Source: an uncultured Dehalococcoidales bacterium (GTDB lineage Bacteria > Chloroflexota > Dehalococcoidia > Dehalococcoidales > E44-bin46). Taken from it: a stretch of DNA of 64,000 nucleotides. Of this stretch, positions 1 through 64,000 are shown piece by piece. The notes below the pieces were generated by a model, which ran no database searches, was not told the origin of the DNA, and saw nothing but the letters and a program-made list of their open reading frames with translations. Within the stretch, counting starts at the first letter, position 1; each line of letters starts with the position of its first letter. Location: NCBI GenBank assembly GCA_964627215.1, contig CAZVIZ010000002.1, positions 612 to 64,611 on the forward strand. The letters are read 5' to 3'. The translations under genes and the position numbers were made by a program.

Positions 1-1
1 G

Positions 2-1900
2 GTTATTCAGATTTTGAGCCGTCGTACTAAGAACAACCCTGCCCTGATCGGCGAGCCCGGCGTTGGCAAGACGGCCATCGTGGAGGGGCTGGCGCATCGA
101 ATAGTCGCCGGGGACGTCCCCGAGGTACTGGAGGGCAAGCGCCTAATCGTGCTGGACATCGGCTCGGTAGTAGCGGGCACCAAGTACCGCGGCGAGTTTG
201 AAGAGCGCATGAAGAAGATAATAGACGAGATTAAGAATGCGGGCAACTGCATGCTGTTTATAGACGAGTTCCACTCCATGGTGGGCGCTGGGGCGGCGGA
301 GGGGGCGGTGGATGCCGCCAACCTCCTAAAGCCGTCGCTGGCCAGGGGCGAGCTTCAGTGCATAGGTGCCACCACGCTGGACGACTACCGTAAGTATATA
401 GAGCGAGACGCCGCCCTGGAGCGGCGCTTCCAGCCCATACTGGTGGAGGAGCCGTCCACAGATGATGCCCTGGCCATACTGCGCGGAATCAAGGAGCGCT
501 ACGAGGAGCACCATCGCCTGGAGATAAGCGACGAGGCTCTGGAGGCGGCGGTGAATCTGGGCAGCCGCTACATACCCGATCGCTTCCTCCCCGATAAGGC
601 CATAGACCTGGTGGACGAGGCGTCCTCCCGCGTGAGGATAAGGCAGAGGAGCATGCCCATCACCCTGAAGGATGCCAAGAAGGTTGGCGAGCGGGTGAGC
701 AAGGACAAGGACGATGCCATGGCCAACCAGCAGTACGAGTATGCTGCTGAGCTTAGGATTAGAGAGCGTCAGATAGACGATAAGATAAAGAAGCTGGAGG
801 AAGAGTGGCGGGGCAAGCAGGAGCAGGAGAAGGTTATGGTTACCGCTGAGGATATAGCCGAGGTGGTCAGCATGTGGACCAATATCCCCGTGGTACAGCT
901 TGCCGAGGAGGAGTCCGAGCGGCTTTTAGGCATGGAGGGTGCCTTACACGAGAGCATAGTGGGCCAGGACGAGGCTATAACCACCATCGCCAAGGCGGTG
1001 CGGCGTGCCCGCGCGGGACTCAAGGACCCGCGCCGCCCCATAGGCAACTTCATCTTCCTAGGCCCCACTGGTGTGGGCAAGACCGCCCTGGTACGGGCGC
1101 TTTCACAGTTTATGTTCGGCAGCGAGGAATCGCTGATCCGCATTGATATGTCAGAGTTTATGGAGAAACACTCCGTCTCCCGTCTGGTAGGGGCGCCGCC
1201 GGGCTACGTGGGCTACGACGAGGGCGGCCAGCTCACGGAGGCGGTGAGGCGCAAGTCTTATAGCTGTATCCTCCTGGACGAGGTGGAGAAGGCGCACCCC
1301 GACGTGTTCAATATCCTCTTACAGATATTTGATGACGGGCATCTCACGGACGCCAAGGGGCGTAGGGTGGACTTCCGCAACAGCATAATAGTGATGACCA
1401 GCAACATCGGCGCTGAGCTTATCCGCAAGGGAACCAGCATCGGCTTCGCCTCTCGCTCCGATGAGGAGAAGAGCCGCGAGGACACGTATAAGAACATGAA
1501 GGAGAAGCTCCTGGAGGAGCTTAAGAAGGCCTTCCGCCCCGAGTTCTTGAACCGCGTGGACAATGTCGTGGTGTTCCATCCTTTGAGCAAGGAGGACATC
1601 AGGAAGATAGTAGACCTGATGCTGGACACGGTCACGCAGCAGTTGGGGGAGAAGAAGATAAAGCTCCAGGTTAGCGATGCTGCCAAGGACTTCCTGGGGG
1701 AGAAGGGCTACGATGAGGTCTACGGTGCCCGTCCGTTGAGGCGGGTGATTCAGGATATGGTGGAGGACAACCTGTCTGAGGCCCTCTTGGGTGGCAAGTT
1801 CCACCCAGGCGATACCGTGGTGGTGGACATTAAGGGGGACCAGATCACCATAAACCCCTCCCCTGTGGGGATGGTTGCCGGTGGGAAGGACAAGGATTAG
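2..1900 (+). CDS. clpC: ATP-dependent Clp protease ATP-binding subunit ClpC (N-terminally truncated by window edge)
   Basis: The frame is open to the window edge ([13 protein letters not shown]...). It has two AAA+ modules with Walker A GEPGVGKT and GPTGVGKT, a middle coiled-coil region, and a typical ClpA/B/C C-terminal domain. Confidence 0.9.
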
Positions 1901-1968
1901 CGGGCAGGACGTGCGCGAGTGGTTTATAATAGGCGGTAGCGCTCAGCTTAACTGGGTAAAATCGCCTA

Positions 1969-2223
1969 TTGTTATATTTAGAACGCCGAGGTGTGAAGTT
2001 GCCTGATGAGGTTGTAGAGGTCCCCATAGCGGGTAAGATTATCAGTATAGAGGTGAAGACGGGTGATGAGGTGGAGGAGGGGGATACCCTCTGTATACTG
2101 GAATCTATGAAGATGGAGAATCCCATAGAGGCCCCCGAGGACGGGGTGGTAAAGGAGATAGGTGTCTCCGAGGGCCAGATTGTCCAGCCCGGCGATACCA
2201 TCGCCGTGATAGAGTGCGAGTAA
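1969..2223 (+). CDS. small biotinyl/lipoyl-domain carrier protein (BCCP-like)
   Basis: Contains the biotin-attachment-type motif LESMKMEN and the hammerhead-like tail GQIVQPGDTIAVIE. The start is ambiguous: TTG 1969, GTG 1993, or TTG 1999 with GAGG about 7 nt upstream. Confidence 0.75.
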   Translation: MLYLERRGVKLPDEVVEVPIAGKIISIEVKTGDEVEEGDTLCILESMKMENPIEAPEDGVVKEIGVSEGQIVQPGDTIAVIECE

Positions 2224-2236
2224 GGCTTTAGGGGGG

Positions 2237-2266
2237 CCGCCGCTAATGGAGCGGCGGTTTTATTTT
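2237..2266 (+). terminator. intrinsic terminator downstream of the BCCP-like gene
   Basis: GC stem ccgccgct / agcggcgg with a 5-nt loop (aatgg), followed directly by ttttatttt. Confidence 0.7.
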
Positions 2267-2314
2267 GTATTACGGCTTTAAGCGGGAGGTGGAATCATAT
2301 TCAGTAAGATACTA

Positions 2315-3688
2315 GTGGTAAACCGTGGCGAAATAGCCCTTAGGGCGGTGCGGGAGTGCCGCCAGATGGGCATAAAGGTGGCGGTGGTGCACTCCGATGC
2401 TGATGTGGATGCCCTTTTTGTTAGGGAGGCCGACGAGGCCCACTCCCTGAAGGCCTCCACCCCCGGCTCCAGCTATCTTAACGTGGACAAGATAATGGAG
2501 ATTGCCTCAAGGTGCGGTGCCGACGCCGTCTATCCGGGTTACGGCTTCCTCTCCGAGAATCCCCAGTTCGTTAAGAGCTGCGAGGACAAGGGGCTAAAGT
2601 TCATCGGCCCCCCTTCTCACTCCATGTGGCGGGCCAAGCCCAAGCACCGCATGCGTGCCCTGATGGAGGAGAATGGCATCCCTGTATCGCCCGGCATCGG
2701 CCATGTATCCGAGGTGGATGAGAATATAGACGATGTTCTGGATGAGGTGGAGAAGGTGGGCTATCCGGTAATCGTCAAGCCCAGTGGGGGTGGGGGCGGC
2801 ATCGGCATCGGGGTGGCCGAGAATCGGGATGAGCTGATGAAGGCCATGAAGTATGCCCACTCCAGGGGCACGTCGGCCTTTGATGTCGCCGCATTCTACA
2901 TAGAGCGCTATATCCCCCGCGCCAAGCACATAGAGATACAGGTGCTGGCCGACGAGCACGGCAATATGGTCTATATGGGCGAGCGTGAATGCTCAGTCCA
3001 GCGCCGCTACCAGAAGCTCATAGAGGAGGCCCCTTCGCCGGTGATGACGCCGGAGTTGAGACAAGCCATGGGTGAGATGGCGCTTGATGTGGCGCGGGTG
3101 CTGGAATACCAGAACGCCCTCACCGTGGAGCTTATCTACTCCGTGGACACGGGCGAGTTTTTCTTCAATGAGGTGAACACCCGCCTTCAGGTGGAGCACC
3201 CCGTTACCGAGCTTATAACGGGCAAGAACCTGGTGCGGGAGCAGATACGCATAGCCGCCGGCGAGGAGTTGGGTTACTCCCAAGAGGACATCAAGCTTAC
3301 GGGCTGTGCTATAGAGTGCCGTATAAACGCAGAAGATCCCTTCCATGGCTTCCTGCCCTCCCCGGGCGAGATAACCGCCTACGACCCGCCTGAAGGGCCT
3401 GATATCAGGGTGGACAGCGGCGTCTACGCCGGCTACATAGTGCCCTTCTACTACGACCCCATGATAGTGAAGCTCCTGGCACGCGGCGACAGCCGCAATA
3501 AAGCCATAGCCAATATGAAGCAGGCACTGGGTGCGTTCCATATAGAAGGCATAAAGACAAACATACCGTTCCACAAGCTGGCCCTGGACGACGATGACTT
3601 CAAGAAGGGCGAATACACCACCAAGTTCGTTGAAGACCGCGACCTTGTAAAGCGGGTTAGGCGGGCGCTTAAAGCCGGCGAGATTTAA
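2315..3688 (+). CDS. accC: biotin carboxylase (acetyl-CoA/pyruvate carboxylase subunit A type)
   Basis: N-terminal NRGEIALRAVRECRQMGI, an ATP-grasp glycine loop (KPSGGGGGIGI) and NEVNTRLQVEHPVTE. 2315 is the first canonical start (GTG), but the true start is probably upstream at 2297 (see finding). Confidence 0.9.
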   Translation: MVNRGEIALRAVRECRQMGIKVAVVHSDADVDALFVREADEAHSLKASTPGSSYLNVDKIMEIASRCGADAVYPGYGFLSENPQFVKSCEDKGLKFIGPPSHSMWRAKPKHRMRALMEENGIPVSPGIGHVSEVDENIDDVLDEVEKVGYPVIVKPSGGGGGIGIGVAENRDELMKAMKYAHSRGTSAFDVAAFYIERYIPRAKHIEIQVLADEHGNMVYMGERECSVQRRYQKLIEEAPSPVMTPELRQAMGEMALDVARVLEYQNALTVELIYSVDTGEFFFNEVNTRLQVEHPVTELITGKNLVREQIRIAAGEELGYSQEDIKLTGCAIECRINAEDPFHGFLPSPGEITAYDPPEGPDIRVDSGVYAGYIVPFYYDPMIVKLLARGDSRNKAIANMKQALGAFHIEGIKTNIPFHKLALDDDDFKKGEYTTKFVEDRDLVKRVRRALKAGEI

Positions 3689-3711
3689 GCCGCCCCATCC
3701 CCGCCCACCCC

Positions 3712-5121
3712 TTGAATTACAGCCTCAAATTGGGTAAAGTCAGTTCCGTGAGCAGCTCTGAAAAGCAGCGTTCCAGGGTGGTCTATATCTGCCAGCAGTG
3801 CGGCAGGGAGAGCCTTAAGTGGTTGGGGCGGTGTCCCAACTGCCAGGAGTGGAACAGCTTCGTGGAGACCCGCGTGGCGGCCTCCGCGCCTTCCCGCGCT
3901 GCGGCCAAGAGTGTTGCCCCTCCCCGGGAGCTTTCCACCGTATCCACCGAAGCCGAGGAGCGCTTTCCCGTCTCTTTGGGAGAGTTGGACCGCGTGCTGG
4001 GTGGGGGGGTGGTGCCGGGGTCGCTTACGCTCATCGGCGGTGAGCCGGGCATCGGCAAGTCCACACTGCTTCTCCAGGCGGCGTCTCTGGTGGCTGGGGG
4101 GCGGGGTCGGGTGGCCTACGTCTCCGGCGAGGAGACCGAGCGTCAGATTAAGCTCCGGGCGGGGCGCCTGGGGGTGGGAGGAGAAGGGCTGTACGTTATC
4201 GCCGAGACCGACCTGGAGGCCGTTCTCGCCGAGCTTGAGGACATGTCTCCCGACCTGGTGGTGGTGGACTCCATACAGACGGCCTATATGCCTCACCTGG
4301 AGGGGGTGCCGGGCAGCATCTCCCAGGTTAAGGAGTGTACCCTGCGTCTTATGCGCTGGGCTAAAGAGAGTGCCGCGGCGGCCTTCATCGCCGGGCACGT
4401 TACCAAGGACGGTGCCATCGCCGGCCCCAGGGTGCTGGAGCACATCGTGGACGTGGTTCTGTACCTGGAGGGCGAGCGCTTCAGTTCTTTTAGGCTTTTA
4501 AGGTGCACCAAGAACCGCTTCGGCTCCACCAACGAGGTGGGCGTCTTCGAGATGAAGGCCGAGGGGCTTATGGAGGTGGCCAACCCCTCCCGTCTCTTCC
4601 TCGCCGAACGTGACGAGGAGGCCGTGGGCTCCGTGGTGGTGCCCACCATGGAGGGCAGCCGCCCCCTGCTGGTGGAGGTACAGGCGCTGACCAACCTGAC
4701 CACCTTCGGGCTGCCCCGCCGCACCGCCAACGGGGTGGACTTCAACCGCTTGCTCATGCTGGCGGCGGTGCTCTCCAGGCGGGCGGGCTTGAAGCTGGCC
4801 AACCAGGACATAATAGTAAATGTAACCGGCGGCCTTAAGGTGGGCGAGCCGGCGGCGGATATAGGCATAGCCCTGGCCATAGCCTCCAGCTATCGCGATA
4901 GGGCGGTGGCGCCCCACACGGCGGCGCTGGGGGAGGTGGGCTTGAGCGGGGAGGTGCGGGTGGTATCCCACTTGGAGCGGCGCCTTAAAGAGGCGGCTCG
5001 GCTGGGCTTTAAGCGCTGTATAGTGCCCCGGGCCGGGGCCAAAACAGCCGTAAAGGGCATAGAGCCCGTTGCAGTGAGCACGCTTAGAGAGGCCATAAGG
5101 GTGGGGCTGGTGGAGGGGTAA
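3712..5121 (+). CDS. radA: DNA repair protein RadA/Sms
   Basis: Zinc finger CQQCG..x..CPNC, Walker A GEPGIGKST, the KNRFG motif and a Lon-protease-like C-terminal domain. The start is uncertain (TTG 3712, TTG 3730 or GTG 3748). Confidence 0.9.
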   Translation: MNYSLKLGKVSSVSSSEKQRSRVVYICQQCGRESLKWLGRCPNCQEWNSFVETRVAASAPSRAAAKSVAPPRELSTVSTEAEERFPVSLGELDRVLGGGVVPGSLTLIGGEPGIGKSTLLLQAASLVAGGRGRVAYVSGEETERQIKLRAGRLGVGGEGLYVIAETDLEAVLAELEDMSPDLVVVDSIQTAYMPHLEGVPGSISQVKECTLRLMRWAKESAAAAFIAGHVTKDGAIAGPRVLEHIVDVVLYLEGERFSSFRLLRCTKNRFGSTNEVGVFEMKAEGLMEVANPSRLFLAERDEEAVGSVVVPTMEGSRPLLVEVQALTNLTTFGLPRRTANGVDFNRLLMLAAVLSRRAGLKLANQDIIVNVTGGLKVGEPAADIGIALAIASSYRDRAVAPHTAALGEVGLSGEVRVVSHLERRLKEAARLGFKRCIVPRAGAKTAVKGIEPVAVSTLREAIRVGLVEG

Positions 5122-5128
5122 CGCTATT

Positions 5129-6448
5129 ATGACAAACCTGTCGTGTAAATCCACGGTTAACAAACTACTCGAGGGTGGCATAAACTACAGAGGATACAAA
5201 GAGTTAGCGGACTACTTGAGGGAGCAAACTAAAGCGCCACTTGTGGATATTGCCCTAATTAGAACGCCAGAAATTAGGGAGAAGTTTTTCATGGCGATGG
5301 TTGAGCTTCAAAGAGAGTTGGTTCCTCGACATATTGATTTCCCCTCCCTTTATAAAGAAGTGTGGGAGCTTTTTAGAGAAGTTGTGCTAAACAAGTCCAT
5401 ATACCAAGACTCGGCTGAATTAGAGAACAAGGTGTCTGTGTTCTCGAGAGAAGTAAAGAAACCTCTGGTAGCCTTTGATGTAATTTATGAGATTAGGAAT
5501 TTTAATATAGACGGCAGGCACTTTAATCTCGGGGGGGTTGAGGTCTTTGAGCTAACGAGCGAACATTTAGAAAACTTCAGTTTGAATGAGTGGGGTATTG
5601 GTGATGATTGGCAACATAAGGTTGTTGCCAAAGTAGAGATAGACGCTGCGGATTCAAACGCAGCCAATATTATAGGTGATGCTGAAATTACTAGTGCCTT
5701 GGACATTTTGAGGCTTGCTATTAGAAGAGAGTCCCTAACTGGAAGTTCTGACTCCTCATTTTTGTGGGATTTAGGCAATTCTATCGTCATATCAAAGTCA
5801 AGGCTCAAGTTTGGTGTCATGTGCGAGGTATTTGACAACCGCAAAACTCGCCCCTTCATCACAGACCTGAGTAGTATGGTTGAGAAGTCACTGGAAAATG
5901 GAAGCTACTGGCGTTATATACTTGATGCTAAACTACCCCAAGATATACACAGACGTGTGATGAGAGCTATTAGATGGATTTCCCATGGCATTGTTGGGAA
6001 GGACATGGATTACAAGCTGGTAAATCTGTTCACAGCCTTGGAGATACTCCTATTACCTGAAGAAGAGCGCGAAACTGCCAAGGGTAAGGGTGCGCTTATA
6101 GCGCTTAGGCAGGTATTGGTCGGACAGAGCACTTATTGTGAGCCTAAGGGTATATTTAGCCTGTATAAGCTTCGAAACAAGATTATTCATGGCGGTTATC
6201 AAAATATAACGAGCTATTCGGATTACATTCATTTGCTTGCGTGTTGCGTCAATGTTTTGGAAGCAATCCTTCGCCTTTCGCAGAAATACCCAAGTATATG
6301 TAGCTCCAAGGCGTTACTTGATGAGGTGGAGAATAAGGAAACATTGAAAAAGTTTATTGAGGACTACAATTCGGGAAGTCATAAATGCCGTCAAGTTAAG
6401 GACATCGCAAAGAGGCTTCTGAAAAAGTGCTGTTGTGAGAATGAATAA
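5129..6448 (+). CDS. hypothetical protein; C-terminal alpha-helical domain with a HEPN-like R-x4-H motif (candidate RNase/abortive-infection effector)
   Basis: 439-aa ORF in a visibly AT-rich segment. The C-terminal ~170 aa are predicted helical and carry LYKLRNKIIHGG (R349-x4-H354), the hallmark HEPN motif. The N-terminal ~270 aa has no family I can recognise. Confidence 0.55.
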   Translation: MTNLSCKSTVNKLLEGGINYRGYKELADYLREQTKAPLVDIALIRTPEIREKFFMAMVELQRELVPRHIDFPSLYKEVWELFREVVLNKSIYQDSAELENKVSVFSREVKKPLVAFDVIYEIRNFNIDGRHFNLGGVEVFELTSEHLENFSLNEWGIGDDWQHKVVAKVEIDAADSNAANIIGDAEITSALDILRLAIRRESLTGSSDSSFLWDLGNSIVISKSRLKFGVMCEVFDNRKTRPFITDLSSMVEKSLENGSYWRYILDAKLPQDIHRRVMRAIRWISHGIVGKDMDYKLVNLFTALEILLLPEEERETAKGKGALIALRQVLVGQSTYCEPKGIFSLYKLRNKIIHGGYQNITSYSDYIHLLACCVNVLEAILRLSQKYPSICSSKALLDEVENKETLKKFIEDYNSGSHKCRQVKDIAKRLLKKCCCENE

Positions 6449-7121
6449 GACCGAAAAGATAGGCGCCATAATCGCCGCCGCCGGCGGTGGGGAACGCATG
6501 GGTGGGGTGGACAAGATATGGGCCGAGCTGGGGGGCAGGGCGGTGGTGGCCTGGGCGCTTCAGGCATTCTCAGATTCAGGCCTGGTTGATGAAATTGCTT
6601 TGGTATTATGTGAAAAAGATTTGGAGCGGGGGAGGGAACTGGTTGACAAGGAGGGGTGGAAGGGTGTGAGGGTGGTGATGGGGGGGAGGCGGCGGCAGGA
6701 CTCGGTGGCGAACGGGCTTCAAAAGCTTGTTGGCTGCGACTGGGTGCTGGTGCACGACGGCGCCAGGCCGCTGGTGACTTCGGACATAATAGAGCGTGGC
6801 CTTGAGGCCGCCAGGGAGACGGGGGCCGCCGCCGCCGCTGTGCCTGCCACCGATACCGTGAAGGCCGCCGCCCCCGACATGATGGTGCTCCAGACGCCGC
6901 CACGTGGAAATCTGTGGGCTGTTCAGACGCCGCAGGTGTTCTGCTACTCGCTTCTTATGAAAGCCCACCAGAATGCCGCAGACGTCACCGATGACGCTTC
7001 CATGGTGGAGGTGCTGGGGGGCAGGGTTAAGCTCTATATGGGTGCCTATGATAATATTAAGATAACAACCCCATCGGACCTCGCCGTGGCAGAGGCCTTA
7101 CTCAAGGGGCGGATTAAATAA
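6435..7121 (+). CDS. ispD: 2-C-methyl-D-erythritol 4-phosphate cytidylyltransferase
   Basis: N-terminal AIIAAAGGGERMGG nucleotide-binding loop and VLVHDGARP. It is followed directly by ispF. The start is GTG 6435 or ATG 6441, overlapping the stop of the upstream ORF. Confidence 0.9.
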   Translation: MRMNKTEKIGAIIAAAGGGERMGGVDKIWAELGGRAVVAWALQAFSDSGLVDEIALVLCEKDLERGRELVDKEGWKGVRVVMGGRRRQDSVANGLQKLVGCDWVLVHDGARPLVTSDIIERGLEAARETGAAAAAVPATDTVKAAAPDMMVLQTPPRGNLWAVQTPQVFCYSLLMKAHQNAADVTDDASMVEVLGGRVKLYMGAYDNIKITTPSDLAVAEALLKGRIK

Positions 7122-7606
7122 TGGATATGCGTGTAGGCATAGGCTATGATGCGCATCGTCTGGCTGAAGGCCGTCGGCTGGTGCTGGGTGGGGTGGAGAT
7201 ACCCTTCCCCCAGGGGCTTTCCGGCTGGAGCGACGCCGACGTGCTTACCCATGCCATTATGGACGCACTGCTGGGGGCGGCGGGCTTGGGGGACATCGGG
7301 GGACGTTTCCCCCCCGGAGAGCCTGAATACGAGGGCATAGAGAGCCTCAAGTTGCTTAAGCGGGTGGGGGGCATACTTAAAGATAACGGTTGGCAGGTGG
7401 CCAACATAGATGCTACTATTGTAGCCGAGAAGCCCCGCCTGAGCGGGTTCGTGGATGAGATGCGGGCCAACCTGGCGCGGGCGTTGGATGTGAGTGTGGG
7501 GAGGGTGAGCGTGAAGGCGACCACCCAGGAGGGGGTGGGCTTCACCGGTAGGGGGGAGGGGATGGCGGCTCTTGCCACCGCCCTCCTGGAAGCTGCCGAT
7601 AGGTGA
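7121..7606 (+). CDS. ispF: 2-C-methyl-D-erythritol 2,4-cyclodiphosphate synthase
   Basis: MRVGIGYDAHRL...GGVEIP...HSDADVLTHA-type motifs. The ATG overlaps the ispD stop (TAATG). Confidence 0.92.
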   Translation: MDMRVGIGYDAHRLAEGRRLVLGGVEIPFPQGLSGWSDADVLTHAIMDALLGAAGLGDIGGRFPPGEPEYEGIESLKLLKRVGGILKDNGWQVANIDATIVAEKPRLSGFVDEMRANLARALDVSVGRVSVKATTQEGVGFTGRGEGMAALATALLEAADR

Positions 7607-7656
7607 AGCCGAGCTTAAAACCTGGGGGAATATCTCGGTAAGCGAGGTGAGGTTCT

Positions 7657-8289
7657 ATGTCGCTTTGGGAAAGCATCGATAGGGATATACAGGCCGCGCT
7701 GGACAACGACCCTGCTGCCACTGGCAGGTGGCTGGTATTTTTTACCTACCCTGGCTTTCACGCCCGTTTACATCACCGCCTGGCCCACGCCATCTATAAG
7801 GCGGGCTGCCGCTGCCTGGCGCGGGTGGTGGCCGGCGCCAGCCGCTTCCTCACCGGCATAGAGATACACCCCGGCGCCCGCATAGGGGAGGGGCTGTTCA
7901 TAGACCACGGCATGGGCGTGGTGATAGGAGAGACGGCCGAGATAGGCGATAACGTGGTTCTGCACCAGGGGGTTACCCTGGGTGGCACCAGCCATAAGCG
8001 CATCAAGCGCCACCCCACCCTGGAGGACAACGTGGTGGTGGGCACGGGGGCGCAGATAATCGGAGATATAGTCATCGGCGAGGGCTCCAAGGTGGGCGCG
8101 GGCTCGGTGGTGGTGAAGTCGGTGCCCCCCCACGCCACCGTGGTGGGCGTGCCGGGTCGGGTGGTGGCCATAAGGGACCCCGATACCGATACCGTGGAGA
8201 AACTGCCAGACCCTGTGGGTGAGAGGCTGAAGTCCCTGGAGGACAGGTTGTCCGCATTGGAGAAACAGGAGGGAAAAGGGAACAAGTGA
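7657..8289 (+). CDS. cysE: serine O-acetyltransferase
   Basis: Contains the DPAA...YPGFHA N-terminal SATase motif and hexapeptide repeats ([34 protein letters not shown]). Confidence 0.9.
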
Positions 8290-9770
8290 AGGTGCATAAT
8301 ACCCTGTCCGGGAAGAAGGAGGAGTTCATCCCCGGGGAGGATAAAGAGGTTAAGATGTACGTCTGCGGCGTGACCCCATACGACGACTCCCACATCGGTC
8401 ATGCAATGAGCTATATCATCTTTGACGTAATCCGCCGCTACCTGGGCCGTATAGGCTATAAGGTTAGACATGTACAGAATATCACCGATATAGACGATAA
8501 GATTATAAACCGCGCCAACGAGCGCGGCGTGTCCACTGCGGAGCTGGCGGGACGCTTCGCCGCCAGCTACTTTGAGGATATGGAGGCGCTAAACGTCTCC
8601 CCCGCCGACGTATACCCCCTCGCCACCGAGGAGATACCCAAGATAATAGAGGTGATAGCGGGGCTTATAGATAATGGCCACGCCTATCCCGCCGGCGGCA
8701 GCGTATACTTCAGGGTTAAGAGTAAACCAGATTACGGCAAGCTGGCTCACCGCACCCTGGATGCCATGCTCCGCGAGGCGCGGGTAGAGGCGGGTAGTGA
8801 TAAGGAGGACCCCATGGACTTCGTCCTGTGGAAGGCGGCCAAGCCCGGCGAGCCTTCCTGGGATAGCCCCTGGGGGCCGGGGAGGCCGGGGTGGCATATA
8901 GAATGCTCCGCTATGTCGCTCAAGTACCTGGGGGAGAGCCTGGACATACATGGTGGGGGGCAAGATCTGGTCTTCCCCCATCACGAGAACGAGATAGCAC
9001 AGTCGGAGGGGTATACCGGTGTCGTCCCCTTCGTAAAATACTGGCTGCATAACGGGCTGCTTAACCTCGGTGAGGACAAGATGAGCAAGTCCCTGGGCAA
9101 CCTTATAACCATCAAGGATATTTTAAGCAATTACAGCGCAGACGGCCTGCGTATATTCATACTTAGCTCGCACTACCGCAGCCCCCTCACCTACTCACAG
9201 GAAACCCTGGAGGCGGCGGAGAGGGGTGCCGCCAGGCTGAGGCAGGCGGTGGGGGGACGGGGCAGCGGCAAGGGCGATGCGGGGATAGATCGCGAAGCCA
9301 GCCGCCGCCGCTTTACGGAGGCCATGGACGACGATTTCAACACCCCGCAGGCCATCGCGGTGCTGTTTGACCTGGCGCGGGGTATAAACCGCGCCGAGGA
9401 CGGAGGGCTGGACACTAAGGACGCGATATCGCTATTGAGAGAGCTGGGCGGCGTGCTGGGGCTTACCTTTAAGGCCAGGGGAATGCCGGCGCTGGACGCT
9501 ACTCCCATACGGGGGCTTGCCGAGGAGATTGCGGAAAAGGCCCGCGGCGCTGATGCGCCGGGGCTGGCCGGGGAGATAGAGGCGGTGGTGGTGGAGGGGG
9601 CGGGTGGCGATGATGCCGAGAAGGGCATAGAATTGCTCATCGCTATGCGCGGCATACTGCGCAGTCACAAGCAGTATGGCCTCGCCGACGAGGTGCGGGA
9701 GGGGCTGGCCGCCCTGGGGATAGCCCTGGAGGACGGTGCTGCTGGAACTACTTGGAAGAGGAAGGTATAG
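8286..9770 (+). CDS. cysS: cysteine--tRNA ligase
   Basis: Class I signature HIGH (HIGHAMSY) and KMSKS are both present, with a DALR-like C-terminal region. The GTG start overlaps the cysE stop (GTGA). Confidence 0.93.
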
Positions 9771-9776
9771 GGACAT

Positions 9777-9986
9777 ATGGGACGGGATATAGGCGTCATA
9801 GGGCTGGGCGCCATTGTCCTGGGGCTGATGGCCTGGGGGCTTAGGGGGTTCTTCATGGACCCCAATGTGCACATCGGCCTCAGGGTAGGAGTGGGTGCAG
9901 TGGGTGTGGTGGTGCTGTTCTGGGTGATAAAGCTCACCGGCGCCAAGATCATGAAGGCCGTTCGGGGTAGGAGGCGCGATAAGTGA
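9777..9986 (+). CDS. small hypothetical membrane protein (two predicted TM helices, basic tail)
   Basis: 69-aa ORF that fills the cysS-uvrC gap. It has two hydrophobic stretches and a C-terminal KAVRGRRRDK. No recognisable family. Confidence 0.4.
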   Translation: MGRDIGVIGLGAIVLGLMAWGLRGFFMDPNVHIGLRVGVGAVGVVVLFWVIKLTGAKIMKAVRGRRRDK

Positions 9987-10019
9987 GTTGCGCCGTCGCT
10001 ATATGGAGGTTAGGGGTTT

Positions 10020-11837
10020 TTGAGAAGCGTATTAGAGGAACGTTTAGGGAGCTTGCCCCATGGTCCCGGCGTGTATATATTCAAGGACTCCGCTGGTAAG
10101 ATAATCTACGTGGGCAAGGCGGCTGACCTGCATAGCAGGGTGAGGTCGTACTTTGGCCCCCCTGCCGGACTCTCCCCCAAGACGGTTCGTCTAGTGTCTC
10201 ACGTGGCCGATGTAGACTTTTTCGTCACCGCATCGGAGCAGGAGGCGCTTATCCTGGAGTGCAACTTAATAAAGCGCCACCGACCCCGCTATAACATACA
10301 GCTTAAGGACGACAAGAGCTTCCCCTACCTGAAAGTCTCCCTTTCCCAGCAATGGCCCGGTGTTTATGTAACCCGCAGTCTTGTCGAGAACGGGAGTCGC
10401 TACTTCGGGCCCTTCGCCAGCGCCAAGGCAGTGCGTAAGGCCTATAAGGCTATCAGGGGTATGTTTCCCTTTCGCTCATGTAATAAAGAGATTACAGGCC
10501 GAAACGAACGAGCCTGCCTGAACTATTACCTAGGGCGCTGTCTGGGCCCCTGCGTAGGCGCCGTAACGCCCGATGATTATGCCGAGGCGGTCGGCGAGGT
10601 GGTCATGTTCCTGGAGGGGAGGGGTGATGCTGTTTTGACACGTTTGGAGGAACGGATGGAGCGCGCCTCCCGGGGGCTTGACTTTGAAAAAGCCGCCGCC
10701 ATAAGGGACCAAATAGCCGCCGTGAATCAGGTTATAGAGGGGCAGAAGCTCGCCACCAAGGTTAAGGGTGACCAGGATGCCATAGCCTTCGCCGCCGCCG
10801 GGGACCAGGCCTATGTGATGGTGTTCTTCATCCGCGGCGGCAAGCTCATCGGCAGGGAGAGCTTCGTTCTAAAAGGCACGCGCGCCGAGTCCACTGCAGA
10901 GGTCATGAGCGGCTTCCTAAAGCAGTTTTATAGTTCCAACCCCCACATACCGCCTATTATCCTGCTCCAGCACCCCCCCGCCGACTCGGCGGTCATTGGG
11001 AGGTGGCTGGGGGGCAAGCGGGATGGGGGGGTCAAGCTGATCTCACCCAAGCGCGGTGGGGCCAGGGAGCTTATGGATGTAGTGGCTCTGAATGCCTGCC
11101 TGGGGCTGGAACAGCTGCGGATAAAACATATGTCCTCTCCCGGGGCGCTTAAAAAAGCCCTGGAGGAGCTCGCCGTGGCATTGGGACTTCCCTGCCCCCC
11201 CGACCGCATAGAGGGCTACGATATATCCAACATACAAGGGGGCGCCGCAGTGGGCAGCATGGTGGTATTTCAGGAGGGCAGACCTGCCCCCTCCCGTTAT
11301 CGGCGCTTCAAGATAAAGACGGTAACCGGCGCCGATGACTGCGCTATGCTGCGTGAGGTGCTTACGCGCCGCTTCAAGCGGGCGGCCAAGGCGGCGGACG
11401 GTTTCGCCGAGATGCCCGCTCTTGTCCTCATAGATGGGGGTAGGGGGCAGCTAAATGCCGCACTGGAGGCGCTTAAAGGGGAGGGGATGGAGGGGGTGCC
11501 GCTTATGGCGCTGGCCAAGGAGCGCGAGGAGATATTCCTCCCCGGCCGTCCCCAGCCGCTTCAGCTTTCGCGCGCCTCGGTGGGGCTTATGCTTCTCCAA
11601 AGAGTCAGGGACGAGGCGCACCGCTTCGCAGTGGGTTACCACCGCCGAGTGCGCCGTGGTGACACCTTCGCTTCCATCTTGGATGGCGCTACGGGAATCG
11701 GGCCCAAGCGAAAGCGAGCGCTCATGAGGCGGTTCGGCTCTGTCGGCGCTCTTCGGGACGCCTCGGTGAAGGACATCATGGGGGTGGATGGAATGGGCCG
11801 CACCTCGGCCCAAAGACTTAAGGAGTATCTGGGATAG
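10020..11837 (+). CDS. uvrC: excinuclease ABC subunit C
   Basis: GIY-YIG N-terminus (GPGVYIFKD...IIYVGKA), a UVR domain, an RNase H-like endonuclease domain and a C-terminal (HhH)2. Confidence 0.93.
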   Translation: MRSVLEERLGSLPHGPGVYIFKDSAGKIIYVGKAADLHSRVRSYFGPPAGLSPKTVRLVSHVADVDFFVTASEQEALILECNLIKRHRPRYNIQLKDDKSFPYLKVSLSQQWPGVYVTRSLVENGSRYFGPFASAKAVRKAYKAIRGMFPFRSCNKEITGRNERACLNYYLGRCLGPCVGAVTPDDYAEAVGEVVMFLEGRGDAVLTRLEERMERASRGLDFEKAAAIRDQIAAVNQVIEGQKLATKVKGDQDAIAFAAAGDQAYVMVFFIRGGKLIGRESFVLKGTRAESTAEVMSGFLKQFYSSNPHIPPIILLQHPPADSAVIGRWLGGKRDGGVKLISPKRGGARELMDVVALNACLGLEQLRIKHMSSPGALKKALEELAVALGLPCPPDRIEGYDISNIQGGAAVGSMVVFQEGRPAPSRYRRFKIKTVTGADDCAMLREVLTRRFKRAAKAADGFAEMPALVLIDGGRGQLNAALEALKGEGMEGVPLMALAKEREEIFLPGRPQPLQLSRASVGLMLLQRVRDEAHRFAVGYHRRVRRGDTFASILDGATGIGPKRKRALMRRFGSVGALRDASVKDIMGVDGMGRTSAQRLKEYLG

Positions 11838-11838
11838 C

Positions 11839-12807
11839 ATGCCTGCCAACCTGCCGCCGCACTATTTTGAGGCTGAGAAGCGCTACCGTGCCGCCAAGGA
11901 CCCCGCTGATAAGATAGCCGCCCTGGAGGAGATGCTGGCTATCATGCCCAAGCACAAGGGCACCGATCATCTGAAGGCCGACCTGAGGCGTAAGATAGCC
12001 CGCTTAAGCCAGTCCGCCGAGAGGAAGGCGGCCACCCAGCGAGCCTCCATGCTCATAGACAAAGAGGGGGCGGCGCAGGTGGTGGTGGTGGGACTGCCCA
12101 ATGCGGGCAAGTCCAGCCTGGTTAGCGCTGTTACCGGGGCCTCTCCCACTGTGGCGGACTATCCCTATACCACTCAGAGTGCCATCCCGGGCATGATGGG
12201 ATTTCAAAACATCAATATACAGCTTATAGACGTTCCCCCCATAACGGAGCAGTCCTTTGACTGGTGGCTACCCCATATGATACGGCGGGCGGACGCCATA
12301 TTGATAGCTGTAGACCTCTCCGGAGACCCCCGTGCCGACGTGGCTGGGGTGCTTAAAGCGCTTGATGATAAGAAGATACCCCTTGAAGGAGCCAAGGTGT
12401 TGGCTGTGGGCACCAAGCTGGATATGCCTGGGGCTGGGGAGGGGTTTGAAGCATTAAAAGATAAGTATGGAGATGGCTTCCCCTTAGCCGCCGTCTCGGC
12501 GCAGGTTGGCGATGGCCTGGATGATTTCAGGCGTGCCGTATATGACGTTTTGGGCGTCATACGGGTTTATACAAAGGCGCCGGGCAAGAAGCCGGAGATG
12601 GACGACCCCATTATCCTCAGGCGCGGTAGCACCCTCGCCGACGCTGCCGAGGACGTCCACAAGGACTTCGCCGTCCGTCTGCGCTATGCCCGCATATGGG
12701 GGTCGGGCAAGCACGATGGTATAATGGTCAAGAGGGACCATGTCCTTCAGGATGGGGATATAATAGAGCTTCACCTCAGGAAGGGTGGAGAAGGGGGAGG
12801 GGGTTAA
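11839..12807 (+). CDS. DRG/Obg-family GTPase with C-terminal TGS domain
   Basis: Walker A GLPNAGKSSL, YPYTT (G2), the DRG-like N-terminal helix (KHKGTDHLKADLRRKIARL) and a TGS-like tail (VYTKAPGKKPEMDDPIILRRGSTLADAAEDVHKDF). ATG 11839 lies 1 nt after the uvrC stop. Confidence 0.8.
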   Translation: MPANLPPHYFEAEKRYRAAKDPADKIAALEEMLAIMPKHKGTDHLKADLRRKIARLSQSAERKAATQRASMLIDKEGAAQVVVVGLPNAGKSSLVSAVTGASPTVADYPYTTQSAIPGMMGFQNINIQLIDVPPITEQSFDWWLPHMIRRADAILIAVDLSGDPRADVAGVLKALDDKKIPLEGAKVLAVGTKLDMPGAGEGFEALKDKYGDGFPLAAVSAQVGDGLDDFRRAVYDVLGVIRVYTKAPGKKPEMDDPIILRRGSTLADAAEDVHKDFAVRLRYARIWGSGKHDGIMVKRDHVLQDGDIIELHLRKGGEGGGG

Positions 12808-12809
12808 CC

Positions 12810-13022
12810 TTGGGCTATCGACCCAACTGGAACGAGTCCTACTGGAAGAACCTGGACAAAGAGACGCGGAAGACTCTCAGGACGCAGTGTCCGCGTTGCG
12901 GCAGCACCAAGACGTATTACAATAAGCAGTCCAAGGTATGGCGCTGCGGTCGCTGCGAGGCAGCCTTCACCGTGAAGGGATTGGACGAGAGGCCGTGGTG
13001 GCGGCGCATCTTCCGCCGTTAG
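12810..13022 (+). CDS. small zinc-ribbon protein
   Basis: About 70 aa with CPRCG...x16...CGRC. A TTG in frame lies 2 nt after the GTPase stop. The longer track ORF (from 12696) overlaps the GTPase gene and is unlikely to be real. Confidence 0.5.
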   Translation: MGYRPNWNESYWKNLDKETRKTLRTQCPRCGSTKTYYNKQSKVWRCGRCEAAFTVKGLDERPWWRRIFRR

Positions 13023-13048
13023 GGATAAGCCTTCCTATGCGTGTAATA

Positions 13049-13068
13049 TCGCCCCACGGTGGGGGCGA
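13049..13068 (+). terminator. possible weak terminator hairpin after the zinc-ribbon gene
   Basis: 7-bp GC stem tcgcccc / ggggcga with a 6-nt loop, but only a weak T tract (gtttcc). Confidence 0.3.
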
Positions 13069-13132
13069 GTTTCCTAAGGAACTATGTAAATCCAGCCGTC
13101 CCGGCGTATAAAAAAACCCCTTCGGATTGGTC

Positions 13133-13161
13133 TTTACAACCAATATAACCGATGATATAAT
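13133..13161 (+). promoter_or_regulatory. sigma-70-like promoter candidate for the formate dehydrogenase operon
   Basis: TTTACA, a 17-nt spacer, then a perfect TATAAT (13156-13161). A second candidate is TTGACT (13202-13207), 17 nt, then GATTAT (13225-13230). Confidence 0.5.
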
Positions 13162-13323
13162 ACCTCCGACCTATGGCCAAGGTACTAATTTCAACCGGAT
13201 ATTGACTTTGCGAGCGGCGTGGTCGATTATTATGTAAGCGGTCAGCGCCGAGTTTTTTCGGGGGCTGGAATCTAATAAGTCTCGGCCCCTTCTTGAAATT
13301 GCCGGGAGGATTATATAAGAACC

Positions 13324-13836
13324 ATGTCTTGTGCTAAAGGGTCGTGTTCAAGAAAGAGGCTGGAGGCTATCCTAGCTCGCTACAAAGGGGTGCGAAGCGA
13401 GCTTATCCCACTCCTCCAGGATGCCCAGGCGGAGTTCGGTTATCTGCCCAAGGATATCATGGGTGAGATAGCCGATTTCCTTCGCTTGCCCGCAAGCACC
13501 GTTTTCGGTGTGAGCACCTTCTACGCCCAATTCAAGTTCGTTCCCATGGGCAAAAAGGTTATCCAGGTCTGCCGAGGAACTGCCTGCCATGTCAGGGGTG
13601 CCGACAAGATTGTCCAGGAATTTGAGAGACAATTGTGCATCAAGGAGGGCGAGACCACTTCCGATCTAGAGTATACCCTGGAGACGGTTGCCTGTGTGGG
13701 TGCCTGCGCCCTGGCCCCCACGCTGATGATAAACCGTGAGGTCCAGGGGAAGATGACTACCCAGAAGATCAGGGACATAGTCAAGAAGCAGTCCGGCGAT
13801 GACGAAAAGAAGGCAAGCGAGGGCCAAAATGACTGA
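13324..13836 (+). CDS. NuoE/HydC-type [2Fe-2S] subunit of an NAD(P)-linked formate dehydrogenase
   Basis: Thioredoxin-like 2Fe-2S pattern C-x4-C...C-x3-C (VCRGTACHV ... ACVGACALAP) and the IPLLQ motif typical of NuoE/NADH dehydrogenase 24-kDa subunits. Confidence 0.88.
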   Translation: MSCAKGSCSRKRLEAILARYKGVRSELIPLLQDAQAEFGYLPKDIMGEIADFLRLPASTVFGVSTFYAQFKFVPMGKKVIQVCRGTACHVRGADKIVQEFERQLCIKEGETTSDLEYTLETVACVGACALAPTLMINREVQGKMTTQKIRDIVKKQSGDDEKKASEGQND

Positions 13837-15682
13837 CAAAGGGCACACCATACTCGTCTGCGAGGGCACGGGCTGCGTTTCAGCCAAGGCCGTGGATATC
13901 CGCAAGGCTCTGGAGAAGGCCGTGGAAGAGGCCGACATAGACGTCAAGATAGACTACACCGGCTGTCATGGCTTCTGCGAGCAGGGCCCCATAGCCATAG
14001 TGGAGCCGGAGGGCATATTCTACGTCCACGTCTCCGAGAAGGACGCCGCCGAGATAGTGGAGTCTCATCTGGTAAACGGCAAGCCGGTGGAGCGGCTCTA
14101 CTACAAGGACCCCGTGAGCGGCGAGGCCATTCCGTATCATAAGGACATAGACTTCTACGCCAAGCAGCAGCGCATAGTTTTAAGGAACTGCGGCCGCATA
14201 AACCCGGAGAGGATAGGGGACTATACCGCCCTCGGCGGCTACGAGGCGCTCAAGAAGGCGCTGCTTGAGATGACGCCGGAGGAGGTCATCGCCGAGGTGG
14301 GGCGCTCCGGCTTAAGAGGCCGCGGCGGCGCCGGTTTCCCCACCGCCCGCAAGTGGCAGTTCTGCCGCTCCGCCCCAGGGGACATAAAATACCTCATCTG
14401 CAACGCTGATGAGGGTGACCCCGGCGCTTTTATGGATCGCTCCGTCATGGAGGGCGACCCTCATACCGTGATAGAGGGCATGGTCATCGCTGCTTATGCC
14501 ATCGGCGCCTCGGAGGGCTATATCTACATCCGCGCCGAGTACCCCCTGGCGGTGAGCCGCCTGCGCGTGGCCTTGAAGCAGGCCGAGGAGAGCGGCTTCT
14601 TGGGCGACGACATCGTAGGCTCCGGCTTCAGCTTCCACGTTCATGTCAAGGAGGGTGCTGGTGCTTTCGTCTGCGGCGAAGAGACCGCTCTACTGGCCTC
14701 CATAGAGGGTAAGCGCGGTATGCCCCGCCCCCGTCCGCCCTTCCCGGCAAACTCGGGTTTGTGGGGCAAGCCCAGCAACATAAACAACGTGAAGACCTTA
14801 GGCGTGATCCCCGTTATCATAGCGGAAGGCGCTGATAAATACGCAAGCGTGGGCTCTGAGGAGAGCAAGGGCACGGCGGTGTTCGCCCTAACGGGCAAGA
14901 TAGCCAACAGCGGTCTTATAGAGGTGCCCATGGGCATGTCCATCCGCGACATAGTCTACGGAATCGGCGGCGGCATACCCGGGGACAGGGAGTTCAAAGC
15001 CGTTCAGACCGGCGGCCCCTCCGGAGGCTGCCTGCCTGCCTCTATGCTGGACTTGCCTGTGGACTACGAGTCGCTGGCCAAGGCTGGCTCCATAATGGGC
15101 AGCGGTGGCATGGTGATTATGGACGAGGACACCTGCATGGTGGACGTGGCCCGCTACTTCCTCTCCTTCACCCAGGAGGAGTCCTGCGGCAAGTGTGTAC
15201 CCTGCCGTCTGGGCACCAAGCATATGCTGGACATACTGGAGCGGATATGCAAGGGAGAGGGTGAGGAGGATGATATAGAGCTGCTCTTAAACCTGGCCGA
15301 GGACATAAAAGCAGGCGCCTTGTGTGCCTTAGGCGGGACGGCGCCCAACCCTGTCATCACCACCATTAAGTATTTCCGTGAGGAGTACGAGGAACACATC
15401 TTCCAGGGGAAGTGCCGCGCCAAAGTCTGCCCTGAGCTTACCTCCTACTACATAGACGCTGACCTGTGCCAGGGCTGTATGATCTGCATTCGCAACTGCT
15501 CCTTGGAGGCGATAAAGGGCGACAAGCGCATGGTGCATGTGGTAGACCAGGATAAGTGCGTTAAGTGCGGTATTTGCCTGGATGTCTGCCCGCCCAAGTT
15601 CGGGGCGGTCAAGAAGGTTTCTGGGGAGGAGTTCTCCGCACCCAGCGAGCCTGTCCCGGTGAAGCCACTGAAAAAAGAATAA
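13829..15682 (+). CDS. NuoF/HydB-type FMN- and NAD(P)H-binding iron-sulfur subunit
   Basis: GLRGRGGAGFPT FMN/NADH motifs and the SLBB/4Fe-4S segment ESCGKCVPCR. It also has an N-terminal thioredoxin-like domain and two C-terminal ferredoxin CxxCxxCxxxCP motifs. ATG 13829 overlaps the upstream stop. Confidence 0.88.
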   Translation: MTDKGHTILVCEGTGCVSAKAVDIRKALEKAVEEADIDVKIDYTGCHGFCEQGPIAIVEPEGIFYVHVSEKDAAEIVESHLVNGKPVERLYYKDPVSGEAIPYHKDIDFYAKQQRIVLRNCGRINPERIGDYTALGGYEALKKALLEMTPEEVIAEVGRSGLRGRGGAGFPTARKWQFCRSAPGDIKYLICNADEGDPGAFMDRSVMEGDPHTVIEGMVIAAYAIGASEGYIYIRAEYPLAVSRLRVALKQAEESGFLGDDIVGSGFSFHVHVKEGAGAFVCGEETALLASIEGKRGMPRPRPPFPANSGLWGKPSNINNVKTLGVIPVIIAEGADKYASVGSEESKGTAVFALTGKIANSGLIEVPMGMSIRDIVYGIGGGIPGDREFKAVQTGGPSGGCLPASMLDLPVDYESLAKAGSIMGSGGMVIMDEDTCMVDVARYFLSFTQEESCGKCVPCRLGTKHMLDILERICKGEGEEDDIELLLNLAEDIKAGALCALGGTAPNPVITTIKYFREEYEEHIFQGKCRAKVCPELTSYYIDADLCQGCMICIRNCSLEAIKGDKRMVHVVDQDKCVKCGICLDVCPPKFGAVKKVSGEEFSAPSEPVPVKPLKKE

Positions 15683-15691
15683 TAGAGGGAC

Positions 15692-18364
15692 TTGCGAAAA
15701 GTGGATACTATTAAGCTAACCATCAACGGCAAGCAGATTGAAGCGAACAAGGGTATGACGGTGCTGGAGGCTGCGGAGTCGGCAGGTATCTATATCCCCA
15801 CCCTCTGCGCCGACCCCGATCTTGCGCCATACGGGGGCTGCCGGCTGTGTATAGTGGAGATTGAGAATATGCGTGGCCTGCCTCCCGCCTGCACCACGCC
15901 CGCCGCCGACGGCATGGTGGTCAACACCGATACGTCGCAGGTGAACCGGGTGCGCAGGACCGTTATGGAGCTCCTCATCGCCGACCACCCCGCCGATTGC
16001 CTGAACTGTGCCGCCAACCAGCGCTGCGAGCTGCAGCGGGTGGCGGCACATCTGGACGTGGAGGAGCTACCCTTCCGCAGGACGGAGAGGGAGTTCGATA
16101 TAGATGACAGCAATCCCTTCTTCTACCTGGACCGTAATAAGTGCGTACTGTGTACTAGGTGCACCCGCACCTGCGAAGAGATAACAGGAGTAGGCGCCAT
16201 AGAGCTTGCCTATCGCGGCTATCAGGCCCAGGTGTCCACCTTCGGCGCTGTGCCGCTGATGGAGTCCATCTGCCGCTCCTGCGGGGAGTGCGTGGCCCAC
16301 TGTCCGGTGGGGGCGCTTATGCCCAAGGAGACCGCCCGTCCCACCCAAGAGGTGCTGACTACCTGCCCTTACTGCGGCGTGGGTTGCGGAATGTATATCG
16401 GCGTACGCGAGGGGAAAATTATATCCGTGCGCGGCGAAAGGGATAACCCCGCTTCTAAGGGAAGGCTTTGCGTCAAGGGACGCTTCGGCATAGCGGAGTT
16501 CGTCCACCACCTCGAGCGTCTCACCACCCCGCTGGTGCGCAAGGACGGCGAGCTTAAGGAGGCATCTTGGGACGAGGCTCTGAACCTGGTCGCCGAGAAG
16601 CTGTCCGGCTATAGCGACGATGAGTTGGCTGTGTTCTCCTCGGCCAAGTGCACCAACGAGGATAACTATGTGGTGCAGAAGTTCGCCCGGGCTGGACTGG
16701 GCACAAACAATGTGGATCACTGCGCACGCCTGTGCCACGCTCCCTCTGTGGCGGGGCTGGTGCAGAGCTTCGGCAGCGGCGCCATGACCAACGCCATCTC
16801 TGAGATAGCTGAGGCTGGCTGCCTGTTTGCCATTGGCACCAACACCACCTCGGCGCACCCCGTAATTGGCTTCGAGGTGAAGGCGGCGGTGCGGGGTGGG
16901 ACCAAGCTTATCGTAGCCAATCCCAGGGAGATAAACCTCTGCCGCCATGCTGATATCTGGCTGAGGCAGAACCCCGGCACTGACGTGCCTCTGCTTATGG
17001 GTATGGCGCGGGTTATCGTAGATGAGGGTCTTATGGACGAGGCCTTCCTAAAGGAGCGCTGCGAGGGCTTCGATGAGTTCAAGGCTTCCTTAAGTGACTT
17101 CGACCTGGATACGGTTCAAAAGATAACAGGTGTTCCCAAGGAGGATATAGCCCGGGCGGCGCGGCTGTATGCCGCAGAACGCCCTTCCTCGATCCTCTAC
17201 TCCATGGGCATCACCCAGCACTCGCATGGCACGGATAACGTCATCGCCACCGCCAACCTGGCTATGCTCACCGGCAACGTGGGGCGGTGCTCAAGCGGTG
17301 TGAATCCCTTGCGTGGGCAGAATAATGTTCAGGGTGCCTGTGATCTGGGGGCGCTACCCAACGTATACCCCGGCTATCAGGCGGTGGGCAACGAGGCTTT
17401 AAGGGAGAAGTTTGAGAAGGCTTGGGATGCCAAGCTGAGCCCGTTACCTGGCCTAACCGTAACCGAGGTCATACCGTCCATCGGCGAGGGCAAGATAAAG
17501 GCACTATATATAGTGGGCGAGAACCCCGCCCTTTCCGACCCCGACGCCGCCCATGCCCAGGAGCTCATCTCCCAGCTTGATTTCCTCGTGGTCCAGGACA
17601 TATTCCTCACCGAGACCGCCCAGCTTGCCGACGTGGTTTTGCCCGGTGCCAGCTTCGCAGAGAAAGACGGTACCTTCACCAACACGGAGCGGAGGGTGCA
17701 GCGGGTGAGGAAGGTCATAGAGCCCTTGGGAGACTCCAAGGCTGACTGGTGGATTACCTGCCAGATAGCCCAGAGGATGGGCAAGAAGGGGTTTGAGTTT
17801 GAAACCCCCGCCGCCATAATGGCAGAGATAGCCGAGGTAACCCCAAGCTACGGCGGCATCTCCTACGAGCGCCTGGACGAGGTTGGCTTACAGTGGCCCT
17901 GTCCTACCTGTGACCACCCCGGCACGCCCTTCCTCCACAGCAACTTTTTCACGCGGGGCAAGGGACGGCTCATCACGCTTACCTACAAGCCGCCCAAGGA
18001 ATTGCCCGATGAAGACTATCCGCTGTTGCTTACCACAGGGCGCAGCCTGTTCCATTGGCATACCGGTACCATGACCCGCAAGGTAGGTGGTCTGAACGCC
18101 TTTATGGGTGAGGAGCTGGTGGAGATGAATCCCGCCGACGCTGCCGAACTGGGGCTTAGCGATGGGGATAAGGCGAAGGTGGCCTCAAGGAGGGGGGAGG
18201 TTACGGCGCGTGTCAAGCTGACCGAGGTCTCGCCGCCGGGGGTGGTCTTTATGACCTTCCACTTCGGTGAGAGCTCCGGGAACGTGCTCACCAACCCGGT
18301 TCTGGACCCCGTGGCCAAGATACCGGAGTTTAAGGTCTGCGCGGTCAGGGTTAAAAAGGCCTGA
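15692..18364 (+). CDS. fdhA: formate dehydrogenase catalytic subunit (Mo/W-bis-MGD), NuoG-like N-terminus, Cys type
   Basis: The N-terminus has 2Fe-2S and 4Fe-4S motifs. The MopB core carries NVDHCARLCHAPSV, with a Cys codon TGC at 16733-16735 where selenoprotein homologues have U. A C-terminal MGD-binding barrel is present. Confidence 0.88.
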   Translation: MRKVDTIKLTINGKQIEANKGMTVLEAAESAGIYIPTLCADPDLAPYGGCRLCIVEIENMRGLPPACTTPAADGMVVNTDTSQVNRVRRTVMELLIADHPADCLNCAANQRCELQRVAAHLDVEELPFRRTEREFDIDDSNPFFYLDRNKCVLCTRCTRTCEEITGVGAIELAYRGYQAQVSTFGAVPLMESICRSCGECVAHCPVGALMPKETARPTQEVLTTCPYCGVGCGMYIGVREGKIISVRGERDNPASKGRLCVKGRFGIAEFVHHLERLTTPLVRKDGELKEASWDEALNLVAEKLSGYSDDELAVFSSAKCTNEDNYVVQKFARAGLGTNNVDHCARLCHAPSVAGLVQSFGSGAMTNAISEIAEAGCLFAIGTNTTSAHPVIGFEVKAAVRGGTKLIVANPREINLCRHADIWLRQNPGTDVPLLMGMARVIVDEGLMDEAFLKERCEGFDEFKASLSDFDLDTVQKITGVPKEDIARAARLYAAERPSSILYSMGITQHSHGTDNVIATANLAMLTGNVGRCSSGVNPLRGQNNVQGACDLGALPNVYPGYQAVGNEALREKFEKAWDAKLSPLPGLTVTEVIPSIGEGKIKALYIVGENPALSDPDAAHAQELISQLDFLVVQDIFLTETAQLADVVLPGASFAEKDGTFTNTERRVQRVRKVIEPLGDSKADWWITCQIAQRMGKKGFEFETPAAIMAEIAEVTPSYGGISYERLDEVGLQWPCPTCDHPGTPFLHSNFFTRGKGRLITLTYKPPKELPDEDYPLLLTTGRSLFHWHTGTMTRKVGGLNAFMGEELVEMNPADAAELGLSDGDKAKVASRRGEVTARVKLTEVSPPGVVFMTFHFGESSGNVLTNPVLDPVAKIPEFKVCAVRVKKA

Positions 18365-18374
18365 AACGGCTCCC

Positions 18375-19043
18375 TTAAGCCTTGCTCCAGGCCGCCTTAG
18401 CCAGCTTCCAGGAGATGTTCTGGCACAGTATAATGGTGTCTTCTCCACAGAGGTAGTCCGCTATGTTGGCGTCAAAGAGTATACTGGCTGCGGGGGGAAA
18501 CTCGTCGTCACCGCGCCACACCGCAAGCGTCAACGGAACCCTGGGGAGTGCATTTATGGTTACCGCCGCATCGGCGCAGTCCGCCCTCTTTGCTCCAAAC
18601 ATACTAGCCGTCTGATAGATTAGCTCCGGCTTAGCGCCGAAGGCGTCCTCCAGCGGCTTTATAGCCCGCTTGTAGAAGGTGGGGAAGTAGTTCACCCCCT
18701 CGGGCAGCTCCTTGAGGGTTATCAGTCTGTTGCTGGGCGGCGTCCCCTTGGCGCGTAGGAGATAGTGGAGCAGTAGAATTTTGTCCGTTATGGGCACCTC
18801 CCCTTCGCCCTGGCTAGAGACGGCTATGGGGGTGAGCGTTATGGCGTAGTCGCGGCCCATGTAGCGCAGAGTGATGGATTTTGCAGGGTCCTTATCATCG
18901 CAGACGGCACCGCTTTTACGGCACAGCGCAACCGCATCGGATCTCTCCTGAAGCTCGCGGCAGGCAAGGCTGTAAGCCTCCTTATAGGCCTCGGCATAGC
19001 CGTGCCGCTGGGGGGAGTGGTACGAGGGTATTTGTTTACTCAT
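18375..19043 (-). CDS. conserved hypothetical protein at the 3' end of the acs/met operon (possibly DUF3786-like)
   Basis: 222-aa ORF, 33 nt downstream of metF and co-oriented with it. No catalytic motif is recognised. The family assignment comes from memory of similar acs-cluster genes, not from a search. Confidence 0.45.
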   Translation of the reverse strand: MSKQIPSYHSPQRHGYAEAYKEAYSLACRELQERSDAVALCRKSGAVCDDKDPAKSITLRYMGRDYAITLTPIAVSSQGEGEVPITDKILLLHYLLRAKGTPPSNRLITLKELPEGVNYFPTFYKRAIKPLEDAFGAKPELIYQTASMFGAKRADCADAAVTINALPRVPLTLAVWRGDDEFPPAASILFDANIADYLCGEDTIILCQNISWKLAKAAWSKA

Positions 19044-19076
19044 CTATAAAAAGCGAGATGGATCTGGGGCATTCCC

Positions 19077-19958
19077 TTATACTCCGGCGGCCTCCAGTAT
19101 TTTAGGTACGTATTTATCCCATCCCAGGGGCATCAGGTGTACACCCTGGCACATATCCTGCATATCCTTTATCAGCTTGGCGGTTATCTCTATGGACGTG
19201 GCTACTTTGTCGTCGGTCTTGGTCATACTCTCTATTATGTCGTCGGGGACATTTATCCCTGCGACGAACTTGTTCATATACCTGGCCATACCGGCGGACT
19301 TGAGCGGGATAAGCCCTACAAGTATGGGCACGTTAAATTTCTCCACCCGCTTCATGAAATTGGCGAAGACGTCGGCGTCGTAGACGGCCTGCGTCTGGAA
19401 GAACTTCGCCCCGGCGGCTATCTTTTTCTCCATCTTTATTATCTGAAGCTCCATGGAGGCCTCAGTGTCGGCCCCGGGGTTCACCACCGCTCCGGGGAAG
19501 AGATCGGGCTTGCCCTGAAGCTCGTTGCCCACCATATCCTTGCCTAAATTGAGTTCGGTTATAACCTGCAATAGCTGAACTGAGTCCAGATCGTAGACCC
19601 CCTTGGCCTGCGGGTGGTCGCCCAGAGAGGGTAGATCTCCGGTGAGGGCCAGGACGCTCTCTACCCCCAGAACCCAGGCGCTCAAAAGGTCGGACTGCAG
19701 GGCTATCCTATTTCTATCGCGGCAGGTTATTTGGAATATAGGGTCCAGGCCGCCATTCTTGACCAGGTGGCATGTGGCCATTGAGCCCAGTCTCATTACG
19801 GAGCTCTGCTGGTCGGTTATATTGGCGGCGGATACCTTGTCCTTAAGTAGCTCGGTTACCTCTTTGATTTCCTCGGTGTCGGTCCCCTTTAAAGGGCCTA
19901 TCTCCGTGGTGACCGCAAACTCCCCTGATGTTACGTCTTCTCGGAAGCTCATAACCAT
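19077..19958 (-). CDS. metF: methylenetetrahydrofolate reductase, acetogen type (copy 1)
   Basis: Motifs TDQQSSVMRL, ITCRDRNR, LALTGD and FQTQAVYD, typical of MetF-family TIM barrels. Confidence 0.88.
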   Translation of the reverse strand: MVMSFREDVTSGEFAVTTEIGPLKGTDTEEIKEVTELLKDKVSAANITDQQSSVMRLGSMATCHLVKNGGLDPIFQITCRDRNRIALQSDLLSAWVLGVESVLALTGDLPSLGDHPQAKGVYDLDSVQLLQVITELNLGKDMVGNELQGKPDLFPGAVVNPGADTEASMELQIIKMEKKIAAGAKFFQTQAVYDADVFANFMKRVEKFNVPILVGLIPLKSAGMARYMNKFVAGINVPDDIIESMTKTDDKVATSIEITAKLIKDMQDMCQGVHLMPLGWDKYVPKILEAAGV

Positions 19959-19986
19959 GCCCTCCTTTCACAGGATTTGTCCCTTG

Positions 19987-20655
19987 TTATGTGATCTCAA
20001 GGCTGCGTGGATTAAGCGTCTTGCCGTAGTTGAGTGGGGGAAGGATTTTGTTTAGCTTATCCAGTTGGCCCAGTTGCTTCAACCTCTCGTATATGGTCAG
20101 CCAGACGCATTCGTGGTTGGGGTCTTGCTCGCACTTGCCCATCTTATCACCGGCGCAGGGGCCGTTCAAAAGCCTCTTGGGGCAACGCGATATAGGGCAA
20201 AGGCCGGCGAAGTCAGCCACGATACATTCGCCGCACTGGATGCAGGTTTCCTCAAACTTGTCGGGGCCTCCCATCATATCGCCCACGGCGTCGGCGGCGG
20301 GGTAAAGGGGAACCAGCATGCCCAGATCTTCTACCAGTATCTCCCCGACCATCTGCACACCACAGCCACAGCAGAGCATGAGCATGGCATCGGAATGGGC
20401 TATCTGCTGGGAGTGAATCTCTAGTCGCTCCTTAGATTCGGGGGCGTGACAGGTGGCCTGCCCTAGTGGCACCGGTATGGCAACCACGACTTCCTTGCCC
20501 TTCTTGGTCAGGGTCTCGGCCATAGCCTCCACCTCCGCCTCTCCACCGACGCGGCACATACTAGCGCATCCGCCGCACCCCATTAGGACCAGTTTGTTTT
20601 TCCCCTCCAGCGACTCCAGGATTGTCTGCAACGACTTTTGTTTAAGCCCAATCAT
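19987..20655 (-). CDS. metV: MetV-type Cys-rich partner subunit of methylene-THF reductase (copy 1)
   Basis: Cys-rich motifs MGCGGCASMC, LMLCCGCGVQ and CIQCGEC...CPISRCPKRLLNGPCAG. It lies immediately upstream of metF, as in acetogen metVF pairs. Confidence 0.8.
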   Translation of the reverse strand: MIGLKQKSLQTILESLEGKNKLVLMGCGGCASMCRVGGEAEVEAMAETLTKKGKEVVVAIPVPLGQATCHAPESKERLEIHSQQIAHSDAMLMLCCGCGVQMVGEILVEDLGMLVPLYPAADAVGDMMGGPDKFEETCIQCGECIVADFAGLCPISRCPKRLLNGPCAGDKMGKCEQDPNHECVWLTIYERLKQLGQLDKLNKILPPLNYGKTLNPRSLEIT

Positions 20656-20697
20656 TGTTCGCCTCCTTGGGGGTTCTTCTAGTTATAATTTATTGTA

Positions 20698-21573
20698 TCA
20701 CACCTCAAGCCAAGAATGTGAATAGAGAATTTCTCCGGTGAGCACCCTGACAGTCTTTATGTATTTCATATCCTCCGCTTCCAGGGAGGAGGTGTCAACC
20801 TTTTCTCCATCCATCATGCGGTGTATGGTATTCACCAAGTCTTGCTTCTCGCCTCGGGCTATGCGGATAAGCTCGGAATCGTAGGCGTCCACTATGGCGG
20901 CGTGAAGGCCGTATTTCATCAGCATCATCAGGTAGGTGCGGTTCAGGTAGGGCCTGAGCTCGTTGGGACTGCCGTTGGACACGTTGGAGAGGCCAACCAC
21001 GGACTTTGCGCCGGGGGCTATCTCCTGGAGCATGCTCATGAACTCCAGACACGGTTTCACCTGATTAGTGTCCACGTTGGACGCCGGTGTTACCACGGGG
21101 TCAAACCAGATGCGCTCGTTAGGTATGTCCATGGCGGACGCGGCCATCATCAATTCAGAGGCTATCATCGCCCTCTCGTCGGCGTCTCGGGGCATGCCGT
21201 CGCGGCCCCAGAGCAGGCCTATCATATCGGCGTCATACTTGCTCACCAGGGGCAGCTCTTCCTCCATGCGCGGCAGGGATACGGAGTTCATTAGTGCCTT
21301 GCCCTTATGCACCTTTAACCCCGCTTCCATGGCTGCCGCGTTGGTGGTGTCCAGGGAAAGGGGTTTATCCGCCGCCGCCTGGACGGTCTCCACAACCCAG
21401 GTCATGAAGTCCTCGCCGTTCTTGCGGGCGGGCCCGATGTTCACGTCAAGCCTATCTATGCCGGCCTTAACCTCTTCCCTGGCCATGGCCTGGATTGGCT
21501 CCGGGTTCCTGTCTCGCATCGCCTGTCCGGTTACGGTAGCCGTTATATTTATGTTCTCACCGATAAGAATCAT
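20698..21573 (-). CDS. acsE: methyltetrahydrofolate:corrinoid/iron-sulfur protein methyltransferase
   Basis: Pterin-binding (DHPS-like) TIM barrel with MILIGENINI, LDVNIGP, LSLDT and GLSNVS motifs. The gene sits between acsC and metV. Confidence 0.88.
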   Translation of the reverse strand: MILIGENINITATVTGQAMRDRNPEPIQAMAREEVKAGIDRLDVNIGPARKNGEDFMTWVVETVQAAADKPLSLDTTNAAAMEAGLKVHKGKALMNSVSLPRMEEELPLVSKYDADMIGLLWGRDGMPRDADERAMIASELMMAASAMDIPNERIWFDPVVTPASNVDTNQVKPCLEFMSMLQEIAPGAKSVVGLSNVSNGSPNELRPYLNRTYLMMLMKYGLHAAIVDAYDSELIRIARGEKQDLVNTIHRMMDGEKVDTSSLEAEDMKYIKTVRVLTGEILYSHSWLEV

Positions 21574-21583
21574 GTTATCTCCT

Positions 21584-22936
21584 TTAAGCCTTCCAGGCCT
21601 TTAAGTATGCGGGTAGATGCGCCGCTTCCCTGGGGCCGACCATCACTTCCCAGTCCCCCAGATCGTCTTCCACGCCGCCGCTCTCCATGGCTATATAGCC
21701 CGGTAGTATCAGCTTCTTGTGCTTTACCTTATCCATTATGCCGCTCTTCTTAACGAAGGTAGCGATGTTGTCTCCCACGAAGGTGCCAGCCGCCCAGGCG
21801 GTCATCACGGAGAGGCCGTCGGTGTTCATTACCAGCAGCCAGGACGGTACGCGGCTGGACTCTATCTCCCCGGCGACGATGAAGTAGGTCAGCGAGAAGT
21901 TGGTGGTGATAAGTATGGGCGAGTTCTCGTCGGGGTTACCTATCTCGTAGATGCCCTCCTCGGTCATCAGCGGCCTCTGGGGGTCGGTGTAGATGTTAAG
22001 TCGCTCCACCAGCAGGTTGAACAGGCTCTCCCCGTTGAAGTCGGAGAGCACCAGTATGCCGGCGTATTTGGCGATTAGTATGCTTGCGTACAGCGCCTCC
22101 TTCATGGGGTCGTCTGTCATCTCGTTTACTGGCACGATGGTGGGGAAACCCAGGGGGCGGAACTTATTATTGAGGGCAGCGCTCCTTATGATTATATGGT
22201 CCTGGAAGACCTGCCTGAGTTGCCTGGCCCCGCTGTCCAGGACTATGTCCTTGACCTCGGCCTGAGAAAGCTTCTCGCTAATCTCGGCTAGCTCGTCCAG
22301 ATTGGCGGCCTTGACCGCCAGGGGGCAGGAGTGCTTCTTAGCAAGCTCGGCCATCGCGTCGGCGTTATCCTTGGTGGCGGCGTAGATAAGCGGTTTCTTA
22401 TCTCCGCAGACCGCGAGTGCCGCTGCTATGGCGTCCGTGCTATCGCTCATCAGTATAAGGGGGTGTTCGGTGTCGGAGGCCGCCTTCTTGGCAAGCTCTG
22501 CGAACTTGCCGGCGTCTCCGGAGTCGTTCTTAAGAGCCGCCAGGTCGGCATGCAGGTTGAGCCCTATCCTCTCAAAGGTCAACTCATTGAGTTTTTTGAG
22601 GCGGCTTGTCACTTCGGCGTCGTCCATGGAGTCGCTTATCAGTATGGCTAGCCCGCAGGGGTGTTCAAAGCGCTTTTCGTGGCGGAACATTACCGTTTCC
22701 CCGCCCACGGTGAGCTTTTTATCACCTGTTCCTATGGCCACAGCCCTTATGGGCGGCGCCGAAGCCTCGGAGAGATGCTCCTTGGCCTCGTCGGATACGT
22801 GGGGGCAGGCGGAAAGCTCTGCCTTGCCCTGTGCCAGGCTCATGGCGAAGGCCAGGCATGTGGGCACGCCGCAGTCTCCGCAGTTGGTCTTGGGCAATAG
22901 CTTAAAGATCTCTATTCCTGTAAGGGGCATGGTCAA
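21584..22936 (-). CDS. acsC: corrinoid iron-sulfur protein large subunit
   Basis: N-terminal 4Fe-4S motif CGDCGVPTCLAFA...C, followed by TIM-barrel and corrinoid-binding regions. It sits directly below acsB. Confidence 0.88.
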   Translation of the reverse strand: MTMPLTGIEIFKLLPKTNCGDCGVPTCLAFAMSLAQGKAELSACPHVSDEAKEHLSEASAPPIRAVAIGTGDKKLTVGGETVMFRHEKRFEHPCGLAILISDSMDDAEVTSRLKKLNELTFERIGLNLHADLAALKNDSGDAGKFAELAKKAASDTEHPLILMSDSTDAIAAALAVCGDKKPLIYAATKDNADAMAELAKKHSCPLAVKAANLDELAEISEKLSQAEVKDIVLDSGARQLRQVFQDHIIIRSAALNNKFRPLGFPTIVPVNEMTDDPMKEALYASILIAKYAGILVLSDFNGESLFNLLVERLNIYTDPQRPLMTEEGIYEIGNPDENSPILITTNFSLTYFIVAGEIESSRVPSWLLVMNTDGLSVMTAWAAGTFVGDNIATFVKKSGIMDKVKHKKLILPGYIAMESGGVEDDLGDWEVMVGPREAAHLPAYLKAWKA

Positions 22937-22945
22937 AGACTCCTT

Positions 22946-25156
22946 TTAGATTATTGACTCCATGGTGAGTGCGGGGTGCTGCTTCTCCTGGAGGAAGGGC
23001 AGTATCTCGTCCTCGGTGGTGCCGACGGTCTCGTCGGCTATCCTGTCCAGCAGATCGGGCACGCCCATCTCCTCGGCGCGGGCGTTGAACCGCTCCGCTA
23101 TCTCCTCCTTGAGCATCTTGGGCATCCACACTAGCCTCTTTATGCCGCCGTCGGCGGAGATAAATTTCTTCTGGGTAATGTTATATTTGCCGTGGCCGAT
23201 GAAGCCGGGGGTGCTTATGCCGCCGCCGACGTTTCCGGCCAGGGTAGTGAACTTCATTCCGCAGGGCGTCTCTGCGTTGTATTCCCGATTTACCGTCATA
23301 ATCCCGTTGCACATGGGCAGGATGGCAGCCACGCACTCACAGCAGCCGCAGGTGGTCCAGGGCTCGTGTATCATGCTGTACATGCTGTAGCGGTCCAGCT
23401 TGCCGCGGGAGGCCTTCTTGATGAACTCGTTTACGCCCTTCCACTGGCCCATCTTATCGTCCAGGGTCTCCCCTTTCTCTATAGGCTGGTTGGGGCCGGT
23501 GGGGTCTATCTCAAAGGCGGCCTTACAGTCCATCCAATTGTAGGAGCCGCACAGCCCCGTCTTCTCCGGGGTGATTACGCAGACGTGGCTGGGGGCGAAG
23601 GACTGGCACAGGGTGCAGGAGTAATAGGTTTCCGTGGTCTCGTCGGTCATGCCCTCTATACGGGCGTCACGGTGGTGGTAGGACTCCCTGGCCTGCTCCC
23701 TTATCTCCAGCACCTTGTCCTCCTCGGTGTATAGCTTAACCTGGAGCTTATCGAAGATGCGCCCGAAGTCTTGGTGCAGCTTGGCATGTAAAAGAACGCC
23801 GATATCGCGCAGAGTGAAGCCCTTCTCATGGGCCACCTTGCTTATGCGCAGCCAGCCGATGTCCCGCTGGCCCTGGTGCCATACCCCGCTGGCATAGTTT
23901 ATAAGGTGGTGTATCTGCCGTTCCAGGATAGGCTCATAGTCCTCCTGGAACTCCCTGCCGGCTACTTCTACCACTATGGCCAGTGGCAGGTGGGCCTCCG
24001 GCTCTATGTCGGTTACGTCGGGGCCTACGACTTCTATTCTGCCGTCCTCTACCTCGTTCATTTCCTTGGATGTCACCCACTCGCACATAGGGGTGGGGGG
24101 CTTGCCGGTTCCGCACTCCAGATACCACTCCCCCTTACGCACTCTCTCGCCTTCAAAGGCGGGACCGTAGGCTACGGGGATGGGTATCTCAGTTATTGAT
24201 GTCTTAAGCCCTCTCACCTCCACCGCCTTGGCTACTATCTTATCGTGGGGCACGTTGGAGACGACGTGTTCGTAGGTGCAGATGCCGCTGGGCAGGATCT
24301 CCGGTATGGGGGTGTCGGCGATGGTGGGGAAGCCCCACAGCACCGCCCCGGCGGCGTTGGCGTACCATTCATCGGTTACATATCCCAAGGGCAGGACGAA
24401 GGAGAAAACGCGGTCCTTGTTGTATATCAAAATCTTTCTGTAGTCGCCGGGCTCTATGCCTCCGAAGCTCATGGCCGCCCTGGTGGCGAAGCCCAGGGCA
24501 AACACGGCCGCCGAGATTTCGGGGCCGAAGGGAACCAGCCTAACCGGCCAGCCTATCTGCACTCCGGCCTCTACAAGCTGCTCAGAGAAGCGCTTGCCCT
24601 CGTGGTCGGCGCACATGAATATATACAGGTTCTTGGATTGAAGCTCCTGGGCCATATTCTTGGCCGTCTCGGCATCCGGCGCGGCGCCGCAGATGGCGGC
24701 GAAGCCAGGGGCTGTGCCGTCCACGAACTCCACACCCCTCTTCCTGAGGATAACATCGTCGGCTGCGCCCAGCCAGATGTTGCCGTCGGATACATCCTCG
24801 CCCTGAATATAGAAATCGGGCTGTTCCAGGTATCTTATGGCCTCTATAATCTCCTCGGCGAAGAAGGTGGCCATGCCGGCGTCCAGGGCGGGGGCCAGGT
24901 ATGGCAGGGGGTGCTCCTGCCTCACGGGCGGAGGCAACAGTGATTTACACTTCTTAATCACCTTCTCCATATCGCCCAGCTTCTCCACCTTATGTCCCAT
25001 AATGCCGTAGATTACGGGCAGGTAGTAGGTGGTGTTGGGGAATCCCACCGGCTCGCCAGCGCCGTACTTATCCATGGCCTGCTGCCAGGACTTCTCGGCG
25101 CGACCAATTATCTTATATGCTCCTCTTATAGCTGCTGATGCGATTATTTTGGACAT
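22946..25156 (-). CDS. acsB: CO-methylating acetyl-CoA synthase (A-cluster subunit)
   Basis: 736 aa. Contains the A-cluster Cys motifs (CTLCQSFAPSHVC...C...TCGCCEC) and has the typical bacterial AcsB length. Confidence 0.92.
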   Translation of the reverse strand: MSKIIASAAIRGAYKIIGRAEKSWQQAMDKYGAGEPVGFPNTTYYLPVIYGIMGHKVEKLGDMEKVIKKCKSLLPPPVRQEHPLPYLAPALDAGMATFFAEEIIEAIRYLEQPDFYIQGEDVSDGNIWLGAADDVILRKRGVEFVDGTAPGFAAICGAAPDAETAKNMAQELQSKNLYIFMCADHEGKRFSEQLVEAGVQIGWPVRLVPFGPEISAAVFALGFATRAAMSFGGIEPGDYRKILIYNKDRVFSFVLPLGYVTDEWYANAAGAVLWGFPTIADTPIPEILPSGICTYEHVVSNVPHDKIVAKAVEVRGLKTSITEIPIPVAYGPAFEGERVRKGEWYLECGTGKPPTPMCEWVTSKEMNEVEDGRIEVVGPDVTDIEPEAHLPLAIVVEVAGREFQEDYEPILERQIHHLINYASGVWHQGQRDIGWLRISKVAHEKGFTLRDIGVLLHAKLHQDFGRIFDKLQVKLYTEEDKVLEIREQARESYHHRDARIEGMTDETTETYYSCTLCQSFAPSHVCVITPEKTGLCGSYNWMDCKAAFEIDPTGPNQPIEKGETLDDKMGQWKGVNEFIKKASRGKLDRYSMYSMIHEPWTTCGCCECVAAILPMCNGIMTVNREYNAETPCGMKFTTLAGNVGGGISTPGFIGHGKYNITQKKFISADGGIKRLVWMPKMLKEEIAERFNARAEEMGVPDLLDRIADETVGTTEDEILPFLQEKQHPALTMESII

Positions 25157-25183
25157 ATTGCTTTTCCCTCTTCCCTATGGGTA

Positions 25184-27154
25184 TTAGTCAAGCTCTCGTC
25201 TCATTGCCATGTCGTAGAGAACCCTTTCCCTGGCCTTATCTATGCCTAGCTCCTTGCGCTTTCCGTCTATCTTCTCAATCATAAGATGGGCGGCCTTTAT
25301 GGGGTCTGGCTCGAAGGCCCACATGCCGCCGTAGATCTCGCCGAACTCCTTGAACAGGTGGTCGGTGACCTCCTTGCTGCCCAGGGTGGGCCAGTTGACG
25401 CCGAACACGGTGAACACACCGGAGCCGACGAAGTAATTGCCGATGGCTAGGGCTTTCTCGCTCATCCATTCAGGTGCGGCGCCGACTACGGGCATGTCGC
25501 AGACGTCGTCGCCCAGGCCCCCGTCCTTCACCATGGCGCTGGCGGCGACGAGTATGCGGCTGTTGTCCACGCAGGACCCCAGGTGCAGCACCGGGGGTAT
25601 GCCCACGGCCTCGCACACCGAGGCCAGCCCCTCGCCGGCGTACTCGGCGGCGGCTTCGGGCAGCATCAGCCCGGCCTTGGCGGTGGCCATGGCGGAGCAG
25701 CCGGTCTGGAGCACTAAGACATCGTTTTTGATAAGCTCCTTTACCATACGCACATGGACGTCGTCGTGGGTTACGCGGGCGTTGTTGCAGCCCACCACCC
25801 CGGCCACGCCCCTTATGCGGCCGTTTATTATATTGTCGTTCAGGGGGCGGTATGATGCGCGGTACAGTCCGCCCATAAGGTAGTTGATGGTCTCGTGGCT
25901 GAAGCCCGCAATGAGGTCGGTCTGCTCTTTGGGGATTCTTATATTCTTGCCCCTGTTTTCAAAGTTGTCTATTGCGGTTTTTATTATCTTCTTGGCGACG
26001 TCAGGGGCATGGTGCTCGTCGAAGTCTATGTGGGTGGCGCCCTCTATGTGTGCCCTGGGGTCGGTGGTGATTACCTTGGTGTGGTAGCACTGGGCCACAT
26101 CGGCCAGGCCCTGCATGATACACTGGACGTCCACTACTATGGCCTCCAGGGCGCCGGTGACTATGGCCAGCTCCTGCTGGAGGAAGTTCCCTGCTATGGG
26201 AACGCCGTGGCGCATGAGTATCTCGTTGGCGGTGCAGCACATACCGGCCAGGTTTATGCCCTTGGCTCCCTTGGACTTGGCGTATTCTATAAGCTCCTTG
26301 TCCTGGCACACCACCGCCAGCATTTCTGCCAGCTGCGGCTCGTGGCCGTGGATGATGATATTGACCTCGTCATCTTTCATCACGCCTAGGTTTATGCGGC
26401 TCAAAACCGGTGATGGCGTGCCGAACATGATGTCCTGAAGATCGGTGGCCATCATGCTGCCGCCCCACCCGTCGGAGAGGGCTGTTCTTACGCTCTGCTT
26501 GAGCAGGCTCTTATAGTCCTGGTCCACGCCCATATGGGTGCGGTGCATTGTCTCCACCACCTCGCGGTCTATACCCCTTGGCATCACACCCTGCTTGCGC
26601 CACAGAGCCTGACGCTTCAAGGGGGCGCGTTTGGTCATGATAAGCTCGCCCTCCTGGCGGCCGAATTCCTTCATCACCACCTCGCCGATTTCTACGGCTA
26701 TCTCCTGGTTGGAGCGGTCGCCGATGTCCACGCCGATGTCCAGGGCCAGCTGGAGGAGCTTCTGCTCGTCCTTTATCTCATATCCCTGGGCCTCCCCCTT
26801 GGCTACCAGCAGGAAGGCCTCGGCTACCTTGCGGCCGTGGTCGCTGTGGGCCGCCACTCCACTCGCCACCATGCGGGCGAAGTTGCGCGCCACGATGGTC
26901 TCGGCTGTGGCGCCGCAGACGCCCTTGCGCTTGCCCTTCTCCTCCGGGGTCTCCTCCTTGCCCTTGGGTAGGGGTACACGGCATGGCCCCATACTGCACA
27001 GGCGGCAACAGGTGCCCACTTGTCCGATAGGGCAGGGCTTCATGCCCTGGGCGCGGTCGAAGACCACGCTGCAGCCGTCCTCGGCTGCCTTGTCAATCAT
27101 ATCCAGCGTTGCGTCATCAATGCTGGCCTTTTGTTTTTCTTTTTCTTGTGTCAT
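25184..27154 (-). CDS. cooS: anaerobic Ni-Fe carbon monoxide dehydrogenase catalytic subunit
   Basis: B/D-cluster motif CPIGQVGTCCRLCSMGPCR and C-cluster ligand regions (HGHE, GMCCTANE, GCNN). ATG 27154 lies 1 nt after the fur-like stop. The longer track ORF would overlap that gene. Confidence 0.92.
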   Translation of the reverse strand: MTQEKEKQKASIDDATLDMIDKAAEDGCSVVFDRAQGMKPCPIGQVGTCCRLCSMGPCRVPLPKGKEETPEEKGKRKGVCGATAETIVARNFARMVASGVAAHSDHGRKVAEAFLLVAKGEAQGYEIKDEQKLLQLALDIGVDIGDRSNQEIAVEIGEVVMKEFGRQEGELIMTKRAPLKRQALWRKQGVMPRGIDREVVETMHRTHMGVDQDYKSLLKQSVRTALSDGWGGSMMATDLQDIMFGTPSPVLSRINLGVMKDDEVNIIIHGHEPQLAEMLAVVCQDKELIEYAKSKGAKGINLAGMCCTANEILMRHGVPIAGNFLQQELAIVTGALEAIVVDVQCIMQGLADVAQCYHTKVITTDPRAHIEGATHIDFDEHHAPDVAKKIIKTAIDNFENRGKNIRIPKEQTDLIAGFSHETINYLMGGLYRASYRPLNDNIINGRIRGVAGVVGCNNARVTHDDVHVRMVKELIKNDVLVLQTGCSAMATAKAGLMLPEAAAEYAGEGLASVCEAVGIPPVLHLGSCVDNSRILVAASAMVKDGGLGDDVCDMPVVGAAPEWMSEKALAIGNYFVGSGVFTVFGVNWPTLGSKEVTDHLFKEFGEIYGGMWAFEPDPIKAAHLMIEKIDGKRKELGIDKARERVLYDMAMRRELD

Positions 27155-27155
27155 T

Positions 27156-27602
27156 TTACCCCTCTCCGTCCTCGCTGTTTTGAGCCTGCCCTTTGGGGGA
27201 ATGGGAGTTCTGGCACTGAATACACAGCCCACAGAACTCCAGGCGGTGGTAGCTTATCTTAAAGCCCGTGTTTCTGGCAACCCTTTCATCCAGGGCCTTA
27301 TCCACGGGCTCGTCTATGTCAAACAGGCGGTTGCACCCCTCGCACTTGAAGTGGTAATGGTTCTGCGTCTTGCCGTCGAAGCGCCTCAGGCCGTCCGCCA
27401 GGCTCACCTCAATTATGTCCCCGTCCTTTTTCAACAGCCTCAGGTTACGGTATACCGTCCCCAGGCTGATGTGGGGCATTTCCTCCCTCACCTGGACGTA
27501 TATGTCATCGGCGGTGGGGTGGCAGTCGGTTGCCCGAAGCATCTTCAGGATGCCCTCTTTCTGTTTAGATTTTCTGCGCATTATAAAATACTGTGAGTAC
27601 AC
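27156..27602 (-). CDS. Fur-family metalloregulator embedded in the acs operon
   Basis: Winged-helix segment LGTVYRNLRLL, HYHFKCEGC and CGLCIQC (a CxxC...CxxC structural site). The start is GTG 27602 or ATG 27581. Confidence 0.85.
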   Translation of the reverse strand: MYSQYFIMRRKSKQKEGILKMLRATDCHPTADDIYVQVREEMPHISLGTVYRNLRLLKKDGDIIEVSLADGLRRFDGKTQNHYHFKCEGCNRLFDIDEPVDKALDERVARNTGFKISYHRLEFCGLCIQCQNSHSPKGQAQNSEDGEG

Positions 27603-27622
27603 ATAATAATAACCATTATTAT
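27603..27622. promoter_or_regulatory. Fur-box-like palindromic operator
   Basis: ATAATAAT-AACC-ATTATTAT is a perfect 8-4-8 inverted repeat directly 5' of the fur-like ORF. By hand alignment, 15 of 19 positions match the classical GATAATGATAATCATTATC consensus. Confidence 0.55.
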
Positions 27623-27644
27623 ATAATGAAAGCTGGTTTTAGGG

Positions 27645-27696
27645 AAATATGCCCTGTTCTGTCAAGGCGTGTTGACCTTGGGATTAGGGCATATTT
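27645..27696. repeat. nested inverted repeats in the acsD-fur intergenic region
   Basis: AAATATGCCCT (27645-27655) pairs with AGGGCATATTT (27686-27696). The inner pair GTCAA...TTGAC lies in the loop. This may be an operator, attenuator or processing site. Confidence 0.4.
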
Positions 27697-27717
27697 TATG
27701 AGCCTTCCCTTACCTTC

Positions 27718-28659
27718 TCAGGCGGCCAGCTCGGAGGTTGTCTCCTTTACCAGGCTTATCGCTTCCGGATGCCTCATGATCATTATGTCCGCGCCCGCTA
27801 TTAGCAATACCATAGCCGATATCGCTTCCATGAGGATGCCCCTCTTGGCGGCATCACCCATATTCTGTTCGCCGTCCGGGAGATGAACCTCCTTCGTTTT
27901 CCAGGCGTCGTTGGCGATATTACATATGATGGGGAACTGCAGCTTCTCATCTTCCTGCGTAAGCCCCGCCATCCTCATCCTCTCTATCACCGAGTAGGAG
28001 TACTCTATTCCGTACCCCAGCACGCTGGAGGTGGGATCCATGACTATCTTGCTATCCGGTACACCGAGATTGCCCAGCAGGATATTGAGCTGTTTGGCCA
28101 GGTTGATATCTATGGGGCTGGAGGACACGATGGTGTGGTTGTAGCCGATGGCTGAAGCGCCGACCTTCTTATGGTTTGCCTCCTCCACCGGACCTAACAC
28201 CAGGTTCTTTCCCTGGCATAGCTCGGAAACCGCTTTAAGCACCTCGGTATCCTTGTCGGTATTGGCCGTCCCCCAAACGATTAGAGGCACGTCTATGGCG
28301 TCAGCTACCTTTTTTACCACCTCGGCCGCCTCGGCGGCGCCTCGGTTCTGGCCGTTGGGGTCTGTGCTTATAAGTGAAAGGGCTATCATCTCCGCCCCGT
28401 ATTCGTCTATGCACTTCTTAGCCCAGGCCACGGGATCGTCCTTAACGTCGGCGAAGTGCTTAAGTACTGCGTCGGGCCACTCCTCCGGTGAAGAATCCAG
28501 CACCTCCATGGCTATCTGGGGGGCGTGGGGCATCTCCCCTTCAAACAGGTAGAAGGGGTAGGCGGTCGCGCCGCCCACGGTTATGGACTTGCCTCCGTCG
28601 CCCAGCAGTATTTCCTTTATCTTGCCAGTGTACTGCGTCTTTGGTATCTCTATCGCCAT
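27718..28659 (-). CDS. acsD: corrinoid iron-sulfur protein small subunit
   Basis: 313-aa TIM-barrel protein with a CdhD/AcsD-like N-terminus (IEIPKTQYTGKIKEILLG...ITVGG). It is located in the acs cluster. Confidence 0.85.
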   Translation of the reverse strand: MAIEIPKTQYTGKIKEILLGDGGKSITVGGATAYPFYLFEGEMPHAPQIAMEVLDSSPEEWPDAVLKHFADVKDDPVAWAKKCIDEYGAEMIALSLISTDPNGQNRGAAEAAEVVKKVADAIDVPLIVWGTANTDKDTEVLKAVSELCQGKNLVLGPVEEANHKKVGASAIGYNHTIVSSSPIDINLAKQLNILLGNLGVPDSKIVMDPTSSVLGYGIEYSYSVIERMRMAGLTQEDEKLQFPIICNIANDAWKTKEVHLPDGEQNMGDAAKRGILMEAISAMVLLIAGADIMIMRHPEAISLVKETTSELAA

Positions 28660-28678
28660 CCGTCGCTCTCCTTTAGGC

Positions 28679-28903
28679 TCAAGCCGGGTTCTTTCTCTTT
28701 TCGCTACCGTACCAATCCTTTGAGTACCAGTATCTCTCGCCGGACTCCAGGTACTTCATCTTCTCGGCTCTATCTTCTAGCCTCTCTCTCCACATTCCCA
28801 TCCCTTCGCCCTCAGGCTTCCCCGCCTCGTAAGTCTCTCCCAGCACCTCCACCTTGTCCCGCCCCGGGGCACTCTTGGACTCTACTTGATATTCCACCGT
28901 CAC
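28679..28903 (-). CDS. small hypothetical protein, charged and Trp/Tyr-rich, upstream of acsD
   Basis: 72-74 aa. A strong SD (TAAGGAGG) overlaps the first GTG, and a second in-frame GTG at 28897 has 5-nt spacing from it. A 19-nt gap separates it from acsD. No recognisable family. Confidence 0.5.
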   Translation of the reverse strand: MTVEYQVESKSAPGRDKVEVLGETYEAGKPEGEGMGMWRERLEDRAEKMKYLESGERYWYSKDWYGSEKRKNPA

Positions 28904-28980
28904 CTCCTTACCGGATAGGCTAATAAAGCGTGTTTATCTAGGATGTAGATATTAACAATAAAAAAAAGTAACAGACCACA

Positions 28981-29010
28981 ATTCTAACTTAGGTATTAAA
29001 TCTACGTCAA
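28981..29010 (-). promoter_or_regulatory. sigma-70-like promoter candidate for the small ORF and acsD unit
   Basis: On the - strand: TTGACG (29010-29005), an 18-nt spacer, then TAGAAT (28986-28981). Confidence 0.4.
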
Positions 29011-29027
29011 GCCTGAACCCCCTGAAT

Positions 29028-29067
29028 TATAGGTAACGTTGCCCCGAACAGGGCAACGTTACCTATA
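29028..29067 (-). terminator. perfect 17-bp hairpin downstream of folD (terminator-like, no clear U tract)
   Basis: tataggtaacgttgccc, loop cgaaca, then gggcaacgttacctata. It lies 40 nt after the folD stop. Confidence 0.45.
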
Positions 29068-29107
29068 AAGGCTTGCTTTATGCGTTTTGGCGGGGTATGT
29101 CTCAGGC

Positions 29108-30019
29108 TTAGGCTATACCCGATAGCACTTTGGCCGCCTTAAGGGTGTTGAGCATGAGCATTGTTATGGTCATGGGGCCTACGCCGCCAGGAACAGGAGT
29201 GATGGCCTTGGCCTTCTCCTTAACAGAGTCGAAATCCACGTCTCCGGCCAGTATCCGCTTGCCTTCTGGGGTGGTGCCTATTTGGTTGACGCCCACGTCG
29301 ATCACCACTACGCCTTCCTTAACCATGTCACCGGTGATGGCATTAGCCTTGCCCACGGCGGCGATTATTATATCGGCCCGTTTGGTGTGGAAGGCCATGT
29401 CCTTTGTCCTGGTGTGGCACAGGGTTACGGTGGCGTTGGCGTTCTTGTTCTTCTGGAGCAGTATGTTGGCGATTGGCTTGCCCACGATGTTGCTGCGGCC
29501 CACTACTACCACCTCGGCCCCCTCTATGGGTACGCCGGTGCGGATTAAGAGCTGCCAGACGCCGTGGGGTGTGCAGGGTATGTAGTCCGGTTCGCCTATC
29601 ATCAGCTTGCCTACATTTACGGGATGGAAGCCGTCCACGTCCTTCTTAGGGTCTATGGCGTAGAGCACCTTGGTCTCATCTATGTGCTTGGGCAGGGGCA
29701 GCTGGACCAGGATACCATGTATCTTGGGGTCATTGTTCAGCTTGTCGATGAGCTTTAATAGATCCTCTTCCTTGGCGTCCGCAGGCAGGTCATGTCGTTC
29801 GGAGTAGAAACCCAGCGCCTTGGAAGTCTTCTCCTTGGATCCTACATAGACCTGGGAGGCGGGGTCGGCGCCTACCAGGACGGTTACCAGCCCCGGCACC
29901 ACACCGTGCTTATCTTTAAGCTCGGTGACATCCTTCTTTATCTCCTCACGAATCTCCTTGGCGACCTCGGTTCCGCTTATAATCTCTGCTGCCATTTTCT
30001 CTGTTAAAACCTCCTTCAA
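29108..30019 (-). CDS. folD: bifunctional methylene-THF dehydrogenase / methenyl-THF cyclohydrolase
   Basis: Motifs PGLVTVLVGADPASQVYV, GILVQLPLP, VVVVGRSNIVGKP and TPVPGGVGPMT. The start is TTG 30019 or, more likely, ATG 29995 downstream of AAGGAGG. Confidence 0.92.
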   Translation of the reverse strand: MKEVLTEKMAAEIISGTEVAKEIREEIKKDVTELKDKHGVVPGLVTVLVGADPASQVYVGSKEKTSKALGFYSERHDLPADAKEEDLLKLIDKLNNDPKIHGILVQLPLPKHIDETKVLYAIDPKKDVDGFHPVNVGKLMIGEPDYIPCTPHGVWQLLIRTGVPIEGAEVVVVGRSNIVGKPIANILLQKNKNANATVTLCHTRTKDMAFHTKRADIIIAAVGKANAITGDMVKEGVVVIDVGVNQIGTTPEGKRILAGDVDFDSVKEKAKAITPVPGGVGPMTITMLMLNTLKAAKVLSGIA

Positions 30020-30118
30020 TATATATTAAAAAATAGCATCCTTGGTTTACTTATCGTTTAAAGGCCAAAACCATCTAATTCTAATACAATTCGCCCACTA
30101 ATTAAAGCCTTTAGCGAA

Positions 30119-30877
30119 TTATCGGGTTAGGAGACTTCTCATAAGCTCGTCCACCGCGCTTACCGCCGTGGAGGTAGGGGGTAGCTCTAACAGCGGCTTG
30201 GACTCCAGGTCGTAGCGGACTATATCGTCGTCGGCGGGGATTATGGCTGCGGGCTCTATACCCTGTTTTTGAAGCTCCTCCGCAACGGCCGGGGCGAGCG
30301 TATCGGGGACCATGTTTATTATGACCGATTCCCGCTTGACCCTGAGCCTCAGTTCGGCTATCAGCTGTCTTATCCTGGCGATGGTGCGTACTCCCTTCAC
30401 GGAGTGGTTAGAGACGATTAATAGCTCGTCTATGTCCTGGGTAGTGCGACGAGAAAGGTGCTCCATGCCGGCCTCGTTGTCCATCACCAGGTAGGTGTAG
30501 TTCTTGGCCAGGGCGTCGGCCATCTTGCGTACTATCAGGTTGGGGTAGCAGTAGCACTCTGGCCCCTCCCCCCGCCCCATGGTGAGCAGGTCCATGCCAT
30601 CGGCTTCGGTGATGGCCTCGTTAAGCTTGTACTCCAGGTAGACCTCCTTAGTCATTCCTGCGGGTATGGCTATCTTAGTGCCTTGGAACTCGTCCAGTAT
30701 CATGCCCACGGTGCGCTCTGCCTCCAGCCCCAAGCTCTCCCCCAGGTTGGCGTTGGGGTCGGCGTCTATGGCCAGTATGGGTCCGTCCCCCCTGGCTTTC
30801 AGGTGACGGATTATGATGCTGGAGATGGATGTTTTACCCGTGCCGCCCTTGCCGGCTACGGCTATACTAAGGGTCAT
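30119..30877 (-). CDS. cooC: CooC/AcsF-type nickel-insertion ATPase (copy 1)
   Basis: Deviant Walker A AGKGGTGKTS and the CxC metal motif (ECYCYP), in a MinD/ParA-like fold. Confidence 0.85.
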   Translation of the reverse strand: MTLSIAVAGKGGTGKTSISSIIIRHLKARGDGPILAIDADPNANLGESLGLEAERTVGMILDEFQGTKIAIPAGMTKEVYLEYKLNEAITEADGMDLLTMGRGEGPECYCYPNLIVRKMADALAKNYTYLVMDNEAGMEHLSRRTTQDIDELLIVSNHSVKGVRTIARIRQLIAELRLRVKRESVIINMVPDTLAPAVAEELQKQGIEPAAIIPADDDIVRYDLESKPLLELPPTSTAVSAVDELMRSLLTR

Positions 30878-30879
30878 AT

Positions 30880-32829
30880 TCAGTACTCTTTTCGGTTATT
30901 CTTGTGTCTGCCCAGGCGCTTGTATACCGAGGGGAACTCCTCCTCGTTGGGGTGGGGCAGGAACATGCTGGCGGTATAGTGGTTCATAAACTTGGGGTCC
31001 ACGCTTAATTCAACATTGGTCATCATATTGGCCACGGCCGCTCCATCATCCAGTATATCGGTGGAGAAGGACGTCAGACGCGCCCCCAGTATAGAGCCGT
31101 TGCCGATGAAGAAGAACCGCTCGCGTGGTATATCCGGCAGTAGCCCGATGGTGATGCTGTGCTCTATGTCTATGTGGCTGCCGAAGGCGCCGGCGATAAT
31201 CACCTCTTCCAGGTCGGCACAGCCCATGCCCACGCTTTCTATAAGCGTCTTATATCCGGCATAAAGGGCTGCCTTGGCTCTTATAAGGTTATCTATATCT
31301 ACCTCTGTTATGACGATGTCCTTCTTGGTCTTCGTCTCCCCCCCATAGGCGAGTATGTATTCATAGCCGTCGGGGCCTTTTCTAACCCTGTCGGTGGAGA
31401 GGTGGGTGTGGAACTTGCCGTTTTGTCCCAGTACGGCGGCGGTGAGAAGCTCCGCTATGATGTTTATAAGCCCCGAGCCGCAGATGCCCTTGGGCCTGCC
31501 CCCCCCGATTGTTTTTATGGTGGGTTTAAGGGTGTCCGGGTCTATGCTGAAGTCCTCTATGGCGCCCTCGGAGGCTATCATGCCGTGCTTTATGCCGCCC
31601 CCCTCAAATGCGGGGCCGGCGGAACAGGCGGCGGTTACCATCCAGTCCGAGTTGCCGATGACTATCTCGCCGTTGGTGCCGATGTCTATAAAGAGGGTCA
31701 GTTTCTTGCGCTGGTGTATCCCCGCGCCTACCACCCCGGATACGATATCGCCTCCCACATAGCTGGCCACAGCGGGTATGGCATAGACACGCACGTGCTC
31801 TGCCATATCCATTCCCAGCGAGGAAGCCCGCGCCAAAGGCGCGGTGCATATGGTGGGGGTGTAGGGGGCCAAACGCAGGTATTTGGGCTCCAGGCCGAAG
31901 AACAGCTGGGTCATGGTGCTGTTGCCTGCTATCACCACAAAGGCTATGTCCTCGCCCTTTAACTTACATTCGGAGAGCATGCGGCTGGTTATCTCGTTCA
32001 CCGTGCCCATTATGGCACGCTGCAGCTTCTTAAGCCCTCCCGCTTTGAGGCAGTAGGAGATGCGGGAGATGACGTCCTCGCCGTAGCTTATTTGGCCATT
32101 GTAATCCAGCGCCTCGGCGAGCACTTTGCCATTGGCCAGGTCCAAGAGCTGGCCCTTAACGCCGGTGGTGCCGATATCAAACGCCAGCGAGTAGAGTTGA
32201 TCCCTGGTGTCCCCTGGCTCTATATCGGCCAGCAGTAGGGGCATGTCTGAGGCGTTGGGGCCGGGGGTGATGGTGGTGGCGGTGACCTTCCAGTTCTCCT
32301 CGCGAAGCACGTCAGCCAGCTTGCGCACCACGCCGAAGTCCACGTTGAGCTTTTCAAGGCCGGCGTGTTGGGCGAGCCCCTTAAGCAGCCTGGCCAGGTC
32401 GCACTTGTTGTCCTCTATGGTGGGTGGGGTGAGCTCTATGAAATGCTTCTGGATAGGGGGGTGGAAGCACCAGCCGGTGGCGATATCCTCCGCCGGTTTA
32501 AGCCCCTTCTCTGTCTCCAGGGCCATAACCGCCGTCTCCAATCTGGACTCTATGGGGATATCCACTACCAGGTCGGTGAGCACCGCGCTCTGGCAGGCCT
32601 GCCTTGTGCCGCTTTTGTATTCGGCGGGCGTGATCCACTCCGTGCGGGTGGACTCCACCTCCCCTTGAACTATGTTTACCTTGCAGGTCCCGCAGGTACC
32701 TGCACCGCCGCAGGAAGCGGCGATACGCACTTCGGCGTCTATCGCCGCTTCCATGAGGTTCTTTCCCTTCCTCACCTCCACCTCCACCCCATTCGGTTCG
32801 AAACGAACCTTAAGCTTTCTCGGCGGCAT
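30880..32829 (-). CDS. reductive activator of the corrinoid Fe-S protein (RACo/AcsV-like; 2Fe-2S ferredoxin plus ASKHA ATPase)
   Basis: N-terminal plant-type ferredoxin CGGAGTCGTCKV and a C-terminal ASKHA/actin-like ATPase motif (DIGTNGEIV). The start is taken at ATG 32829, because the longer ORF would overlap fhs. Confidence 0.8.
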   Translation of the reverse strand: MPPRKLKVRFEPNGVEVEVRKGKNLMEAAIDAEVRIAASCGGAGTCGTCKVNIVQGEVESTRTEWITPAEYKSGTRQACQSAVLTDLVVDIPIESRLETAVMALETEKGLKPAEDIATGWCFHPPIQKHFIELTPPTIEDNKCDLARLLKGLAQHAGLEKLNVDFGVVRKLADVLREENWKVTATTITPGPNASDMPLLLADIEPGDTRDQLYSLAFDIGTTGVKGQLLDLANGKVLAEALDYNGQISYGEDVISRISYCLKAGGLKKLQRAIMGTVNEITSRMLSECKLKGEDIAFVVIAGNSTMTQLFFGLEPKYLRLAPYTPTICTAPLARASSLGMDMAEHVRVYAIPAVASYVGGDIVSGVVGAGIHQRKKLTLFIDIGTNGEIVIGNSDWMVTAACSAGPAFEGGGIKHGMIASEGAIEDFSIDPDTLKPTIKTIGGGRPKGICGSGLINIIAELLTAAVLGQNGKFHTHLSTDRVRKGPDGYEYILAYGGETKTKKDIVITEVDIDNLIRAKAALYAGYKTLIESVGMGCADLEEVIIAGAFGSHIDIEHSITIGLLPDIPRERFFFIGNGSILGARLTSFSTDILDDGAAVANMMTNVELSVDPKFMNHYTASMFLPHPNEEEFPSVYKRLGRHKNNRKEY

Positions 32830-32863
32830 ATCTTTCCTTGTCCCAGCGGATAATGGGGCGGTA

Positions 32864-34627
32864 TTAGAACAGCCCGTTGACCTTGCCCGTGTTAACATCC
32901 ACGTCCACCTTACGGAAGGCGGGGCTGGATGAGGTTCCCGGCATTAGGGTTATGGCGCCGGCACAGGGGCAGAGGAACTTGGCACCGGAGTATATGAGCA
33001 CGTCTCGGATAGGCAGTATCCATCCCTTGGGCACACCCTTCTTGGCGGGGTCGTGGCTCAGGGAGAGATGCGTCTTTACCATCATGGTGGCGTAGTCGTC
33101 GTACTTCTTGTCGGCCTCGAACATCTTGGCCTTCGCTTCGGCCTCTGGGGTCCAGGACACGCCGTCGGCGCCGTAGACCTCCTTGGCTATTGCGGCTACG
33201 CGGTCGCGCAGTTTGGTCTCGTTTGGATAGAGGAACTTGAAGTCACTGGTGTCCTCACAGGCTTCCTTGACCACGTCGGCCAGCTCCAGGGCGCCGTCGC
33301 CGCCGTCAGCCCAGTGTGTGGATACGGCGCAGCGCGCTCCGGCGGCCTCTGCTGCCTTCCTCACTGCGGCTATCTCGTTCTCGGTATCGGTATGGAAGCA
33401 GTTGACGCACACCACGGGGTTGATGCCGGACTTGCGGATAACGCCGATCAGGTGGGTCATGTTCTCCATGCCCTTCTCCAGCAGGCCTACGTCCTCCCTG
33501 GTGTATTCCTCGGGCAGAGGCAGGCCGGCTACTACCTTGGGGCCGCCGCCGTGCATCTTGAGTGCCCTGATGGTGGTGGTGAGCACAGACACGTGCGGTT
33601 TGAGTCCGCTGAAGCGGCACTTGACGTTCCAGAACTTCTCGAAGCCGATGTCGGCGGCGAAGCCGCTCTCGGTTACGTTGTAGTCAAACATCTTAAGGCC
33701 GATGCGGTCGGAGATGATGGAGGACTGACCCACGGCGATGTTGGCGAATGGCCCAGCGTGGACCATACAGGGCTGATACTCAGCGGTGCACATCAGGGTG
33801 GGGTTGATGGTGTTGCGCATCCAGGCTGTCATGGCGCCGCCGACTTCTAGATCGCCGGTGGTTACAGGCTCGCCACTCTTGCTGTAGCCGACGGTTATCT
33901 CGTCCATCCTCTTTCGCATGTCGGCGAGGTCGGTTACGATGGATAGCATAGCCATCAGCTCGGAGCTTACGGCGATGCCGAACTTGGACTGCATGGTGAA
34001 GCCATCATAGCGTCCGCCTAGGCCGATTATGATGTTGCGCAGTGACTGGGCGCAGAAATCCAAAATCCAGCCCATCTCTACGCGGGTGGGGTCTATGTCC
34101 AGGCGCTTCATCTTGGTCAGCCTGGCCAGCTGCTCGTCGTTGTAGTTTCGCTCGTGCTGCATCCTGGATGTCAGTGCTACCATGGCCAGGTTGTGGGCGT
34201 TCATAATGTCATTGATGTCCCCCGTGAGGCCCATGGAGAACTCGGTCATGGGGATCAAGAGGGAGTTGCCGCCGCCAGCGGCGGTACCCTTGATGTTCAT
34301 GGTGGGGCCGCCCGATGGCTGCCTGAGCGCGCCGCCTACGTTCCAGCCCCTCTTGCCCATACCTTCTATAAGGCCGCAGGCAGTGGTGCTCTTACCCTCG
34401 CCCAGGGGGGTGGGGGTGATGGCGGTTACCTCAATGTACTTGCCGTCAGGTTTGTTCTTGAGGCGGTCGATTATCTTCGCAAAATCGAGCTTGCACAGTC
34501 TCCCGTAAGGGATGACCTCTTCCTTCTCCAGCCCCAGCTTCTCTCGCCACTCGTCCGGAGTAGGCATGTTCTTTTCGGCAGCTTCTGATATCTGCCAGTC
34601 CTTCATTTTTACGGCATCATAGGCCAT
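32864..34627 (-). CDS. fhs: formate--tetrahydrofolate ligase
   Basis: Motifs [23 protein letters not shown] and GPFANIA; typical length of 587 aa. Confidence 0.94.
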
Positions 34628-34667
34628 AAAATACCTCCTTTAGGTTTTTTTAGGTCCGTTTAGGCTT

Positions 34668-35447
34668 TCAGGTGTCTTCTAGAGTACTATTTGATAAAGT
34701 CTGGTATATTGCGTCGACCGCCTCGGCTACCCTCTTGCTTGAGCTAAGAATGGGATGGTTGCCGAGGTCCGCATCTGCCAAGACCTGATCATAGGGAATA
34801 AAGCCCAGAAATTCGAATCCGGGCAGGTTAGAGAGCAATATCTCCTTCTGGCGGGGATTCTTTATCTTGTTCCCCACTAGGGCGATGTTGTTGAGGCCTA
34901 TGTCTTGGGCCATGGTGCTTATCCTTAGTGCGGTTTCAATGCTTCTTCTACCGGGTTCCACCACGATGATGAGTTTATCCACTGCCCTGGCCGTTCCCCG
35001 CCCCAGGTGCTCCACCCCTGCCTCCATATCCAGTATGACCACCTCGTCCCTGGCTATGAGCAAATGAGCCAACAGGGCTTGCAGCAGGGAACTCTCTGGG
35101 CAATAACAGCCCGCGCCACCCTGCTTTACCCTCCCCATCACCATCAGCTTGATCCCGTTATATTCTGCCGCATATCTCTGCGGTATGTCATCGACCTTAG
35201 GGCTTAGTTTATAGAGCGACCCGCTCTTGCCCGGCCGCGCCCCGGTCCTTTCCTCTATGAGATCGGCCATCTCCGATATGGGCGTTACCTCCTCGGGATG
35301 AGGGAATCCTATAGTGGCGGCCAGATTGGCATCTGGGTCGGCATCTATGGCTATCACCGCATATCCCTGCTCGGCGAAACGCTGGCAAAGGAAAGACGAC
35401 AGCAGGGTTTTGCCCACCCCGCCCTTACCGCTGATTGCGAGCTTCAT
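34668..35447 (-). CDS. cooC: CooC/AcsF-type nickel-insertion ATPase (copy 2)
   Basis: Walker A SGKGGVGKT and the CxC motif (GCYCPE). It is a diverged paralogue of the 30119-30877 gene. Confidence 0.85.
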   Translation of the reverse strand: MKLAISGKGGVGKTLLSSFLCQRFAEQGYAVIAIDADPDANLAATIGFPHPEEVTPISEMADLIEERTGARPGKSGSLYKLSPKVDDIPQRYAAEYNGIKLMVMGRVKQGGAGCYCPESSLLQALLAHLLIARDEVVILDMEAGVEHLGRGTARAVDKLIIVVEPGRRSIETALRISTMAQDIGLNNIALVGNKIKNPRQKEILLSNLPGFEFLGFIPYDQVLADADLGNHPILSSSKRVAEAVDAIYQTLSNSTLEDT

Positions 35448-35495
35448 GTTAAGCTCCGTATTCTATCTAAACTGGGACAGCCGCCGCTTCAGGCG

Positions 35496-35535
35496 GCTAT
35501 TGGGAACAAAAGCCCGGACCCGCCCCGTTTAGGTG
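35496..35535 (-). terminator. intrinsic terminator after mvhD copy 1
   Basis: On the - strand: a 10-bp perfect GC stem (gacccgcccc / ggggcgggtc) with an 8-nt loop, then cgggCTTTTGTT. A second 7-bp hairpin lies at 35470-35489. Confidence 0.6.
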
Positions 35536-35562
35536 GGGCGGGTCGGTATATAGCGTACAGCT

Positions 35563-36012
35563 TTACGCCGTGGCTCCTACTAGAACCTTGTCCTTGATCT
35601 CTACCTTCTCTGCCGGACCCATCTGCTTCAGCTCTTCGGTGAACTCGGTAACTACCTCGGCGAAGCGGGTGCCTTCAGCGGCGGAGACCCATTCCAACCT
35701 TAGCCTCTCCGGCTCTATGCCCATCTGGGGCAGCATCTGCTTAAGCATCAGCACGCGCCGGCGGGTCTTGTAGTTGCCGCATATGTAGTGGCAGTCTCCG
35801 GGGTGGCAGCCGCCGATGAACACACCGTCGGCTCCCTGGCGGAAGGCATCCAGTATGAATTCCGGATCCACCGCGCCGGAGCACATTACCCTTATCACCC
35901 TAAGATTGGGTGGGTACTGTAGCCTGGACACACCGGCCAGGTCAGCGCCAGCGTAGGTGCACCAGTTGCACAAGAACCCGACTATCTTCGGTTCGTACCC
36001 TTCTTTGGACAT
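35563..36012 (-). CDS. mvhD: MvhD/FlxD-like [2Fe-2S] electron-transfer subunit (copy 1)
   Basis: Motifs IVGFLCNWCTYAGADLAG and VMCSGAVDP...GGCHPGDCHY, typical of the methyl-viologen-reducing hydrogenase delta subunit family. Confidence 0.85.
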   Translation of the reverse strand: MSKEGYEPKIVGFLCNWCTYAGADLAGVSRLQYPPNLRVIRVMCSGAVDPEFILDAFRQGADGVFIGGCHPGDCHYICGNYKTRRRVLMLKQMLPQMGIEPERLRLEWVSAAEGTRFAEVVTEFTEELKQMGPAEKVEIKDKVLVGATA

Positions 36013-36017
36013 ATCTT

Positions 36018-39000
36018 TTATACTCCCAAACTAGCTCTTACCATAGCGCCTATCTGTGTCTTGCTGAAGCCCCTCTGCTGGGCCGCCCCGGAAGGACAGG
36101 CCGCGCAGCAGGTTCCGCAGCCCTTACACAGGGCCTCGTTGACCTCGGCCACGCCTCGTTCTTTATTGACGTGGATGGCGCTGTAAGGACAGACCGTCTC
36201 GCAGGTGCCGCAGGCGGAGCACATGTCCTCGTCTATCGAGGATACTATGCCCTCGGCCATTATGGTCTCCTTGGCCAGGATGGTCCCGGCTCGGGATGCG
36301 GCGGCCTCGGCTTGCGTGATTATCTCGTCCAGCGACTTGGGTGCGTGGGCCAGCCCACAGAGGAACACGCCGTCTGTGGCGAAGTCCACTGGGCGCAGCT
36401 TGACGTGGGCCTCCAGGAAGAAGCCGTCTTCGTTTATAGGCACCTTGTAGAAGGTGGCTACCTCTTTGGCCTCCTCAACGGGCACTACGGACACGGACAG
36501 CGCCAGGATATCGGCGTCTATGGCTATGCTGTCTTCCAACACCGGGTCGTTGCCCTCTACCCTTATCATGTACCTTTCGCCCTGTCGCATCTGGGTGACC
36601 TTAGGCGGGTTGGCGGGGTCGTAGTTGATAAACATAACGCCTTGCCTGCGGGCCTCATGGTAGAAGTCCTCATTGAAGCCGTAGGTCCTTATGTCGCGGT
36701 AGAAGACGTAGATGTTCATGTCTGGCTTGAGGGCTTTAAGCTTCAGGGCGTTGGCGACCGCCTGGTTACAGCATGTCCTGCCGCAGTAGGGGCGTTTCTC
36801 GTTGCGGCAGCCCACGCACTGAATCATCACCAGGTTATCGCATTCCATTACGCTCTTGTCTTGCTTGACAATCACGTCCTCCAGCTCGGACTGGGTGAGC
36901 ACTCTGGGGTCCTTGCCGTAGAGGTATTCGCCCTCGGGCTTGTATTCCTCGGCGCCGCAGGCGACTATGGTGGCGCCGTGTTCTATTTTCTCCACGGCCA
37001 CGCCGCGGTGCCTCATCACCTCGGTGGTGAAGTTGCCCACGTACCCGTAGGCGTCCACTATCCAGGTGTCTGTGTTGACCTTGATGTTGGGGTTGTCATC
37101 AACCTGCTTTATCAGGTCTGCCAGGTAGGCCTGGACATTGTCGTTGGTGAGGGTGTAGTGCATCTTGCGGGTTATGCCGCCGAGCTCGGAGTTCTTCTCT
37201 ACTATGTGAACCTTGAAGCCCTGTTCGGCCAGAGTGAGCGCGCTCACCATGCCGGCCACGCCGCCGCCTATTACCAGGGCGGAGTGGTTTACAGGTATGA
37301 GCTGAGGAAGTAGCGACCTCTTGAGCGCTACCTTGGCTGCCGCCATGCGTACCAGGTCCTTGGCCTTGGCGGTGGCCGCCTCCGGCTCGTTCATGTGGAC
37401 CCAGGAGCATTGGTCGCGGATATTGGCCATCTCAAAGAGGTATTTGTTTAGCCCGGCCTCTCGTAATGTCTCCTGGAACAGGGGTTCGTGCGTCCTGGGG
37501 GTACAGGAGGCCACCACGAGGCGGTTGAGCTTGTTATCCAGTATGGCCTGCTTTATCTTGTCCTGGGTATCCGAGGAGCAGGTGTAGAGGTTGCAGTCGG
37601 CGAACTCCACTCCGGGCAGCGTCTTGGCGTATTCCGTAACTCCGGGGACGTCCAGGTAGCCGCCGATGTTGATGCCGCAGTGGCAGATAAACACGCCTAT
37701 CCTGGGCTCCTCGCCGGTTACGTTTCTTTCCTCGGGGTATTCCTTCTGGGTTGTCAGGGTGTTGCGCCCATCAGAGAGCAGGGCGGATACGCTTCCCGCC
37801 GCGCCGCTGGCTTGCATTACGGTCTCGGGGATGTCCTTGGGGCCCTGGAAGGCGCCGCAGACGAAAACGCCATCCCTTGACGTCTCCACCGGCGAGAAGG
37901 TGTCCGTGTGGGCGAAGCCGTATTTATTCAGCTGGACGTCCAGCCTCTTGGCCATGTCCACGGCGGGTGGCGAGGGGTCGAGCCCTACCGACAGCACCAC
38001 CAGGTCGAATTCGCGGGACTGGTTTCTGTCGTCTTCGCCGAGGAACTTGATCTTCAGGTTGCCTTCCTCTTCACCTGCCTCTATGCCGTAGACCTTGGCG
38101 CGGACGAAGTCTATGCCCTTCGCCTTGCCCTTCTCGTAGAACTTGTCAAAGTCCTTGCCGTGCGTTCTTATATCCATGTAGAAGATGGTCTCGTTTAGCT
38201 CGTAGTCGACATGCTCCTTGGCGATCATGCCTTCCTTGATGGCATAGGTACAGCATACGGAGGAGCAGTAGCCCCTGCCTATGCTCTCGTCCCTGGAGCC
38301 GACGCATTGTATCCAGGCGATGTTCTTAGGCTCCTTGCCGTCCGAAGGTCGTATCAAGTGGCCCTGGAAGGGGCCGGATGCCGAGAGCATCCTCTCGAAC
38401 TCTATGCTGGAGACCACGTTGGGGTACTTGCGGTATCCGTACTGGTATAGAGGGGTGGGGTCAAACTCGTCGAAGCCGGGGCAGAGTATCACCGAGCCCA
38501 CGTTAAGCTCTGCTATCTGGTCAGTCATATCGTGGGTTGTACTGGTGATGGCATCTGCTTGGCAGGCTACTACGCACTGCTTACACTCGCAGCAGAGACC
38601 GCAGTCCAGGCATCTGCCAGCCTCTTTGACTGCCTGCTCCTCCGTGAGTGCCAGCTCTATCTCCGTGTATCCCGCTCTCTTGTCCACAGATAGCACGGTT
38701 GCGTTCTCCCTGGCTTGTCGTTCCTCACCCCAGGGGATGAAGTCCAACTCGGCAGGGGTCTTGTCGGGGGCTGTCCTGCCCTCCTTCAAGTCCTTGCCCT
38801 CTATGAGGCGGGCGATGGACTCCGCCGCCCTGGCGCCTTCCGCCACCGCGCCCACCGCGATCCAGGGGCCGGTCTGGCAATCGCCGCCGGCGAAGACCCC
38901 ATCCTTTGAGGTCTGAAGGGTTATCTCATCTACCTTTACGGTGCCCTTCTTGGTGAGCTCTATGCCGCTCTTGGCGAAGGGTGATGTCTGAGGTGACTGT

Positions 39001-40481
39001 CCGATGGCGGGGATTATGATGTCCACCGGCATATCAAACTCGGAGCCCTCGATGGGCATGGGGCGTCTTCTGCCGCTGGCATCAGGCTCTCCAAGCTCCA
39101 TCTTGGTGCATTTAAGGGCAGCTACCTCGTTGCCCTTGGTTACTACCTCCAGTGGGGCTACCAGGTACTCTATCTTTATGCCCTCTTCCTCGGCGCCCTC
39201 TATCTCCTCGGCACGGGCGGGCATCTCCACCCTGGTGCGGCGGTATAGTATGGTGACATCATCGGCGCCCTGGCGCAGTGCCGAGCGAGCCGCATCTATG
39301 GCCACGTCTCCACCGCCCACCACCACCACCTTGCCCTTGGTCTTCACATCTTTACCCAGGTTTATGTCTCGGAGAAGCTCCACGCCGGGTATGACGCCCT
39401 TGGCGTCCTCGTTGGGTATGCCCAGCTTCTGGTCGCCGTGGGCACCCACGCCGATGAAGACCGCCTTGTAGCCCTTCTTCATAAGGTCTTCTATCTTGGT
39501 CTTATCGCCGATGGGGGAGTTGGTCTTTATCTCGATACCCAGGTCGGCTATCTCCTGTATCTCCTCCTTGAGGACGTCCTTGGGCAGGCGGTATCCGGGT
39601 ATGCCTACCTGGAGCATGCCGCCGGCCTTGGGTAGCGCCTCAAAGATAGTGGGCTGATAGCCCTGGAGCCTGAGGAAGTAGGCGCAGCTTAGGCCTGCCG
39701 GGCCTGAGCCGATTATGGCCACCTTGCCCTCTTTCTCCTCTATCTCCGGCTTGGTGTCCTGGCCCTTGGCGGTATCAGCGACGAAGCGCTTTATCTCGCG
39801 TATGGCCAGGGGTTCCTCTATCAGCTGTCGGTTACACTTCTCCTCGCAGGGGGCGGGGCATATACGGCCCAGCGCCCTGGGGATGGGAAGCTTTTCTTTC
39901 ATTACCTCAAGCGATTCGGCGAACTTGCCCTGGGAGCACAGCGCCACGTATCCCTGAACGTTGGTTCCCGCCGGGCAGGTGAGCGTGCACGGGGCTCTCT
40001 TTCTCTTGTCCACGGCGAAAGCGTTAGGGTAGGCCTGGGCGAAGGGGCGGTATACCGCCTTCCTCTCGGCTAGGCCCTGTTCAAACTCGCTGGGGGCCTC
40101 AATAGGGCAGACCTCGGCGCACTCGCCACAGCCTGTACACTTGCTCTCATCCACAAATCTGGGATGGCGCACTATCTTGGCCTTGAAGTCGCCTGGCAGC
40201 CCGTCTACCTCCATAAGCTCGGAGCAGGTGAGCAGCTCTATATTGGGGTGCCTCCCGCATTCAATAAGCTTAGGGGATAGGATACACATGGAACAGTCCA
40301 GTGTGGGGAAGGTCTTGTCCAGCTGGGCCATCACACCGCCTATAGCGGGGGATTTCTCCACCAGGTAGACCTTATATCCAGCCTCGGCGAGGTCAAGCGA
40401 TGCCTGGATGCCGCCGATGCCGCCCCCCACCACCATCACCGCCCCGATAGTCTTATCAGACTTCTTAGCACATTCTTGCAT
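36018..40481 (-). CDS. giant HdrA-like flavoprotein fusion: HdrA N-domain, GltD/NfnB-like NAD(P)H module, HdrA core, then a second complete HdrA-like unit with C-terminal ferredoxin
   Basis: 1487-aa uninterrupted ORF with three dinucleotide-binding GxGxxG sites (VVGGGIGG, IIGSGPAG plus VVGGGDVA, VIGGGVAG). It has the HdrA signatures CVGSRD..YCSSVCC and CVGCRN..YCGRTCC. The GltD-type Fe-S lead-in is CP..GRICPAPCEEKC. Several CxxCxxCxxxCP motifs are also present. Confidence 0.85.
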   Translation of the reverse strand: MQECAKKSDKTIGAVMVVGGGIGGIQASLDLAEAGYKVYLVEKSPAIGGVMAQLDKTFPTLDCSMCILSPKLIECGRHPNIELLTCSELMEVDGLPGDFKAKIVRHPRFVDESKCTGCGECAEVCPIEAPSEFEQGLAERKAVYRPFAQAYPNAFAVDKRKRAPCTLTCPAGTNVQGYVALCSQGKFAESLEVMKEKLPIPRALGRICPAPCEEKCNRQLIEEPLAIREIKRFVADTAKGQDTKPEIEEKEGKVAIIGSGPAGLSCAYFLRLQGYQPTIFEALPKAGGMLQVGIPGYRLPKDVLKEEIQEIADLGIEIKTNSPIGDKTKIEDLMKKGYKAVFIGVGAHGDQKLGIPNEDAKGVIPGVELLRDINLGKDVKTKGKVVVVGGGDVAIDAARSALRQGADDVTILYRRTRVEMPARAEEIEGAEEEGIKIEYLVAPLEVVTKGNEVAALKCTKMELGEPDASGRRRPMPIEGSEFDMPVDIIIPAIGQSPQTSPFAKSGIELTKKGTVKVDEITLQTSKDGVFAGGDCQTGPWIAVGAVAEGARAAESIARLIEGKDLKEGRTAPDKTPAELDFIPWGEERQARENATVLSVDKRAGYTEIELALTEEQAVKEAGRCLDCGLCCECKQCVVACQADAITSTTHDMTDQIAELNVGSVILCPGFDEFDPTPLYQYGYRKYPNVVSSIEFERMLSASGPFQGHLIRPSDGKEPKNIAWIQCVGSRDESIGRGYCSSVCCTYAIKEGMIAKEHVDYELNETIFYMDIRTHGKDFDKFYEKGKAKGIDFVRAKVYGIEAGEEEGNLKIKFLGEDDRNQSREFDLVVLSVGLDPSPPAVDMAKRLDVQLNKYGFAHTDTFSPVETSRDGVFVCGAFQGPKDIPETVMQASGAAGSVSALLSDGRNTLTTQKEYPEERNVTGEEPRIGVFICHCGINIGGYLDVPGVTEYAKTLPGVEFADCNLYTCSSDTQDKIKQAILDNKLNRLVVASCTPRTHEPLFQETLREAGLNKYLFEMANIRDQCSWVHMNEPEAATAKAKDLVRMAAAKVALKRSLLPQLIPVNHSALVIGGGVAGMVSALTLAEQGFKVHIVEKNSELGGITRKMHYTLTNDNVQAYLADLIKQVDDNPNIKVNTDTWIVDAYGYVGNFTTEVMRHRGVAVEKIEHGATIVACGAEEYKPEGEYLYGKDPRVLTQSELEDVIVKQDKSVMECDNLVMIQCVGCRNEKRPYCGRTCCNQAVANALKLKALKPDMNIYVFYRDIRTYGFNEDFYHEARRQGVMFINYDPANPPKVTQMRQGERYMIRVEGNDPVLEDSIAIDADILALSVSVVPVEEAKEVATFYKVPINEDGFFLEAHVKLRPVDFATDGVFLCGLAHAPKSLDEIITQAEAAASRAGTILAKETIMAEGIVSSIDEDMCSACGTCETVCPYSAIHVNKERGVAEVNEALCKGCGTCCAACPSGAAQQRGFSKTQIGAMVRASLGV

Positions 40482-40496
40482 TACTTACTTCCTCCT

Positions 40497-40976
40497 CTAG
40501 GCTTTAACCTTCTCCTTGCCCAATGCTCCGTCCGCAAGCTGAGCCACCTCTTGGTTGGAGGGTTCAGCCTTCTTGTCCAGTATGGATAGCACCATGCCGT
40601 GGCGCAGACGCTGCGCGAAGGAGTCTATCTCTCTTATCTTGTCTACGAAAGAAGGATGGACGTAACCTTCCCGTACCGCCAGGCTCCGTAGCGCCTTCAT
40701 CACATCGGCGAAGTCCACGCATTGGGGGCAGTGGGCCTGGCAGGTGTAGCACTGCGAGCAGAGCCAGATTGTGTTGGAGGACAGAACCTCCTTCTTCATT
40801 CCTAGTAGCACCATGCGAATTATCTGTCTGGGGTTGTATTTGGGGTCAATGTCGGATACAGGACAGCTGGCGGTGCAGAGTCCGCAGGCGAAGCAGTGCT
40901 TGAGGTTATCGCCACCCGGTTCCGCGGCTACATCGTATTTGAACTTGCTGTCCAGTTCGTTTAAGACTATTGTCAT
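40497..40976 (-). CDS. hdrC: HdrC-like 2x[4Fe-4S] protein
   Basis: Motifs CFACGLCTASCP and CSQCYTCQAHCP, with spacing and length typical of heterodisulfide reductase subunit C. An AGGAGGAGG SD lies upstream. Confidence 0.8.
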   Translation of the reverse strand: MTIVLNELDSKFKYDVAAEPGGDNLKHCFACGLCTASCPVSDIDPKYNPRQIIRMVLLGMKKEVLSSNTIWLCSQCYTCQAHCPQCVDFADVMKALRSLAVREGYVHPSFVDKIREIDSFAQRLRHGMVLSILDKKAEPSNQEVAQLADGALGKEKVKA

Positions 40977-41072
40977 CTTCCTCCTCCTTAAAAGTCTTTA
41001 GTTTAATCCCTTTCAGTTAGTCCCTCTGGTTATGGAATATTCACCTCTATTGGTTAAGGAACTCTCCAAAGT

Positions 41073-41966
41073 TCACTGCAGTCCAGCGGCCTCCAGAATC
41101 TCTGGGACCCTGTCCTCCTTGCCAATGAACATGATGTGGGTTCCGTCACACAGTTTTTCTTCCTTGGCCTTTCTTATCAGCCTGCCGGCTATCTCTATCC
41201 CCTTCTGGATTCCGGTGCCCTTGGGGGCCTCGGACAGCTCATCTATCATGTATTGGGGCACGAAGATGCCGGGGACGTGGTCGTTCATGTAGGCTGCCAT
41301 CTTGGCGCCGGTAGCTGGCACTATGCCCAGCAGAACCTTAACCTTGTCGTCCCACTTGCGTACCGCCTCCGTGAACCGCTTTATCTCCTCCAGCTCATAG
41401 ACGGCCTGTGTCTGTATGAAGTCCACACCGGTGTCAAGCTTCTTCTTAACCCTTATCATCTGCGGCTCTATGGGATCCGCCGATGGGGTGGTGGAGCAGC
41501 CGATGCAGAAGTCGGTCTTGCCGTGAAGCTCATGGCCCTCCATGTCCTTGCCCGAGTTCAAGGTGTGGACCATATGGATTAGCTGGGTGGAGTCCAGGTC
41601 GAACACTTGCTTGGCCTCGGGGTGATCGCCCACGTCTATGGAGTCTCCGGTGAGGCAGAGGACGTTGCGTATCCCCCGCGACCAGGCGAAGAGCAGGTCA
41701 GCCTGCAGGGCCAGGCGGTTGCGGTCGCGGCAGGTCATCTGTAAAACAGGCTCGCCGTCGTTCTCTTTTATGAGAAGGCATACGCCGACGGATGGATAGC
41801 GCATGACCGAGCTTTGATTGTCGGTCACATTCAGGCCGTCCACCTTGTCCTTGAGTATCTTGATGTGCTCCATTGAGTGGTCTGTGTTGGCACCCTTTAA
41901 GGGGGCCGCCTCAGCGGTGACCACAAAGTCCTTGGTTTTCAGTACTTCTCTTAAATCCTTCGCCAT
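41073..41966 (-). CDS. metF: methylenetetrahydrofolate reductase, acetogen type (copy 2)
   Basis: Motifs TDNQSSVMRY, MTCRDRNR, LCLTGD and IQTQAVYE. It is a diverged paralogue of the 19077-19958 gene. Confidence 0.85.
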   Translation of the reverse strand: MAKDLREVLKTKDFVVTAEAAPLKGANTDHSMEHIKILKDKVDGLNVTDNQSSVMRYPSVGVCLLIKENDGEPVLQMTCRDRNRLALQADLLFAWSRGIRNVLCLTGDSIDVGDHPEAKQVFDLDSTQLIHMVHTLNSGKDMEGHELHGKTDFCIGCSTTPSADPIEPQMIRVKKKLDTGVDFIQTQAVYELEEIKRFTEAVRKWDDKVKVLLGIVPATGAKMAAYMNDHVPGIFVPQYMIDELSEAPKGTGIQKGIEIAGRLIRKAKEEKLCDGTHIMFIGKEDRVPEILEAAGLQ

Positions 41967-41976
41967 CCTTCGTCTC

Positions 41977-42636
41977 CTAAGCCTTCATCGCTTCTATCCT
42001 ACCCGGTCGCTTTACGGCGCGGTGGTTCTTGGGCGGGTAGTACGTTTCCATAAGCTCCAGCCTACCTTGTTTGGCTAAGCGGTCGTATATCAGCGTCCAG
42101 GCGCAGTCCTTCTCCTGGTCTATCTCACACTTGCCGCCTTTCCTGGTACCGCCGCAGGGGCCGTTTAAGAGACCCTTGGCGCAGCGCACCATGGGGCAGA
42201 CGGCGCCGGTCTTATCCAGGACGCAGTCGCCGCAGTGGCCACAGTTTTCCAACCACAGGCCCTCGCCCTCGGGACGCCCCAGGAAGGTGGTGTTGACGCC
42301 AGGTACTACTGGAGTGTCTTCAAACACCTCGGCGGTGGTCTGTATCCCTGCCCCGCAGGCCAAGGATATCACCACCTCTGCCGCCTCCACCTGGTCCTTT
42401 ATGTCTTCCAGCATCTCCTTCTCGCACTGTCTTTCCACGGTGGCTTCAACCAGGTCTATCGCTTGGCCTGCCTTCTCGCGGGCTAGCTTTATCTGCGATG
42501 CCAGGATTCCCACCTCTTTCTCGCCACCTGCCCAGCAGATGGCCACGCAGGTGTCACAGCCTAAAAGGAGCACCTTCTTGTAGGGAGCTATCATGTTCAG
42601 TATCTGCTCAAAGGGCTTTCTTTCCGCTATTATCAT
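41977..42636 (-). CDS. metV: MetV-type Cys-rich partner subunit (copy 2)
   Basis: Motifs LGCDTCVAIC, LACGAGIQ and CGHCGDC...CPMVRCAKGLLNGPCGG. It is paralogous to the 19987-20655 gene. Confidence 0.8.
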   Translation of the reverse strand: MIIAERKPFEQILNMIAPYKKVLLLGCDTCVAICWAGGEKEVGILASQIKLAREKAGQAIDLVEATVERQCEKEMLEDIKDQVEAAEVVISLACGAGIQTTAEVFEDTPVVPGVNTTFLGRPEGEGLWLENCGHCGDCVLDKTGAVCPMVRCAKGLLNGPCGGTRKGGKCEIDQEKDCAWTLIYDRLAKQGRLELMETYYPPKNHRAVKRPGRIEAMKA

Positions 42637-43025
42637 GATTTCACCGCCTCTCCCTTTATTCTCTGGTTCATATCTTTGACTATCTTTACGAACTTATGGG
42701 GGGCGTTGGCAGCCAGTTTAGCCATGGCCACGCGGTTACCGTCTATGCCTGCCTCATTGAGCAGTTTCTCGGAGTAGTTTACCCTCTCTTCTGCTCTCGA
42801 GTTTCCGGTGAGATGCTTACACAGGTCCTCCTCGCACCCCAGCACCAGGACCCCTTCAGCACCCTCTTCCATAGCCTTGAGGATATGGAGGATATCCACC
42901 CGTCCGGCGCAGGGGACGCGGATAACCCTCAAGTTATCGGGGCATTCCAGCTCTTGCTTGCCCGCCGCATCGGCGGCCAAGTAGGCGGAGTGTTGACAAC
43001 AGAAAGCTACAATTTTTCCGTTCAT
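42633..43025 (-). CDS. mvhD: MvhD/FlxD-like subunit (copy 2)
   Basis: Motifs IVAFCCQHSAYLAADAAG and VPCAGRVD...GCEEDLCKH. It has 4-nt overlaps with both neighbouring genes. Confidence 0.8.
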   Translation of the reverse strand: MNGKIVAFCCQHSAYLAADAAGKQELECPDNLRVIRVPCAGRVDILHILKAMEEGAEGVLVLGCEEDLCKHLTGNSRAEERVNYSEKLLNEAGIDGNRVAMAKLAANAPHKFVKIVKDMNQRIKGEAVKS

Positions 43026-44650
43026 GATGCTCCTATCGCTTCTATTTGTGCCATTATTTGCTCGTCGCTATAGCCCTCAAAGGTTATGGCCTTCACTGGG
43101 CAGATAGCGGCGCAGATACCGCACTGGTCACAGGCTAGCGGCTGAATCTCGGCCGCCATGCTGTCACCGTTCGCGCCATTTACCTCTATGGCCTTATGTG
43201 GGCAGACCCGCACGCAGGTCAGGCAGACGACGCATTTCTGGGGATCGACCTTCACCCTATCTGCCTCCACGGATACCTCTTCCTGGGAGAGTAGCGCGTA
43301 GACCTTGGCCGCCACACTGGTGATATCGGTCATCAAGCGGGTTATGTCCAGGTCGCCGCGGCAGCTGCCGGCGAAAAGTATGCCCTTTCTCTCCGAGAGG
43401 ACGGGGTATAGATGGACGTTTTCCTCCTGGTAGAAGCCCTTGGAGTCCGTTCCCACCTTGGTCATGGCGCTCAAGGCTTCAGCATCCTTGGCGGGGAGGA
43501 TACTCTCCTCGGCCACGAGCAGGTCGCAGCTTAGAGAGATGTCGTCTCCCAGTAGGGGATCCGTGGCCTCTATCTTCACCTGACCGTTAACCGAGACTAC
43601 CTTAGGGGACTCGTCGTATTTTATAAATATCACGCCGTTGCCCCTGGCGTCGCGGTATAACTTCTCTATACCCTCGCTATCTACTTTGACGCTCTTACAG
43701 AAGACGTAGACCTCGCTGCCCCAACGCTGGCGTATATCCATGGCGTTATTCAGGGTGGCCAGGGTAGATAGGCGTGAGTTCTCGTCGGAGACGTCAAACA
43801 TGAAGGCTATTGTGTGGGGGTTCTCCCCCGGCACTTCTCCCTCCAGCATCTTGGCTAGGCCCATCTGTGTAGTGACCTTTGTCCCGCACACGGGGAAGTC
43901 GCTTGCGGAGACCTCCGGCCTGTAGCCGGTGGCCAGGACCATAGCGCCGCACTTACGCAGGGACTTTTCGCCGTCCTTTTTCACCTCTGCGGTGAAGCGG
44001 CCGGCGTTGCCCTTGACGTCTAAAAGCTCTGTGGAGGTGAGCACGTCTATGTTCTTATCCTTCTTTACGGCATTTACCAGGGCATCAGTTTCTTGGCCGC
44101 CCATCGTCTCCATCTGCCGTATCTTGCCGCCCAGGTCGTTCTCTTTTTCCACCAGGGTGGTCTTGATGCCCATTCGCGCTAGTTCCAGCGCGGTGCTCAT
44201 TCCGGAGAAGCCGCCGCCTATAACCATGGCCTCCTGGTTAACCGGCACCTCGGTGGTTTCCACCGGCTGGAGCAGCCTGGCGCGGCTGATCGCCATCATT
44301 ACAGCCTCCAGGGCGGCGTTTGTCGCATCCCCCTTAGTGGCCCAGGAGCACTGCTCCTTGATGTTGGCCATTGCTAGTATGTTGGATTCCATGCGCAGCT
44401 TTTTAAGCAGCTCGGTGAAATGCTTCTCATAGAACGACGGCGAGCAGCCAGCGATGACAATCCTGTTTATGTCCTCGGTGAGGATACGGGACGCTATCGC
44501 CTTTTCACCCTCGTTGGTGCATAGGTCATGGGCGATATCGACAAAGGCCACATCGTCCAGACCTTCCAGCGACTTACCGAGCTTGGCGAAGTCTATATTT
44601 TTCAGACCCTCCTCGCAGTCGCAGAGGAAAATACCTAACTTTACGCGCAT
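43022..44650 (-). CDS. HdrA-like flavoprotein, C-terminal-type unit (inserted-ferredoxin-like domain, FAD domain and 2x[4Fe-4S])
   Basis: N-terminal LGIFLCDCEEG...IAGCSP...ANIKEQCSW, then VIGGGFSGMSTALELA, and C-terminal CVVCLTCVRVCP plus CDQCGICAAICP. It is collinear with the second half of the 1487-aa fusion. Confidence 0.8.
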   Translation of the reverse strand: MRVKLGIFLCDCEEGLKNIDFAKLGKSLEGLDDVAFVDIAHDLCTNEGEKAIASRILTEDINRIVIAGCSPSFYEKHFTELLKKLRMESNILAMANIKEQCSWATKGDATNAALEAVMMAISRARLLQPVETTEVPVNQEAMVIGGGFSGMSTALELARMGIKTTLVEKENDLGGKIRQMETMGGQETDALVNAVKKDKNIDVLTSTELLDVKGNAGRFTAEVKKDGEKSLRKCGAMVLATGYRPEVSASDFPVCGTKVTTQMGLAKMLEGEVPGENPHTIAFMFDVSDENSRLSTLATLNNAMDIRQRWGSEVYVFCKSVKVDSEGIEKLYRDARGNGVIFIKYDESPKVVSVNGQVKIEATDPLLGDDISLSCDLLVAEESILPAKDAEALSAMTKVGTDSKGFYQEENVHLYPVLSERKGILFAGSCRGDLDITRLMTDITSVAAKVYALLSQEEVSVEADRVKVDPQKCVVCLTCVRVCPHKAIEVNGANGDSMAAEIQPLACDQCGICAAICPVKAITFEGYSDEQIMAQIEAIGAS

Positions 44651-45699
44651 CTCTGTAAAACCTCCATCGCTCGTTCTGCTGCCGAGATTCCGTGGGCGAT
44701 TGAATCGGGGATGTCTTTGGGGCTCTGGCAGGCACCGGCAAGGAACACTCCGTCTACATTGGTATCTGTTGAGTTGAACTTCGCCTTGGTGGCGAGGAAG
44801 CCGTTGTCAGCCAGGCTTATGCCCAGGGTCTGGGCCACGTCCCAGGAGTCGTCTCTGGGGGAGATGCCCACCGAGAGGGTCACCAGGTCAAATATCTCTC
44901 GCTCCACTTTCCCGTTGACGATGTTCTCAAAGCGCACCTCCAGCTGCTTGTCAGCGGTTTCCAGTATCTCTACGGGGACGCCGCGGACGAAGCGAACGGA
45001 CTCCTTGCTCTCCTCGTAGCTGGGCGTGAAGCCCTTGCCCGCTGTCTGGAGGTCTATGTAGAAGATGGTCACCTCGGCTTCGGGGTCGTTGTAGTTGATG
45101 AGGTTGGCCAGCCTGATGGCGTATTTACAACATACGTGGGAGCAGTAGTTGTGCTTCTCATCCCTGGAGCCGACGCACTGTATAAAGGCTATCTTCTTAG
45201 CCTTCCTGTTGTTGGTGGGCAGCTTAAGCTCGCCCTCGGTGCGGAACATTTTCTCCAGGTCCAGGCCGCTAACGATGTTGGGGTAGCGGCCGTAGCTCAG
45301 GCAGCCGAGCTCCTTGGCGTTAAACGCCTTGAAGCCGGTGGCGGCGATTACCGCGCTCGCCTTAAGCGTCTCTGTCTCTTGGGGCGACATATGTTGGGCA
45401 TTGCGTGCTACCTCCACCTGGAAGTCCCCCGTCTCTCCGGTTACTGCGGTTACCGTGGAATTGGCCATGACAGATACGCGGGGGTGGTCACTGACTTCGG
45501 CCACCTTCTGGGGAACCAGACAGGCCGAGCACTTGGTACAGGCTTCGGTGGCCTTACAGCAGAACTCAACAGCCTGGCCGCCCAGGCTGTCTTCCTTCTC
45601 TATAAGATGTACGTCATAACCGTTGTTGGCTAGTTCCAACGCCGAGGTTATACCCGCGATGCCACCGCCGATCACTACGATAGACTTGGTCTCTTTCAT
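44641..45699 (-). CDS. HdrA-like flavoprotein, N-terminal-type unit
   Basis: Motifs VVIGGGIAGITSALELA, CTKCSAC, IQCVGSRDEKHNYCSHVCCKYA and GVFLAGACQSPKDI. It overlaps the downstream unit by 10 nt (ATGCGCGTAA). Confidence 0.8.
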   Translation of the reverse strand: MKETKSIVVIGGGIAGITSALELANNGYDVHLIEKEDSLGGQAVEFCCKATEACTKCSACLVPQKVAEVSDHPRVSVMANSTVTAVTGETGDFQVEVARNAQHMSPQETETLKASAVIAATGFKAFNAKELGCLSYGRYPNIVSGLDLEKMFRTEGELKLPTNNRKAKKIAFIQCVGSRDEKHNYCSHVCCKYAIRLANLINYNDPEAEVTIFYIDLQTAGKGFTPSYEESKESVRFVRGVPVEILETADKQLEVRFENIVNGKVEREIFDLVTLSVGISPRDDSWDVAQTLGISLADNGFLATKAKFNSTDTNVDGVFLAGACQSPKDIPDSIAHGISAAERAMEVLQRCA

Positions 45700-45702
45700 G
45701 AT

Positions 45703-46110
45703 TTACTTAGTCTTTCCTCCTAGGAGTGTCTTCACTCTTTTTAGAAGCTCCTCGGGATCGATGGGTTTGTGCATGTAGTCATCAGCCTCCATCAACATCC
45801 CTTCATTTACAGCCAGTCCGGCGCCCTCTCTTTCGTCAGGATAGACGGTGAGCATAAGCACCGGAATCTTGGAGAAGAAGTAGTATTTTTCATTGGTCTT
45901 GAGGTCGCGGCAAACCTCAAACCCGTTCTTGCCGGGCATGACTACGTCCAGGATAATCAGATCCGGCTTCTCCTCTATGATCTTCTCCAGACCCTCGACC
46001 CCGTCCATCGCCTGACTGACCTCATAGCCCTCGCTATCCAGGACCTTCTTCAGCACTTTCTGTAGGTTGGCGTCATCGTCTATGGTTAGGATTCTAGTTT
46101 TCTTGTCCAT
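45703..46110 (-). CDS. stand-alone response-regulator receiver protein (CheY-like, no output domain)
   Basis: Receiver motifs ILTIDDD, DLIILDVVMPG and KP. Only 135 aa long. Its stop lies 3 nt before the hdrA-like start. Confidence 0.88.
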   Translation of the reverse strand: MDKKTRILTIDDDANLQKVLKKVLDSEGYEVSQAMDGVEGLEKIIEEKPDLIILDVVMPGKNGFEVCRDLKTNEKYYFFSKIPVLMLTVYPDEREGAGLAVNEGMLMEADDYMHKPIDPEELLKRVKTLLGGKTK

Positions 46111-46142
46111 TTGCCCCTCCTTTGTCGGGTTCTCGCTTCCTT

Positions 46143-47300
46143 TTAGCCTGCCCCCTCTATGGGGACCTTATCTGGGACATCCTTGCGGGCTTTGGGGAGG
46201 GTGAAGATGAACTGGCTGCCCTTGTCCTTGTCTGGGGGAGGGCTTATCGCCCATAGCTTCCCTTGGTGGGACTCTACTATCTGTCTGGCGATAGCAAGCC
46301 CCAGGCCGGCCCCCCGCTCGGTAAGGTCAAGGCCGCGGTAGAACTCGTCAAATATCCTGGGCAGCTCTTTGGGGGAGATGCCGATGCCCGTGTCGGTTAC
46401 CTTCACCCTAATGTAGTCATCTTCGTCCCTTGCCTTTACAGTCACCTTGCCCCCCTTGGCGGGAGTATATTTAATGGCATTGGATATCAAATTTATCAAA
46501 ACGTGCTTTATCTGGGCGCCATCCGCGCTTACCTCGGGGATCTCCTGGGTGGTTTCATCGCTTATCTTTAGCCCCTTATCGTCGGCCAGGGGCAGCATCT
46601 CGCTTACGGAGTCCTTTATAAGTTCGCTTAGAGATATCTTGCTCACCACTGTATCTCTGATGCCGATGCGGGACAGGCTTGCGATGTTGTTCAGCGTCTC
46701 CAGCAGGTTAGTTATGCCCTTGCTGCTGCTCTGGAGCATCTCCCGCTGCTCCTCGTCCAGCTGGCCGCAGTATCCGCCCAGTATCAGCTTGTTTACCGAC
46801 TCCACCGCCGCCAGCGGGGCCTTGATGTCGTGGAACACGATGGAGAGTATGTGCCCCAGGGTGTCGTTGGTATGCTCCAGGCGGGAGGAAACCACCTTGG
46901 CCACGTTGTTCATCACCTTGGCCGCCGAATCCGGGTTCTCCTCCAGCCAGCGTCGGATAACCCTGGAGTCCAGGGCGATGACCTCGGCCTTCTCCAAGGT
47001 CCTGCCGGTGAGGGTATGGATATAAGGACTTACTAGACCGGAGCGACCAAGGCACCCCCCGCGGGTAACCACGCCTATGGTGGCCTTACCCTTGCCGCGG
47101 CCTATATTGAGGTCCATTTCCAGTGAAACTGTTCCTGTTTCCACGATGTAAACAGAGTGTACGGGCTCGCCCGGCGAGAAGAGGATCTTGCCTGCCTCGT
47201 AGACCTCCTCACGACAGAACGGCAACAACTGCCTCAACTGTTCGTCGCTTACCCCTCTGAAAAGCTCCGATAAGCGCAGAATGTTCTCAATGAAATACAT
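46143..47300 (-). CDS. cytoplasmic sensor histidine kinase with N-terminal cyclic-nucleotide-binding (CAP effector-like) domain
   Basis: The N-terminal ~120 aa resemble cNMP-binding beta-barrels (LFRGVSDEQL...G.ILFSPGEP...VYIVETGTV). It has the H-box FHDIKAPL and the N, G1 and G2 boxes (LISNAIKYT, DTGIGI, GAGLGLAI). No TM segment is present. Confidence 0.8.
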   Translation of the reverse strand: MYFIENILRLSELFRGVSDEQLRQLLPFCREEVYEAGKILFSPGEPVHSVYIVETGTVSLEMDLNIGRGKGKATIGVVTRGGCLGRSGLVSPYIHTLTGRTLEKAEVIALDSRVIRRWLEENPDSAAKVMNNVAKVVSSRLEHTNDTLGHILSIVFHDIKAPLAAVESVNKLILGGYCGQLDEEQREMLQSSSKGITNLLETLNNIASLSRIGIRDTVVSKISLSELIKDSVSEMLPLADDKGLKISDETTQEIPEVSADGAQIKHVLINLISNAIKYTPAKGGKVTVKARDEDDYIRVKVTDTGIGISPKELPRIFDEFYRGLDLTERGAGLGLAIARQIVESHQGKLWAISPPPDKDKGSQFIFTLPKARKDVPDKVPIEGAG

Positions 47301-47477
47301 CTGCCGAGCCCCAATTAGCTACTCTACTCCGAAACGGTGGCCCTGCCAAGCGCCAAAAGGCGTACGCCTTTTGGGTGGCCGATTTAATTTAGTCGGCGCA
47401 TTCTGCTATAATGTTAACATAAATAGGGAGTGCGGCATCCTGCCTTCCTTCTTCGCTCTGAAGGGGGACAAGTCTTT

Positions 47478-48146
47478 ATGGAAAAGATCAAAGTTCTTTT
47501 GGCCGAGGACCATGCTGTCGTGCGGCAGGGCATAAGGGAGCTTATCCAGCGGGCGGATGATATAGATATTGTAGGTGAGGTAGGGGACGGGGAGGCGGCG
47601 GTGGAGGCCGCCGCCGAGCTTAAGCCAGACGTCATCCTGATGGATATATCCATGCCCAAGCTGGATGGCATAGCCGCCACCCGTATCATAAAGGAGTCCC
47701 ACCCTTCCATAGGCATATTGGTCCTTACCGCTTACGATAACGAGGAGTTCATCTTTGCCCTTATGGAGGCGGGGGCGGCGGGTTACCTACTCAAGAACGT
47801 TGAGAGCAGCCAGCTCCTAAACGCCATTCGCGCCGTTTACGACGGCGAGTCCGTGCTTCACCCCACCATAGCCAAGAAGCTGTTGAGCCGCCTATCTTCT
47901 CGCATGGAGCGCCGTCCCGAGACGGAGCGTGAGGAGATACTCACCGAGAGGGAGTTGGAGGTGCTGAAGCTGGGGGCGGGGGGGTTGGCCAACAAGCAGA
48001 TAGCCACCGCCCTGGACCTGGGGGAGCGCACGGTTCAGACTCATTGGAGGAACATCTTCAATAAGCTGGGGGTCAGCTCCCGCACCGAGGCCGTTATGCG
48101 GGGCTTAAGTCGGGGCTGGATAGCCGTGGTCTCAGAGGAAGAATGA
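47478..48146 (+). CDS. NarL/FixJ (LuxR-type HTH) response regulator
   Basis: Receiver domain (VLLAEDH, DVILMDISMP) plus a C-terminal LuxR HTH (LTERELEVLKL...NKQIA..L..S.RTVQTH). The ATG at 47478 is preferred over the longer track ORF. Confidence 0.9.
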   Translation: MEKIKVLLAEDHAVVRQGIRELIQRADDIDIVGEVGDGEAAVEAAAELKPDVILMDISMPKLDGIAATRIIKESHPSIGILVLTAYDNEEFIFALMEAGAAGYLLKNVESSQLLNAIRAVYDGESVLHPTIAKKLLSRLSSRMERRPETEREEILTERELEVLKLGAGGLANKQIATALDLGERTVQTHWRNIFNKLGVSSRTEAVMRGLSRGWIAVVSEEE

Positions 48147-50161
48147 GGGTTGTTAGAAGAGTAAAACGTTTCCTCCCCCCCTGGTTGCGAAAAGCCCATT
48201 TTTGGGGTGTTATCGCGGCGCTTACGGCGGCTATTTGCTTGCACTACTTGGAGGGGGCGCCCCTGGTCGTTGGGGGGGGAGTGGTGGGCCAATCCGGGCT
48301 TGCCCGCCCTACTATCGCCCGGCTTGTTTTCCTGGGGCCCATGATATATGCCGCCTTCGCCCTGGGCTTCAGGGGAGGTATCGCTGTGCTGGTGGCCTCG
48401 GCGGCGGCGATGATACCCCGTGCGGTGATGCTTTCAGATTATCCCCGGGACGCTCTGTTTGAGGCCTTGATGGTCATAACGGTGGGTGCCCTGGTCAACT
48501 GGTGGCTGCGCTCACGCCGCTGTGAGAGCGGTCGGCGGGAGCAGATGATGGAGCAACTTGATGCCAAGCAGCGCGAGCTTCAGTCCTACATCCATTCCAT
48601 TAAGGCCAACGAGAGGCGTATCTCCGCCCTGCACTCCGTCTCCTCAGCCTTCAACCAGTCCCTGGAGATGCAGGAGCTGTTTGATACCGTGGGAGATAAG
48701 ATCGTGGGCGTGATGGACGTGGATGCGGTTGTCTTATATCTCCTTGACGAGAAGGGGGAGAAGCTGCACTTAAAGGTGTCCCGTGGTCTTTCCGCTGAAT
48801 TCGCTCACAAGATAGCCGAGATGGGGGTGGGGGAGGGGCTTAACGGGTGGGTGGCCCAGACCGGCGAGCCGTGCGTGGTGCGGGATTCCACCCTGGACTT
48901 AAGGGTAGAGCCGCGGCTGGTGCGGGGGGAGGGCATAAAGTCCCAGTTCGTGCTGCCCCTTAAGAGTGGTGACAGGGTTATGGGAACCCTGGGCGTGGCC
49001 ACTCGCGATGTCAGGCAGTTCACCACTGAGGAAGAGGAGCTTTTGGTGCTCATCAGCATACAGCTCAGCCTAGCTCTGGAGAAAGCTCGCTTCTTCCAGG
49101 AGCTGCAGCGGGTGGGACGTCGCTTCAAGGAGGTATTTGAGAAGGCCTACGACGCTATCTGGATTCAGGATCTCTCCGGCACTATAACTAACGTAAACCG
49201 TGCCGTGGCCACCATACTGGGTGCCGATCCTGACGAACTAGTGGGTCGCAACGTAACCGAGTTCCTCACCCCGGGGGGGGTGGAGGTGGCGCGGGAGGTT
49301 CGCCTGAAGCTGCTGCGCGGGGAGCCTATAAAGCAGCCCTATGAACAGCATATCTTGAGGAAGGACGGCACCAAGGCGATGCTGATGTTGACCACCAGCC
49401 TGTTGGAGGATGAGGGGCGGCCCTCGGCCTTCCAGCACATCGCTCGTGATATCACCGAGGAGATAAAGCTCAGGGAGTCCCTGGAGCTTTATGCTGCTCA
49501 GATAAGCAAGGCCCACGAGGAGGAGCGCAAGCGCATCGCCCGCGAGCTTCACGACGATACCATTCAGACCATGATAGCCATCTCACGCCGCCTGGACGGT
49601 CTAGCCGCCGAGGATGCGATGGTGCTGGGTGAGGGTGGGGTGTCCTTGAAACAGCTCAAGGAAGACATAGACGAGGCCTTGGTGAGGACGCGGCGCTTTG
49701 TCCAGGACCTGCGTCCTCCCACACTGGAGTACCTGGGCCTGATGGCGGCGCTGAGAGAGCTGACTAACGAGTTGAGGGAGCAGTCTCAGATACGGGTGGG
49801 GTTGAAGATAAAGGGTTCGGAGCGCCGCTTCACCTCAGACGAGGAGCTGCTTATATATCGTATCGTGCAGGAGGCCCTTAGTAACGTGTGGAAGCACTCC
49901 CAGGCCAGTAGGGTGAGCATCAATATAGAGTTCGCCAAGGGCTTGACGACGGTGGTCGTGGCCGACGATGGTCGGGGGTGTGAGGCGGACTTCAGCTCGG
50001 AGTTCCTCAAGGCGGGCAAGTTGGGGATGATGGGTATGAAGGAGAGGGCGCATCTACTTGGGGGCAATCTCTCAGTGAGTTCCAAGCTGGGCGAAGGCAC
50101 TACGGTAACACTTGAGATACCCAGCAAGCGGACGGCGGTGGGGATGTCTCTAGATGAATGA
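48143..50161 (+). CDS. membrane sensor histidine kinase (TM region, GAF, PAS, HisKA_3, HATPase)
   Basis: The N-terminal ~120 aa are hydrophobic, followed by GAF-like and PAS-like regions. It has the NarX/DegS-type H-box ELHDDTIQ and a HATPase domain (DDGRG, GMMGMKER). An ATGA overlap links it to the regulator gene. Confidence 0.85.
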   Translation: MRVVRRVKRFLPPWLRKAHFWGVIAALTAAICLHYLEGAPLVVGGGVVGQSGLARPTIARLVFLGPMIYAAFALGFRGGIAVLVASAAAMIPRAVMLSDYPRDALFEALMVITVGALVNWWLRSRRCESGRREQMMEQLDAKQRELQSYIHSIKANERRISALHSVSSAFNQSLEMQELFDTVGDKIVGVMDVDAVVLYLLDEKGEKLHLKVSRGLSAEFAHKIAEMGVGEGLNGWVAQTGEPCVVRDSTLDLRVEPRLVRGEGIKSQFVLPLKSGDRVMGTLGVATRDVRQFTTEEEELLVLISIQLSLALEKARFFQELQRVGRRFKEVFEKAYDAIWIQDLSGTITNVNRAVATILGADPDELVGRNVTEFLTPGGVEVAREVRLKLLRGEPIKQPYEQHILRKDGTKAMLMLTTSLLEDEGRPSAFQHIARDITEEIKLRESLELYAAQISKAHEEERKRIARELHDDTIQTMIAISRRLDGLAAEDAMVLGEGGVSLKQLKEDIDEALVRTRRFVQDLRPPTLEYLGLMAALRELTNELREQSQIRVGLKIKGSERRFTSDEELLIYRIVQEALSNVWKHSQASRVSINIEFAKGLTTVVVADDGRGCEADFSSEFLKAGKLGMMGMKERAHLLGGNLSVSSKLGEGTTVTLEIPSKRTAVGMSLDE

Positions 50162-50172
50162 TGAGATGGGAG

Positions 50173-50249
50173 TGGCGACCCCGAGGGGATTTGAACCCCT
50201 GATCTCCACCGTGACAGGGTGGCATGTTAGACCGCTACACCACGGGGCC
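50173..50249 (-). tRNA. tRNA-Asp (anticodon GTC), CCA encoded
   Basis: The reverse complement folds as a cloverleaf: acceptor GGCCCCG/CGGGGTC, anticodon arm CCACC-CTGTCAC-GGTGG, T arm AGGGG-TTCAAAT-CCCCT, and a terminal GCCA. Confidence 0.9.
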
Positions 50250-50316
50250 ATCCTTCAGTCAACATAAGTTTATCAATAACTCGTCCGTTCTGTCAAACCT
50301 CCCGCATCGGCATGCC

Positions 50317-50345
50317 TTGCTAACTGCGGCGATTTCAAGTATACT
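50317..50345 (+). promoter_or_regulatory. sigma-70-like promoter candidate for rpsF-ssb-rpsR
   Basis: TTGCTA, a 17-nt spacer, then TATACT. An additional TATAAT lies at about 50374. Confidence 0.35.
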
Positions 50346-50404
50346 AGCTATTTGTAATCCTTATGCTAAGGTAATATAATATATCACGATTTTTTGGGGA
50401 TGTA

Positions 50405-50800
50405 ATGGTATCAGAGAAGAAGACGATGAGGCCGGCAAGGGCGGCTAAGACGACCCGGTCGGCGAGGGCGGCCAAAGCGGCCAAGCGCAAGGCGGAGACT
50501 CGCTCCGATAGTGGGGTGCGCGACTATGAGCTTACGGTTATCCTTAGCCCCGCGTTGGAGGAGGAGAAAGTGGATACCGTCCTGGATGGCATAAGCAAGC
50601 TCATCGCTGCCGGTGGCGGCGCCGTGGCCAACGTGGACCGTTGGGGCAAGCGCAAGCTGGCCTATCCCATCAGAGGCTTCTTGGAGGGCACCTATGTGCT
50701 GACCCAGTTCAACATGAAACCTGGGGAGACCAAGGAGCTGGAGTCCAAGCTGCTTATATCCGAGGACGTCCTGCGCCATTTGCTCATCAAGGTGGCGTAG
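50405..50800 (+). CDS. rpsF: 30S ribosomal protein S6 (with possible basic N-terminal extension)
   Basis: The core YELTVILSP...WGKRKLAYPI is typical S6. ATG 50405 has a GGGGA SD about 6-7 nt upstream. An alternative in-frame GTG at 50516 would give a canonical-length protein. Confidence 0.88.
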   Translation: MVSEKKTMRPARAAKTTRSARAAKAAKRKAETRSDSGVRDYELTVILSPALEEEKVDTVLDGISKLIAAGGGAVANVDRWGKRKLAYPIRGFLEGTYVLTQFNMKPGETKELESKLLISEDVLRHLLIKVA

Positions 50801-50840
50801 CTAAACTGGGGGGGTATCGCTTTCCCGGAGAGGTTGGTTA

Positions 50841-51266
50841 ATGATGGCAAGCGTTAATAAGCTGATAATCATCGGCAACCTGGGCAGCGACCCGGAGATG
50901 CGCTTCACTCCAAACGGCAATCCGGTGACCTCTTTCCGCGTGGCCACCAACTGGCGCTACACCAACAGCCAGGGCGAGCGCCAGGAGGAGACGCAGTGGT
51001 TTACAGTGGTAACCTGGAACAGGCTGGCTGAGCAGTGTAACCAGTTCCTCACCAAGGGACGCCTGGTCTACGCCGAGGGCAGACTGCGCACTCGCAGCTG
51101 GGACGGCCAGGATGGCCAGAAGCACTTCACCAACGAGATAATAGCTAACAAGGTGACCTTTCTGGACAAGCAGGGGGCTGCGCCCCTGTCCGAGGAGGGC
51201 CTTGTGGAGTCGCCTCAGGATGCCGGCGGGGAGCTGACGCCTGAGGACGTCTCTTTTGACGATTAG
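50841..51266 (+). CDS. ssb: single-stranded DNA-binding protein
   Basis: OB-fold N-terminus (NKLIIIGNLGSDPEMRFTPNG...WF.V..W) and an acidic C-terminal tip. It has the canonical position between rpsF and rpsR. Confidence 0.92.
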   Translation: MMASVNKLIIIGNLGSDPEMRFTPNGNPVTSFRVATNWRYTNSQGERQEETQWFTVVTWNRLAEQCNQFLTKGRLVYAEGRLRTRSWDGQDGQKHFTNEIIANKVTFLDKQGAAPLSEEGLVESPQDAGGELTPEDVSFDD

Positions 51267-51345
51267 TATATTAAGAAAGGATCTTATACGTGTTTGTCTC
51301 ACAACATAACTTGAGCTTCAAGTCTGGGAAGGGGGTGGCCTAACC

Positions 51346-51639
51346 ATGCCTAGACGTAAGGTTTGCCCTTTCTGCGCTGGCAAGGTTAGCCTGGCCAACT
51401 ACAAGGAGTCTTCCAGGCTGAGCCGCTTCATTTCGGACAGGGGTAAGATAGAGCCACGGCGCAAGACGGGCGTCTGCGCCAGACATCAGCGCATACTAGC
51501 CACGGCCATAAAGCGGGCCCGTCATCTGGCGCTGGTGCCTCTTGTACCGGCGCATATAAATAGGACTGGTGGCGTGGGTCTGCGCGAGCATTCCCGCTAC
51601 GGTGCCGAACGACATAACGCTATGCGGAATTCACGTTAA
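51346..51639 (+). CDS. rpsR: 30S ribosomal protein S18
   Basis: Motifs CPFC...YK....[28 protein letters not shown]. It has a C-terminal tail about 25 aa longer than usual. Confidence 0.9.
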
Positions 51640-51640
51640 A

Positions 51641-51781
51641 GTGCCTAAGAGAACATATCAACCAAAAAAGATTCCCAGAAGGCGGGAGCACGGCTTCCGG
51701 GCACGGATGAGCTCCCGGGGTGGCCGTGCCGTATTGAGAGCGAGGAGGCTTAAGGGTCGCAAAAAGCTGACTGTGGTGTGA
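51641..51781 (+). CDS. rpmH: 50S ribosomal protein L34
   Basis: (V)[39 protein letters not shown]. The GTG start lies 1 nt after the rpsR stop. Confidence 0.9.
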
Positions 51782-51819
51782 GGTAAGGGACATCTTCAGG
51801 GTAGCTCTGGTAAAGGGTT

Positions 51820-52176
51820 ATGAGAGGAGAACAGCATCTTACCAAGCGCAGCCAGTATTTGCGGGTCTATCGGCAGGGTAGAGCCTGGGCTGGTGGGGTG
51901 GTGGTGGTTAAGGCGGCGCCCAACGGTCTTGAGATACCCAGATACGGCCTTTCGGTCACTCGGAAGGTGGGCGGGGCCGTAGTTCGCAATAGGGTAAAGC
52001 GCCTTTTGCGCGAGAACCTCAAGGACTTAAAGCTGCGGCCGGGATGGGATATAGTGTTTATAGCCCGCTCTTCCGCCGCCTCGGCAGACTACCATGCGGT
52101 GAGCAGGTCGGTTAAGAGGATGCTTAACAAGGCTGACCTAATTGTAAATGGTGGGGAGGGGTTTGGTGGGGCTTAA
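51820..52176 (+). CDS. rnpA: ribonuclease P protein component
   Basis: Contains the RNR motif region KVGGAVVRNRVKRLLRE and lies after rpmH. Confidence 0.9.
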   Translation: MRGEQHLTKRSQYLRVYRQGRAWAGGVVVVKAAPNGLEIPRYGLSVTRKVGGAVVRNRVKRLLRENLKDLKLRPGWDIVFIARSSAASADYHAVSRSVKRMLNKADLIVNGGEGFGGA

Positions 52177-52197
52177 TAGACAAAAACGATTTGTTTT

Positions 52198-52422
52198 ATG
52201 AAAAAGATAGCCTTAATGCTCATCAGGTTCTACCAGGTGGCTATATCCCCCATGAGGCCGCCCGCCTGTCGCTACTATCCAACCTGCTCGCAGTATACCT
52301 ACGAGGCCATAGACAGGTTCGGCGTGATTAGGGGGGTGTGGTTGGGGTGGCGGCGCCTCATGCGCTGTCAGCCTTGTTACCCCGGCGGCTATGACCCCGT
52401 GCCTGAGCATTGGCACAGTTAA
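52198..52422 (+). CDS. yidD: membrane protein insertion efficiency factor YidD
   Basis: Motifs YQ..ISP......CRY.PTCS.Y...A....G...G..L...R..RC.P...GGYDPVP. Confidence 0.9.
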
Positions 52423-52435
52423 TAGAGATAGATAA

Positions 52436-53563
52436 ATGATAAAAAAGCGCTCCTGGACCAAGCTCGCACCACTGCTGGCCGTGCTGGTGGTGATGGCGAT
52501 GTTGCTTTCCGGATGCTATGGCCGCAGCCAGCCCCGCGGGTGGGCTGGCGCCACGGTGGCGGACGGTGGCGTATACTTCCCCTCCATAGTGGGTCGGGTA
52601 GTCGCTGTTGACTCCGTTGAAGGCGGGCGTCTGTGGCCCGTGGATGCCCAGTTGGGTGGTGAAGATGATAGGGTGGCCGTATACGGCAGCCTGGCGGTGG
52701 CCGACGGGTTGGTCTACGTAGGCGGCTATAACGGCAAGTTATATGCCTTGAGCACTGACACGGGTTCGCTACGGTGGGTGTATCCCCGCGAGGATAAGCT
52801 TGACCCAATCGTGGGTGGAGTTGTGGCCTCCGGGGGCAGGGTTTACTTCGTCACCTCCGATGCCGAGCTTTATATCCTGGACGGCCTCACCGGAGACCGG
52901 CTGGGCCAGGCCAACGTGACCGAGGACAAGGTATGGAGCACCCCTGTCCTGGACGGGGATACGCTATATGTAGGCAGTTTGGATAAGCACCTCTATGCAC
53001 TTGACGCTGACGACGGTGGCGAGAAGTGGCGTTACCAGGCCGGTGGCGCCGTAGCCTCTGTGCCGATCGTATATGAGGATGCCGTCTACTTCGGCTCCTT
53101 TGACGTGGAGGTTTATGCTGTAAACAAGGCCGACGGCGCCTTGAAGTGGCGCTCCGATACCGGGGCTACCAACTGGTTCTGGGCCCGTCCCGTTATCCAC
53201 AACGGCGTTGTATTCGCCCCCAATATGGACGGCAAGGTCTATATTCTGGACGCTTCAAGCGGCACCGAGGTGAGGGAGGCCGTGGATGTGGGCAGCCCTG
53301 TCGCGTCCTCGCCGGTGCTTTGGGGTGATAGCCTCGTACTAGCCTCCAAGGAGGGCAGGGTCTATACCCTGGATACCGCCGGCCTTCAGCTGAACACACT
53401 GTTTGAGGTCCGCAGCGAGAACGAAGAGATAGTGGCCCCCTTGACTGTCGCCGATGGGGTTATATATATACACGCACAGTCCACCAAGCACGATATCCTC
53501 TACGCCATTAAAGCGGTTGACGGCACAGAGGCGTGGCGCTCGGTGAGCCTGAGTATGGATTGA
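52436..53563 (+). CDS. PQQ-like beta-propeller repeat lipoprotein (BamB-like fold)
   Basis: Signal peptide with lipobox LLSGC. Repeated motifs of the G.VY.GS.D..LYALD...G...W type occur about 6-8 times. Confidence 0.75.
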   Translation: MIKKRSWTKLAPLLAVLVVMAMLLSGCYGRSQPRGWAGATVADGGVYFPSIVGRVVAVDSVEGGRLWPVDAQLGGEDDRVAVYGSLAVADGLVYVGGYNGKLYALSTDTGSLRWVYPREDKLDPIVGGVVASGGRVYFVTSDAELYILDGLTGDRLGQANVTEDKVWSTPVLDGDTLYVGSLDKHLYALDADDGGEKWRYQAGGAVASVPIVYEDAVYFGSFDVEVYAVNKADGALKWRSDTGATNWFWARPVIHNGVVFAPNMDGKVYILDASSGTEVREAVDVGSPVASSPVLWGDSLVLASKEGRVYTLDTAGLQLNTLFEVRSENEEIVAPLTVADGVIYIHAQSTKHDILYAIKAVDGTEAWRSVSLSMD

Positions 53564-53575
53564 GGTAGATATAAA

Positions 53576-54493
53576 GTGGGTTTTGGCGAACTCTGGAATG
53601 CAGGCCCTATAGCGCTGATGATAAACACGCTCACGGCGTTGTCCTCCGTTGTGGGGGGCAGCTTCGGCTGGGCGGTTATCATCATGACCATAATCATCCG
53701 CGTTGCTATGTATCCCCTAACCGCCAAGCAGCTCCATGCCAGCCGCGCCATGCAGGAGCTTCAGCCCAAGATAGCCGAGCTTCAGAAGAAGTACGCCCGC
53801 GATAAGCAGCGGCTGGCCGATGAGCAGATGCTGCTCTACAAGGAGCACGGCATAAGCCCCTCGGGGTGTGCCGTCCCCATGCTTATCCAGATGCCCATCT
53901 GGGTGGCACTTTACCAGTCCATCATGAAGGTCCTGCCTATGACCCCGGAGGATCTTTTGGGGCTGTCGCGCTTCATGTGGAACTGGCCGGCTGTGTATAC
54001 CACCCTGCCCCTGGACAGCACCTTCTTCTGGCTTAACCTGGTCGAGTCTACCCCGGGCATAGCGGTTATAGTGGGCGTTACCATGTGGCTGCAGCAGAAG
54101 ATGGTTACGCCTAATACCACTGACCCAGCTCAACGCAGCCAGTCCGAGCTGATGCTGTGGATGATGCCTCTTATGTTCGGCTTCTTGGCCATGAGCTTCC
54201 CCGCCGGCCTGGCGCTTTATTGGGTGGTGTCCAACGTTATCAGCATATTCATGCAGTACTTCGTAATTGGGGGATGGGGAGGCCTGTCCCGCTCAGGCGC
54301 CGCTGCGACGACATCAAGTGTTACCAAGCTGTCCAAGCGCGTAGCGCGTGAGGAGAGTTTATCCGCTCAGGTAGCCGCCCCAGAGGCGGATATAGTGGAT
54401 ACCAATATTGTGGATAAGGGCAAGCCCAAAGGCTATTCCCCTCCCACCCGCGACCGCGTTAAGCACCAGAAGAAGGGCAAAAAGAAGAAGTAG
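53576..54493 (+). CDS. yidC: membrane protein insertase YidC (short, Gram-positive-like form)
   Basis: Motifs RV.MYPLT.KQ..S...MQELQPK..ELQKKY..D.Q......M.LYKEHG..P..GC.P.L.QMPI. It has multiple TM helices and a Lys-rich tail. Confidence 0.9.
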   Translation: MGFGELWNAGPIALMINTLTALSSVVGGSFGWAVIIMTIIIRVAMYPLTAKQLHASRAMQELQPKIAELQKKYARDKQRLADEQMLLYKEHGISPSGCAVPMLIQMPIWVALYQSIMKVLPMTPEDLLGLSRFMWNWPAVYTTLPLDSTFFWLNLVESTPGIAVIVGVTMWLQQKMVTPNTTDPAQRSQSELMLWMMPLMFGFLAMSFPAGLALYWVVSNVISIFMQYFVIGGWGGLSRSGAAATTSSVTKLSKRVAREESLSAQVAAPEADIVDTNIVDKGKPKGYSPPTRDRVKHQKKGKKKK

Positions 54494-54525
54494 TCTCTCT
54501 TTTAAGGATAGCCAGGAGAGCGAGG

Positions 54526-55017
54526 GTGAAAGTGATAGCCAAGGATAAAGATAACGGCGTAGCCGAAGTGGCCAGGGAAGCCCTGGAGGGCCTTCTGGAC
54601 AGGATGGGCTTATCCGCTTCCATCACTAGCCGCGGTGGTGCCGCCGCCGATGATAGCGAGGATCCCCTCACTCTGGATATCCAGGGCGAGGATTTGGGTA
54701 TCCTTATCGGGCGCCGAGGGCAGACCTTGGCCTCGCTGCAGTACATCGTCAGGCTCATCGTTGGCTACCGGACAGATGAGTGGCTGCCCATAATTATTGA
54801 TGTAGAGGGCTATAAGGAGCGTCGCTATGAGCGGCTTAAGGCCCTGGCCTGGCGTCTGGCGGAGCGGGTGAAGGTTAGAAAATCGCCCTTCACCATGGAG
54901 CCGATGCTGGCCTACGAGCGGCGCATTATTCACCTCGCCTTGTCGGAACACCCTGAAATCACCACCGAGAGCATAGGTGAGGGGGTCTCCCGCAGGGTGG
55001 TTATCAAGCCCAGATAA
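54526..55017 (+). CDS. jag: KH/R3H-domain RNA-binding protein Jag
   Basis: KH-like segment (LGILIGRRGQTLASLQY) and R3H segment (ERRIIHLAL). It has the canonical position after yidC. Confidence 0.85.
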   Translation: MKVIAKDKDNGVAEVAREALEGLLDRMGLSASITSRGGAAADDSEDPLTLDIQGEDLGILIGRRGQTLASLQYIVRLIVGYRTDEWLPIIIDVEGYKERRYERLKALAWRLAERVKVRKSPFTMEPMLAYERRIIHLALSEHPEITTESIGEGVSRRVVIKPR

Positions 55018-55045
55018 GTAGTAGGTTCGCTTCTTTTAGGCTAAA

Positions 55046-58000
55046 ATGTTCCATTCGGTTGGCAGTAGGGTAAACCTTCCCCAGATTGAGGAGAAAATTC
55101 TCGCCTTCTGGCGTGATAACGACACCTTTGCGCGCAGTGTTGAGGCGCGCAGGGGTGGCGACCGTTTCGTCTTATACGATGGCCCCCCCACTACCAATGG
55201 TAAGCCAGGCATACATCACGTCTTGGCGCGCGTCTTCAAGGACATCATACCCCGATATCAGACCATGAAGGGGCGTTATGCCCCCCGTACGGCCGGCTGG
55301 GATACCCATGGGCTCCCTGTGGAGCTGGAGGTGGAGAAGTCCCTGGGGCTTAAGAGCAAGAAGGACATAGAGGAATATGGTATAGACCGCTTCAACGCGC
55401 GCTGTCGTAAGAGCGTCCATGGTTACCTTAAGGAGTGGGAAGAGCTTACGGAGCGCATCGGCTTCTGGATAGACCAGGAGAACGCCTACGTTACCATGGA
55501 TAGCTCCTACATGGAGTCCGTGTGGTGGGCCATAAAGCGGATGTGGGACGAGGGCCTAGTGTACCAGGGCTACCGCGTTACCCCTCACTGCCCCCGCTGC
55601 GGCACATCTCTAAGTTCCCACGAGGTCGCCCTGGGCTATAAGGACGATACCGAGGACCCCTCGGTGTATATTAAGTTTAAGATTGACCCCATCTCCCTGG
55701 AGGGCGGTGCGTTGGCTGAACACCGCGGGGAGTTTGCGGCCAAGCCCGCCTACCTGCTCGCTTGGACTACCACCCCCTGGACTCTGCCCGGCAACACTGC
55801 CCTGGCGGTGGCCCCCGATGCCGAATATGTGCTTATGGAGGGCTACGACAGCTACATTATCCTGGCCCATACCCGGCGTGAGGGCGTAGACCTGGAGGAC
55901 TACCAGGAGGAGTCCAGGTTCAAGGGCGATAAGCTCATCGGTGTGCGCTACCAGCCTCTATACAACCCGCACGACTACGGGGTGGACAGGCAGCGCTTCA
56001 GCAACGGCTTGCTTGAGCCGCAGCCGCAGGACGAGGCTTTGAGCTATGCGGTTATCGGTGGAGATTTCGTCACCATGGACGAGGGCACGGGCATAGTCCA
56101 CGTTGCCCCCGCCTATGGAGAGGTGGACTATCAGGCGGGGGAGGACAGCGGGCTGGATTTCGTCCACCCTATAGCTTTACAGGGCACCGTTAGAGGTGCT
56201 TACCCCGGTGCCGGCAAATTTGTTAAAGAAGCCGACAAGGATATAATGGCCGATTTGGAGTCCAGGGGACTCCTCTATAAGGGTGAGACTGTGTGGCATA
56301 CCTATCCCTTCTGCTGGCGTTGCGACTCGCCTCTGCTCTATTATGCCAAGCGCACCTGGTATATAAAGACCACCCAGGCCAAGGAGGAGTTGATAAGCGG
56401 CAACGGGCAAATCAACTGGTATCCGGAGCATATAAAGCGCGGCCGCTTCGGGGATTGGCTTCAGAATAACGTGGATTGGGCCTTCTCCCGAGAGCGCTAC
56501 TGGGGCACGCCGCTCCCGATGTGGCGCTGTGAGAACCCGGACTGCGGTCACGTCGAGTGCGTGGGTGGGGTGGAGGAGCTTAAGGCCAAGTCCGGCCTTG
56601 AGGGGCTTAAGGAGCCTTTGGACCTGCACCGCCCCTTCGTGGACGATATCACCTTCTCCTGCCCTGAGTGTGGGGGGAGGATGGGGCGGGTGCCCGAGGT
56701 AATGGACTGCTGGTTTGACTCCGGTGCCATGCCTGTCGCCCAGCTACACTACCCCTTTGAGAACAAGGAGCTGTTTGACAGCGAGCTAAAGCAAGCCGAC
56801 TACATATCCGAGGCAGTGGATCAGACCAGGGGCTGGTTCTACAGCTTACACGCAATATCCACACTGCTCTTCGGGCGCCCCTGCTTTGAGAACGTAATCT
56901 GCCTGGGGCATATACTGGACGCCAAGGGCGAGAAGATGAGCAAGGCCCGCGGCAACGTGGTTAAGCCCAGGGATGTGATAGATAAATACGGAGCCGACGC
57001 GCTAAGGTGGTATTTCTTCACCGCCTCACCGGCGGGCAACGTGCGCCGTTTTGACGAGAAGATAGTGGCCGAGGTAGCCCGCCGCTTCCTGGGCACGCTG
57101 TGGAATGTCTACTCCTTCTTCGTCACCTACGCCAATATAGACGGCTTCGTCCCCCAGATGGATAAACCCCTTAAGGTTGATACCGAGCTTGACCGCTGGA
57201 TACTCTCCGAGCTGAACCAGATGGTGGAGTCCGTGGACGGGGCGCTTGGAGGCTACAACCCACAGGAGGGCGGCAGGCATATAGAGTCCTTCGTGGACAG
57301 GCTGTCCAACTGGTATGTGCGCCGCAGCCGCCGCCGCTTCTGGAAGAGCCAGAGTGATACCGATAAACTTCAGGCGTATAACACCCTGTATCACTGCCTG
57401 GTGACGCTTATAAAGCTGATGGCGCCGTTCACGCCTTTCCTGGCTGAGGAGATATACCAAAACCTGGTGCTCTCCCCCATGCCTGACGCGCCCCCAAGTG
57501 TGCACCTGGCCAATTTCCCTGAGGCCGATAAGGATATGATTGACGAGCAGCTTTCCCGAGATGTGCGCCTGGCGATGAAAGCGTGTAGCCTGGGCAGGGC
57601 GGCCCGGGCCAAGGCGGGAATAAAGGTGCGCCAGCCGCTTTCCTGCGCGCTTGTGAAGACCGCCTCCGCCGAGGAGGTGGAGGGGCTTAAACGCCTGGCG
57701 CCGCAGGTGCTGGAGGAGCTAAACGTTAAGAAGCTGGAGTTCGCTGCCGCCGAGGAGGAGCTAGCAGGTGAGGGCTATGTGGCCGTGGTGGAGGGGGGTT
57801 GTGGGGTGGCTGTCCCCACTCGGATATCTGATGAGCTTCTTGCGGAGGGCCTGGTGCGGGAGGTGGTGCACCGCATTCAGGGCATGCGCCGCAACGCCGG
57901 GTTTGATATAGCCGACCGCATTACGCTCTATTACCAGGGCGGCGATGATTTTAAGCGAGTGATGCGGGAATACGCTGACTACATAAAGCAGGAGACGCTA

Positions 58001-58099
58001 TGCGTGGAGCTTGTGGATGGCGCTCCGCCTGAGGATGCCTTCGCTGAGAGCCTCAAGCTTGGTGGTGGGGTGGTATTGGGGGTCAAAAAGGCGGCCTGA
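55046..58099 (+). CDS. ileS: isoleucine--tRNA ligase (type 2, long form)
   Basis: HIGH-type motif PGIHHVLAR, KMSKA(R), a CP1 editing domain and Zn-binding CxxC pairs (CPRCG, CWRC). 1017 aa. Confidence 0.93.
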   Translation: MFHSVGSRVNLPQIEEKILAFWRDNDTFARSVEARRGGDRFVLYDGPPTTNGKPGIHHVLARVFKDIIPRYQTMKGRYAPRTAGWDTHGLPVELEVEKSLGLKSKKDIEEYGIDRFNARCRKSVHGYLKEWEELTERIGFWIDQENAYVTMDSSYMESVWWAIKRMWDEGLVYQGYRVTPHCPRCGTSLSSHEVALGYKDDTEDPSVYIKFKIDPISLEGGALAEHRGEFAAKPAYLLAWTTTPWTLPGNTALAVAPDAEYVLMEGYDSYIILAHTRREGVDLEDYQEESRFKGDKLIGVRYQPLYNPHDYGVDRQRFSNGLLEPQPQDEALSYAVIGGDFVTMDEGTGIVHVAPAYGEVDYQAGEDSGLDFVHPIALQGTVRGAYPGAGKFVKEADKDIMADLESRGLLYKGETVWHTYPFCWRCDSPLLYYAKRTWYIKTTQAKEELISGNGQINWYPEHIKRGRFGDWLQNNVDWAFSRERYWGTPLPMWRCENPDCGHVECVGGVEELKAKSGLEGLKEPLDLHRPFVDDITFSCPECGGRMGRVPEVMDCWFDSGAMPVAQLHYPFENKELFDSELKQADYISEAVDQTRGWFYSLHAISTLLFGRPCFENVICLGHILDAKGEKMSKARGNVVKPRDVIDKYGADALRWYFFTASPAGNVRRFDEKIVAEVARRFLGTLWNVYSFFVTYANIDGFVPQMDKPLKVDTELDRWILSELNQMVESVDGALGGYNPQEGGRHIESFVDRLSNWYVRRSRRRFWKSQSDTDKLQAYNTLYHCLVTLIKLMAPFTPFLAEEIYQNLVLSPMPDAPPSVHLANFPEADKDMIDEQLSRDVRLAMKACSLGRAARAKAGIKVRQPLSCALVKTASAEEVEGLKRLAPQVLEELNVKKLEFAAAEEELAGEGYVAVVEGGCGVAVPTRISDELLAEGLVREVVHRIQGMRRNAGFDIADRITLYYQGGDDFKRVMREYADYIKQETLCVELVDGAPPEDAFAESLKLGGGVVLGVKKAA

Positions 58100-58109
58100 A
58101 GACCCAGTC

Positions 58110-59204
58110 TTATTGCGGCGGAGGGCTTTCGGTTAAGATGGCGTGGGCAGTTAGCTGTGAATCCCCCCTTACGTAAACTATCTCCGCATTGGTGCCTATA
58201 CCGCTTTGGTGTATGGCGTCTATCAGGTCTTCGGCGCTCCCAATCTCCATACCGTTGAAGCCGATGATGACGTCCTGCGGTTGTAGGCCGGCGCCGTCGG
58301 CGGGGCTTCCTGGCGCCACGTGGCTTATGAAGGCGCCGCTCTGGGTGGAGAGGTCATACCACCAAACCATGGTCTGGTTTACGTCTGTCAGTCCCACCCC
58401 CAGGTAGGGGCGTATTACGTATCCGTTATCAATAAGCTGTGTGATTATAGGCTCGGCGCTGCTTATGCTTATGGCGTAGCCCATTCCCTCCACTCCCACC
58501 AGGGATATCTTGGCGCTGGTGATGCCTATCACCTCACCGGCCATGTTAACCAGGGGGCCGCCGCTGTTGCCGGGGTTTATGGCGGCGTCGGTCTCTATGA
58601 GGTTGCTCAGCGTCTGTCCCTGCCCGGCCTCTATGGATACGTCCAGGCGGCTTATCCAGCCCCCCTTCATGCTTATGCCTAAGCCCAGGGGGTTGCCGAT
58701 GGCTGCCACCTGCTCGCCCACCCTAAGCTTCTCGGAGTCGCCTATGTCTGCCGCGGGCAGTCCCTGGGCGTCCACGACGACCACGGCCAGGTCGGTGAGG
58801 GGGTCGGTATACATCTCCTCGGCGGGGAATGTCCTACCGTCGTCCAGGGATACGGCGACTGTGCGGGCACCGTCGACCACGTGGCTGTTGGTCACGATTA
58901 TGCCGTCCGAGTCTATGACCCACCCTGATCCCTCTCCCTCGTCCGTTTTAATGGCTGCCACTGAGGGCTTGACCTTCTCCACCACCGCCACGTAATCGGG
59001 GAGGGAGGTGGACGTATAAGCCCCCTCCGCAGGGGCCAACTGCCCTGCGGGTATGGGTTCAGAGGGTGATGCCCCCGGCGCCGTTGGGGTCTCGGGCATG
59101 GATGTTAAGGCCTTTAGAAGCGGCGGCATACATCCCCCGCTTACCAGGAAGAACAGCGCGGCGGCGGTTATGACGACGGCCAGTCTTAATTTTCGCTTGC
59201 CCAT
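58110..59204 (-). CDS. htrA: HtrA/DegP-family serine protease with one PDZ domain
   Basis: N-terminal TM/signal anchor, trypsin-like triad context (TNSHVV, D, GNSGGPL) and a C-terminal PDZ domain. Confidence 0.9.
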   Translation of the reverse strand: MGKRKLRLAVVITAAALFFLVSGGCMPPLLKALTSMPETPTAPGASPSEPIPAGQLAPAEGAYTSTSLPDYVAVVEKVKPSVAAIKTDEGEGSGWVIDSDGIIVTNSHVVDGARTVAVSLDDGRTFPAEEMYTDPLTDLAVVVVDAQGLPAADIGDSEKLRVGEQVAAIGNPLGLGISMKGGWISRLDVSIEAGQGQTLSNLIETDAAINPGNSGGPLVNMAGEVIGITSAKISLVGVEGMGYAISISSAEPIITQLIDNGYVIRPYLGVGLTDVNQTMVWWYDLSTQSGAFISHVAPGSPADGAGLQPQDVIIGFNGMEIGSAEDLIDAIHQSGIGTNAEIVYVRGDSQLTAHAILTESPPPQ

Positions 59205-59265
59205 ATGTTTATAGGTTAGCCTCGAATTACTAACGCCTGATTAATTTTAGCACGGCCGGGGACAG

Positions 59266-59308
59266 CAAAAAAGGGGGAGGGAAGACTGTCTCCCCTCCCC
59301 CTTTTATT
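59266..59308 (-). terminator. intrinsic (bidirectional-looking) terminator after trpB2
   Basis: 9-bp G/C stem gggggaggg / ccctccccc, flanked by an A tract on one side and ttttatt on the other. On the - strand the hairpin is followed by TTTTTTG. Confidence 0.75.
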
Positions 59309-59326
59309 AGGTGCTTAAGCTTAAAG

Positions 59327-60685
59327 TTACGTCTGCGGCAGCTCGGATAGGGCTTGCCTTATCTTGTCCTCGGGCAGATCGTAGTCCGTCATCTTGCCGG
59401 AGAGGTAGATGTCGTAGGCGGCCAGGTCGAAGTGGCCGTGTCCGCTGTGGTTTATCAAGATAATCTTGGACTCGTCGGCCTCGCGACACTTGATGGCCTC
59501 GTCTATGGCTACCCGCAGGTCGTGGCAGGGCTCTGGAGCGGTGATGATGCCCTCGGTGCGGGCGAACTGGACCCCGGCCTCAAAGGTGGCCACCTGGGGC
59601 ACGGCTATGGCCTCTATGATGCCCAGGTTATAGAGGTGGCAGATGATGGGCGCCATGCCATGATAGCGCAGCCCGCCGGCGTGTATGGGTGAGGGTATGA
59701 AGGCATGGCCCAGGGTGTTCATCTTAAGCAGTGGGGTGAGTCCGGCCACGTCGCCGAAGTCATAGGCGTAGGGCCCCCTGGTGAGGGTGGGGGTGGCCTT
59801 AGGCTCCACGCAGATTACGCGCAGGTTGGGTTTCTTGCCGCTCATCTTGTCCCTGAGCCAGGGCAGGAACTGTCCGGCGAAGTTGGAGCCTCCGCCGACA
59901 CAGCCTACAATGATGTCGGGGTACTCCCCTGCCATCTCCATCTGCTTTATGGTTTCTTCACCCTGAATGGTTTGGTGTAAAAGGACGTGGTTTAAGACGC
60001 TGCCAAGAGAGTAGTGGGTGTCGTCGCGGGTAGCGGCGTCCTCTACCGCCTCGCTTATAGCAAGCCCTAAGCTCCCGGTGCATTCGGGATCCTTGGCCAG
60101 CATATCGCGCCCGGCCTTGGTATCGGGGCTGGGGCTGGGGACGCAGGTAGCTCCCCAGGTCTCCATCAGTATGCGGCGGTAGGGCTTCTGGTCATAGCTT
60201 ATGCGCACCATATAGACCTTAAGCTCTATGCCGAAGAACATACATCCCATCGCTAGGGCGCTGCCCCACTGGCCGGCGCCGGTCTCGGTGGCGATGCGCT
60301 TTATGCCCTCTTCCTTGTTATAGTAGGCCTGTGCTACGGCGGTGTTGGGCTTGTGGCTGCCTGCCTGGCTGGTGCCCTCGTACTTGTAGAAAATCTTAGC
60401 CGGCGTGTCCAGCGCCTTCTCCAGCCGGTGCGCTCTGTGAAGTGTAGTGGGCCGCCAGGTGCGGTATATCTCCTGGACCTCCTCCGGTATGTCTATGTAG
60501 CGCTCCGGGCTGAATTCCTGCATGATGAGGCTCATGGGGAACAGGGGGGCCAGGTCGTCCGGGGTAACCGGTTTTTTGGTGCCCGGATGAAGCACTGGGG
60601 GCAGGGGTTCGGGTAGGTCAGGCAGGATATTATACCACTTGGTCGGCATATCCTTTTCGTCCAGGATATACTTTGTTCTCTCCAA
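59327..60685 (-). CDS. trpB2: TrpB2-type (long) tryptophan synthase beta-like PLP enzyme
   Basis: 452 aa with the TrpB2-specific N-terminal extension ([15 protein letters not shown]) and the PLP lysine context (GSHKPNTA). Confidence 0.85.
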
Positions 60686-60722
60686 GCGCTCCTCCTTATG
60701 TAAGTTTATATAGCGTATGTGA

Positions 60723-61499
60723 TCATAGCAGATTTAGGGCATTACGGGTCTTTAGGGCGAAGTCTTTTAAAGAGGCCAGGCTTTCATCCTGCTCCATAAG
60801 TTGGATTATGCGGCTGCCTACTATCACGCCGTCTGCGGCGCGTGCCGCCCTCACGGCCTGCTCCGGCGTGGACACGCCGAAGCCTATGCATAGCGGTTTA
60901 TCCGTCTTGGCCCGCACCCTGCCCACGAAGCCCTCCATCTCCGGCGGAAGCTCACTCCTTACGCCGGTGACGCCGGTTAGGGAGACCAGGTAGATGAACC
61001 CTTGTGCCTTCTCCGCTACCAGGCCGATGCGCTCGTCGTTGCTGGTGGGGGAGAGCAGATAAACCAGATCCAGCCCCGCTGCCTCGGCAGCTTCTCCCAG
61101 CTCTGCCCCTTCCTCTGGGGGCAGGTCGGGGACTATTATGCCGGCGGCGCCAGCGTCGGCCGCAGCGCGGCAGAAGCCCTTAAGGCCGAAGTGGAGAACG
61201 GGATTGTAGTAGGTCATGAACACCAGGGGCGTATCCACCCTGCGGCGTATTTCCGCAGCCGCCTCAAGGCAGACATCCACGCTGACGCCGTTTATAAGCG
61301 CCTGGTGGCTGGACTTCTGGATGGTAGCGCCATCGGCCAGGGGGTCTGAAAAGGGTATGCCCAACTCTATTATGTCCCAGCCGCTCTCGGCGAGCACTTC
61401 CGCCGCGGCATAGGTTACTTCTAGTGAGGGGTAGCCCACGGTGAGGTATGCGATGAGCGCCTTGCGCCCCGGCTTGAAGGCGGCTCCCAGGTGGTTCAT
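60723..61499 (-). CDS. trpA: tryptophan synthase alpha chain
   Basis: Motifs [18 protein letters not shown] and GF(G)IS-type motifs. It overlaps the trpB stop. Confidence 0.92.
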
Positions 61500-62698
61500 A
61501 TCTCTATCCCCATCTCCCCGGCTACTATGTCAAGGTCCTTATCGCCCCTGCCGGATAGATTTACGATGATTAGTTTTTCCTTATCAGTCTTTGCCGCAAG
61601 CTTTGCGGCGTAGTAGATTGCGTGGGAGGATTCCAGTGCTGGTATTATGCCCTCGGTGCGGCTCAATAGCTCAAACCCTGCCAGGGCCTGGTCGTCGGTT
61701 ACGGTCACGTACTCGGCACGGCCGCTGTCTTTATAATAACTGTGCTCCGGCCCCACACCGGGGTAGTCCAGGCCGGGGGCTATGCTGTGTGTGGACTGTA
61801 CCTGCCCTCCGTCATCTTGTAATAGGTATGACTTGGTGCCGTGGAGAATGCCCGTGCTGCCTGCTGCCAGGGGGGCGGAGTGCAGCTTAGTGGCTATACC
61901 CTTCCCTCCCGCCTCCACGCCGATGAAGCGGACGGACTTGTCCTGGAAGAAGGGGTGGAACATGCCTATGGCATTGGAGCCGCCGCCCACACAGGCCACC
62001 AGGTAGTCCGGCAGGCGGTTATACAATGACAGGCTTTGCTCTCTGGCCTCGCGGCCGATTACGGATTGGAAGTTGCGCACCATCATGGGGTAGGGGTGTG
62101 GTCCCACCACCGACCCCAGCATGTAGTGCGTGTTCTGGACGTTGGTGACCCAGTCCCGTATGGCCTCGTTTATGGCGTCTTTAAGTGTCTTGGCCCCCGA
62201 TGTAACCGCTCGCACCTCGGTGCCCAGGAGCTTCATACGGAACACGTTGGGCGACTGGCGCGCTATGTCCTCCGCGCCCATGTAGACTATGCACTCCAAC
62301 CCCAGCATGGCGCACACGGTGGCGGCGGCCACTCCGTGCTGTCCGGCGCCGGTCTCGGCTATGATCCTGGTCTTGCCCATGCGCTGTGCCAGAAGTCCTT
62401 GCCCCAGGGCGTTATTTATTTTGTGCGCTCCGGTGTGGGCCAGGTCCTCTCGCTTCAGGGCTATTCGGGCGCCGCCCACCTGCCGGGTGAGCTTCCGTGC
62501 CGGGTAGAGGGGGGTGGGGCGGCCCACATATAGGCGGCATAGTTCCTCAAAGTCTTTATGAAAGGCGGGATCGGCCTCGGCCTGGCGGTAGGCCTCCTCC
62601 AGTTCCTTAAGCGCGCTCATAAGCGTCTCGGGGACGAACTTGCCCCCGAACCCCCCGAAGTATCCGCGTGCGTCTGGCCGTTTATCCTTTGCTGTCAT
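61496..62698 (-). CDS. trpB: tryptophan synthase beta chain (canonical TrpB1)
   Basis: Motifs [23 protein letters not shown] and GGGSNA.G. Confidence 0.94.
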
Positions 62699-63338
62699 CG
62701 TGCTCTCTCACCGCTTTTATAAAGGCCTTTATCTTGGCCGGGTCCTTGGCGCCGTTTGTCTCCACCCCCGAGGAGACGTCCACCCCCCAGGGAGATACGT
62801 CCTTTATCATCTGGGACACGTTTTGGGGGTTAAGCCCCCCCGCGATTATTGCGGGGACTCCGGCCGCCCCTTGCGCCACTGCCCAGTCGAAGGTCTTGCC
62901 CGTGCCGCCGTATAGCCCCTTCACCTGGGTGTCCAGTAGGTAGATATGCTCCTGGACGGCGAGCCGCTTCTCCTCCTTCGCTATGGTGGCGGATATGTCG
63001 GCGGGGGTATGCCCTTCCCTTATATGTATGGCCTTTATTATCGGCTTTATCATAAAGGGATAGTATTCCTCCGGCTCCTCCCCGCTCAGCTGAATCCAGT
63101 CCAGCTTCAAGGTCCTGGCTATAACATTCACCTGTCTGGCGGGCATATTGACGAAGACTCCTACCAGCTTGGTGGGGTAACCTGCTTCCTTTATGGCCTC
63201 GGATATGGCTTCTGCCTCCTCATGTCCCACCTGCCGGGGGCTCTGGGCGAAGACCATTCCGATGAAGTCCGCGCCCGCCTCCGCAGCCGTTATGGCATGC
63301 TCCTTATCCTGTATGCCGCATATCTTCACCTGGGTCAT
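62682..63338 (-). CDS. trpF: phosphoribosylanthranilate isomerase
   Basis: Motifs [15 protein letters not shown] and LSGGL-type motifs. It lies between trpC and trpB. Confidence 0.9.
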
Positions 63339-64000
63339 AGTTTAAGCTCTCTCATCTTGGCGGCGGTGTTGCATGCCGTCATCAGAGCCTCTCCAACCAG
63401 CACTGCGTCCACGCCCCACCGTTTAAGTTTCTTCATATCCTCACGGTTGTTTATGCCGCTCTCGCTCACCCTGGTTCGGTCCTTGGGTATAAGGGGGAGG
63501 AGGCGGTGTGTGGTATCTATGTCTATGCGGAATGTCTGGAGGTCACGGTTGTTTACGCCGATGACCGCGGCGCCGCTGGCCACGGCGGTCTCTACCTCCG
63601 ACTCGTTATGCGTCTCCACCAGGCACTCCATGCCCAGCTCGCGGGCGAGCCTCAGGAGCTCCTCCAGCTCCTTCTGTCCCAGTATAGCTACGATGAGCAG
63701 CAGGGCATCGGCGCCGTATGCGCGGGACTCGTATACCTGGTAGGGGTCAAATATGAAGTCCTTGCGCAGCACCGGCACGGAGACCGCCCCTCTCACCTCC
63801 TCCAGGTGTGATAGGCTGCCCTTGAAGAACTTGGCTTCGGTGAGCACAGATATAGCCGAGGCGCCCCCTTGCTGGTATCGCTTGGCCAGGCCCGCCGGGT
63901 CCAGTTCGTTGGCTAAAAGCCCTCGTGACGGAGAAGCCTGTTTTATCTCGGCGATAATGCTAAGCTCCTCGTTTTTCAGGGCGGCGGCGAAGTCACGCGG
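63335..64000 (-). CDS. trpC: indole-3-glycerol phosphate synthase (N-terminus beyond window edge)
   Basis: The frame is open to the window end (..IIAEIKQASPSRG...VLTEAKFFKGS...LRKDFI...NNRDL). Confidence 0.9.
   Translation of the reverse strand, partial: PRDFAAALKNEELSIIAEIKQASPSRGLLANELDPAGLAKRYQQGGASAISVLTEAKFFKGSLSHLEEVRGAVSVPVLRKDFIFDPYQVYESRAYGADALLLIVAILGQKELEELLRLARELGMECLVETHNESEVETAVASGAAVIGVNNRDLQTFRIDIDTTHRLLPLIPKDRTRVSESGINNREDMKKLKRWGVDAVLVGEALMTACNTAAKMRELKL

Follow-up and report, generated by a model that had tools for sequence, protein, structure and literature searches.

What is a markedly AT-rich gene doing between radA and ispD of a Dehalococcoidales bacterium, and is it a resident of this locus or a visitor? 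An earlier note, made by reading the 64-kb stretch of DNA analysed here (the window), proposed that the product of this gene (hereafter X) is a horizontally acquired, stand-alone effector with a C-terminal HEPN-like RNase domain. The question bears on a group of bacteria in which, to our knowledge, phage defence is almost unstudied, the Dehalococcoidia being slow-growing and mostly uncultured.

A compositionally foreign gene between radA and ispD

The locus comprises the following features.

3712..5121, + strand: radA, encoding the DNA repair protein RadA; the core gene that borders the variable slot upstream; Pfam domains Zn_ribbon_LapB, AAA_25 and ChlI/Lon_C
5112..5118, + strand: Shine-Dalgarno-like GGAGGGG within the 3' end of radA, preceding the ATG of X by 10 nt, as read from the sequence
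5129..6448, + strand: X, a 439-aa ORF with an ATG start; low-GC accessory gene of an unnamed HEPN-like family
6441..7121, + strand: ispD, the downstream core flank; Pfam IspD, E = 3.7e-64

As the earlier note had it, a single ORF of 439 aa separates the two flanking genes, the identity of which is confirmed by the Pfam matches. The GC content of X is 0.422, compared to the mean of 0.578 for the window, and this is the minimum among all 1320-nt segments in the 64 kb (z = -5.8), the runner-up being 0.514. The GC content of the third codon positions differs even more, 0.457 in X against 0.705-0.806 in six neighbouring genes, and so do individual codon fractions (ATT, 0.51 in X and 0.09 in the neighbours; AGA, 0.37 and 0.03; CTG, 0.16 and 0.48). 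The composition and codon usage, which the note had judged by eye to be deviant, thus mark X as a foreign gene. The same disparity holds at all examined loci that encode homologues, where the GC content is 0.35-0.46 in X and 0.50-0.56 in the flanks.

The gene is not, however, isolated, as it had been described, but is packed into an operon: there is a 7-nt gap between the radA stop codon (TAA at 5119-5121) and X, and the ispD ATG at 6441 (ATGAATAA) overlaps the end of X, including its stop codon, by 8 nt. No sigma-70-like promoter was predicted between radA and X, and no promoter-like or terminator-like sites above the shuffle expectation were detected around X. Given the Shine-Dalgarno-like site and the lack of a predicted promoter, we infer co-transcription and translational coupling, so that X probably is transcribed and translated within the radA-ispD operon. 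The reported absence of an MNT-type antitoxin, an integrase and flanking repeats holds: the ORF list of the window includes neither an integrase nor an MNT gene near X, and the repeats around X are short and at the chance level.

Low GC content and atypical codon usage would also be compatible with X being a leftover of foreign DNA that is decaying or has no current function, and some of the homologues are indeed frameshifted or truncated, with the same frameshift allele present in three assemblies and an in-frame stop in another copy. We nevertheless regard this explanation as scarcely credible because the copy in the window is intact, full length and retains the invariant residues described below, is accompanied by tight coupling signals and the Shine-Dalgarno-like site, and belongs to a family with a dN/dS of about 0.23, indicative of purifying selection, in the one suitable pair (contigs with an identical X protein show 0 nucleotide differences and hence are uninformative on selection). 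Purifying selection combined with some decaying copies is a pattern typical of accessory conflict genes.

A HEPN-like domain with invariant residues

The subdomains of X and the key residues, with their secondary structure in protein coordinates, are as follows.

5129..5458, + strand: N-terminal helical subdomain, aa 1-110 (helices 7-18, 23-32, 47-64, 71-87, 95-109)
5459..5923, + strand: middle alpha/beta subdomain, aa 111-265 (strands 114-123, 132-134, 137-141, 165-173, 214-222, 232-235; long helix 176-201)
5924..6298, + strand: HEPN-like core, aa 266-390 (H1 271-289, H2 293-308, inserted helix 317-332, H3 339-355, H4 363-386)
6041..6043, + strand: codon of E305, the invariant acidic residue of HEPN helix 2
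6086..6109, + strand: codons K320 to R327, the invariant basic residues of the inserted helix that separates H2 from H3
6164..6190, + strand: Y346 and, where H3 ends, the predicted catalytic motif R349-N350-x3-H354
6299..6445, + strand: extra C-terminal helices, aa 391-439 (393-398, 403-414, 421-437), including the KKCCCENE tail

The AlphaFold2 model of full-length X has a pLDDT of 86 and a pTM of 0.82, and a model of the HEPN domain alone has a pLDDT of 89.8; both bear out the C-terminal HEPN-like helical bundle that the note had anticipated. The predicted catalytic motif, R349-N-K-I-I-H354, is encoded by nucleotides 6173-6190 (the CAT codon of H354, at 6188-6190, was checked on the sequence). 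The motif is where the note had found it in the sequence but not where it had been placed in the structure: in DSSP assignments of the two models, a helix at 339-355 is followed by a loop at 356-362 and a helix at 363-386, so that R349-x4-H354 lies where core helix 3 terminates, on its C-terminal side, and does not open the last long helix.

By definition, core helix 3 of HEPN domains ends in an Rx4-6H motif whose arginine is followed by a polar residue, and helix 2 carries a conserved acidic position, which typically has the form Ex3[K/R]; helices 2 and 3 are typically separated by an insert (Anantharaman et al. 2013, PMC3710099). The C-terminal domain of X shares with this superfamily the four-helix up-down core, the Rx4H motif ending helix 3, the polar residue after the arginine (asparagine in X, serine in 81% of the X superfamily), an invariant acidic residue in helix 2 and a helical insert between helices 2 and 3. 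It departs from the classical HEPN domains in the presence of three extra C-terminal helices, in the additional invariant residues K320, R327 and Y346, in a helix-2 glutamate outside the Ex3[K/R] context (the +4 position from E305 is leucine), in a Pfam score below the threshold and in the lack of an MNT partner.

A protein the size of X is expected to contain an R....H pair by mere chance, so the weight of R349-x4-H354 comes from its conservation. As the earlier note had expected of a genuine active site, both residues are invariant in 40 close homologues; among 101 homologues at 20-55% identity, E305, K320, Y346 and H354 are conserved in 100%, R349 in 99% and R327 in 98%, and E305 is present in 100% of the sequences of an alignment of 96 superfamily members (alignment A2; the genome scan was run with alignment A1). 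The HEPN-like core is the most conserved domain of X, whereas, within the close family, the middle subdomain shows the lowest conservation among the three structured domains (40% identity; the C-terminal tail is at 38%), and the N-terminal helical subdomain shows a mean identity of only 17% across the superfamily. The cysteine-rich KKCCCENE tail, to which the note had attached significance, was discarded as a functional feature, being confined to this copy and variable among homologues; it overlaps the ispD start.

The structural comparisons required the model of the domain alone since, with the full-length query, long alignments that were spurious (MavC/MvcA, DOCK proteins, designed repeats; TM-scores of about 0.1) prevailed and were rejected. 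When the domain model was compared to the PDB with Foldseek, the best match was to 2hsb (probability 0.92, TM-score normalised by target 0.56, rmsd 4.1 A), and further HEPN matches were to 4nqf (0.84, TM-score 0.57) and HepT, 5yep (0.51, TM-score 0.46); the HEPN-MNT structure 8xeh and MtlR, 6kcr, were matched as well. The E-values of the HEPN matches, 0.7-2, are insignificant by themselves, and the TM-scores are just 0.43-0.57. At the sequence level, the best Pfam match of X is to HEPN_RiboL-PSP (PF18735), with E = 3.4e-4 over 41 residues (aa 340-380), so that the search against HEPN families suggested in the note found a family of the expected kind, but at 21 bits, below the gathering score of 28.4. 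No model in Pfam, NCBIfam, PADLOC or PHROG matched X at threshold (PADLOC gave 0 matches at all), a profile search of PDB sequences with the X family found nothing significant, and the Abi_2 (AbiD/AbiF) and related Pfam and PADLOC models matched neither X nor the 40 close homologues nor the 96 superfamily members.

These modest scores leave room for a different reading, namely, that the C-terminal domain is some other helical enzyme or binding domain, in which the invariant E, K, R, Y, R and H serve another chemistry, such as nucleotide or phosphoester modification, and the Rx4H motif is convergent or coincidental. Many unrelated helical bundles are similar to X by E-value, the Pfam match is sub-threshold and spans only about 40 residues, and K320, R327 and Y346 lie outside the classical HEPN signature. 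We consider this reading unlikely because, with the full-length and the domain queries alike, HEPN proteins alone combine low rmsd with high probability (all matches at an rmsd of 4-5 A that reach a probability of 0.5 are to HEPN proteins); the motif, the acidic residue and the insert are each placed as in the published definition; a weak two-segment alignment with ApeA, detailed in the last section, falls on the equivalent helices; and HEPN_RiboL-PSP is the sole Pfam family that recurs among the members, in 5 of the 40 close homologues and 6 of the 96 superfamily sequences. Thus, X contains a HEPN-like fold, for which the nearest relatives are PF18735 among the Pfam families and AF_0298 (2hsb), the HEPN protein 4nqf and HepT (5yep) among the structures.

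The N-terminal 265 residues matched nothing: the helical subdomain had no match in Pfam, the PDB or BFVD, and Foldseek found no structural match for the middle alpha/beta subdomain; X accordingly stands as the note described it, a stand-alone gene without a partner and with an N-terminal region of no named family, and this region is presumed to be the regulatory or sensor part of the protein. The relatives of X, 41 close homologues and 251 distant cluster representatives, are all unnamed. The family amounts to about 250 clusters at 50% identity, and a profile search with A2 in a word-indexed protein database recovered the close family alone. The best reading is that X belongs to an undescribed HEPN family, all taxon-labelled members of which come from Chloroflexota.

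The radA-ispD junction as an accessory slot

The arrangement radA-X-ispD is found in six divergent lineages (RadA 67-72% identical), with stop and start codons overlapping or abutting, and X has diverged only moderately faster than its flanks in these lineages (45-55% versus 58-72% identity). Taken by itself, such synteny would suggest a lineage-specific housekeeping role for X in partnership with RadA or the isoprenoid/cysS operon, for instance, as a factor in RNA processing or repair that is retained here because it works with its neighbours. In Firmicutes, genes of the DisA/YacL type occupy the position next to radA. An early reading of X as a conserved, vertically inherited neighbour of radA, perhaps in place of those genes, was, however, ruled out by a survey anchored on RadA. 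The window RadA is 60-72% identical to the RadA of 80 metagenome loci, about 72% being the best retrieved, and none of the 59 informative loci carries X: radA and ispD are adjacent in 17 of these, and 37 contain other inserts. The X-carriers are scattered across the RadA tree, and their close relatives differ at this junction. Thus, the RadA of one X-carrier, L005, is 97% identical to that of L084, which has other cargo, and 94% identical to those of L070 and L077, in which the slot is empty; the RadA of another carrier, L001, is 94% identical to that of L080, also empty. Given these presence/absence data, which largely refute it, together with the homologues in unrelated contexts, the existence of frameshift or nonsense copies, and the persistently low GC and GC3 that speak against long residence as a core gene, we consider a housekeeping role very improbable.

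X therefore is not a core gene at the radA-ispD junction, the presence/absence polymorphism being demonstrated for relatives of other X-carriers rather than for the window's own lineage. Its breakpoints are exact: nucleotide homology with the alleles that lack X breaks at the radA stop codon and the ispD start codon. In the relatives with an empty slot, the radA stop is overlapped by the ispD ATG, and forward-oriented cargo re-creates the coupling. An explanation of the slot by att sites or flanking repeats was examined and rejected, only short chance repeats being present. Some empty slots contain a GC-rich hairpin, which is a dispersed intergenic element rather than a slot-specific one and is absent from the window.

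Elsewhere, the slot holds alternative cargo of the defence type, namely, AbiU (1e-29), HEC-09/NYN (1e-85), TIR, HicAB, an HNH-like nuclease and a SIR2-like gene, along with small metabolic genes (cupin, NmrA-like, FAA hydrolase, alpha/beta hydrolase, MFS), usually one to few genes and up to about six ORFs. With metabolic cargo present, the slot is an accessory hotspot of a general kind rather than an island devoted to defence, so its association with defence is suggestive but not exclusive. The unannotated cargo ORFs (281, 163, 234, 231, 316 and 275 aa) are candidates for new defence genes, and, with breakpoints running from stop to start, one may ask how an operon that lacks recombinase signatures exchanges its cassettes.

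Outside the radA-ispD junction, the superfamily members are always solitary. Some adjoin toxin-antitoxin pairs, a recombinase, or DUF499/HerA/MZB-helicase genes; the distant members adjoin DUF499 and a recombinase, HerA, or a Gp49/HTH pair. No MNT gene was present in any homologue context examined, and no relatives of X were found on phage, plasmid or viral contigs.

The earlier note had listed four findings that would speak against its proposal, namely, a predicted structure without a HEPN-like bundle, poor conservation of R349 and H354, an unremarkable composition, and the presence of the gene in all relatives as a core gene. All four were looked for, and the opposite was seen in each case; in particular, the indel at this locus that the note had envisaged is real, the slot being empty or otherwise filled in near relatives of X-carriers.

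A probable conflict module

Taken together, we consider it somewhat probable that X is a single-gene conflict module of the accessory kind, exchanged horizontally and inserted as a precise cassette into a hypervariable slot, and that it combines an uncharacterised N-terminal part with a C-terminal HEPN-type, metal-independent RNase domain. Considering its architecture and guilt by association with the hotspot, X is a candidate for a role in defence or abortive infection and a good candidate for a new single-gene defence nuclease. By analogy with ApeA, DARNA, PrrC and RloC, the N-terminal part would keep the nuclease inactive until a signal derived from infection or damage is sensed. The HEPN domains would then pair to form a composite active site, in which R349 and H354, aided by N350, E305, K320, R327 and Y346, would cleave RNA (tRNA or mRNA), and this cleavage would lead to abortive infection or an arrest of growth. 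Should this be confirmed, an unrecognised family of HEPN nucleases and a new sensor module would join the known single-protein immune effectors. It speaks against this reading that neither an antitoxin nor any further means of restraining a potentially toxic RNase is apparent.

The structural and conservation evidence for a HEPN nuclease fits equally well with a toxin whose role is not anti-phage, be it an orphan or self-regulated toxin, a growth regulator responding to stress or DNA damage from within the clpC-radA operon, or a selfish addiction gene. The position of X directly behind radA, with translational coupling, is in line with such a role, as are the relatives located next to DNA-repair-type ATPases and helicases (MgsA/RarA, HerA, DEAD/MZB helicase), the occurrence of the HicAB toxin-antitoxin pair as cargo of the same slot, and the absence of a PADLOC match for X. 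Against it, no cognate antitoxin gene accompanies X in any of about 15 contexts; the large, variable N-terminal region suits a sensor better than a simple toxin; and the slot has known defence genes among its alternative alleles. A toxin with no anti-phage role appears to us possible, if rather doubtful, and the conflict module remains the reading that we adopt.

A bolder version of the conflict-module reading is conceivable, although we deem it improbable in its entirety. Under this scenario, the radA/ispD junction of Dehalococcoidia would be a dedicated in-operon cassette slot, where one to a few conflict genes are swapped stop-to-start without an integrase, with the coupling re-created each time, so that the cargo is always expressed together with the clpC-radA stress and DNA-repair operon; a HEPN defence family specific to Chloroflexota would have X as its founding member, with a new N-terminal sensor that reads a signal of DNA damage or degradation, much as ApeA responds to deoxydinucleotides and DARNA to SSB-bound ssDNA.

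Comparison with known systems

Among the characterised systems, ApeA, a single-protein HEPN tRNA anticodon nuclease (Ec3ApeA, PDB 9hxj), invites the first comparison, the note having suggested that X may be distantly related to it, a link that is tentative at most. Its monomer consists of an N-terminal helical domain, a Mid domain (PafA-like alpha/beta) and a split HEPN domain; it forms a decameric or dodecameric ring with the pocket for the activating ligand between the N-terminal and HEPN domains, and it reads deoxydinucleotides (bioRxiv 10.64898/2026.01.26.701840). Like ApeA, X is stand-alone and displays the order helical, alpha/beta, C-terminal HEPN with insertions, and a weak profile match with Ec3ApeA (E = 0.15) consists of two segments that fall on the ALE helix and the Y..R....H helix. 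X is, however, about 140 residues shorter than ApeA. The Pfam families HEPN_Apea and ApeA_NTD1 and the PADLOC ApeA models matched neither X (E <= 10) nor the 40 close homologues (E <= 0.1) nor the 96 superfamily sequences (E <= 1); and none of the top 50 Foldseek matches of X is an ApeA chain. A search for ApeA sequences with an Ec3ApeA fragment yielded no word-sharing candidates in the protein database and no tblastn matches in plasmids or phages.

DARNA (PD-T7-3) is an ssDNA-activated HEPN tRNase that reads SSB-bound ssDNA (bioRxiv 10.64898/2026.02.22.705581). It resembles X as a single polypeptide of about 450 aa that joins a HEPN RNase to a large non-catalytic sensor, and it acts by abortive infection; its HEPN domain, unlike that of X, is N-terminal (R117x4H122), and X has no sequence or PADLOC match to it. 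The HEPN-MNT systems (HepT/MntA) differ in organization, with a HEPN protein of about 130 aa and an adjacent MNT antitoxin gene, in contrast to the 439 aa of X and its position between radA and ispD.

The slot itself resembles the hotspots flanked by core genes in that a single chromosomal junction accommodates alternative cargo among close relatives. It differs from the usual hotspots in the lack of an integrase, an att-like repeat or a tRNA, in its breakpoints at stop and start codons, and in its location within an operon, between two translationally coupled genes.

A low-GC gene packed between radA and ispD

X, the gene for a 439-aa HEPN-like protein, is tightly packed into the radA-ispD junction (hereafter, the slot): a 7-nt spacer separates it from the radA stop, and its own stop overlaps the ispD ATG (ATGAATAA).

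Genes and sites around X
3712-5121, forward strand: radA (Zn-ribbon, AAA_25 and ChlI/Lon_C domains; stop codon 5119-5121)
5112-5118, forward strand: GGAGGGG run before the radA stop
5129-6448, forward strand: X (ORF call, ATG start, 439 aa)
ATG at 6441, forward strand: ispD (Pfam IspD, E = 4e-64)

The AT-richness that the earlier note had estimated by eye (roughly 40 versus 60 percent GC) holds on computation: the window averages 0.578 GC and X 0.422, which is the minimum among all 1320-nt windows of the 64 kb (z = -5.8; second-lowest, 0.514). The deviant codon usage that it described is equally clear, with a GC3 of 0.457 compared to 0.705-0.806 in six neighbouring genes. Because the choice of synonymous codons is very different from that of the neighbours (ATT, 0.51 vs 0.09; AGA, 0.37 vs 0.03; CTG, 0.16 vs 0.48), the anomaly is more than a matter of amino acid composition. 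Repeats and promoter-like or terminator-like sites sought around X did not exceed chance, in agreement with the reported lack of flanking repeats.

At 25184-30877 (reverse strand), where GC in the window is second-lowest (0.51-0.53), lie genes for Prismane/CO dehydrogenase, CdhD, FolD and a CbiA/CooC-like ATPase; this stretch was rejected as foreign DNA, being an ordinary Wood-Ljungdahl-type cluster. The sole tRNA gene of the window, tRNA-Asp(GTC) (50173-50249, reverse strand), is distant from X and unrelated to the slot.

Presence and absence of X

In five other lineages, homologues 45-55% identical to X directly follow radA and precede ispD-ispF-(cysE)-cysS, and the stop codon of one gene often overlaps the start codon of the next. 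The first impression of a conserved syntenic neighbour of radA was overturned when 80 metagenome loci were surveyed with RadA as the anchor (60-72% identical to that of the window); of the 59 informative loci, none contained X. In 17, radA lies directly beside ispD, whose ATG overlaps the radA stop (8 nt); in 37 a different insert, 0.3-3.8 kb long, separates them (0.3-1 kb in 19 loci, above 1 kb in 18), and in five ispD is beyond reach. In the RadA tree, X-carriers are scattered: RadA from one carrier, L005, shares 97% identity with that of L084, whose slot holds a 231-aa cargo instead of X, and 94% with those of L070 and L077, where the slot is empty; RadA from another, L001, is 94% identical to those of L080 (empty) and L087 (359-aa cargo). 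Nucleotide homology of 88-94% between alleles with X, empty slots and other cargo extends to 10 nt or less from the radA stop and restarts only a few nt from the ispD start. Given the scattered carriers and these breakpoints, X is a precise cassette, polymorphic for presence and absence, and not a core gene of the locus. The indel data largely refute the third-ranked rival explanation, that X is a housekeeping partner of RadA, which we regard as very improbable. Its composition, and the way the slot behaves in other lineages, suggest that X was acquired in the window's own lineage.

Outside the slot, relatives of X are solitary in every case, located after purL/purQ, beside thyA/dcd, between AMMECR1 and MgsA, adjoining DUF499 and a recombinase, near HerA, and among miscellaneous genes; sequenced phages, plasmids and viral contigs yielded no relative. 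At every locus examined, the homologues are lower in GC than their flanks. On a contig of JGI 3300075153, a distant relative (P0060; 7001-8350) begins 15 nt past an MrfA/Hrq1-type helicase (DEAD/Helicase_C/WHD_HRQ1/MZB; 4701-6986) and precedes a Gp49/HTH toxin-antitoxin-like pair. The radA, MgsA/RarA, HerA and MrfA/Hrq1-type neighbours hint at a recurrent tie to DNA-repair ATPases.

Some copies are damaged, one by a frameshift and another by an in-frame stop, and dN/dS for X is ~0.23 (one suitable pair); that X is a dead remnant is the last-ranked of four rival explanations and the most improbable. The frameshifted copy (P0017; L005:7661-8952) is disrupted near residue 369; the remaining ~65 residues can be read (66% identity) after a change of frame. 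Three independent assemblies (L005, L006 and L007) contain this allele without a single nucleotide difference, so the frameshift is real and no assembly error. In L012 (ENA ERZ25039515 contig_38554), clpC, OAD_beta, radA and X are all split; this probably is a frameshift-rich long-read assembly, so the apparent truncation of X there is not countable as a pseudogene.

Alternative cargo of the slot

Alternative cargo usually is low in GC, too, and includes several unannotated ORFs. The start codon of forward-oriented cargo overlaps the radA stop or comes immediately after it (TGATG, TAAATG, ATGATG), so that coupling is kept.

Genes found in the slot in place of X
AIPR/AbiU (PADLOC, 1e-29)
NYN/HEC-09 (1e-85)
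TIR proteins; HicAB; XRE regulator
HNH/RecA-dependent-nuclease-like protein
weakly SIR2-like protein
cupin, NmrA-like, FAA-hydrolase, alpha/beta-hydrolase and MFS genes
L025:4437-5279: unannotated, 281 aa
L052:2904-3392: unannotated, 163 aa
L055:6986-7687: unannotated, 234 aa
L084:1520-2212: unannotated, 231 aa
L042:6370-7317, reverse strand: unannotated, 316 aa
L046:2729-3553, reverse strand: unannotated, 275 aa
L063:4851-5687: unannotated, 279 aa

The seven unannotated ORFs have no Pfam match, nor a PADLOC match in those scanned, and are candidates for further conflict genes. In L084, a copy of the ispD 5' end (ATGACTAACCAGCAAAAAGCAGG..., ~1455-1495) persists, overlapping the radA stop, and a second, functional ispD start (ATGAAGACTAACCAGCAAAAGGTCGG..., ~2225-2260) follows the cargo; this short target duplication could be a clue to cassette insertion. 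In L025, L037, L064 and L075, a conserved TTTTGCTTTATAAT (extended -10-like) lies ~20-45 nt upstream of ispD and accompanies slots that end in a reverse-strand gene or hold the AbiU gene, and this predicted site suggests that ispD may acquire its own promoter once it is uncoupled from radA.

The Dehalococcoidia loci retrieved contain a GC-rich hairpin (consensus CCCCCTCTCC-TTTGAA-GGAGAGGGGG; 29 matches) that is scattered over intergenic regions (L068:6390-6418, L070:6448-6476, L077:1943-1971, L087:2043-2140, L001:385-412, L008:4102-4522 and others), including some empty radA-ispD gaps, with none in the window; it may act as a terminator or be of the REP type.

The C-terminal domain of X

The sole Pfam match of X is a sub-threshold one to HEPN_RiboL-PSP (E = 3.4e-4; 21 bits, cutoff 28.4) that spans residues 340-380, the Rx4H region; PADLOC and NCBIfam gave zero matches, and PHROGs and PDB sequences no meaningful one. 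Among 5.8 billion proteins, a word-indexed search retrieved 41 homologues of ~430-450 aa, all unnamed and without Pfam domains; when 1.84 billion cluster representatives were searched exhaustively with HMMER, 251 relatives had E <= 1e-3. Most of the latter are ~440-460 aa long and align with both halves of X at 20-30% identity; some, shorter or differently built, have only the C-terminal domain in common with it. The taxon-labelled relatives belong to MAGs of Dehalococcoidia, Dehalococcoidales and Thermomicrobiales, bar two contigs in bins labelled Actinomycetota and Deltaproteobacteria. Among 96 superfamily members compared with Pfam, HEPN_RiboL-PSP is the only recurrent family (6/96), with HEPN_MAE_28990 found once.

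The C-terminal domain is the best-conserved part of the protein (59% identity vs 40-51% elsewhere in the close family; 31% vs 17% in the superfamily). R349 and H354, proposed earlier as the catalytic pair, are invariant in 40/40 close homologues, and in 101 superfamily sequences E305, K320, Y346 and H354 are conserved at 100%, R349 at 99%, R327 at 98%, and W283 and D294 at ~95%, all within this domain. The AlphaFold2 model of full-length X (40-sequence alignment) has a pLDDT of 86 and a pTM of 0.82.

Modelled elements of X
Residues 1-110: N-terminal helical subdomain
Residues 111-265: alpha/beta subdomain
After residue 265: all-helical C-terminal domain
Residues 271-289: H1
Residues 293-308: H2, bearing E305
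Residues 317-332: inserted helix, bearing K320 and R327
Residues 339-355: H3, with Y346, R349, N350 and H354 at its end
Residues 363-386: H4, with three further helices after it

The HEPN-like bundle of the earlier note is thus recovered, but R349-x4-H354 is at the end of H3 rather than at the start of the last long helix. As modelled, the layout of helices and motifs agrees point by point with the published definition of the HEPN superfamily (PMC3710099). When residues 262-439 were modelled separately (pLDDT 89.8, pTM 0.87) and compared with the PDB by Foldseek, only HEPN proteins combined an rmsd of 4-5 A with a notable probability: AF_0298 2hsb (0.92; TM 0.56), 4nqf (0.84; TM 0.57), HepT 5yep (0.51; TM 0.46), and also HEPN-MNT 8xeh and MtlR 6kcr; the full-length query had already found 2hsb (0.90) and Csm6. 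Since the E-values are weak (0.7-2), we consider the HEPN assignment well supported, short of proven; that the domain is a non-HEPN helical enzyme, the second-ranked rival, appears distinctly unlikely. The N-terminal 265 residues, which the earlier note could not place either, have no structural or sequence match in PDB or BFVD.

Proposed function and relation to known HEPN proteins

The best-supported interpretation sees X as a stand-alone conflict gene, accessory and horizontally exchanged, that rides in an accessory/defence hotspot of the radA-ispD operon and has a predicted HEPN-type RNase effector domain, which would be controlled by the new N-terminal module. The HEPN-like fold and the invariant catalytic-type constellation make X a putative RNase, and the hotspot shared with defence genes makes it a candidate for an anti-phage role; a HEPN toxin or stress regulator unconnected with phage, the first-ranked rival, seems rather unlikely. 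X is a solid, experimentally tractable candidate, though no surprise to specialists until its function is demonstrated.

A distant relationship to ApeA had been proposed. ApeA is described as having an N-terminal helical domain, a PafA-like Mid domain and a split HEPN domain; it forms ring oligomers and, once activated by 5'-phosphorylated deoxydinucleotides, cuts tRNA anticodon loops (bioRxiv 10.64898/2026.01.26.701840). The structural classes follow in the same order in X, which is ~140 residues shorter, and the superfamily profile weakly matches Ec3ApeA (PDB 9hxj; E = 0.15) in two segments, the equivalent ALE helix and the Y..R....H helix. The ApeA Pfam and PADLOC models never match X, the Pfam models match none of 40 close and 96 superfamily members, and ApeA chains are absent among the best 50 Foldseek matches, so these comparisons do not support membership of X in ApeA, though the two may be distantly related. 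DARNA (bioRxiv 10.64898/2026.02.22.705581) is also a single-protein HEPN tRNase, with the domain order reversed relative to X. Single-protein HEPN effectors in variable regions are well known already; what is new is a family absent from Pfam, NCBIfam, PADLOC and PHROGs, with unmatched N-terminal domains and an apparent restriction to Chloroflexota, and the unusual in-operon, stop-to-start cassette slot between radA and ispD.

Follow-up and report, generated by a model that had tools for sequence, protein, structure and literature searches.

An HdrA-GltD-HdrA fusion encoded beside metFV in a Wood-Ljungdahl gene cluster of a Dehalococcoidales bacterium

A 64-kb stretch of DNA from an uncultured Dehalococcoidales bacterium (the window) carries a 4.46-kb reading frame in which HdrA-like and GltD-like sequences are joined, raising the question of whether it is one genuine gene and, if so, what its product does. 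The frame starts with ATG, and its translation of 1487 aa contains no internal stops. We refer to it as hdrL, a name used for the HdrA-GltD-HdrA fusion since 2009 (PMC2702500); the name HdrL is applied to the large subunit of sulfate reducers, whereas that of Moorella thermoacetica goes under HdrA. Judging by the closest loci, the host would belong to a marine Dehalococcoidia lineage. The features of the locus are listed in Table 1.

Table 1. Features of hdrL and its neighbors, with positions in the window
Feature	Position (nt)	Strand	Basis
mvhD (FlpD family), 5 nt downstream of hdrL	35563..36012	-	
hdrL / Moorella-type hdrA, 1487-aa HdrA-GltD-HdrA fusion, stop codon included	36018..40481	-	ORF list, translation, Pfam, PDB match
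Unit A, residues 1-159: FAD Rossmann fold (GGGIGG), first half of inserted ferredoxin domain	40005..40481	-	HdrA 153-298 match
GltD/NfnB-like module, residues 160-622	38616..40004	-	Pfam, PDB matches, orthologue conservation
Unit A continued, residues 623-906	37764..38615	-	HdrA 292-569 match, conservation
Linker between HdrA units, residues 907-923	37713..37763	-	Gap between HdrA matches
Unit B N-terminal (MvhD-like) FeS domain, residues 924-1055	37317..37712	-	HdrA 2-130 match
Unit B thioredoxin-reductase-like FAD domain (GGGVAG), residues 1056-1410	36252..37316	-	HdrA match
Unit B C-terminal 2x[4Fe-4S] ferredoxin domain (C1421-C1431, C1452-C1462), residues 1411-1487	36018..36251	-	Pfam, HdrA match
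hdrC-like 2x[4Fe-4S] protein, 159 aa, 15 nt upstream of hdrL	40497..40976	-	
metF (MTHFR), copy 1	41073..41966	-	
metV, copy 1	41977..42636	-	
Second mvhD	42633..43025	-	
HdrA-like protein, 542 aa, unit-B type	43022..44650	-	
HdrA-like protein, 352 aa, unit-A type, FAD domain only, CVGSRD..YCSHVCC site	44641..45699	-	

A sequence-only reading of this DNA had described the protein as an HdrA scaffold with a GltD/NfnB-like insertion, and Pfam and PDB sequence searches agree with that order: HdrA FAD domain with half a ferredoxin domain, GltD/NfnB-like module, the rest of the HdrA unit, a second HdrA unit, and a 2x[4Fe-4S] tail. Pfam placed FAD Rossmann folds at residues 15-52 and 1068-1103, Fer4 at 110-130, Fer4_20 at 161-240, Pyr_redox_2 at 253-549, and a dicluster ferredoxin at 1415-1466; its scores against the NCBIfam HdrA equivalog models stay under the cut-offs. 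In the PDB search, residues 14-159 match HdrA 153-298, the HdrA core resumes at 623-906 (HdrA 292-569), and 924-1487 match HdrA 2-236 and 319-644, with the inserted ferredoxin domain passed over. For residues 162-636 the matches are to the NfnB-like domain of NfnABC/Stn large subunits (9bov_A, E=7e-138), to NfnB (4ylf_B, 6e-90), and to GltD (6s6s_G, 1.6e-67); the nucleotide range first given, 38802-39998, does translate to residues 162-560. All motifs quoted in that reading were found (GRICPAPCEEKC, IIGSGPAG, VVGGGDVA, CVGSRD...YCSSVCC, VIGGGVAG, and CVGCRN..YCGRTCC). What had been taken for an inserted thioredoxin/ferredoxin-like domain is, however, the MvhD-like FeS domain that an HdrA unit ordinarily has at its N terminus, here belonging to the second unit.

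A frame of this length might arise from an assembly or frameshift error fusing separate hdrA and gltD genes. Full-length orthologues nevertheless form 120 clusters of 1,419 to 1,523 aa (56-75% identity) from independent assemblies, and cultured Firmicutes with complete genomes (Desulfotomaculum, Desulforamulus, and Desulfoscipio species) share the architecture. We also checked continuity with Logan contigs from four seawater metagenomes of three studies; relative to the ORF they contained no indels, and in two of the metagenomes each of the three fusion junctions is covered by an unbroken contig: X1 (contigs over 38388-40615 and 36288-37860) and X2 (38512-40440 and 37380-37860). Predicted ligand cysteines are conserved on either side of every junction. 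The frame is intact, as had been claimed, and the artefact explanation, which has no positive support, is effectively refuted; we give it practically no chance. The sole oddities are a few contig joints with sides of 20 to 26 nt and a depth bump at 37728-37921, most likely reflecting k-mers common to paralogous hdrA genes.

Cofactor sites are predicted in both HdrA units and in the module. Unit A carries a DKTFPTLDCSMC motif whose C63 and C66 are equivalent to HdrA Cys194 and Cys197. Its inserted ferredoxin domain (C115, C118, C121, and C125 in the first half; C630, C633, C636, and C640 in the second) is split by the GltD/NfnB-like module, and the second part of unit A also holds the rest of a thioredoxin-reductase-like FAD domain, a predicted [4Fe-4S] site (C726, C739, C743, and C744), and E696 and K749, the bifurcating-flavin signature. 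The module itself has two [4Fe-4S] sites (predicted ligands C165, C169, C208, C212, and C216), an FAD motif (GSGPAG, around residue 257), an NAD(P)H motif (GGGDVA, around 389), and an invariant YRR at 413-415, and is directly followed by a displaced EAGRCLDC motif (C624 and C627). The donor here could be NADH or NADPH: orthologues from Firmicutes have the YRR as well, and in Moorella the enzyme works with NADH. In unit B, aligned to HdrA, both the Cys197 equivalent and the inserted ferredoxin domain are absent; a [4Fe-4S] site is predicted (C1222, C1233, C1237, and C1238), and E1201 is present, but A1243 occupies the signature Lys position. All predicted cluster-ligand cysteines except C627 (69%) are kept in at least 119 of the 120 full-length orthologues, including those of the unit B N-terminal domain (C933, C935, C968, C993, and C1025), and so are the other sites in residues 1-159, both HdrA Rossmann motifs, the FAD and NAD(P)H motifs of the module, the YRR, and K749.

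Alignment shows units A and B to be complementary, as the two protomers are in a methanogen HdrA dimer. C66, E696/K749, and the inserted ferredoxin domain all belong to unit A, which is without N- and C-terminal domains; unit B supplies the chain's sole N-terminal FeS domain and sole C-terminal 2x[4Fe-4S] domain. The earlier proposal that one polypeptide could combine NAD(P)H input with two HdrA flavin sites stands in part: the module does sit in the first of two tandem units of a single chain, but the case for two bifurcating flavins is weakened because unit B has Ala at the signature Lys.

What does this protein serve? The genes around hdrL share a strand and are tightly spaced (overlaps of 4 to 10 nt, gaps of 5 to 96 nt), forming part of a full Wood-Ljungdahl cluster, and the flanking HdrC-like and MvhD subunits proposed earlier are indeed there, adjoining metVF. 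Genes for CooC, Fhs, and RACo also adjoin hdrL. Upstream of metVF, beyond the hdrL set, are the second mvhD and a split HdrA pair, whose 542-aa member runs from an N-terminal FeS domain through an FAD domain that lacks the HA4 cysteine motif to a C-terminal dicluster ferredoxin. No HdrB/CCG gene was found within the 64-kb window. A search of RNA runs found the hdrL sequence in none of them.

These data suggest that the hdrL product is probably the large subunit, a flavo-iron-sulfur protein, of an Hdr-type methylene-tetrahydrofolate (methylene-THF) reductase of the Wood-Ljungdahl pathway. The GltD-like FAD would oxidize NAD(P)H and pass single electrons to the unit A flavin by way of the module's two clusters and those of the ferredoxin domain. 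One path would then run through the HdrA [4Fe-4S] site, the HdrC-like protein, MetV, and MetF (FMN) to methylene-THF; a second path, at low potential and modeled on the Moorella proposal, would lead through the unit B ferredoxin domain, MvhD, or both to ferredoxin or another carrier. Running reductively, the enzyme would bifurcate electrons; running oxidatively, it would confurcate them. NAD(P)H input wired to an HdrA scaffold serving MetFV is a reasonable arrangement, although the wiring to MetFV may differ from that in Moorella, since the window lacks an HdrB/CCG gene.

The sequence-only reading had supposed that such a triple fusion was biochemically uncharacterized. This was mistaken. M. 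thermoacetica HdrA (162.8 kDa, 1487 aa) has the same domain order, with E696/K750, and an NADH:benzyl-viologen activity of 190 U/mg, against 0.5 U/mg for S. ovata HdrA, which is without the GltD domain (Kremp et al. 2022, PMC9430772). Mock et al. 2014 reported the MetFV-HdrABC-MvhD complex to which it belongs; there NADH serves as donor for the reduction of benzyl viologen, and reduced viologen as donor for that of methylene-THF (PMC5861303). The suggestion that a built-in NAD(P)H module replaces the hydrogenase or Flx partner and feeds MetFV agrees with these descriptions. A 2022 study described both the NfnB-like insertion and, for fused HdrAs including Moorella's, how Cys197 and the N-terminal domain complement each other in a pseudo-heterodimer logic (PMC9012536). 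The ORF is thus an ordinary copy, in what we judge to be a marine Dehalococcoidia, of an already described protein and not a new one. Compared by published description, Moorella HdrA (Moth_1194), from a Firmicute, has the same length and neighbors (mvhD, metV, metF, and hdrC), but Moorella has hdrB, metVF lies downstream of hdrA-mvhD rather than upstream, the first-unit signature is E696/K750 rather than E696/K749, and the second unit has K1246 where hdrL has Ala. The peculiarities here are modest: no HdrB in the window, the extra split HdrA pair and second mvhD, the Lys-to-Ala change, and related metagenome-assembled genomes (MAGs) with Nuo modules.

Among related loci with room for a downstream gene, 59 of 65 have an MvhD gene directly after the hdrL homologue, and metF/metV lies within the flanks in 25 of 80. 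HdrL is not tied to MetFV everywhere, because about two thirds of the loci are without metFV in their flanks and the Syntrophales gene stands beside hdrBC and nfnAB-like genes. HdrL-MvhD could serve more generally as an Nfn-like NAD(P)H:ferredoxin module that balances redox state with any available high-potential acceptor module (such as HdrBC/DsrC or FdhAB), its adjacency to metVF being operon convenience without a dedicated reductase complex. The Syntrophales order (hdrL, mvhD, FeS protein, hdrC, hdrB, nfnAB-like genes; no metFV) favors this, as do the CooC, Fhs, and RACo neighbors and literature linking HdrL to DsrC and sulfite reduction or to FdhAB. Still, we consider it unlikely: hdrL-mvhD-metV-metF adjacency recurs in two gene orders across Dehalococcoidia, Desulfobacterales, Firmicutes, and a Planctomycetaceae MAG, spacing is tight here (the hdrC-like gene 96 nt after metF, hdrL 15 nt after that), and the Moorella homologue copurified with MetFV.

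Alternatively, HdrL might be a nonbifurcating wire from NAD(P)H to MetF, exergonic (about -320 mV to about -200 mV) with no second acceptor, unit B and MvhD being structural or relay elements only. The GltD modules of glutamate synthase are such plain NADPH-to-FeS wires, and A1243 replaces the signature Lys in unit B. Bifurcation is undemonstrated for any Hdr-type methylene-THF reductase, the Moorella complex included (PMC5861303, PMC9430772). However, unit A invariably keeps E696/K749, the marker of bifurcating HdrA flavins, and the many conserved extra clusters, with mvhD so regularly downstream, point to a third branch. In the Moorella complex, moreover, NADH was not coupled directly to methylene-THF, which led to the proposal of a second acceptor (PMC5861303). 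A simple wire is therefore quite improbable, and we retain the Hdr-type reductase subunit as the preferred reading.

Other known systems share parts of this design. The HdrL proteins of sulfate reducers (Desulfobacterium autotrophicum HdrL1-3, PMC2702500; Syntrophobacter fumaroxidans Sfum_0824, PMC5947623) have mvhD coming next in every case, and Desulfobacterales and Syntrophales MAG orthologues are 49-53% identical to HdrL along its full length; their loci include hdrB, DsrC, HdrBC, or Fdh, and not MetFV, have been proposed as partners, and some D. autotrophicum copies have selenocysteine where hdrL has Cys. ANME-1 HdrA9-11 also carry an NfnB-like insertion of about 500 aa in the inserted ferredoxin domain but are archaeal and not reported beside metF, and in fused ANME HdrA3/4 the unit with the N-terminal domain comes first, whereas in hdrL the Cys197-bearing unit does (Chadwick et al. 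2022, PMC9012536). Structurally, residues 162-636 come closest to the NfnB-like domain of the StnA/NfnABC large subunits (8oh5_C, 9bov_A, and 9n5u_A; E=7e-138 to 6e-114), which share a trailing EAxRCLxCG motif after the flavin domains, but there the module is fused to a formate-dehydrogenase-like domain and the partners are HydB/HydC-like subunits, not HdrA. Each HdrA unit aligns with methanogen HdrA (5odc_A and 8rvu_a; E of about 1e-119 to 1e-127), with FAD site, HA4 cysteines, and ferredoxin domains conserved; that protein has a single unit per chain, about 650 aa long and complete with its four domains, and forms homodimers partnered by HdrBC and a hydrogenase, whereas HdrL has two units per chain. 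Finally, in two Dehalococcoidia MAGs with the same neighbor genes, NuoE-, NuoF-, and NuoG-like NADH-dehydrogenase modules stand in for the GltD-like one; they sit in that same ferredoxin domain but some 30 residues closer to its N terminus, a swap that fits a putative role of this slot as a pyridine-nucleotide entry port.

The gene for HdrL, as we call the HdrA/GltD/HdrA fusion, is a single frame of 1,487 codons with an ATG start, as the sequence-only reading had stated, and all of the motifs quoted in that reading were found in the translation. To check that so long a frame is continuous, we used Logan contigs of four seawater metagenomes from three studies. These lie on positions 35400-41200 with zero inserted or deleted letters, and the domain boundaries at residues ~160, ~622, and ~907-923 each lie inside single contigs of two of the runs (X1 and X2). 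Cultured Desulfotomaculum nigrificans, Desulforamulus ruminis, Desulfoscipio gibsoniae, and others likewise encode an HdrL-type protein of ~1475-1483 aa in their complete genomes. The long frame is genuine. Contig depth shows a two- to three-fold bump at 37728-37921, and three contig joints, running from 37685 or 37848 to 40294-40354, skip ~2.4-2.6 kb. We considered a deletion form of the gene and rejected it: the shorter sides of these joints are only 20-26 nt and are located at a conserved motif of high depth. Most likely, the bump and the joints reflect k-mers common to paralogous hdrA genes in the community.

Pfam annotation and sequence searches against solved structures place a GltD-like module inside the first HdrA unit, which bears out the proposed insertion; the nucleotide range that had been given for the module is arithmetically correct. 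Residues 14-159 match residues 153-298 of methanogen HdrA and hold the FAD-binding start of the thioredoxin-reductase-like (TrxR-like) domain. The first CxxCxxCxxxCP of the ferredoxin domain inserted in HdrA also lies in this stretch. An NfnB/GltD-like module occupies residues 160-622; its best match is the NfnB-like domain in the large subunits of NfnABC/Stn (9bov_A, E = 7e-138; 8oh5_C, 6e-114), followed by NfnB (4ylf_B, 6e-90) and then GltD (6s6s_G, 1.6e-67). HdrA then resumes: residues 623-906 match HdrA 292-569 and complete the FAD domain, adding the second ferredoxin motif and, as a cluster site, CVGSRD...YCSSVCC. We refer to residues 1-159 plus 623-906 as unit A. After a short linker, residues 924-1487 (unit B) align to HdrA 2-236 and 319-644, with the HdrA region 237-318 absent. 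Unit B is an HdrA with N-terminal FeS and C-terminal 2x[4Fe-4S] domains but without the inserted ferredoxin domain. A thioredoxin/ferredoxin-like domain that had been described as an insertion is indeed present, but it is the N-terminal FeS domain of unit B. At the sequence level, there is no ambiguity in how these parts match the solved structures of HdrA and NfnB.

Coordinates of HdrL domains and sites, of other features of the window, and of features in numbered related loci (L) from species-representative genomes
Feature	HdrL residues	Position	Strand	Remark
HdrL gene	1-1487	36018-40481	-	
FAD Rossmann fold	15-52			Pfam
4Fe-4S motif	110-130			Pfam
Fer4_20 (DPD/GltD-type FeS lead-in)	161-240			Pfam
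Complete two-Rossmann pyridine-nucleotide-disulfide-oxidoreductase unit	253-549			Pfam
FAD Rossmann fold	1068-1103			Pfam
Dicluster ferredoxin	1415-1466			Pfam
CxxxCP half of cysteine motif	C165, C169	39975-39989		
EAxRCLxC half of cysteine motif	C624, C627	38595-38612		
Ala at signature Lys position	A1243	36753-36755		
metV-metF among hdr genes		41073-42636	-	
MvhD upstream of metVF		42633-43025	-	
352-aa and 542-aa HdrA-like pair		within 43022-45699	-	
metV-metF beside acsE		19077-20655	-	
170-aa ORF		13324-13836	+	putative NuoE-like, tentative
NuoF-like ORF		13799-15682	+	
Molybdopterin formate-dehydrogenase-like protein		15692-18364	+	NuoG-like N-terminus
Stand-alone response-regulator receiver and histidine kinase		45703-47300	-	kinase has cyclic-nucleotide-binding domain
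LuxR-type regulator and GAF-PAS kinase		47430-50161	+	
hdrB beside hdrC		L027:7452-7988		Desulfobacterales
hdrB beside hdrC		L011:14490-15380		Syntrophales
hdrL with NuoE/F/G-like replacement		L068:7989-14062; L069, same coordinates		Dehalococcoidia
Tandem HdrA-HdrA fusion without GltD insertion		L008:1226-4252		S. ovata-like
Tandem HdrA-HdrA fusions without GltD insertion		L022:283-3291 and 15783-18767		S. ovata-like

The module has the Fer4_20 lead-in and the FAD and NADPH Rossmann folds of NfnB/GltD. However, stand-alone NfnB/GltD is a ~460-aa polypeptide whose N-terminal RCxxC...CxxxCP is contiguous and whose gene adjoins one for NfnA or GltB, whereas in HdrL the module is one part of a longer chain, RCLDC lies behind it, and no NfnA- or GltB-like neighbour was found among the flanking genes. 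The CxxxCP half of the canonical motif opens the module and the EAxRCLxC half comes after it, which is consistent with the Fer4_20 match beginning at profile position 28. The module thus appears to be circularly permuted relative to canonical NfnB/GltD, an arrangement that HdrL has in common with the StnA/NfnABC large subunits. HdrL is also set apart from methanogen HdrA, which holds four domains in one ~650-aa unit and has HdrB and HdrC as partners; the window protein does not show this combination. It scores below the cut-offs of the NCBIfam equivalogs for HdrA of methanogenic ferredoxin:CoB-CoM heterodisulfide reductase (NF041778, 704 versus 1400; NF041891, 672 versus 1300; NF040770, 969 versus 1100) and, for NfnB/GltD, of TIGR01316 (351 versus 471.75). 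NCBIfam has no dedicated model for HdrL. The database names are uninformative because the HdrA equivalogs fail and the sole model whose cut-off is reached is PRK12771, a generic "NAD(P)-binding protein".

The sequence-only reading had held that such a triple fusion has not been biochemically characterized. This does not stand: the published architecture and activities of the Moorella protein mean that the fusion is neither undescribed nor biochemically untouched. Moorella HdrA, part of the MetFV-HdrABC-MvhD methylene-THF reductase, is a 162.8-kDa protein whose N-terminal half has an extra Fd and TrxR-like domain with an interrupting GltD domain, and whose C-terminal half (aa 922-1487) is without the inserted Fd domain (Kremp et al. 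2022, PMC9430772). It has three FAD sites, one NAD(P)H site, eight predicted clusters, and the flavin signatures E696/K750 and E1204/K1246; its NADH:viologen activity is 190 U/mg, versus 0.5 U/mg for the GltD-less HdrA of S. ovata (PMC9430772). With the Moorella complex, NADH reduces benzyl viologen, and reduced viologen reduces methylene-THF (PMC5861303). HdrL was reported to be always followed by mvhD (Strittmatter et al., PMC2702500), and an HdrABC/HdrL complex was detected in the Syntrophobacter proteome (Sedano-Nunez et al. 2018, PMC5947623). An NfnB-like stretch of ~500 aa interrupting the ferredoxin domain inserted in HdrA has been described as well, together with a rule for HdrAs that are fused or in tandem: the N-terminal domain sits in one unit and the Cys197 that serves it as a ligand in the other. 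The Moorella MetFV-associated HdrA is explicitly covered by this rule (Chadwick et al. 2022, PMC9012536). The window protein shows this complementarity: unit A has C66, the equivalent of Cys197, and the inserted ferredoxin domain, with the N- and C-terminal domains supplied by unit B.

Set against the published description of the Moorella protein, rather than a direct alignment to Moth_1194, HdrL has the same length and the same layout, with a GltD domain ([4Fe-4S], FAD, and NAD(P)H sites) interrupting the TrxR-like FAD and ferredoxin domains. In the first TrxR-like domain, E696/K750 of Moorella corresponds to E696/K749; we identified E696 from the IEFERM motif (693-698) and by alignment to HdrA E356. 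The one difference is in the second, where E1204/K1246 corresponds to E1201/A1243. To judge conservation, we aligned the 120 full-length orthologues listed (1419-1523 aa, 56-75% identity to HdrL) with MAFFT. K749 is Lys in all 120 and the position of A1243 is Lys in 98. The second signature characterizes the Moorella protein and is not a strict criterion for the family.

Almost all of the predicted cluster ligands are kept in at least 119 of these 120 orthologues. They are C63/C66, C115/118/121/125, C165/169/208/212/216/624, C630/633/636/640, and C726/739/743/744 in the first part of the protein, and C933/935/968/993/1025, C1222/1233/1237/1238, C1421-1431, and C1452-1462 in unit B. The sole predicted ligand below that level is C627 (69% of the 120). 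Also conserved are the two HdrA Rossmann motifs, the GltD-like FAD and NAD(P)H motifs, and YRR at 413-415. Counted in this way, HdrL could carry as many as nine [4Fe-4S] clusters along with three flavins. We considered the invariant YRR as a mark of NADPH specificity and rejected it: Firmicutes orthologues have YRR too, and the Moorella enzyme was reported to use NADH. Since YRR is universal in the family, sequence does not decide between NADH and NADPH.

The HdrL gene belongs to a block of minus-strand genes for essentially all of the Wood-Ljungdahl pathway. The block opens with an eight-gene cassette (352-aa HdrA-like, 542-aa HdrA-like, MvhD, MetV, MetF, HdrC-like, HdrL, MvhD) and continues with CooC, Fhs, RACo, CooC, FolD, AcsD, AcsA, AcsB, AcsC, AcsE, a second MetV and MetF, and a DUF3786 protein. 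Between the 352-aa gene and the mvhD that follows hdrL, inclusive, neighbours share 4-10 nt or leave gaps of 5-96 nt. The flanking HdrC-like and MvhD-like subunits noted from sequence are in place, the former preceding HdrL and the latter following it. The 352-aa protein is of unit-A type (37% identity to unit A); it has the FAD domain only, with the HdrA [4Fe-4S] cysteine motif (HA4) present and Arg at the signature Lys position. The 542-aa protein is of unit-B type (30% identity over 562 aa), with N- and C-terminal FeS domains and HA4 lost. An MvhD follows this unfused pair, upstream of metVF. Because the pair resembles units A and B, the cassette amounts to one split and one fused HdrA pseudo-dimer, with MvhD after each. 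A consensus scan for promoters and terminators in 28000-47500 did no better than shuffled sequence (11 hits versus 9.6 and 24 versus 19.7) and was uninformative for operon boundaries; we found no RNA runs containing the HdrL sequence, and an exact look-up of the protein gave no encoding contig on record.

The window has the mvhD, metV, metF, and hdrC of a Moorella-type neighbourhood but lacks hdrB. A tblastn search of the 64 kb with two HdrB proteins found no CCG-domain gene (best E = 0.5); hdrB could lie elsewhere in the source genome. The whole cassette with the split pair is conserved in Dehalococcoidales MAGs (loci L002, L003, L004, L068, and L069).

A scan of species-representative genomes returned 317 stretches encoding an HdrL relative, of which we kept 80 loci, nearly all full length; there are at least 120 orthologue clusters. 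Dehalococcoidales/Dehalococcoidia MAGs have HdrL at 64-74% identity in the same eight-gene cassette, and Firmicutes orthologues are at 47-50%. A homologue search seeded with a Peptococcaceae orthologue matched many cultured Firmicutes; the Moorella protein was among the matches of neither this search nor the first one. The gene order is metF-like, hdrC, hdrB, hdrL, mvhD, metV, metF in Desulfobacterales, and hdrL, mvhD, FeS protein, hdrC, hdrB, nfnAB-like genes, without metFV, in Syntrophales. MvhD directly follows hdrL in 59 of the 65 loci with room for it, and metF or metV is inside the flanks in 25 of 80. Together, the sequence and locus comparisons establish the anatomy, the conserved cofactor sites, the conserved mvhD association, and an association with metVF in several phyla. 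The Moorella/HdrL architecture is widespread and conserved in marine Dehalococcoidia. Tandem HdrA-HdrA fusions without the GltD insertion (see the table; also L050, L071, and L072) stand beside full HdrL genes in several genomes, and mvhD follows them too.

Two independent Dehalococcoidia MAGs (L068 and L069) retain the neighbouring genes but have hdrL split directly after the first ferredoxin motif, ~30 residues before the start of the GltD-like module in the window protein. In place of the module stand a NuoE-like gene, a NuoF-like gene (FMN, NADH), and a NuoG-N-terminal-like [2Fe-2S]/2x[4Fe-4S] segment that is joined to the rest of HdrA. This has the look of a naturally occurring exchange of the NAD(P)H-oxidizing module. 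Two unrelated pyridine-nucleotide dehydrogenase modules in one ferredoxin domain support the insertion being an NAD(P)H port, and the module at this site is exchangeable. The arrangement is reminiscent of BamE-I of class II benzoyl-CoA reductase.

The proposal that the fusion passes electrons from NAD(P)H to MetFV agrees with the literature, although its claim to novelty was wrong; by analogy with the Moorella enzyme, a function of HdrL in MetFV-linked NAD(P)H oxidation is plausible. NAD(P)H would reduce the GltD-like FAD, and electrons would pass through two GltD-like clusters to the clusters of the ferredoxin domain and, probably via the N-domain cluster, to the FAD of unit A, the only flavin of HdrL with a full E/K signature. 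From there one branch would run through HA4, the HdrC-like protein, MetV, and MetF and end at methylene-THF. In this provisional assignment of potentials to branches, the other would run through the ferredoxin domain of unit B and/or MvhD to a low-potential carrier. It is doubtful that in this marine Dehalococcoidia lineage the conserved eight-gene cassette forms an HdrB-less supercomplex around MetFV. If it did, CCG/HdrB would be dispensable for Hdr-type methylene-THF reductases, the flavin of unit A alone would bifurcate, and the NuoE/F/G-like modules of L068/L069 would represent a natural exchange of donor modules on a common scaffold. These reductases are a step in the energetics of acetogens and of acetate- or methyl-oxidizing anaerobes. 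The HdrL locus adds no new kind of enzyme and opens no new question; it is the Moorella/HdrL architecture without HdrB. Its local variations (the absence of HdrB from the window, the additional split HdrA pair, Lys to Ala in unit B, and the module swap in L068/L069) are minor, but the comparison may help in picking constructs for biochemistry or cryo-EM.

Across the window, tRNA and Rfam scans found one tRNA-Asp and nothing else. The plus-strand genes at 13324-18364, which run divergently to the Wood-Ljungdahl block, suggest from their sequence a formate dehydrogenase that is linked to pyridine nucleotides and may be bifurcating. That block has two metV-metF pairs; two non-identical sets were reported in the marine Chloroflexi single-cell genome DscP3 (PMC5736913). 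The response regulator and histidine kinase on the minus strand are directly upstream of the cassette. A response regulator is directly upstream of the metF-like gene in the Desulfobacterales locus L027 too, and phoBR flank metF_1 in DscP3 (PMC5736913).
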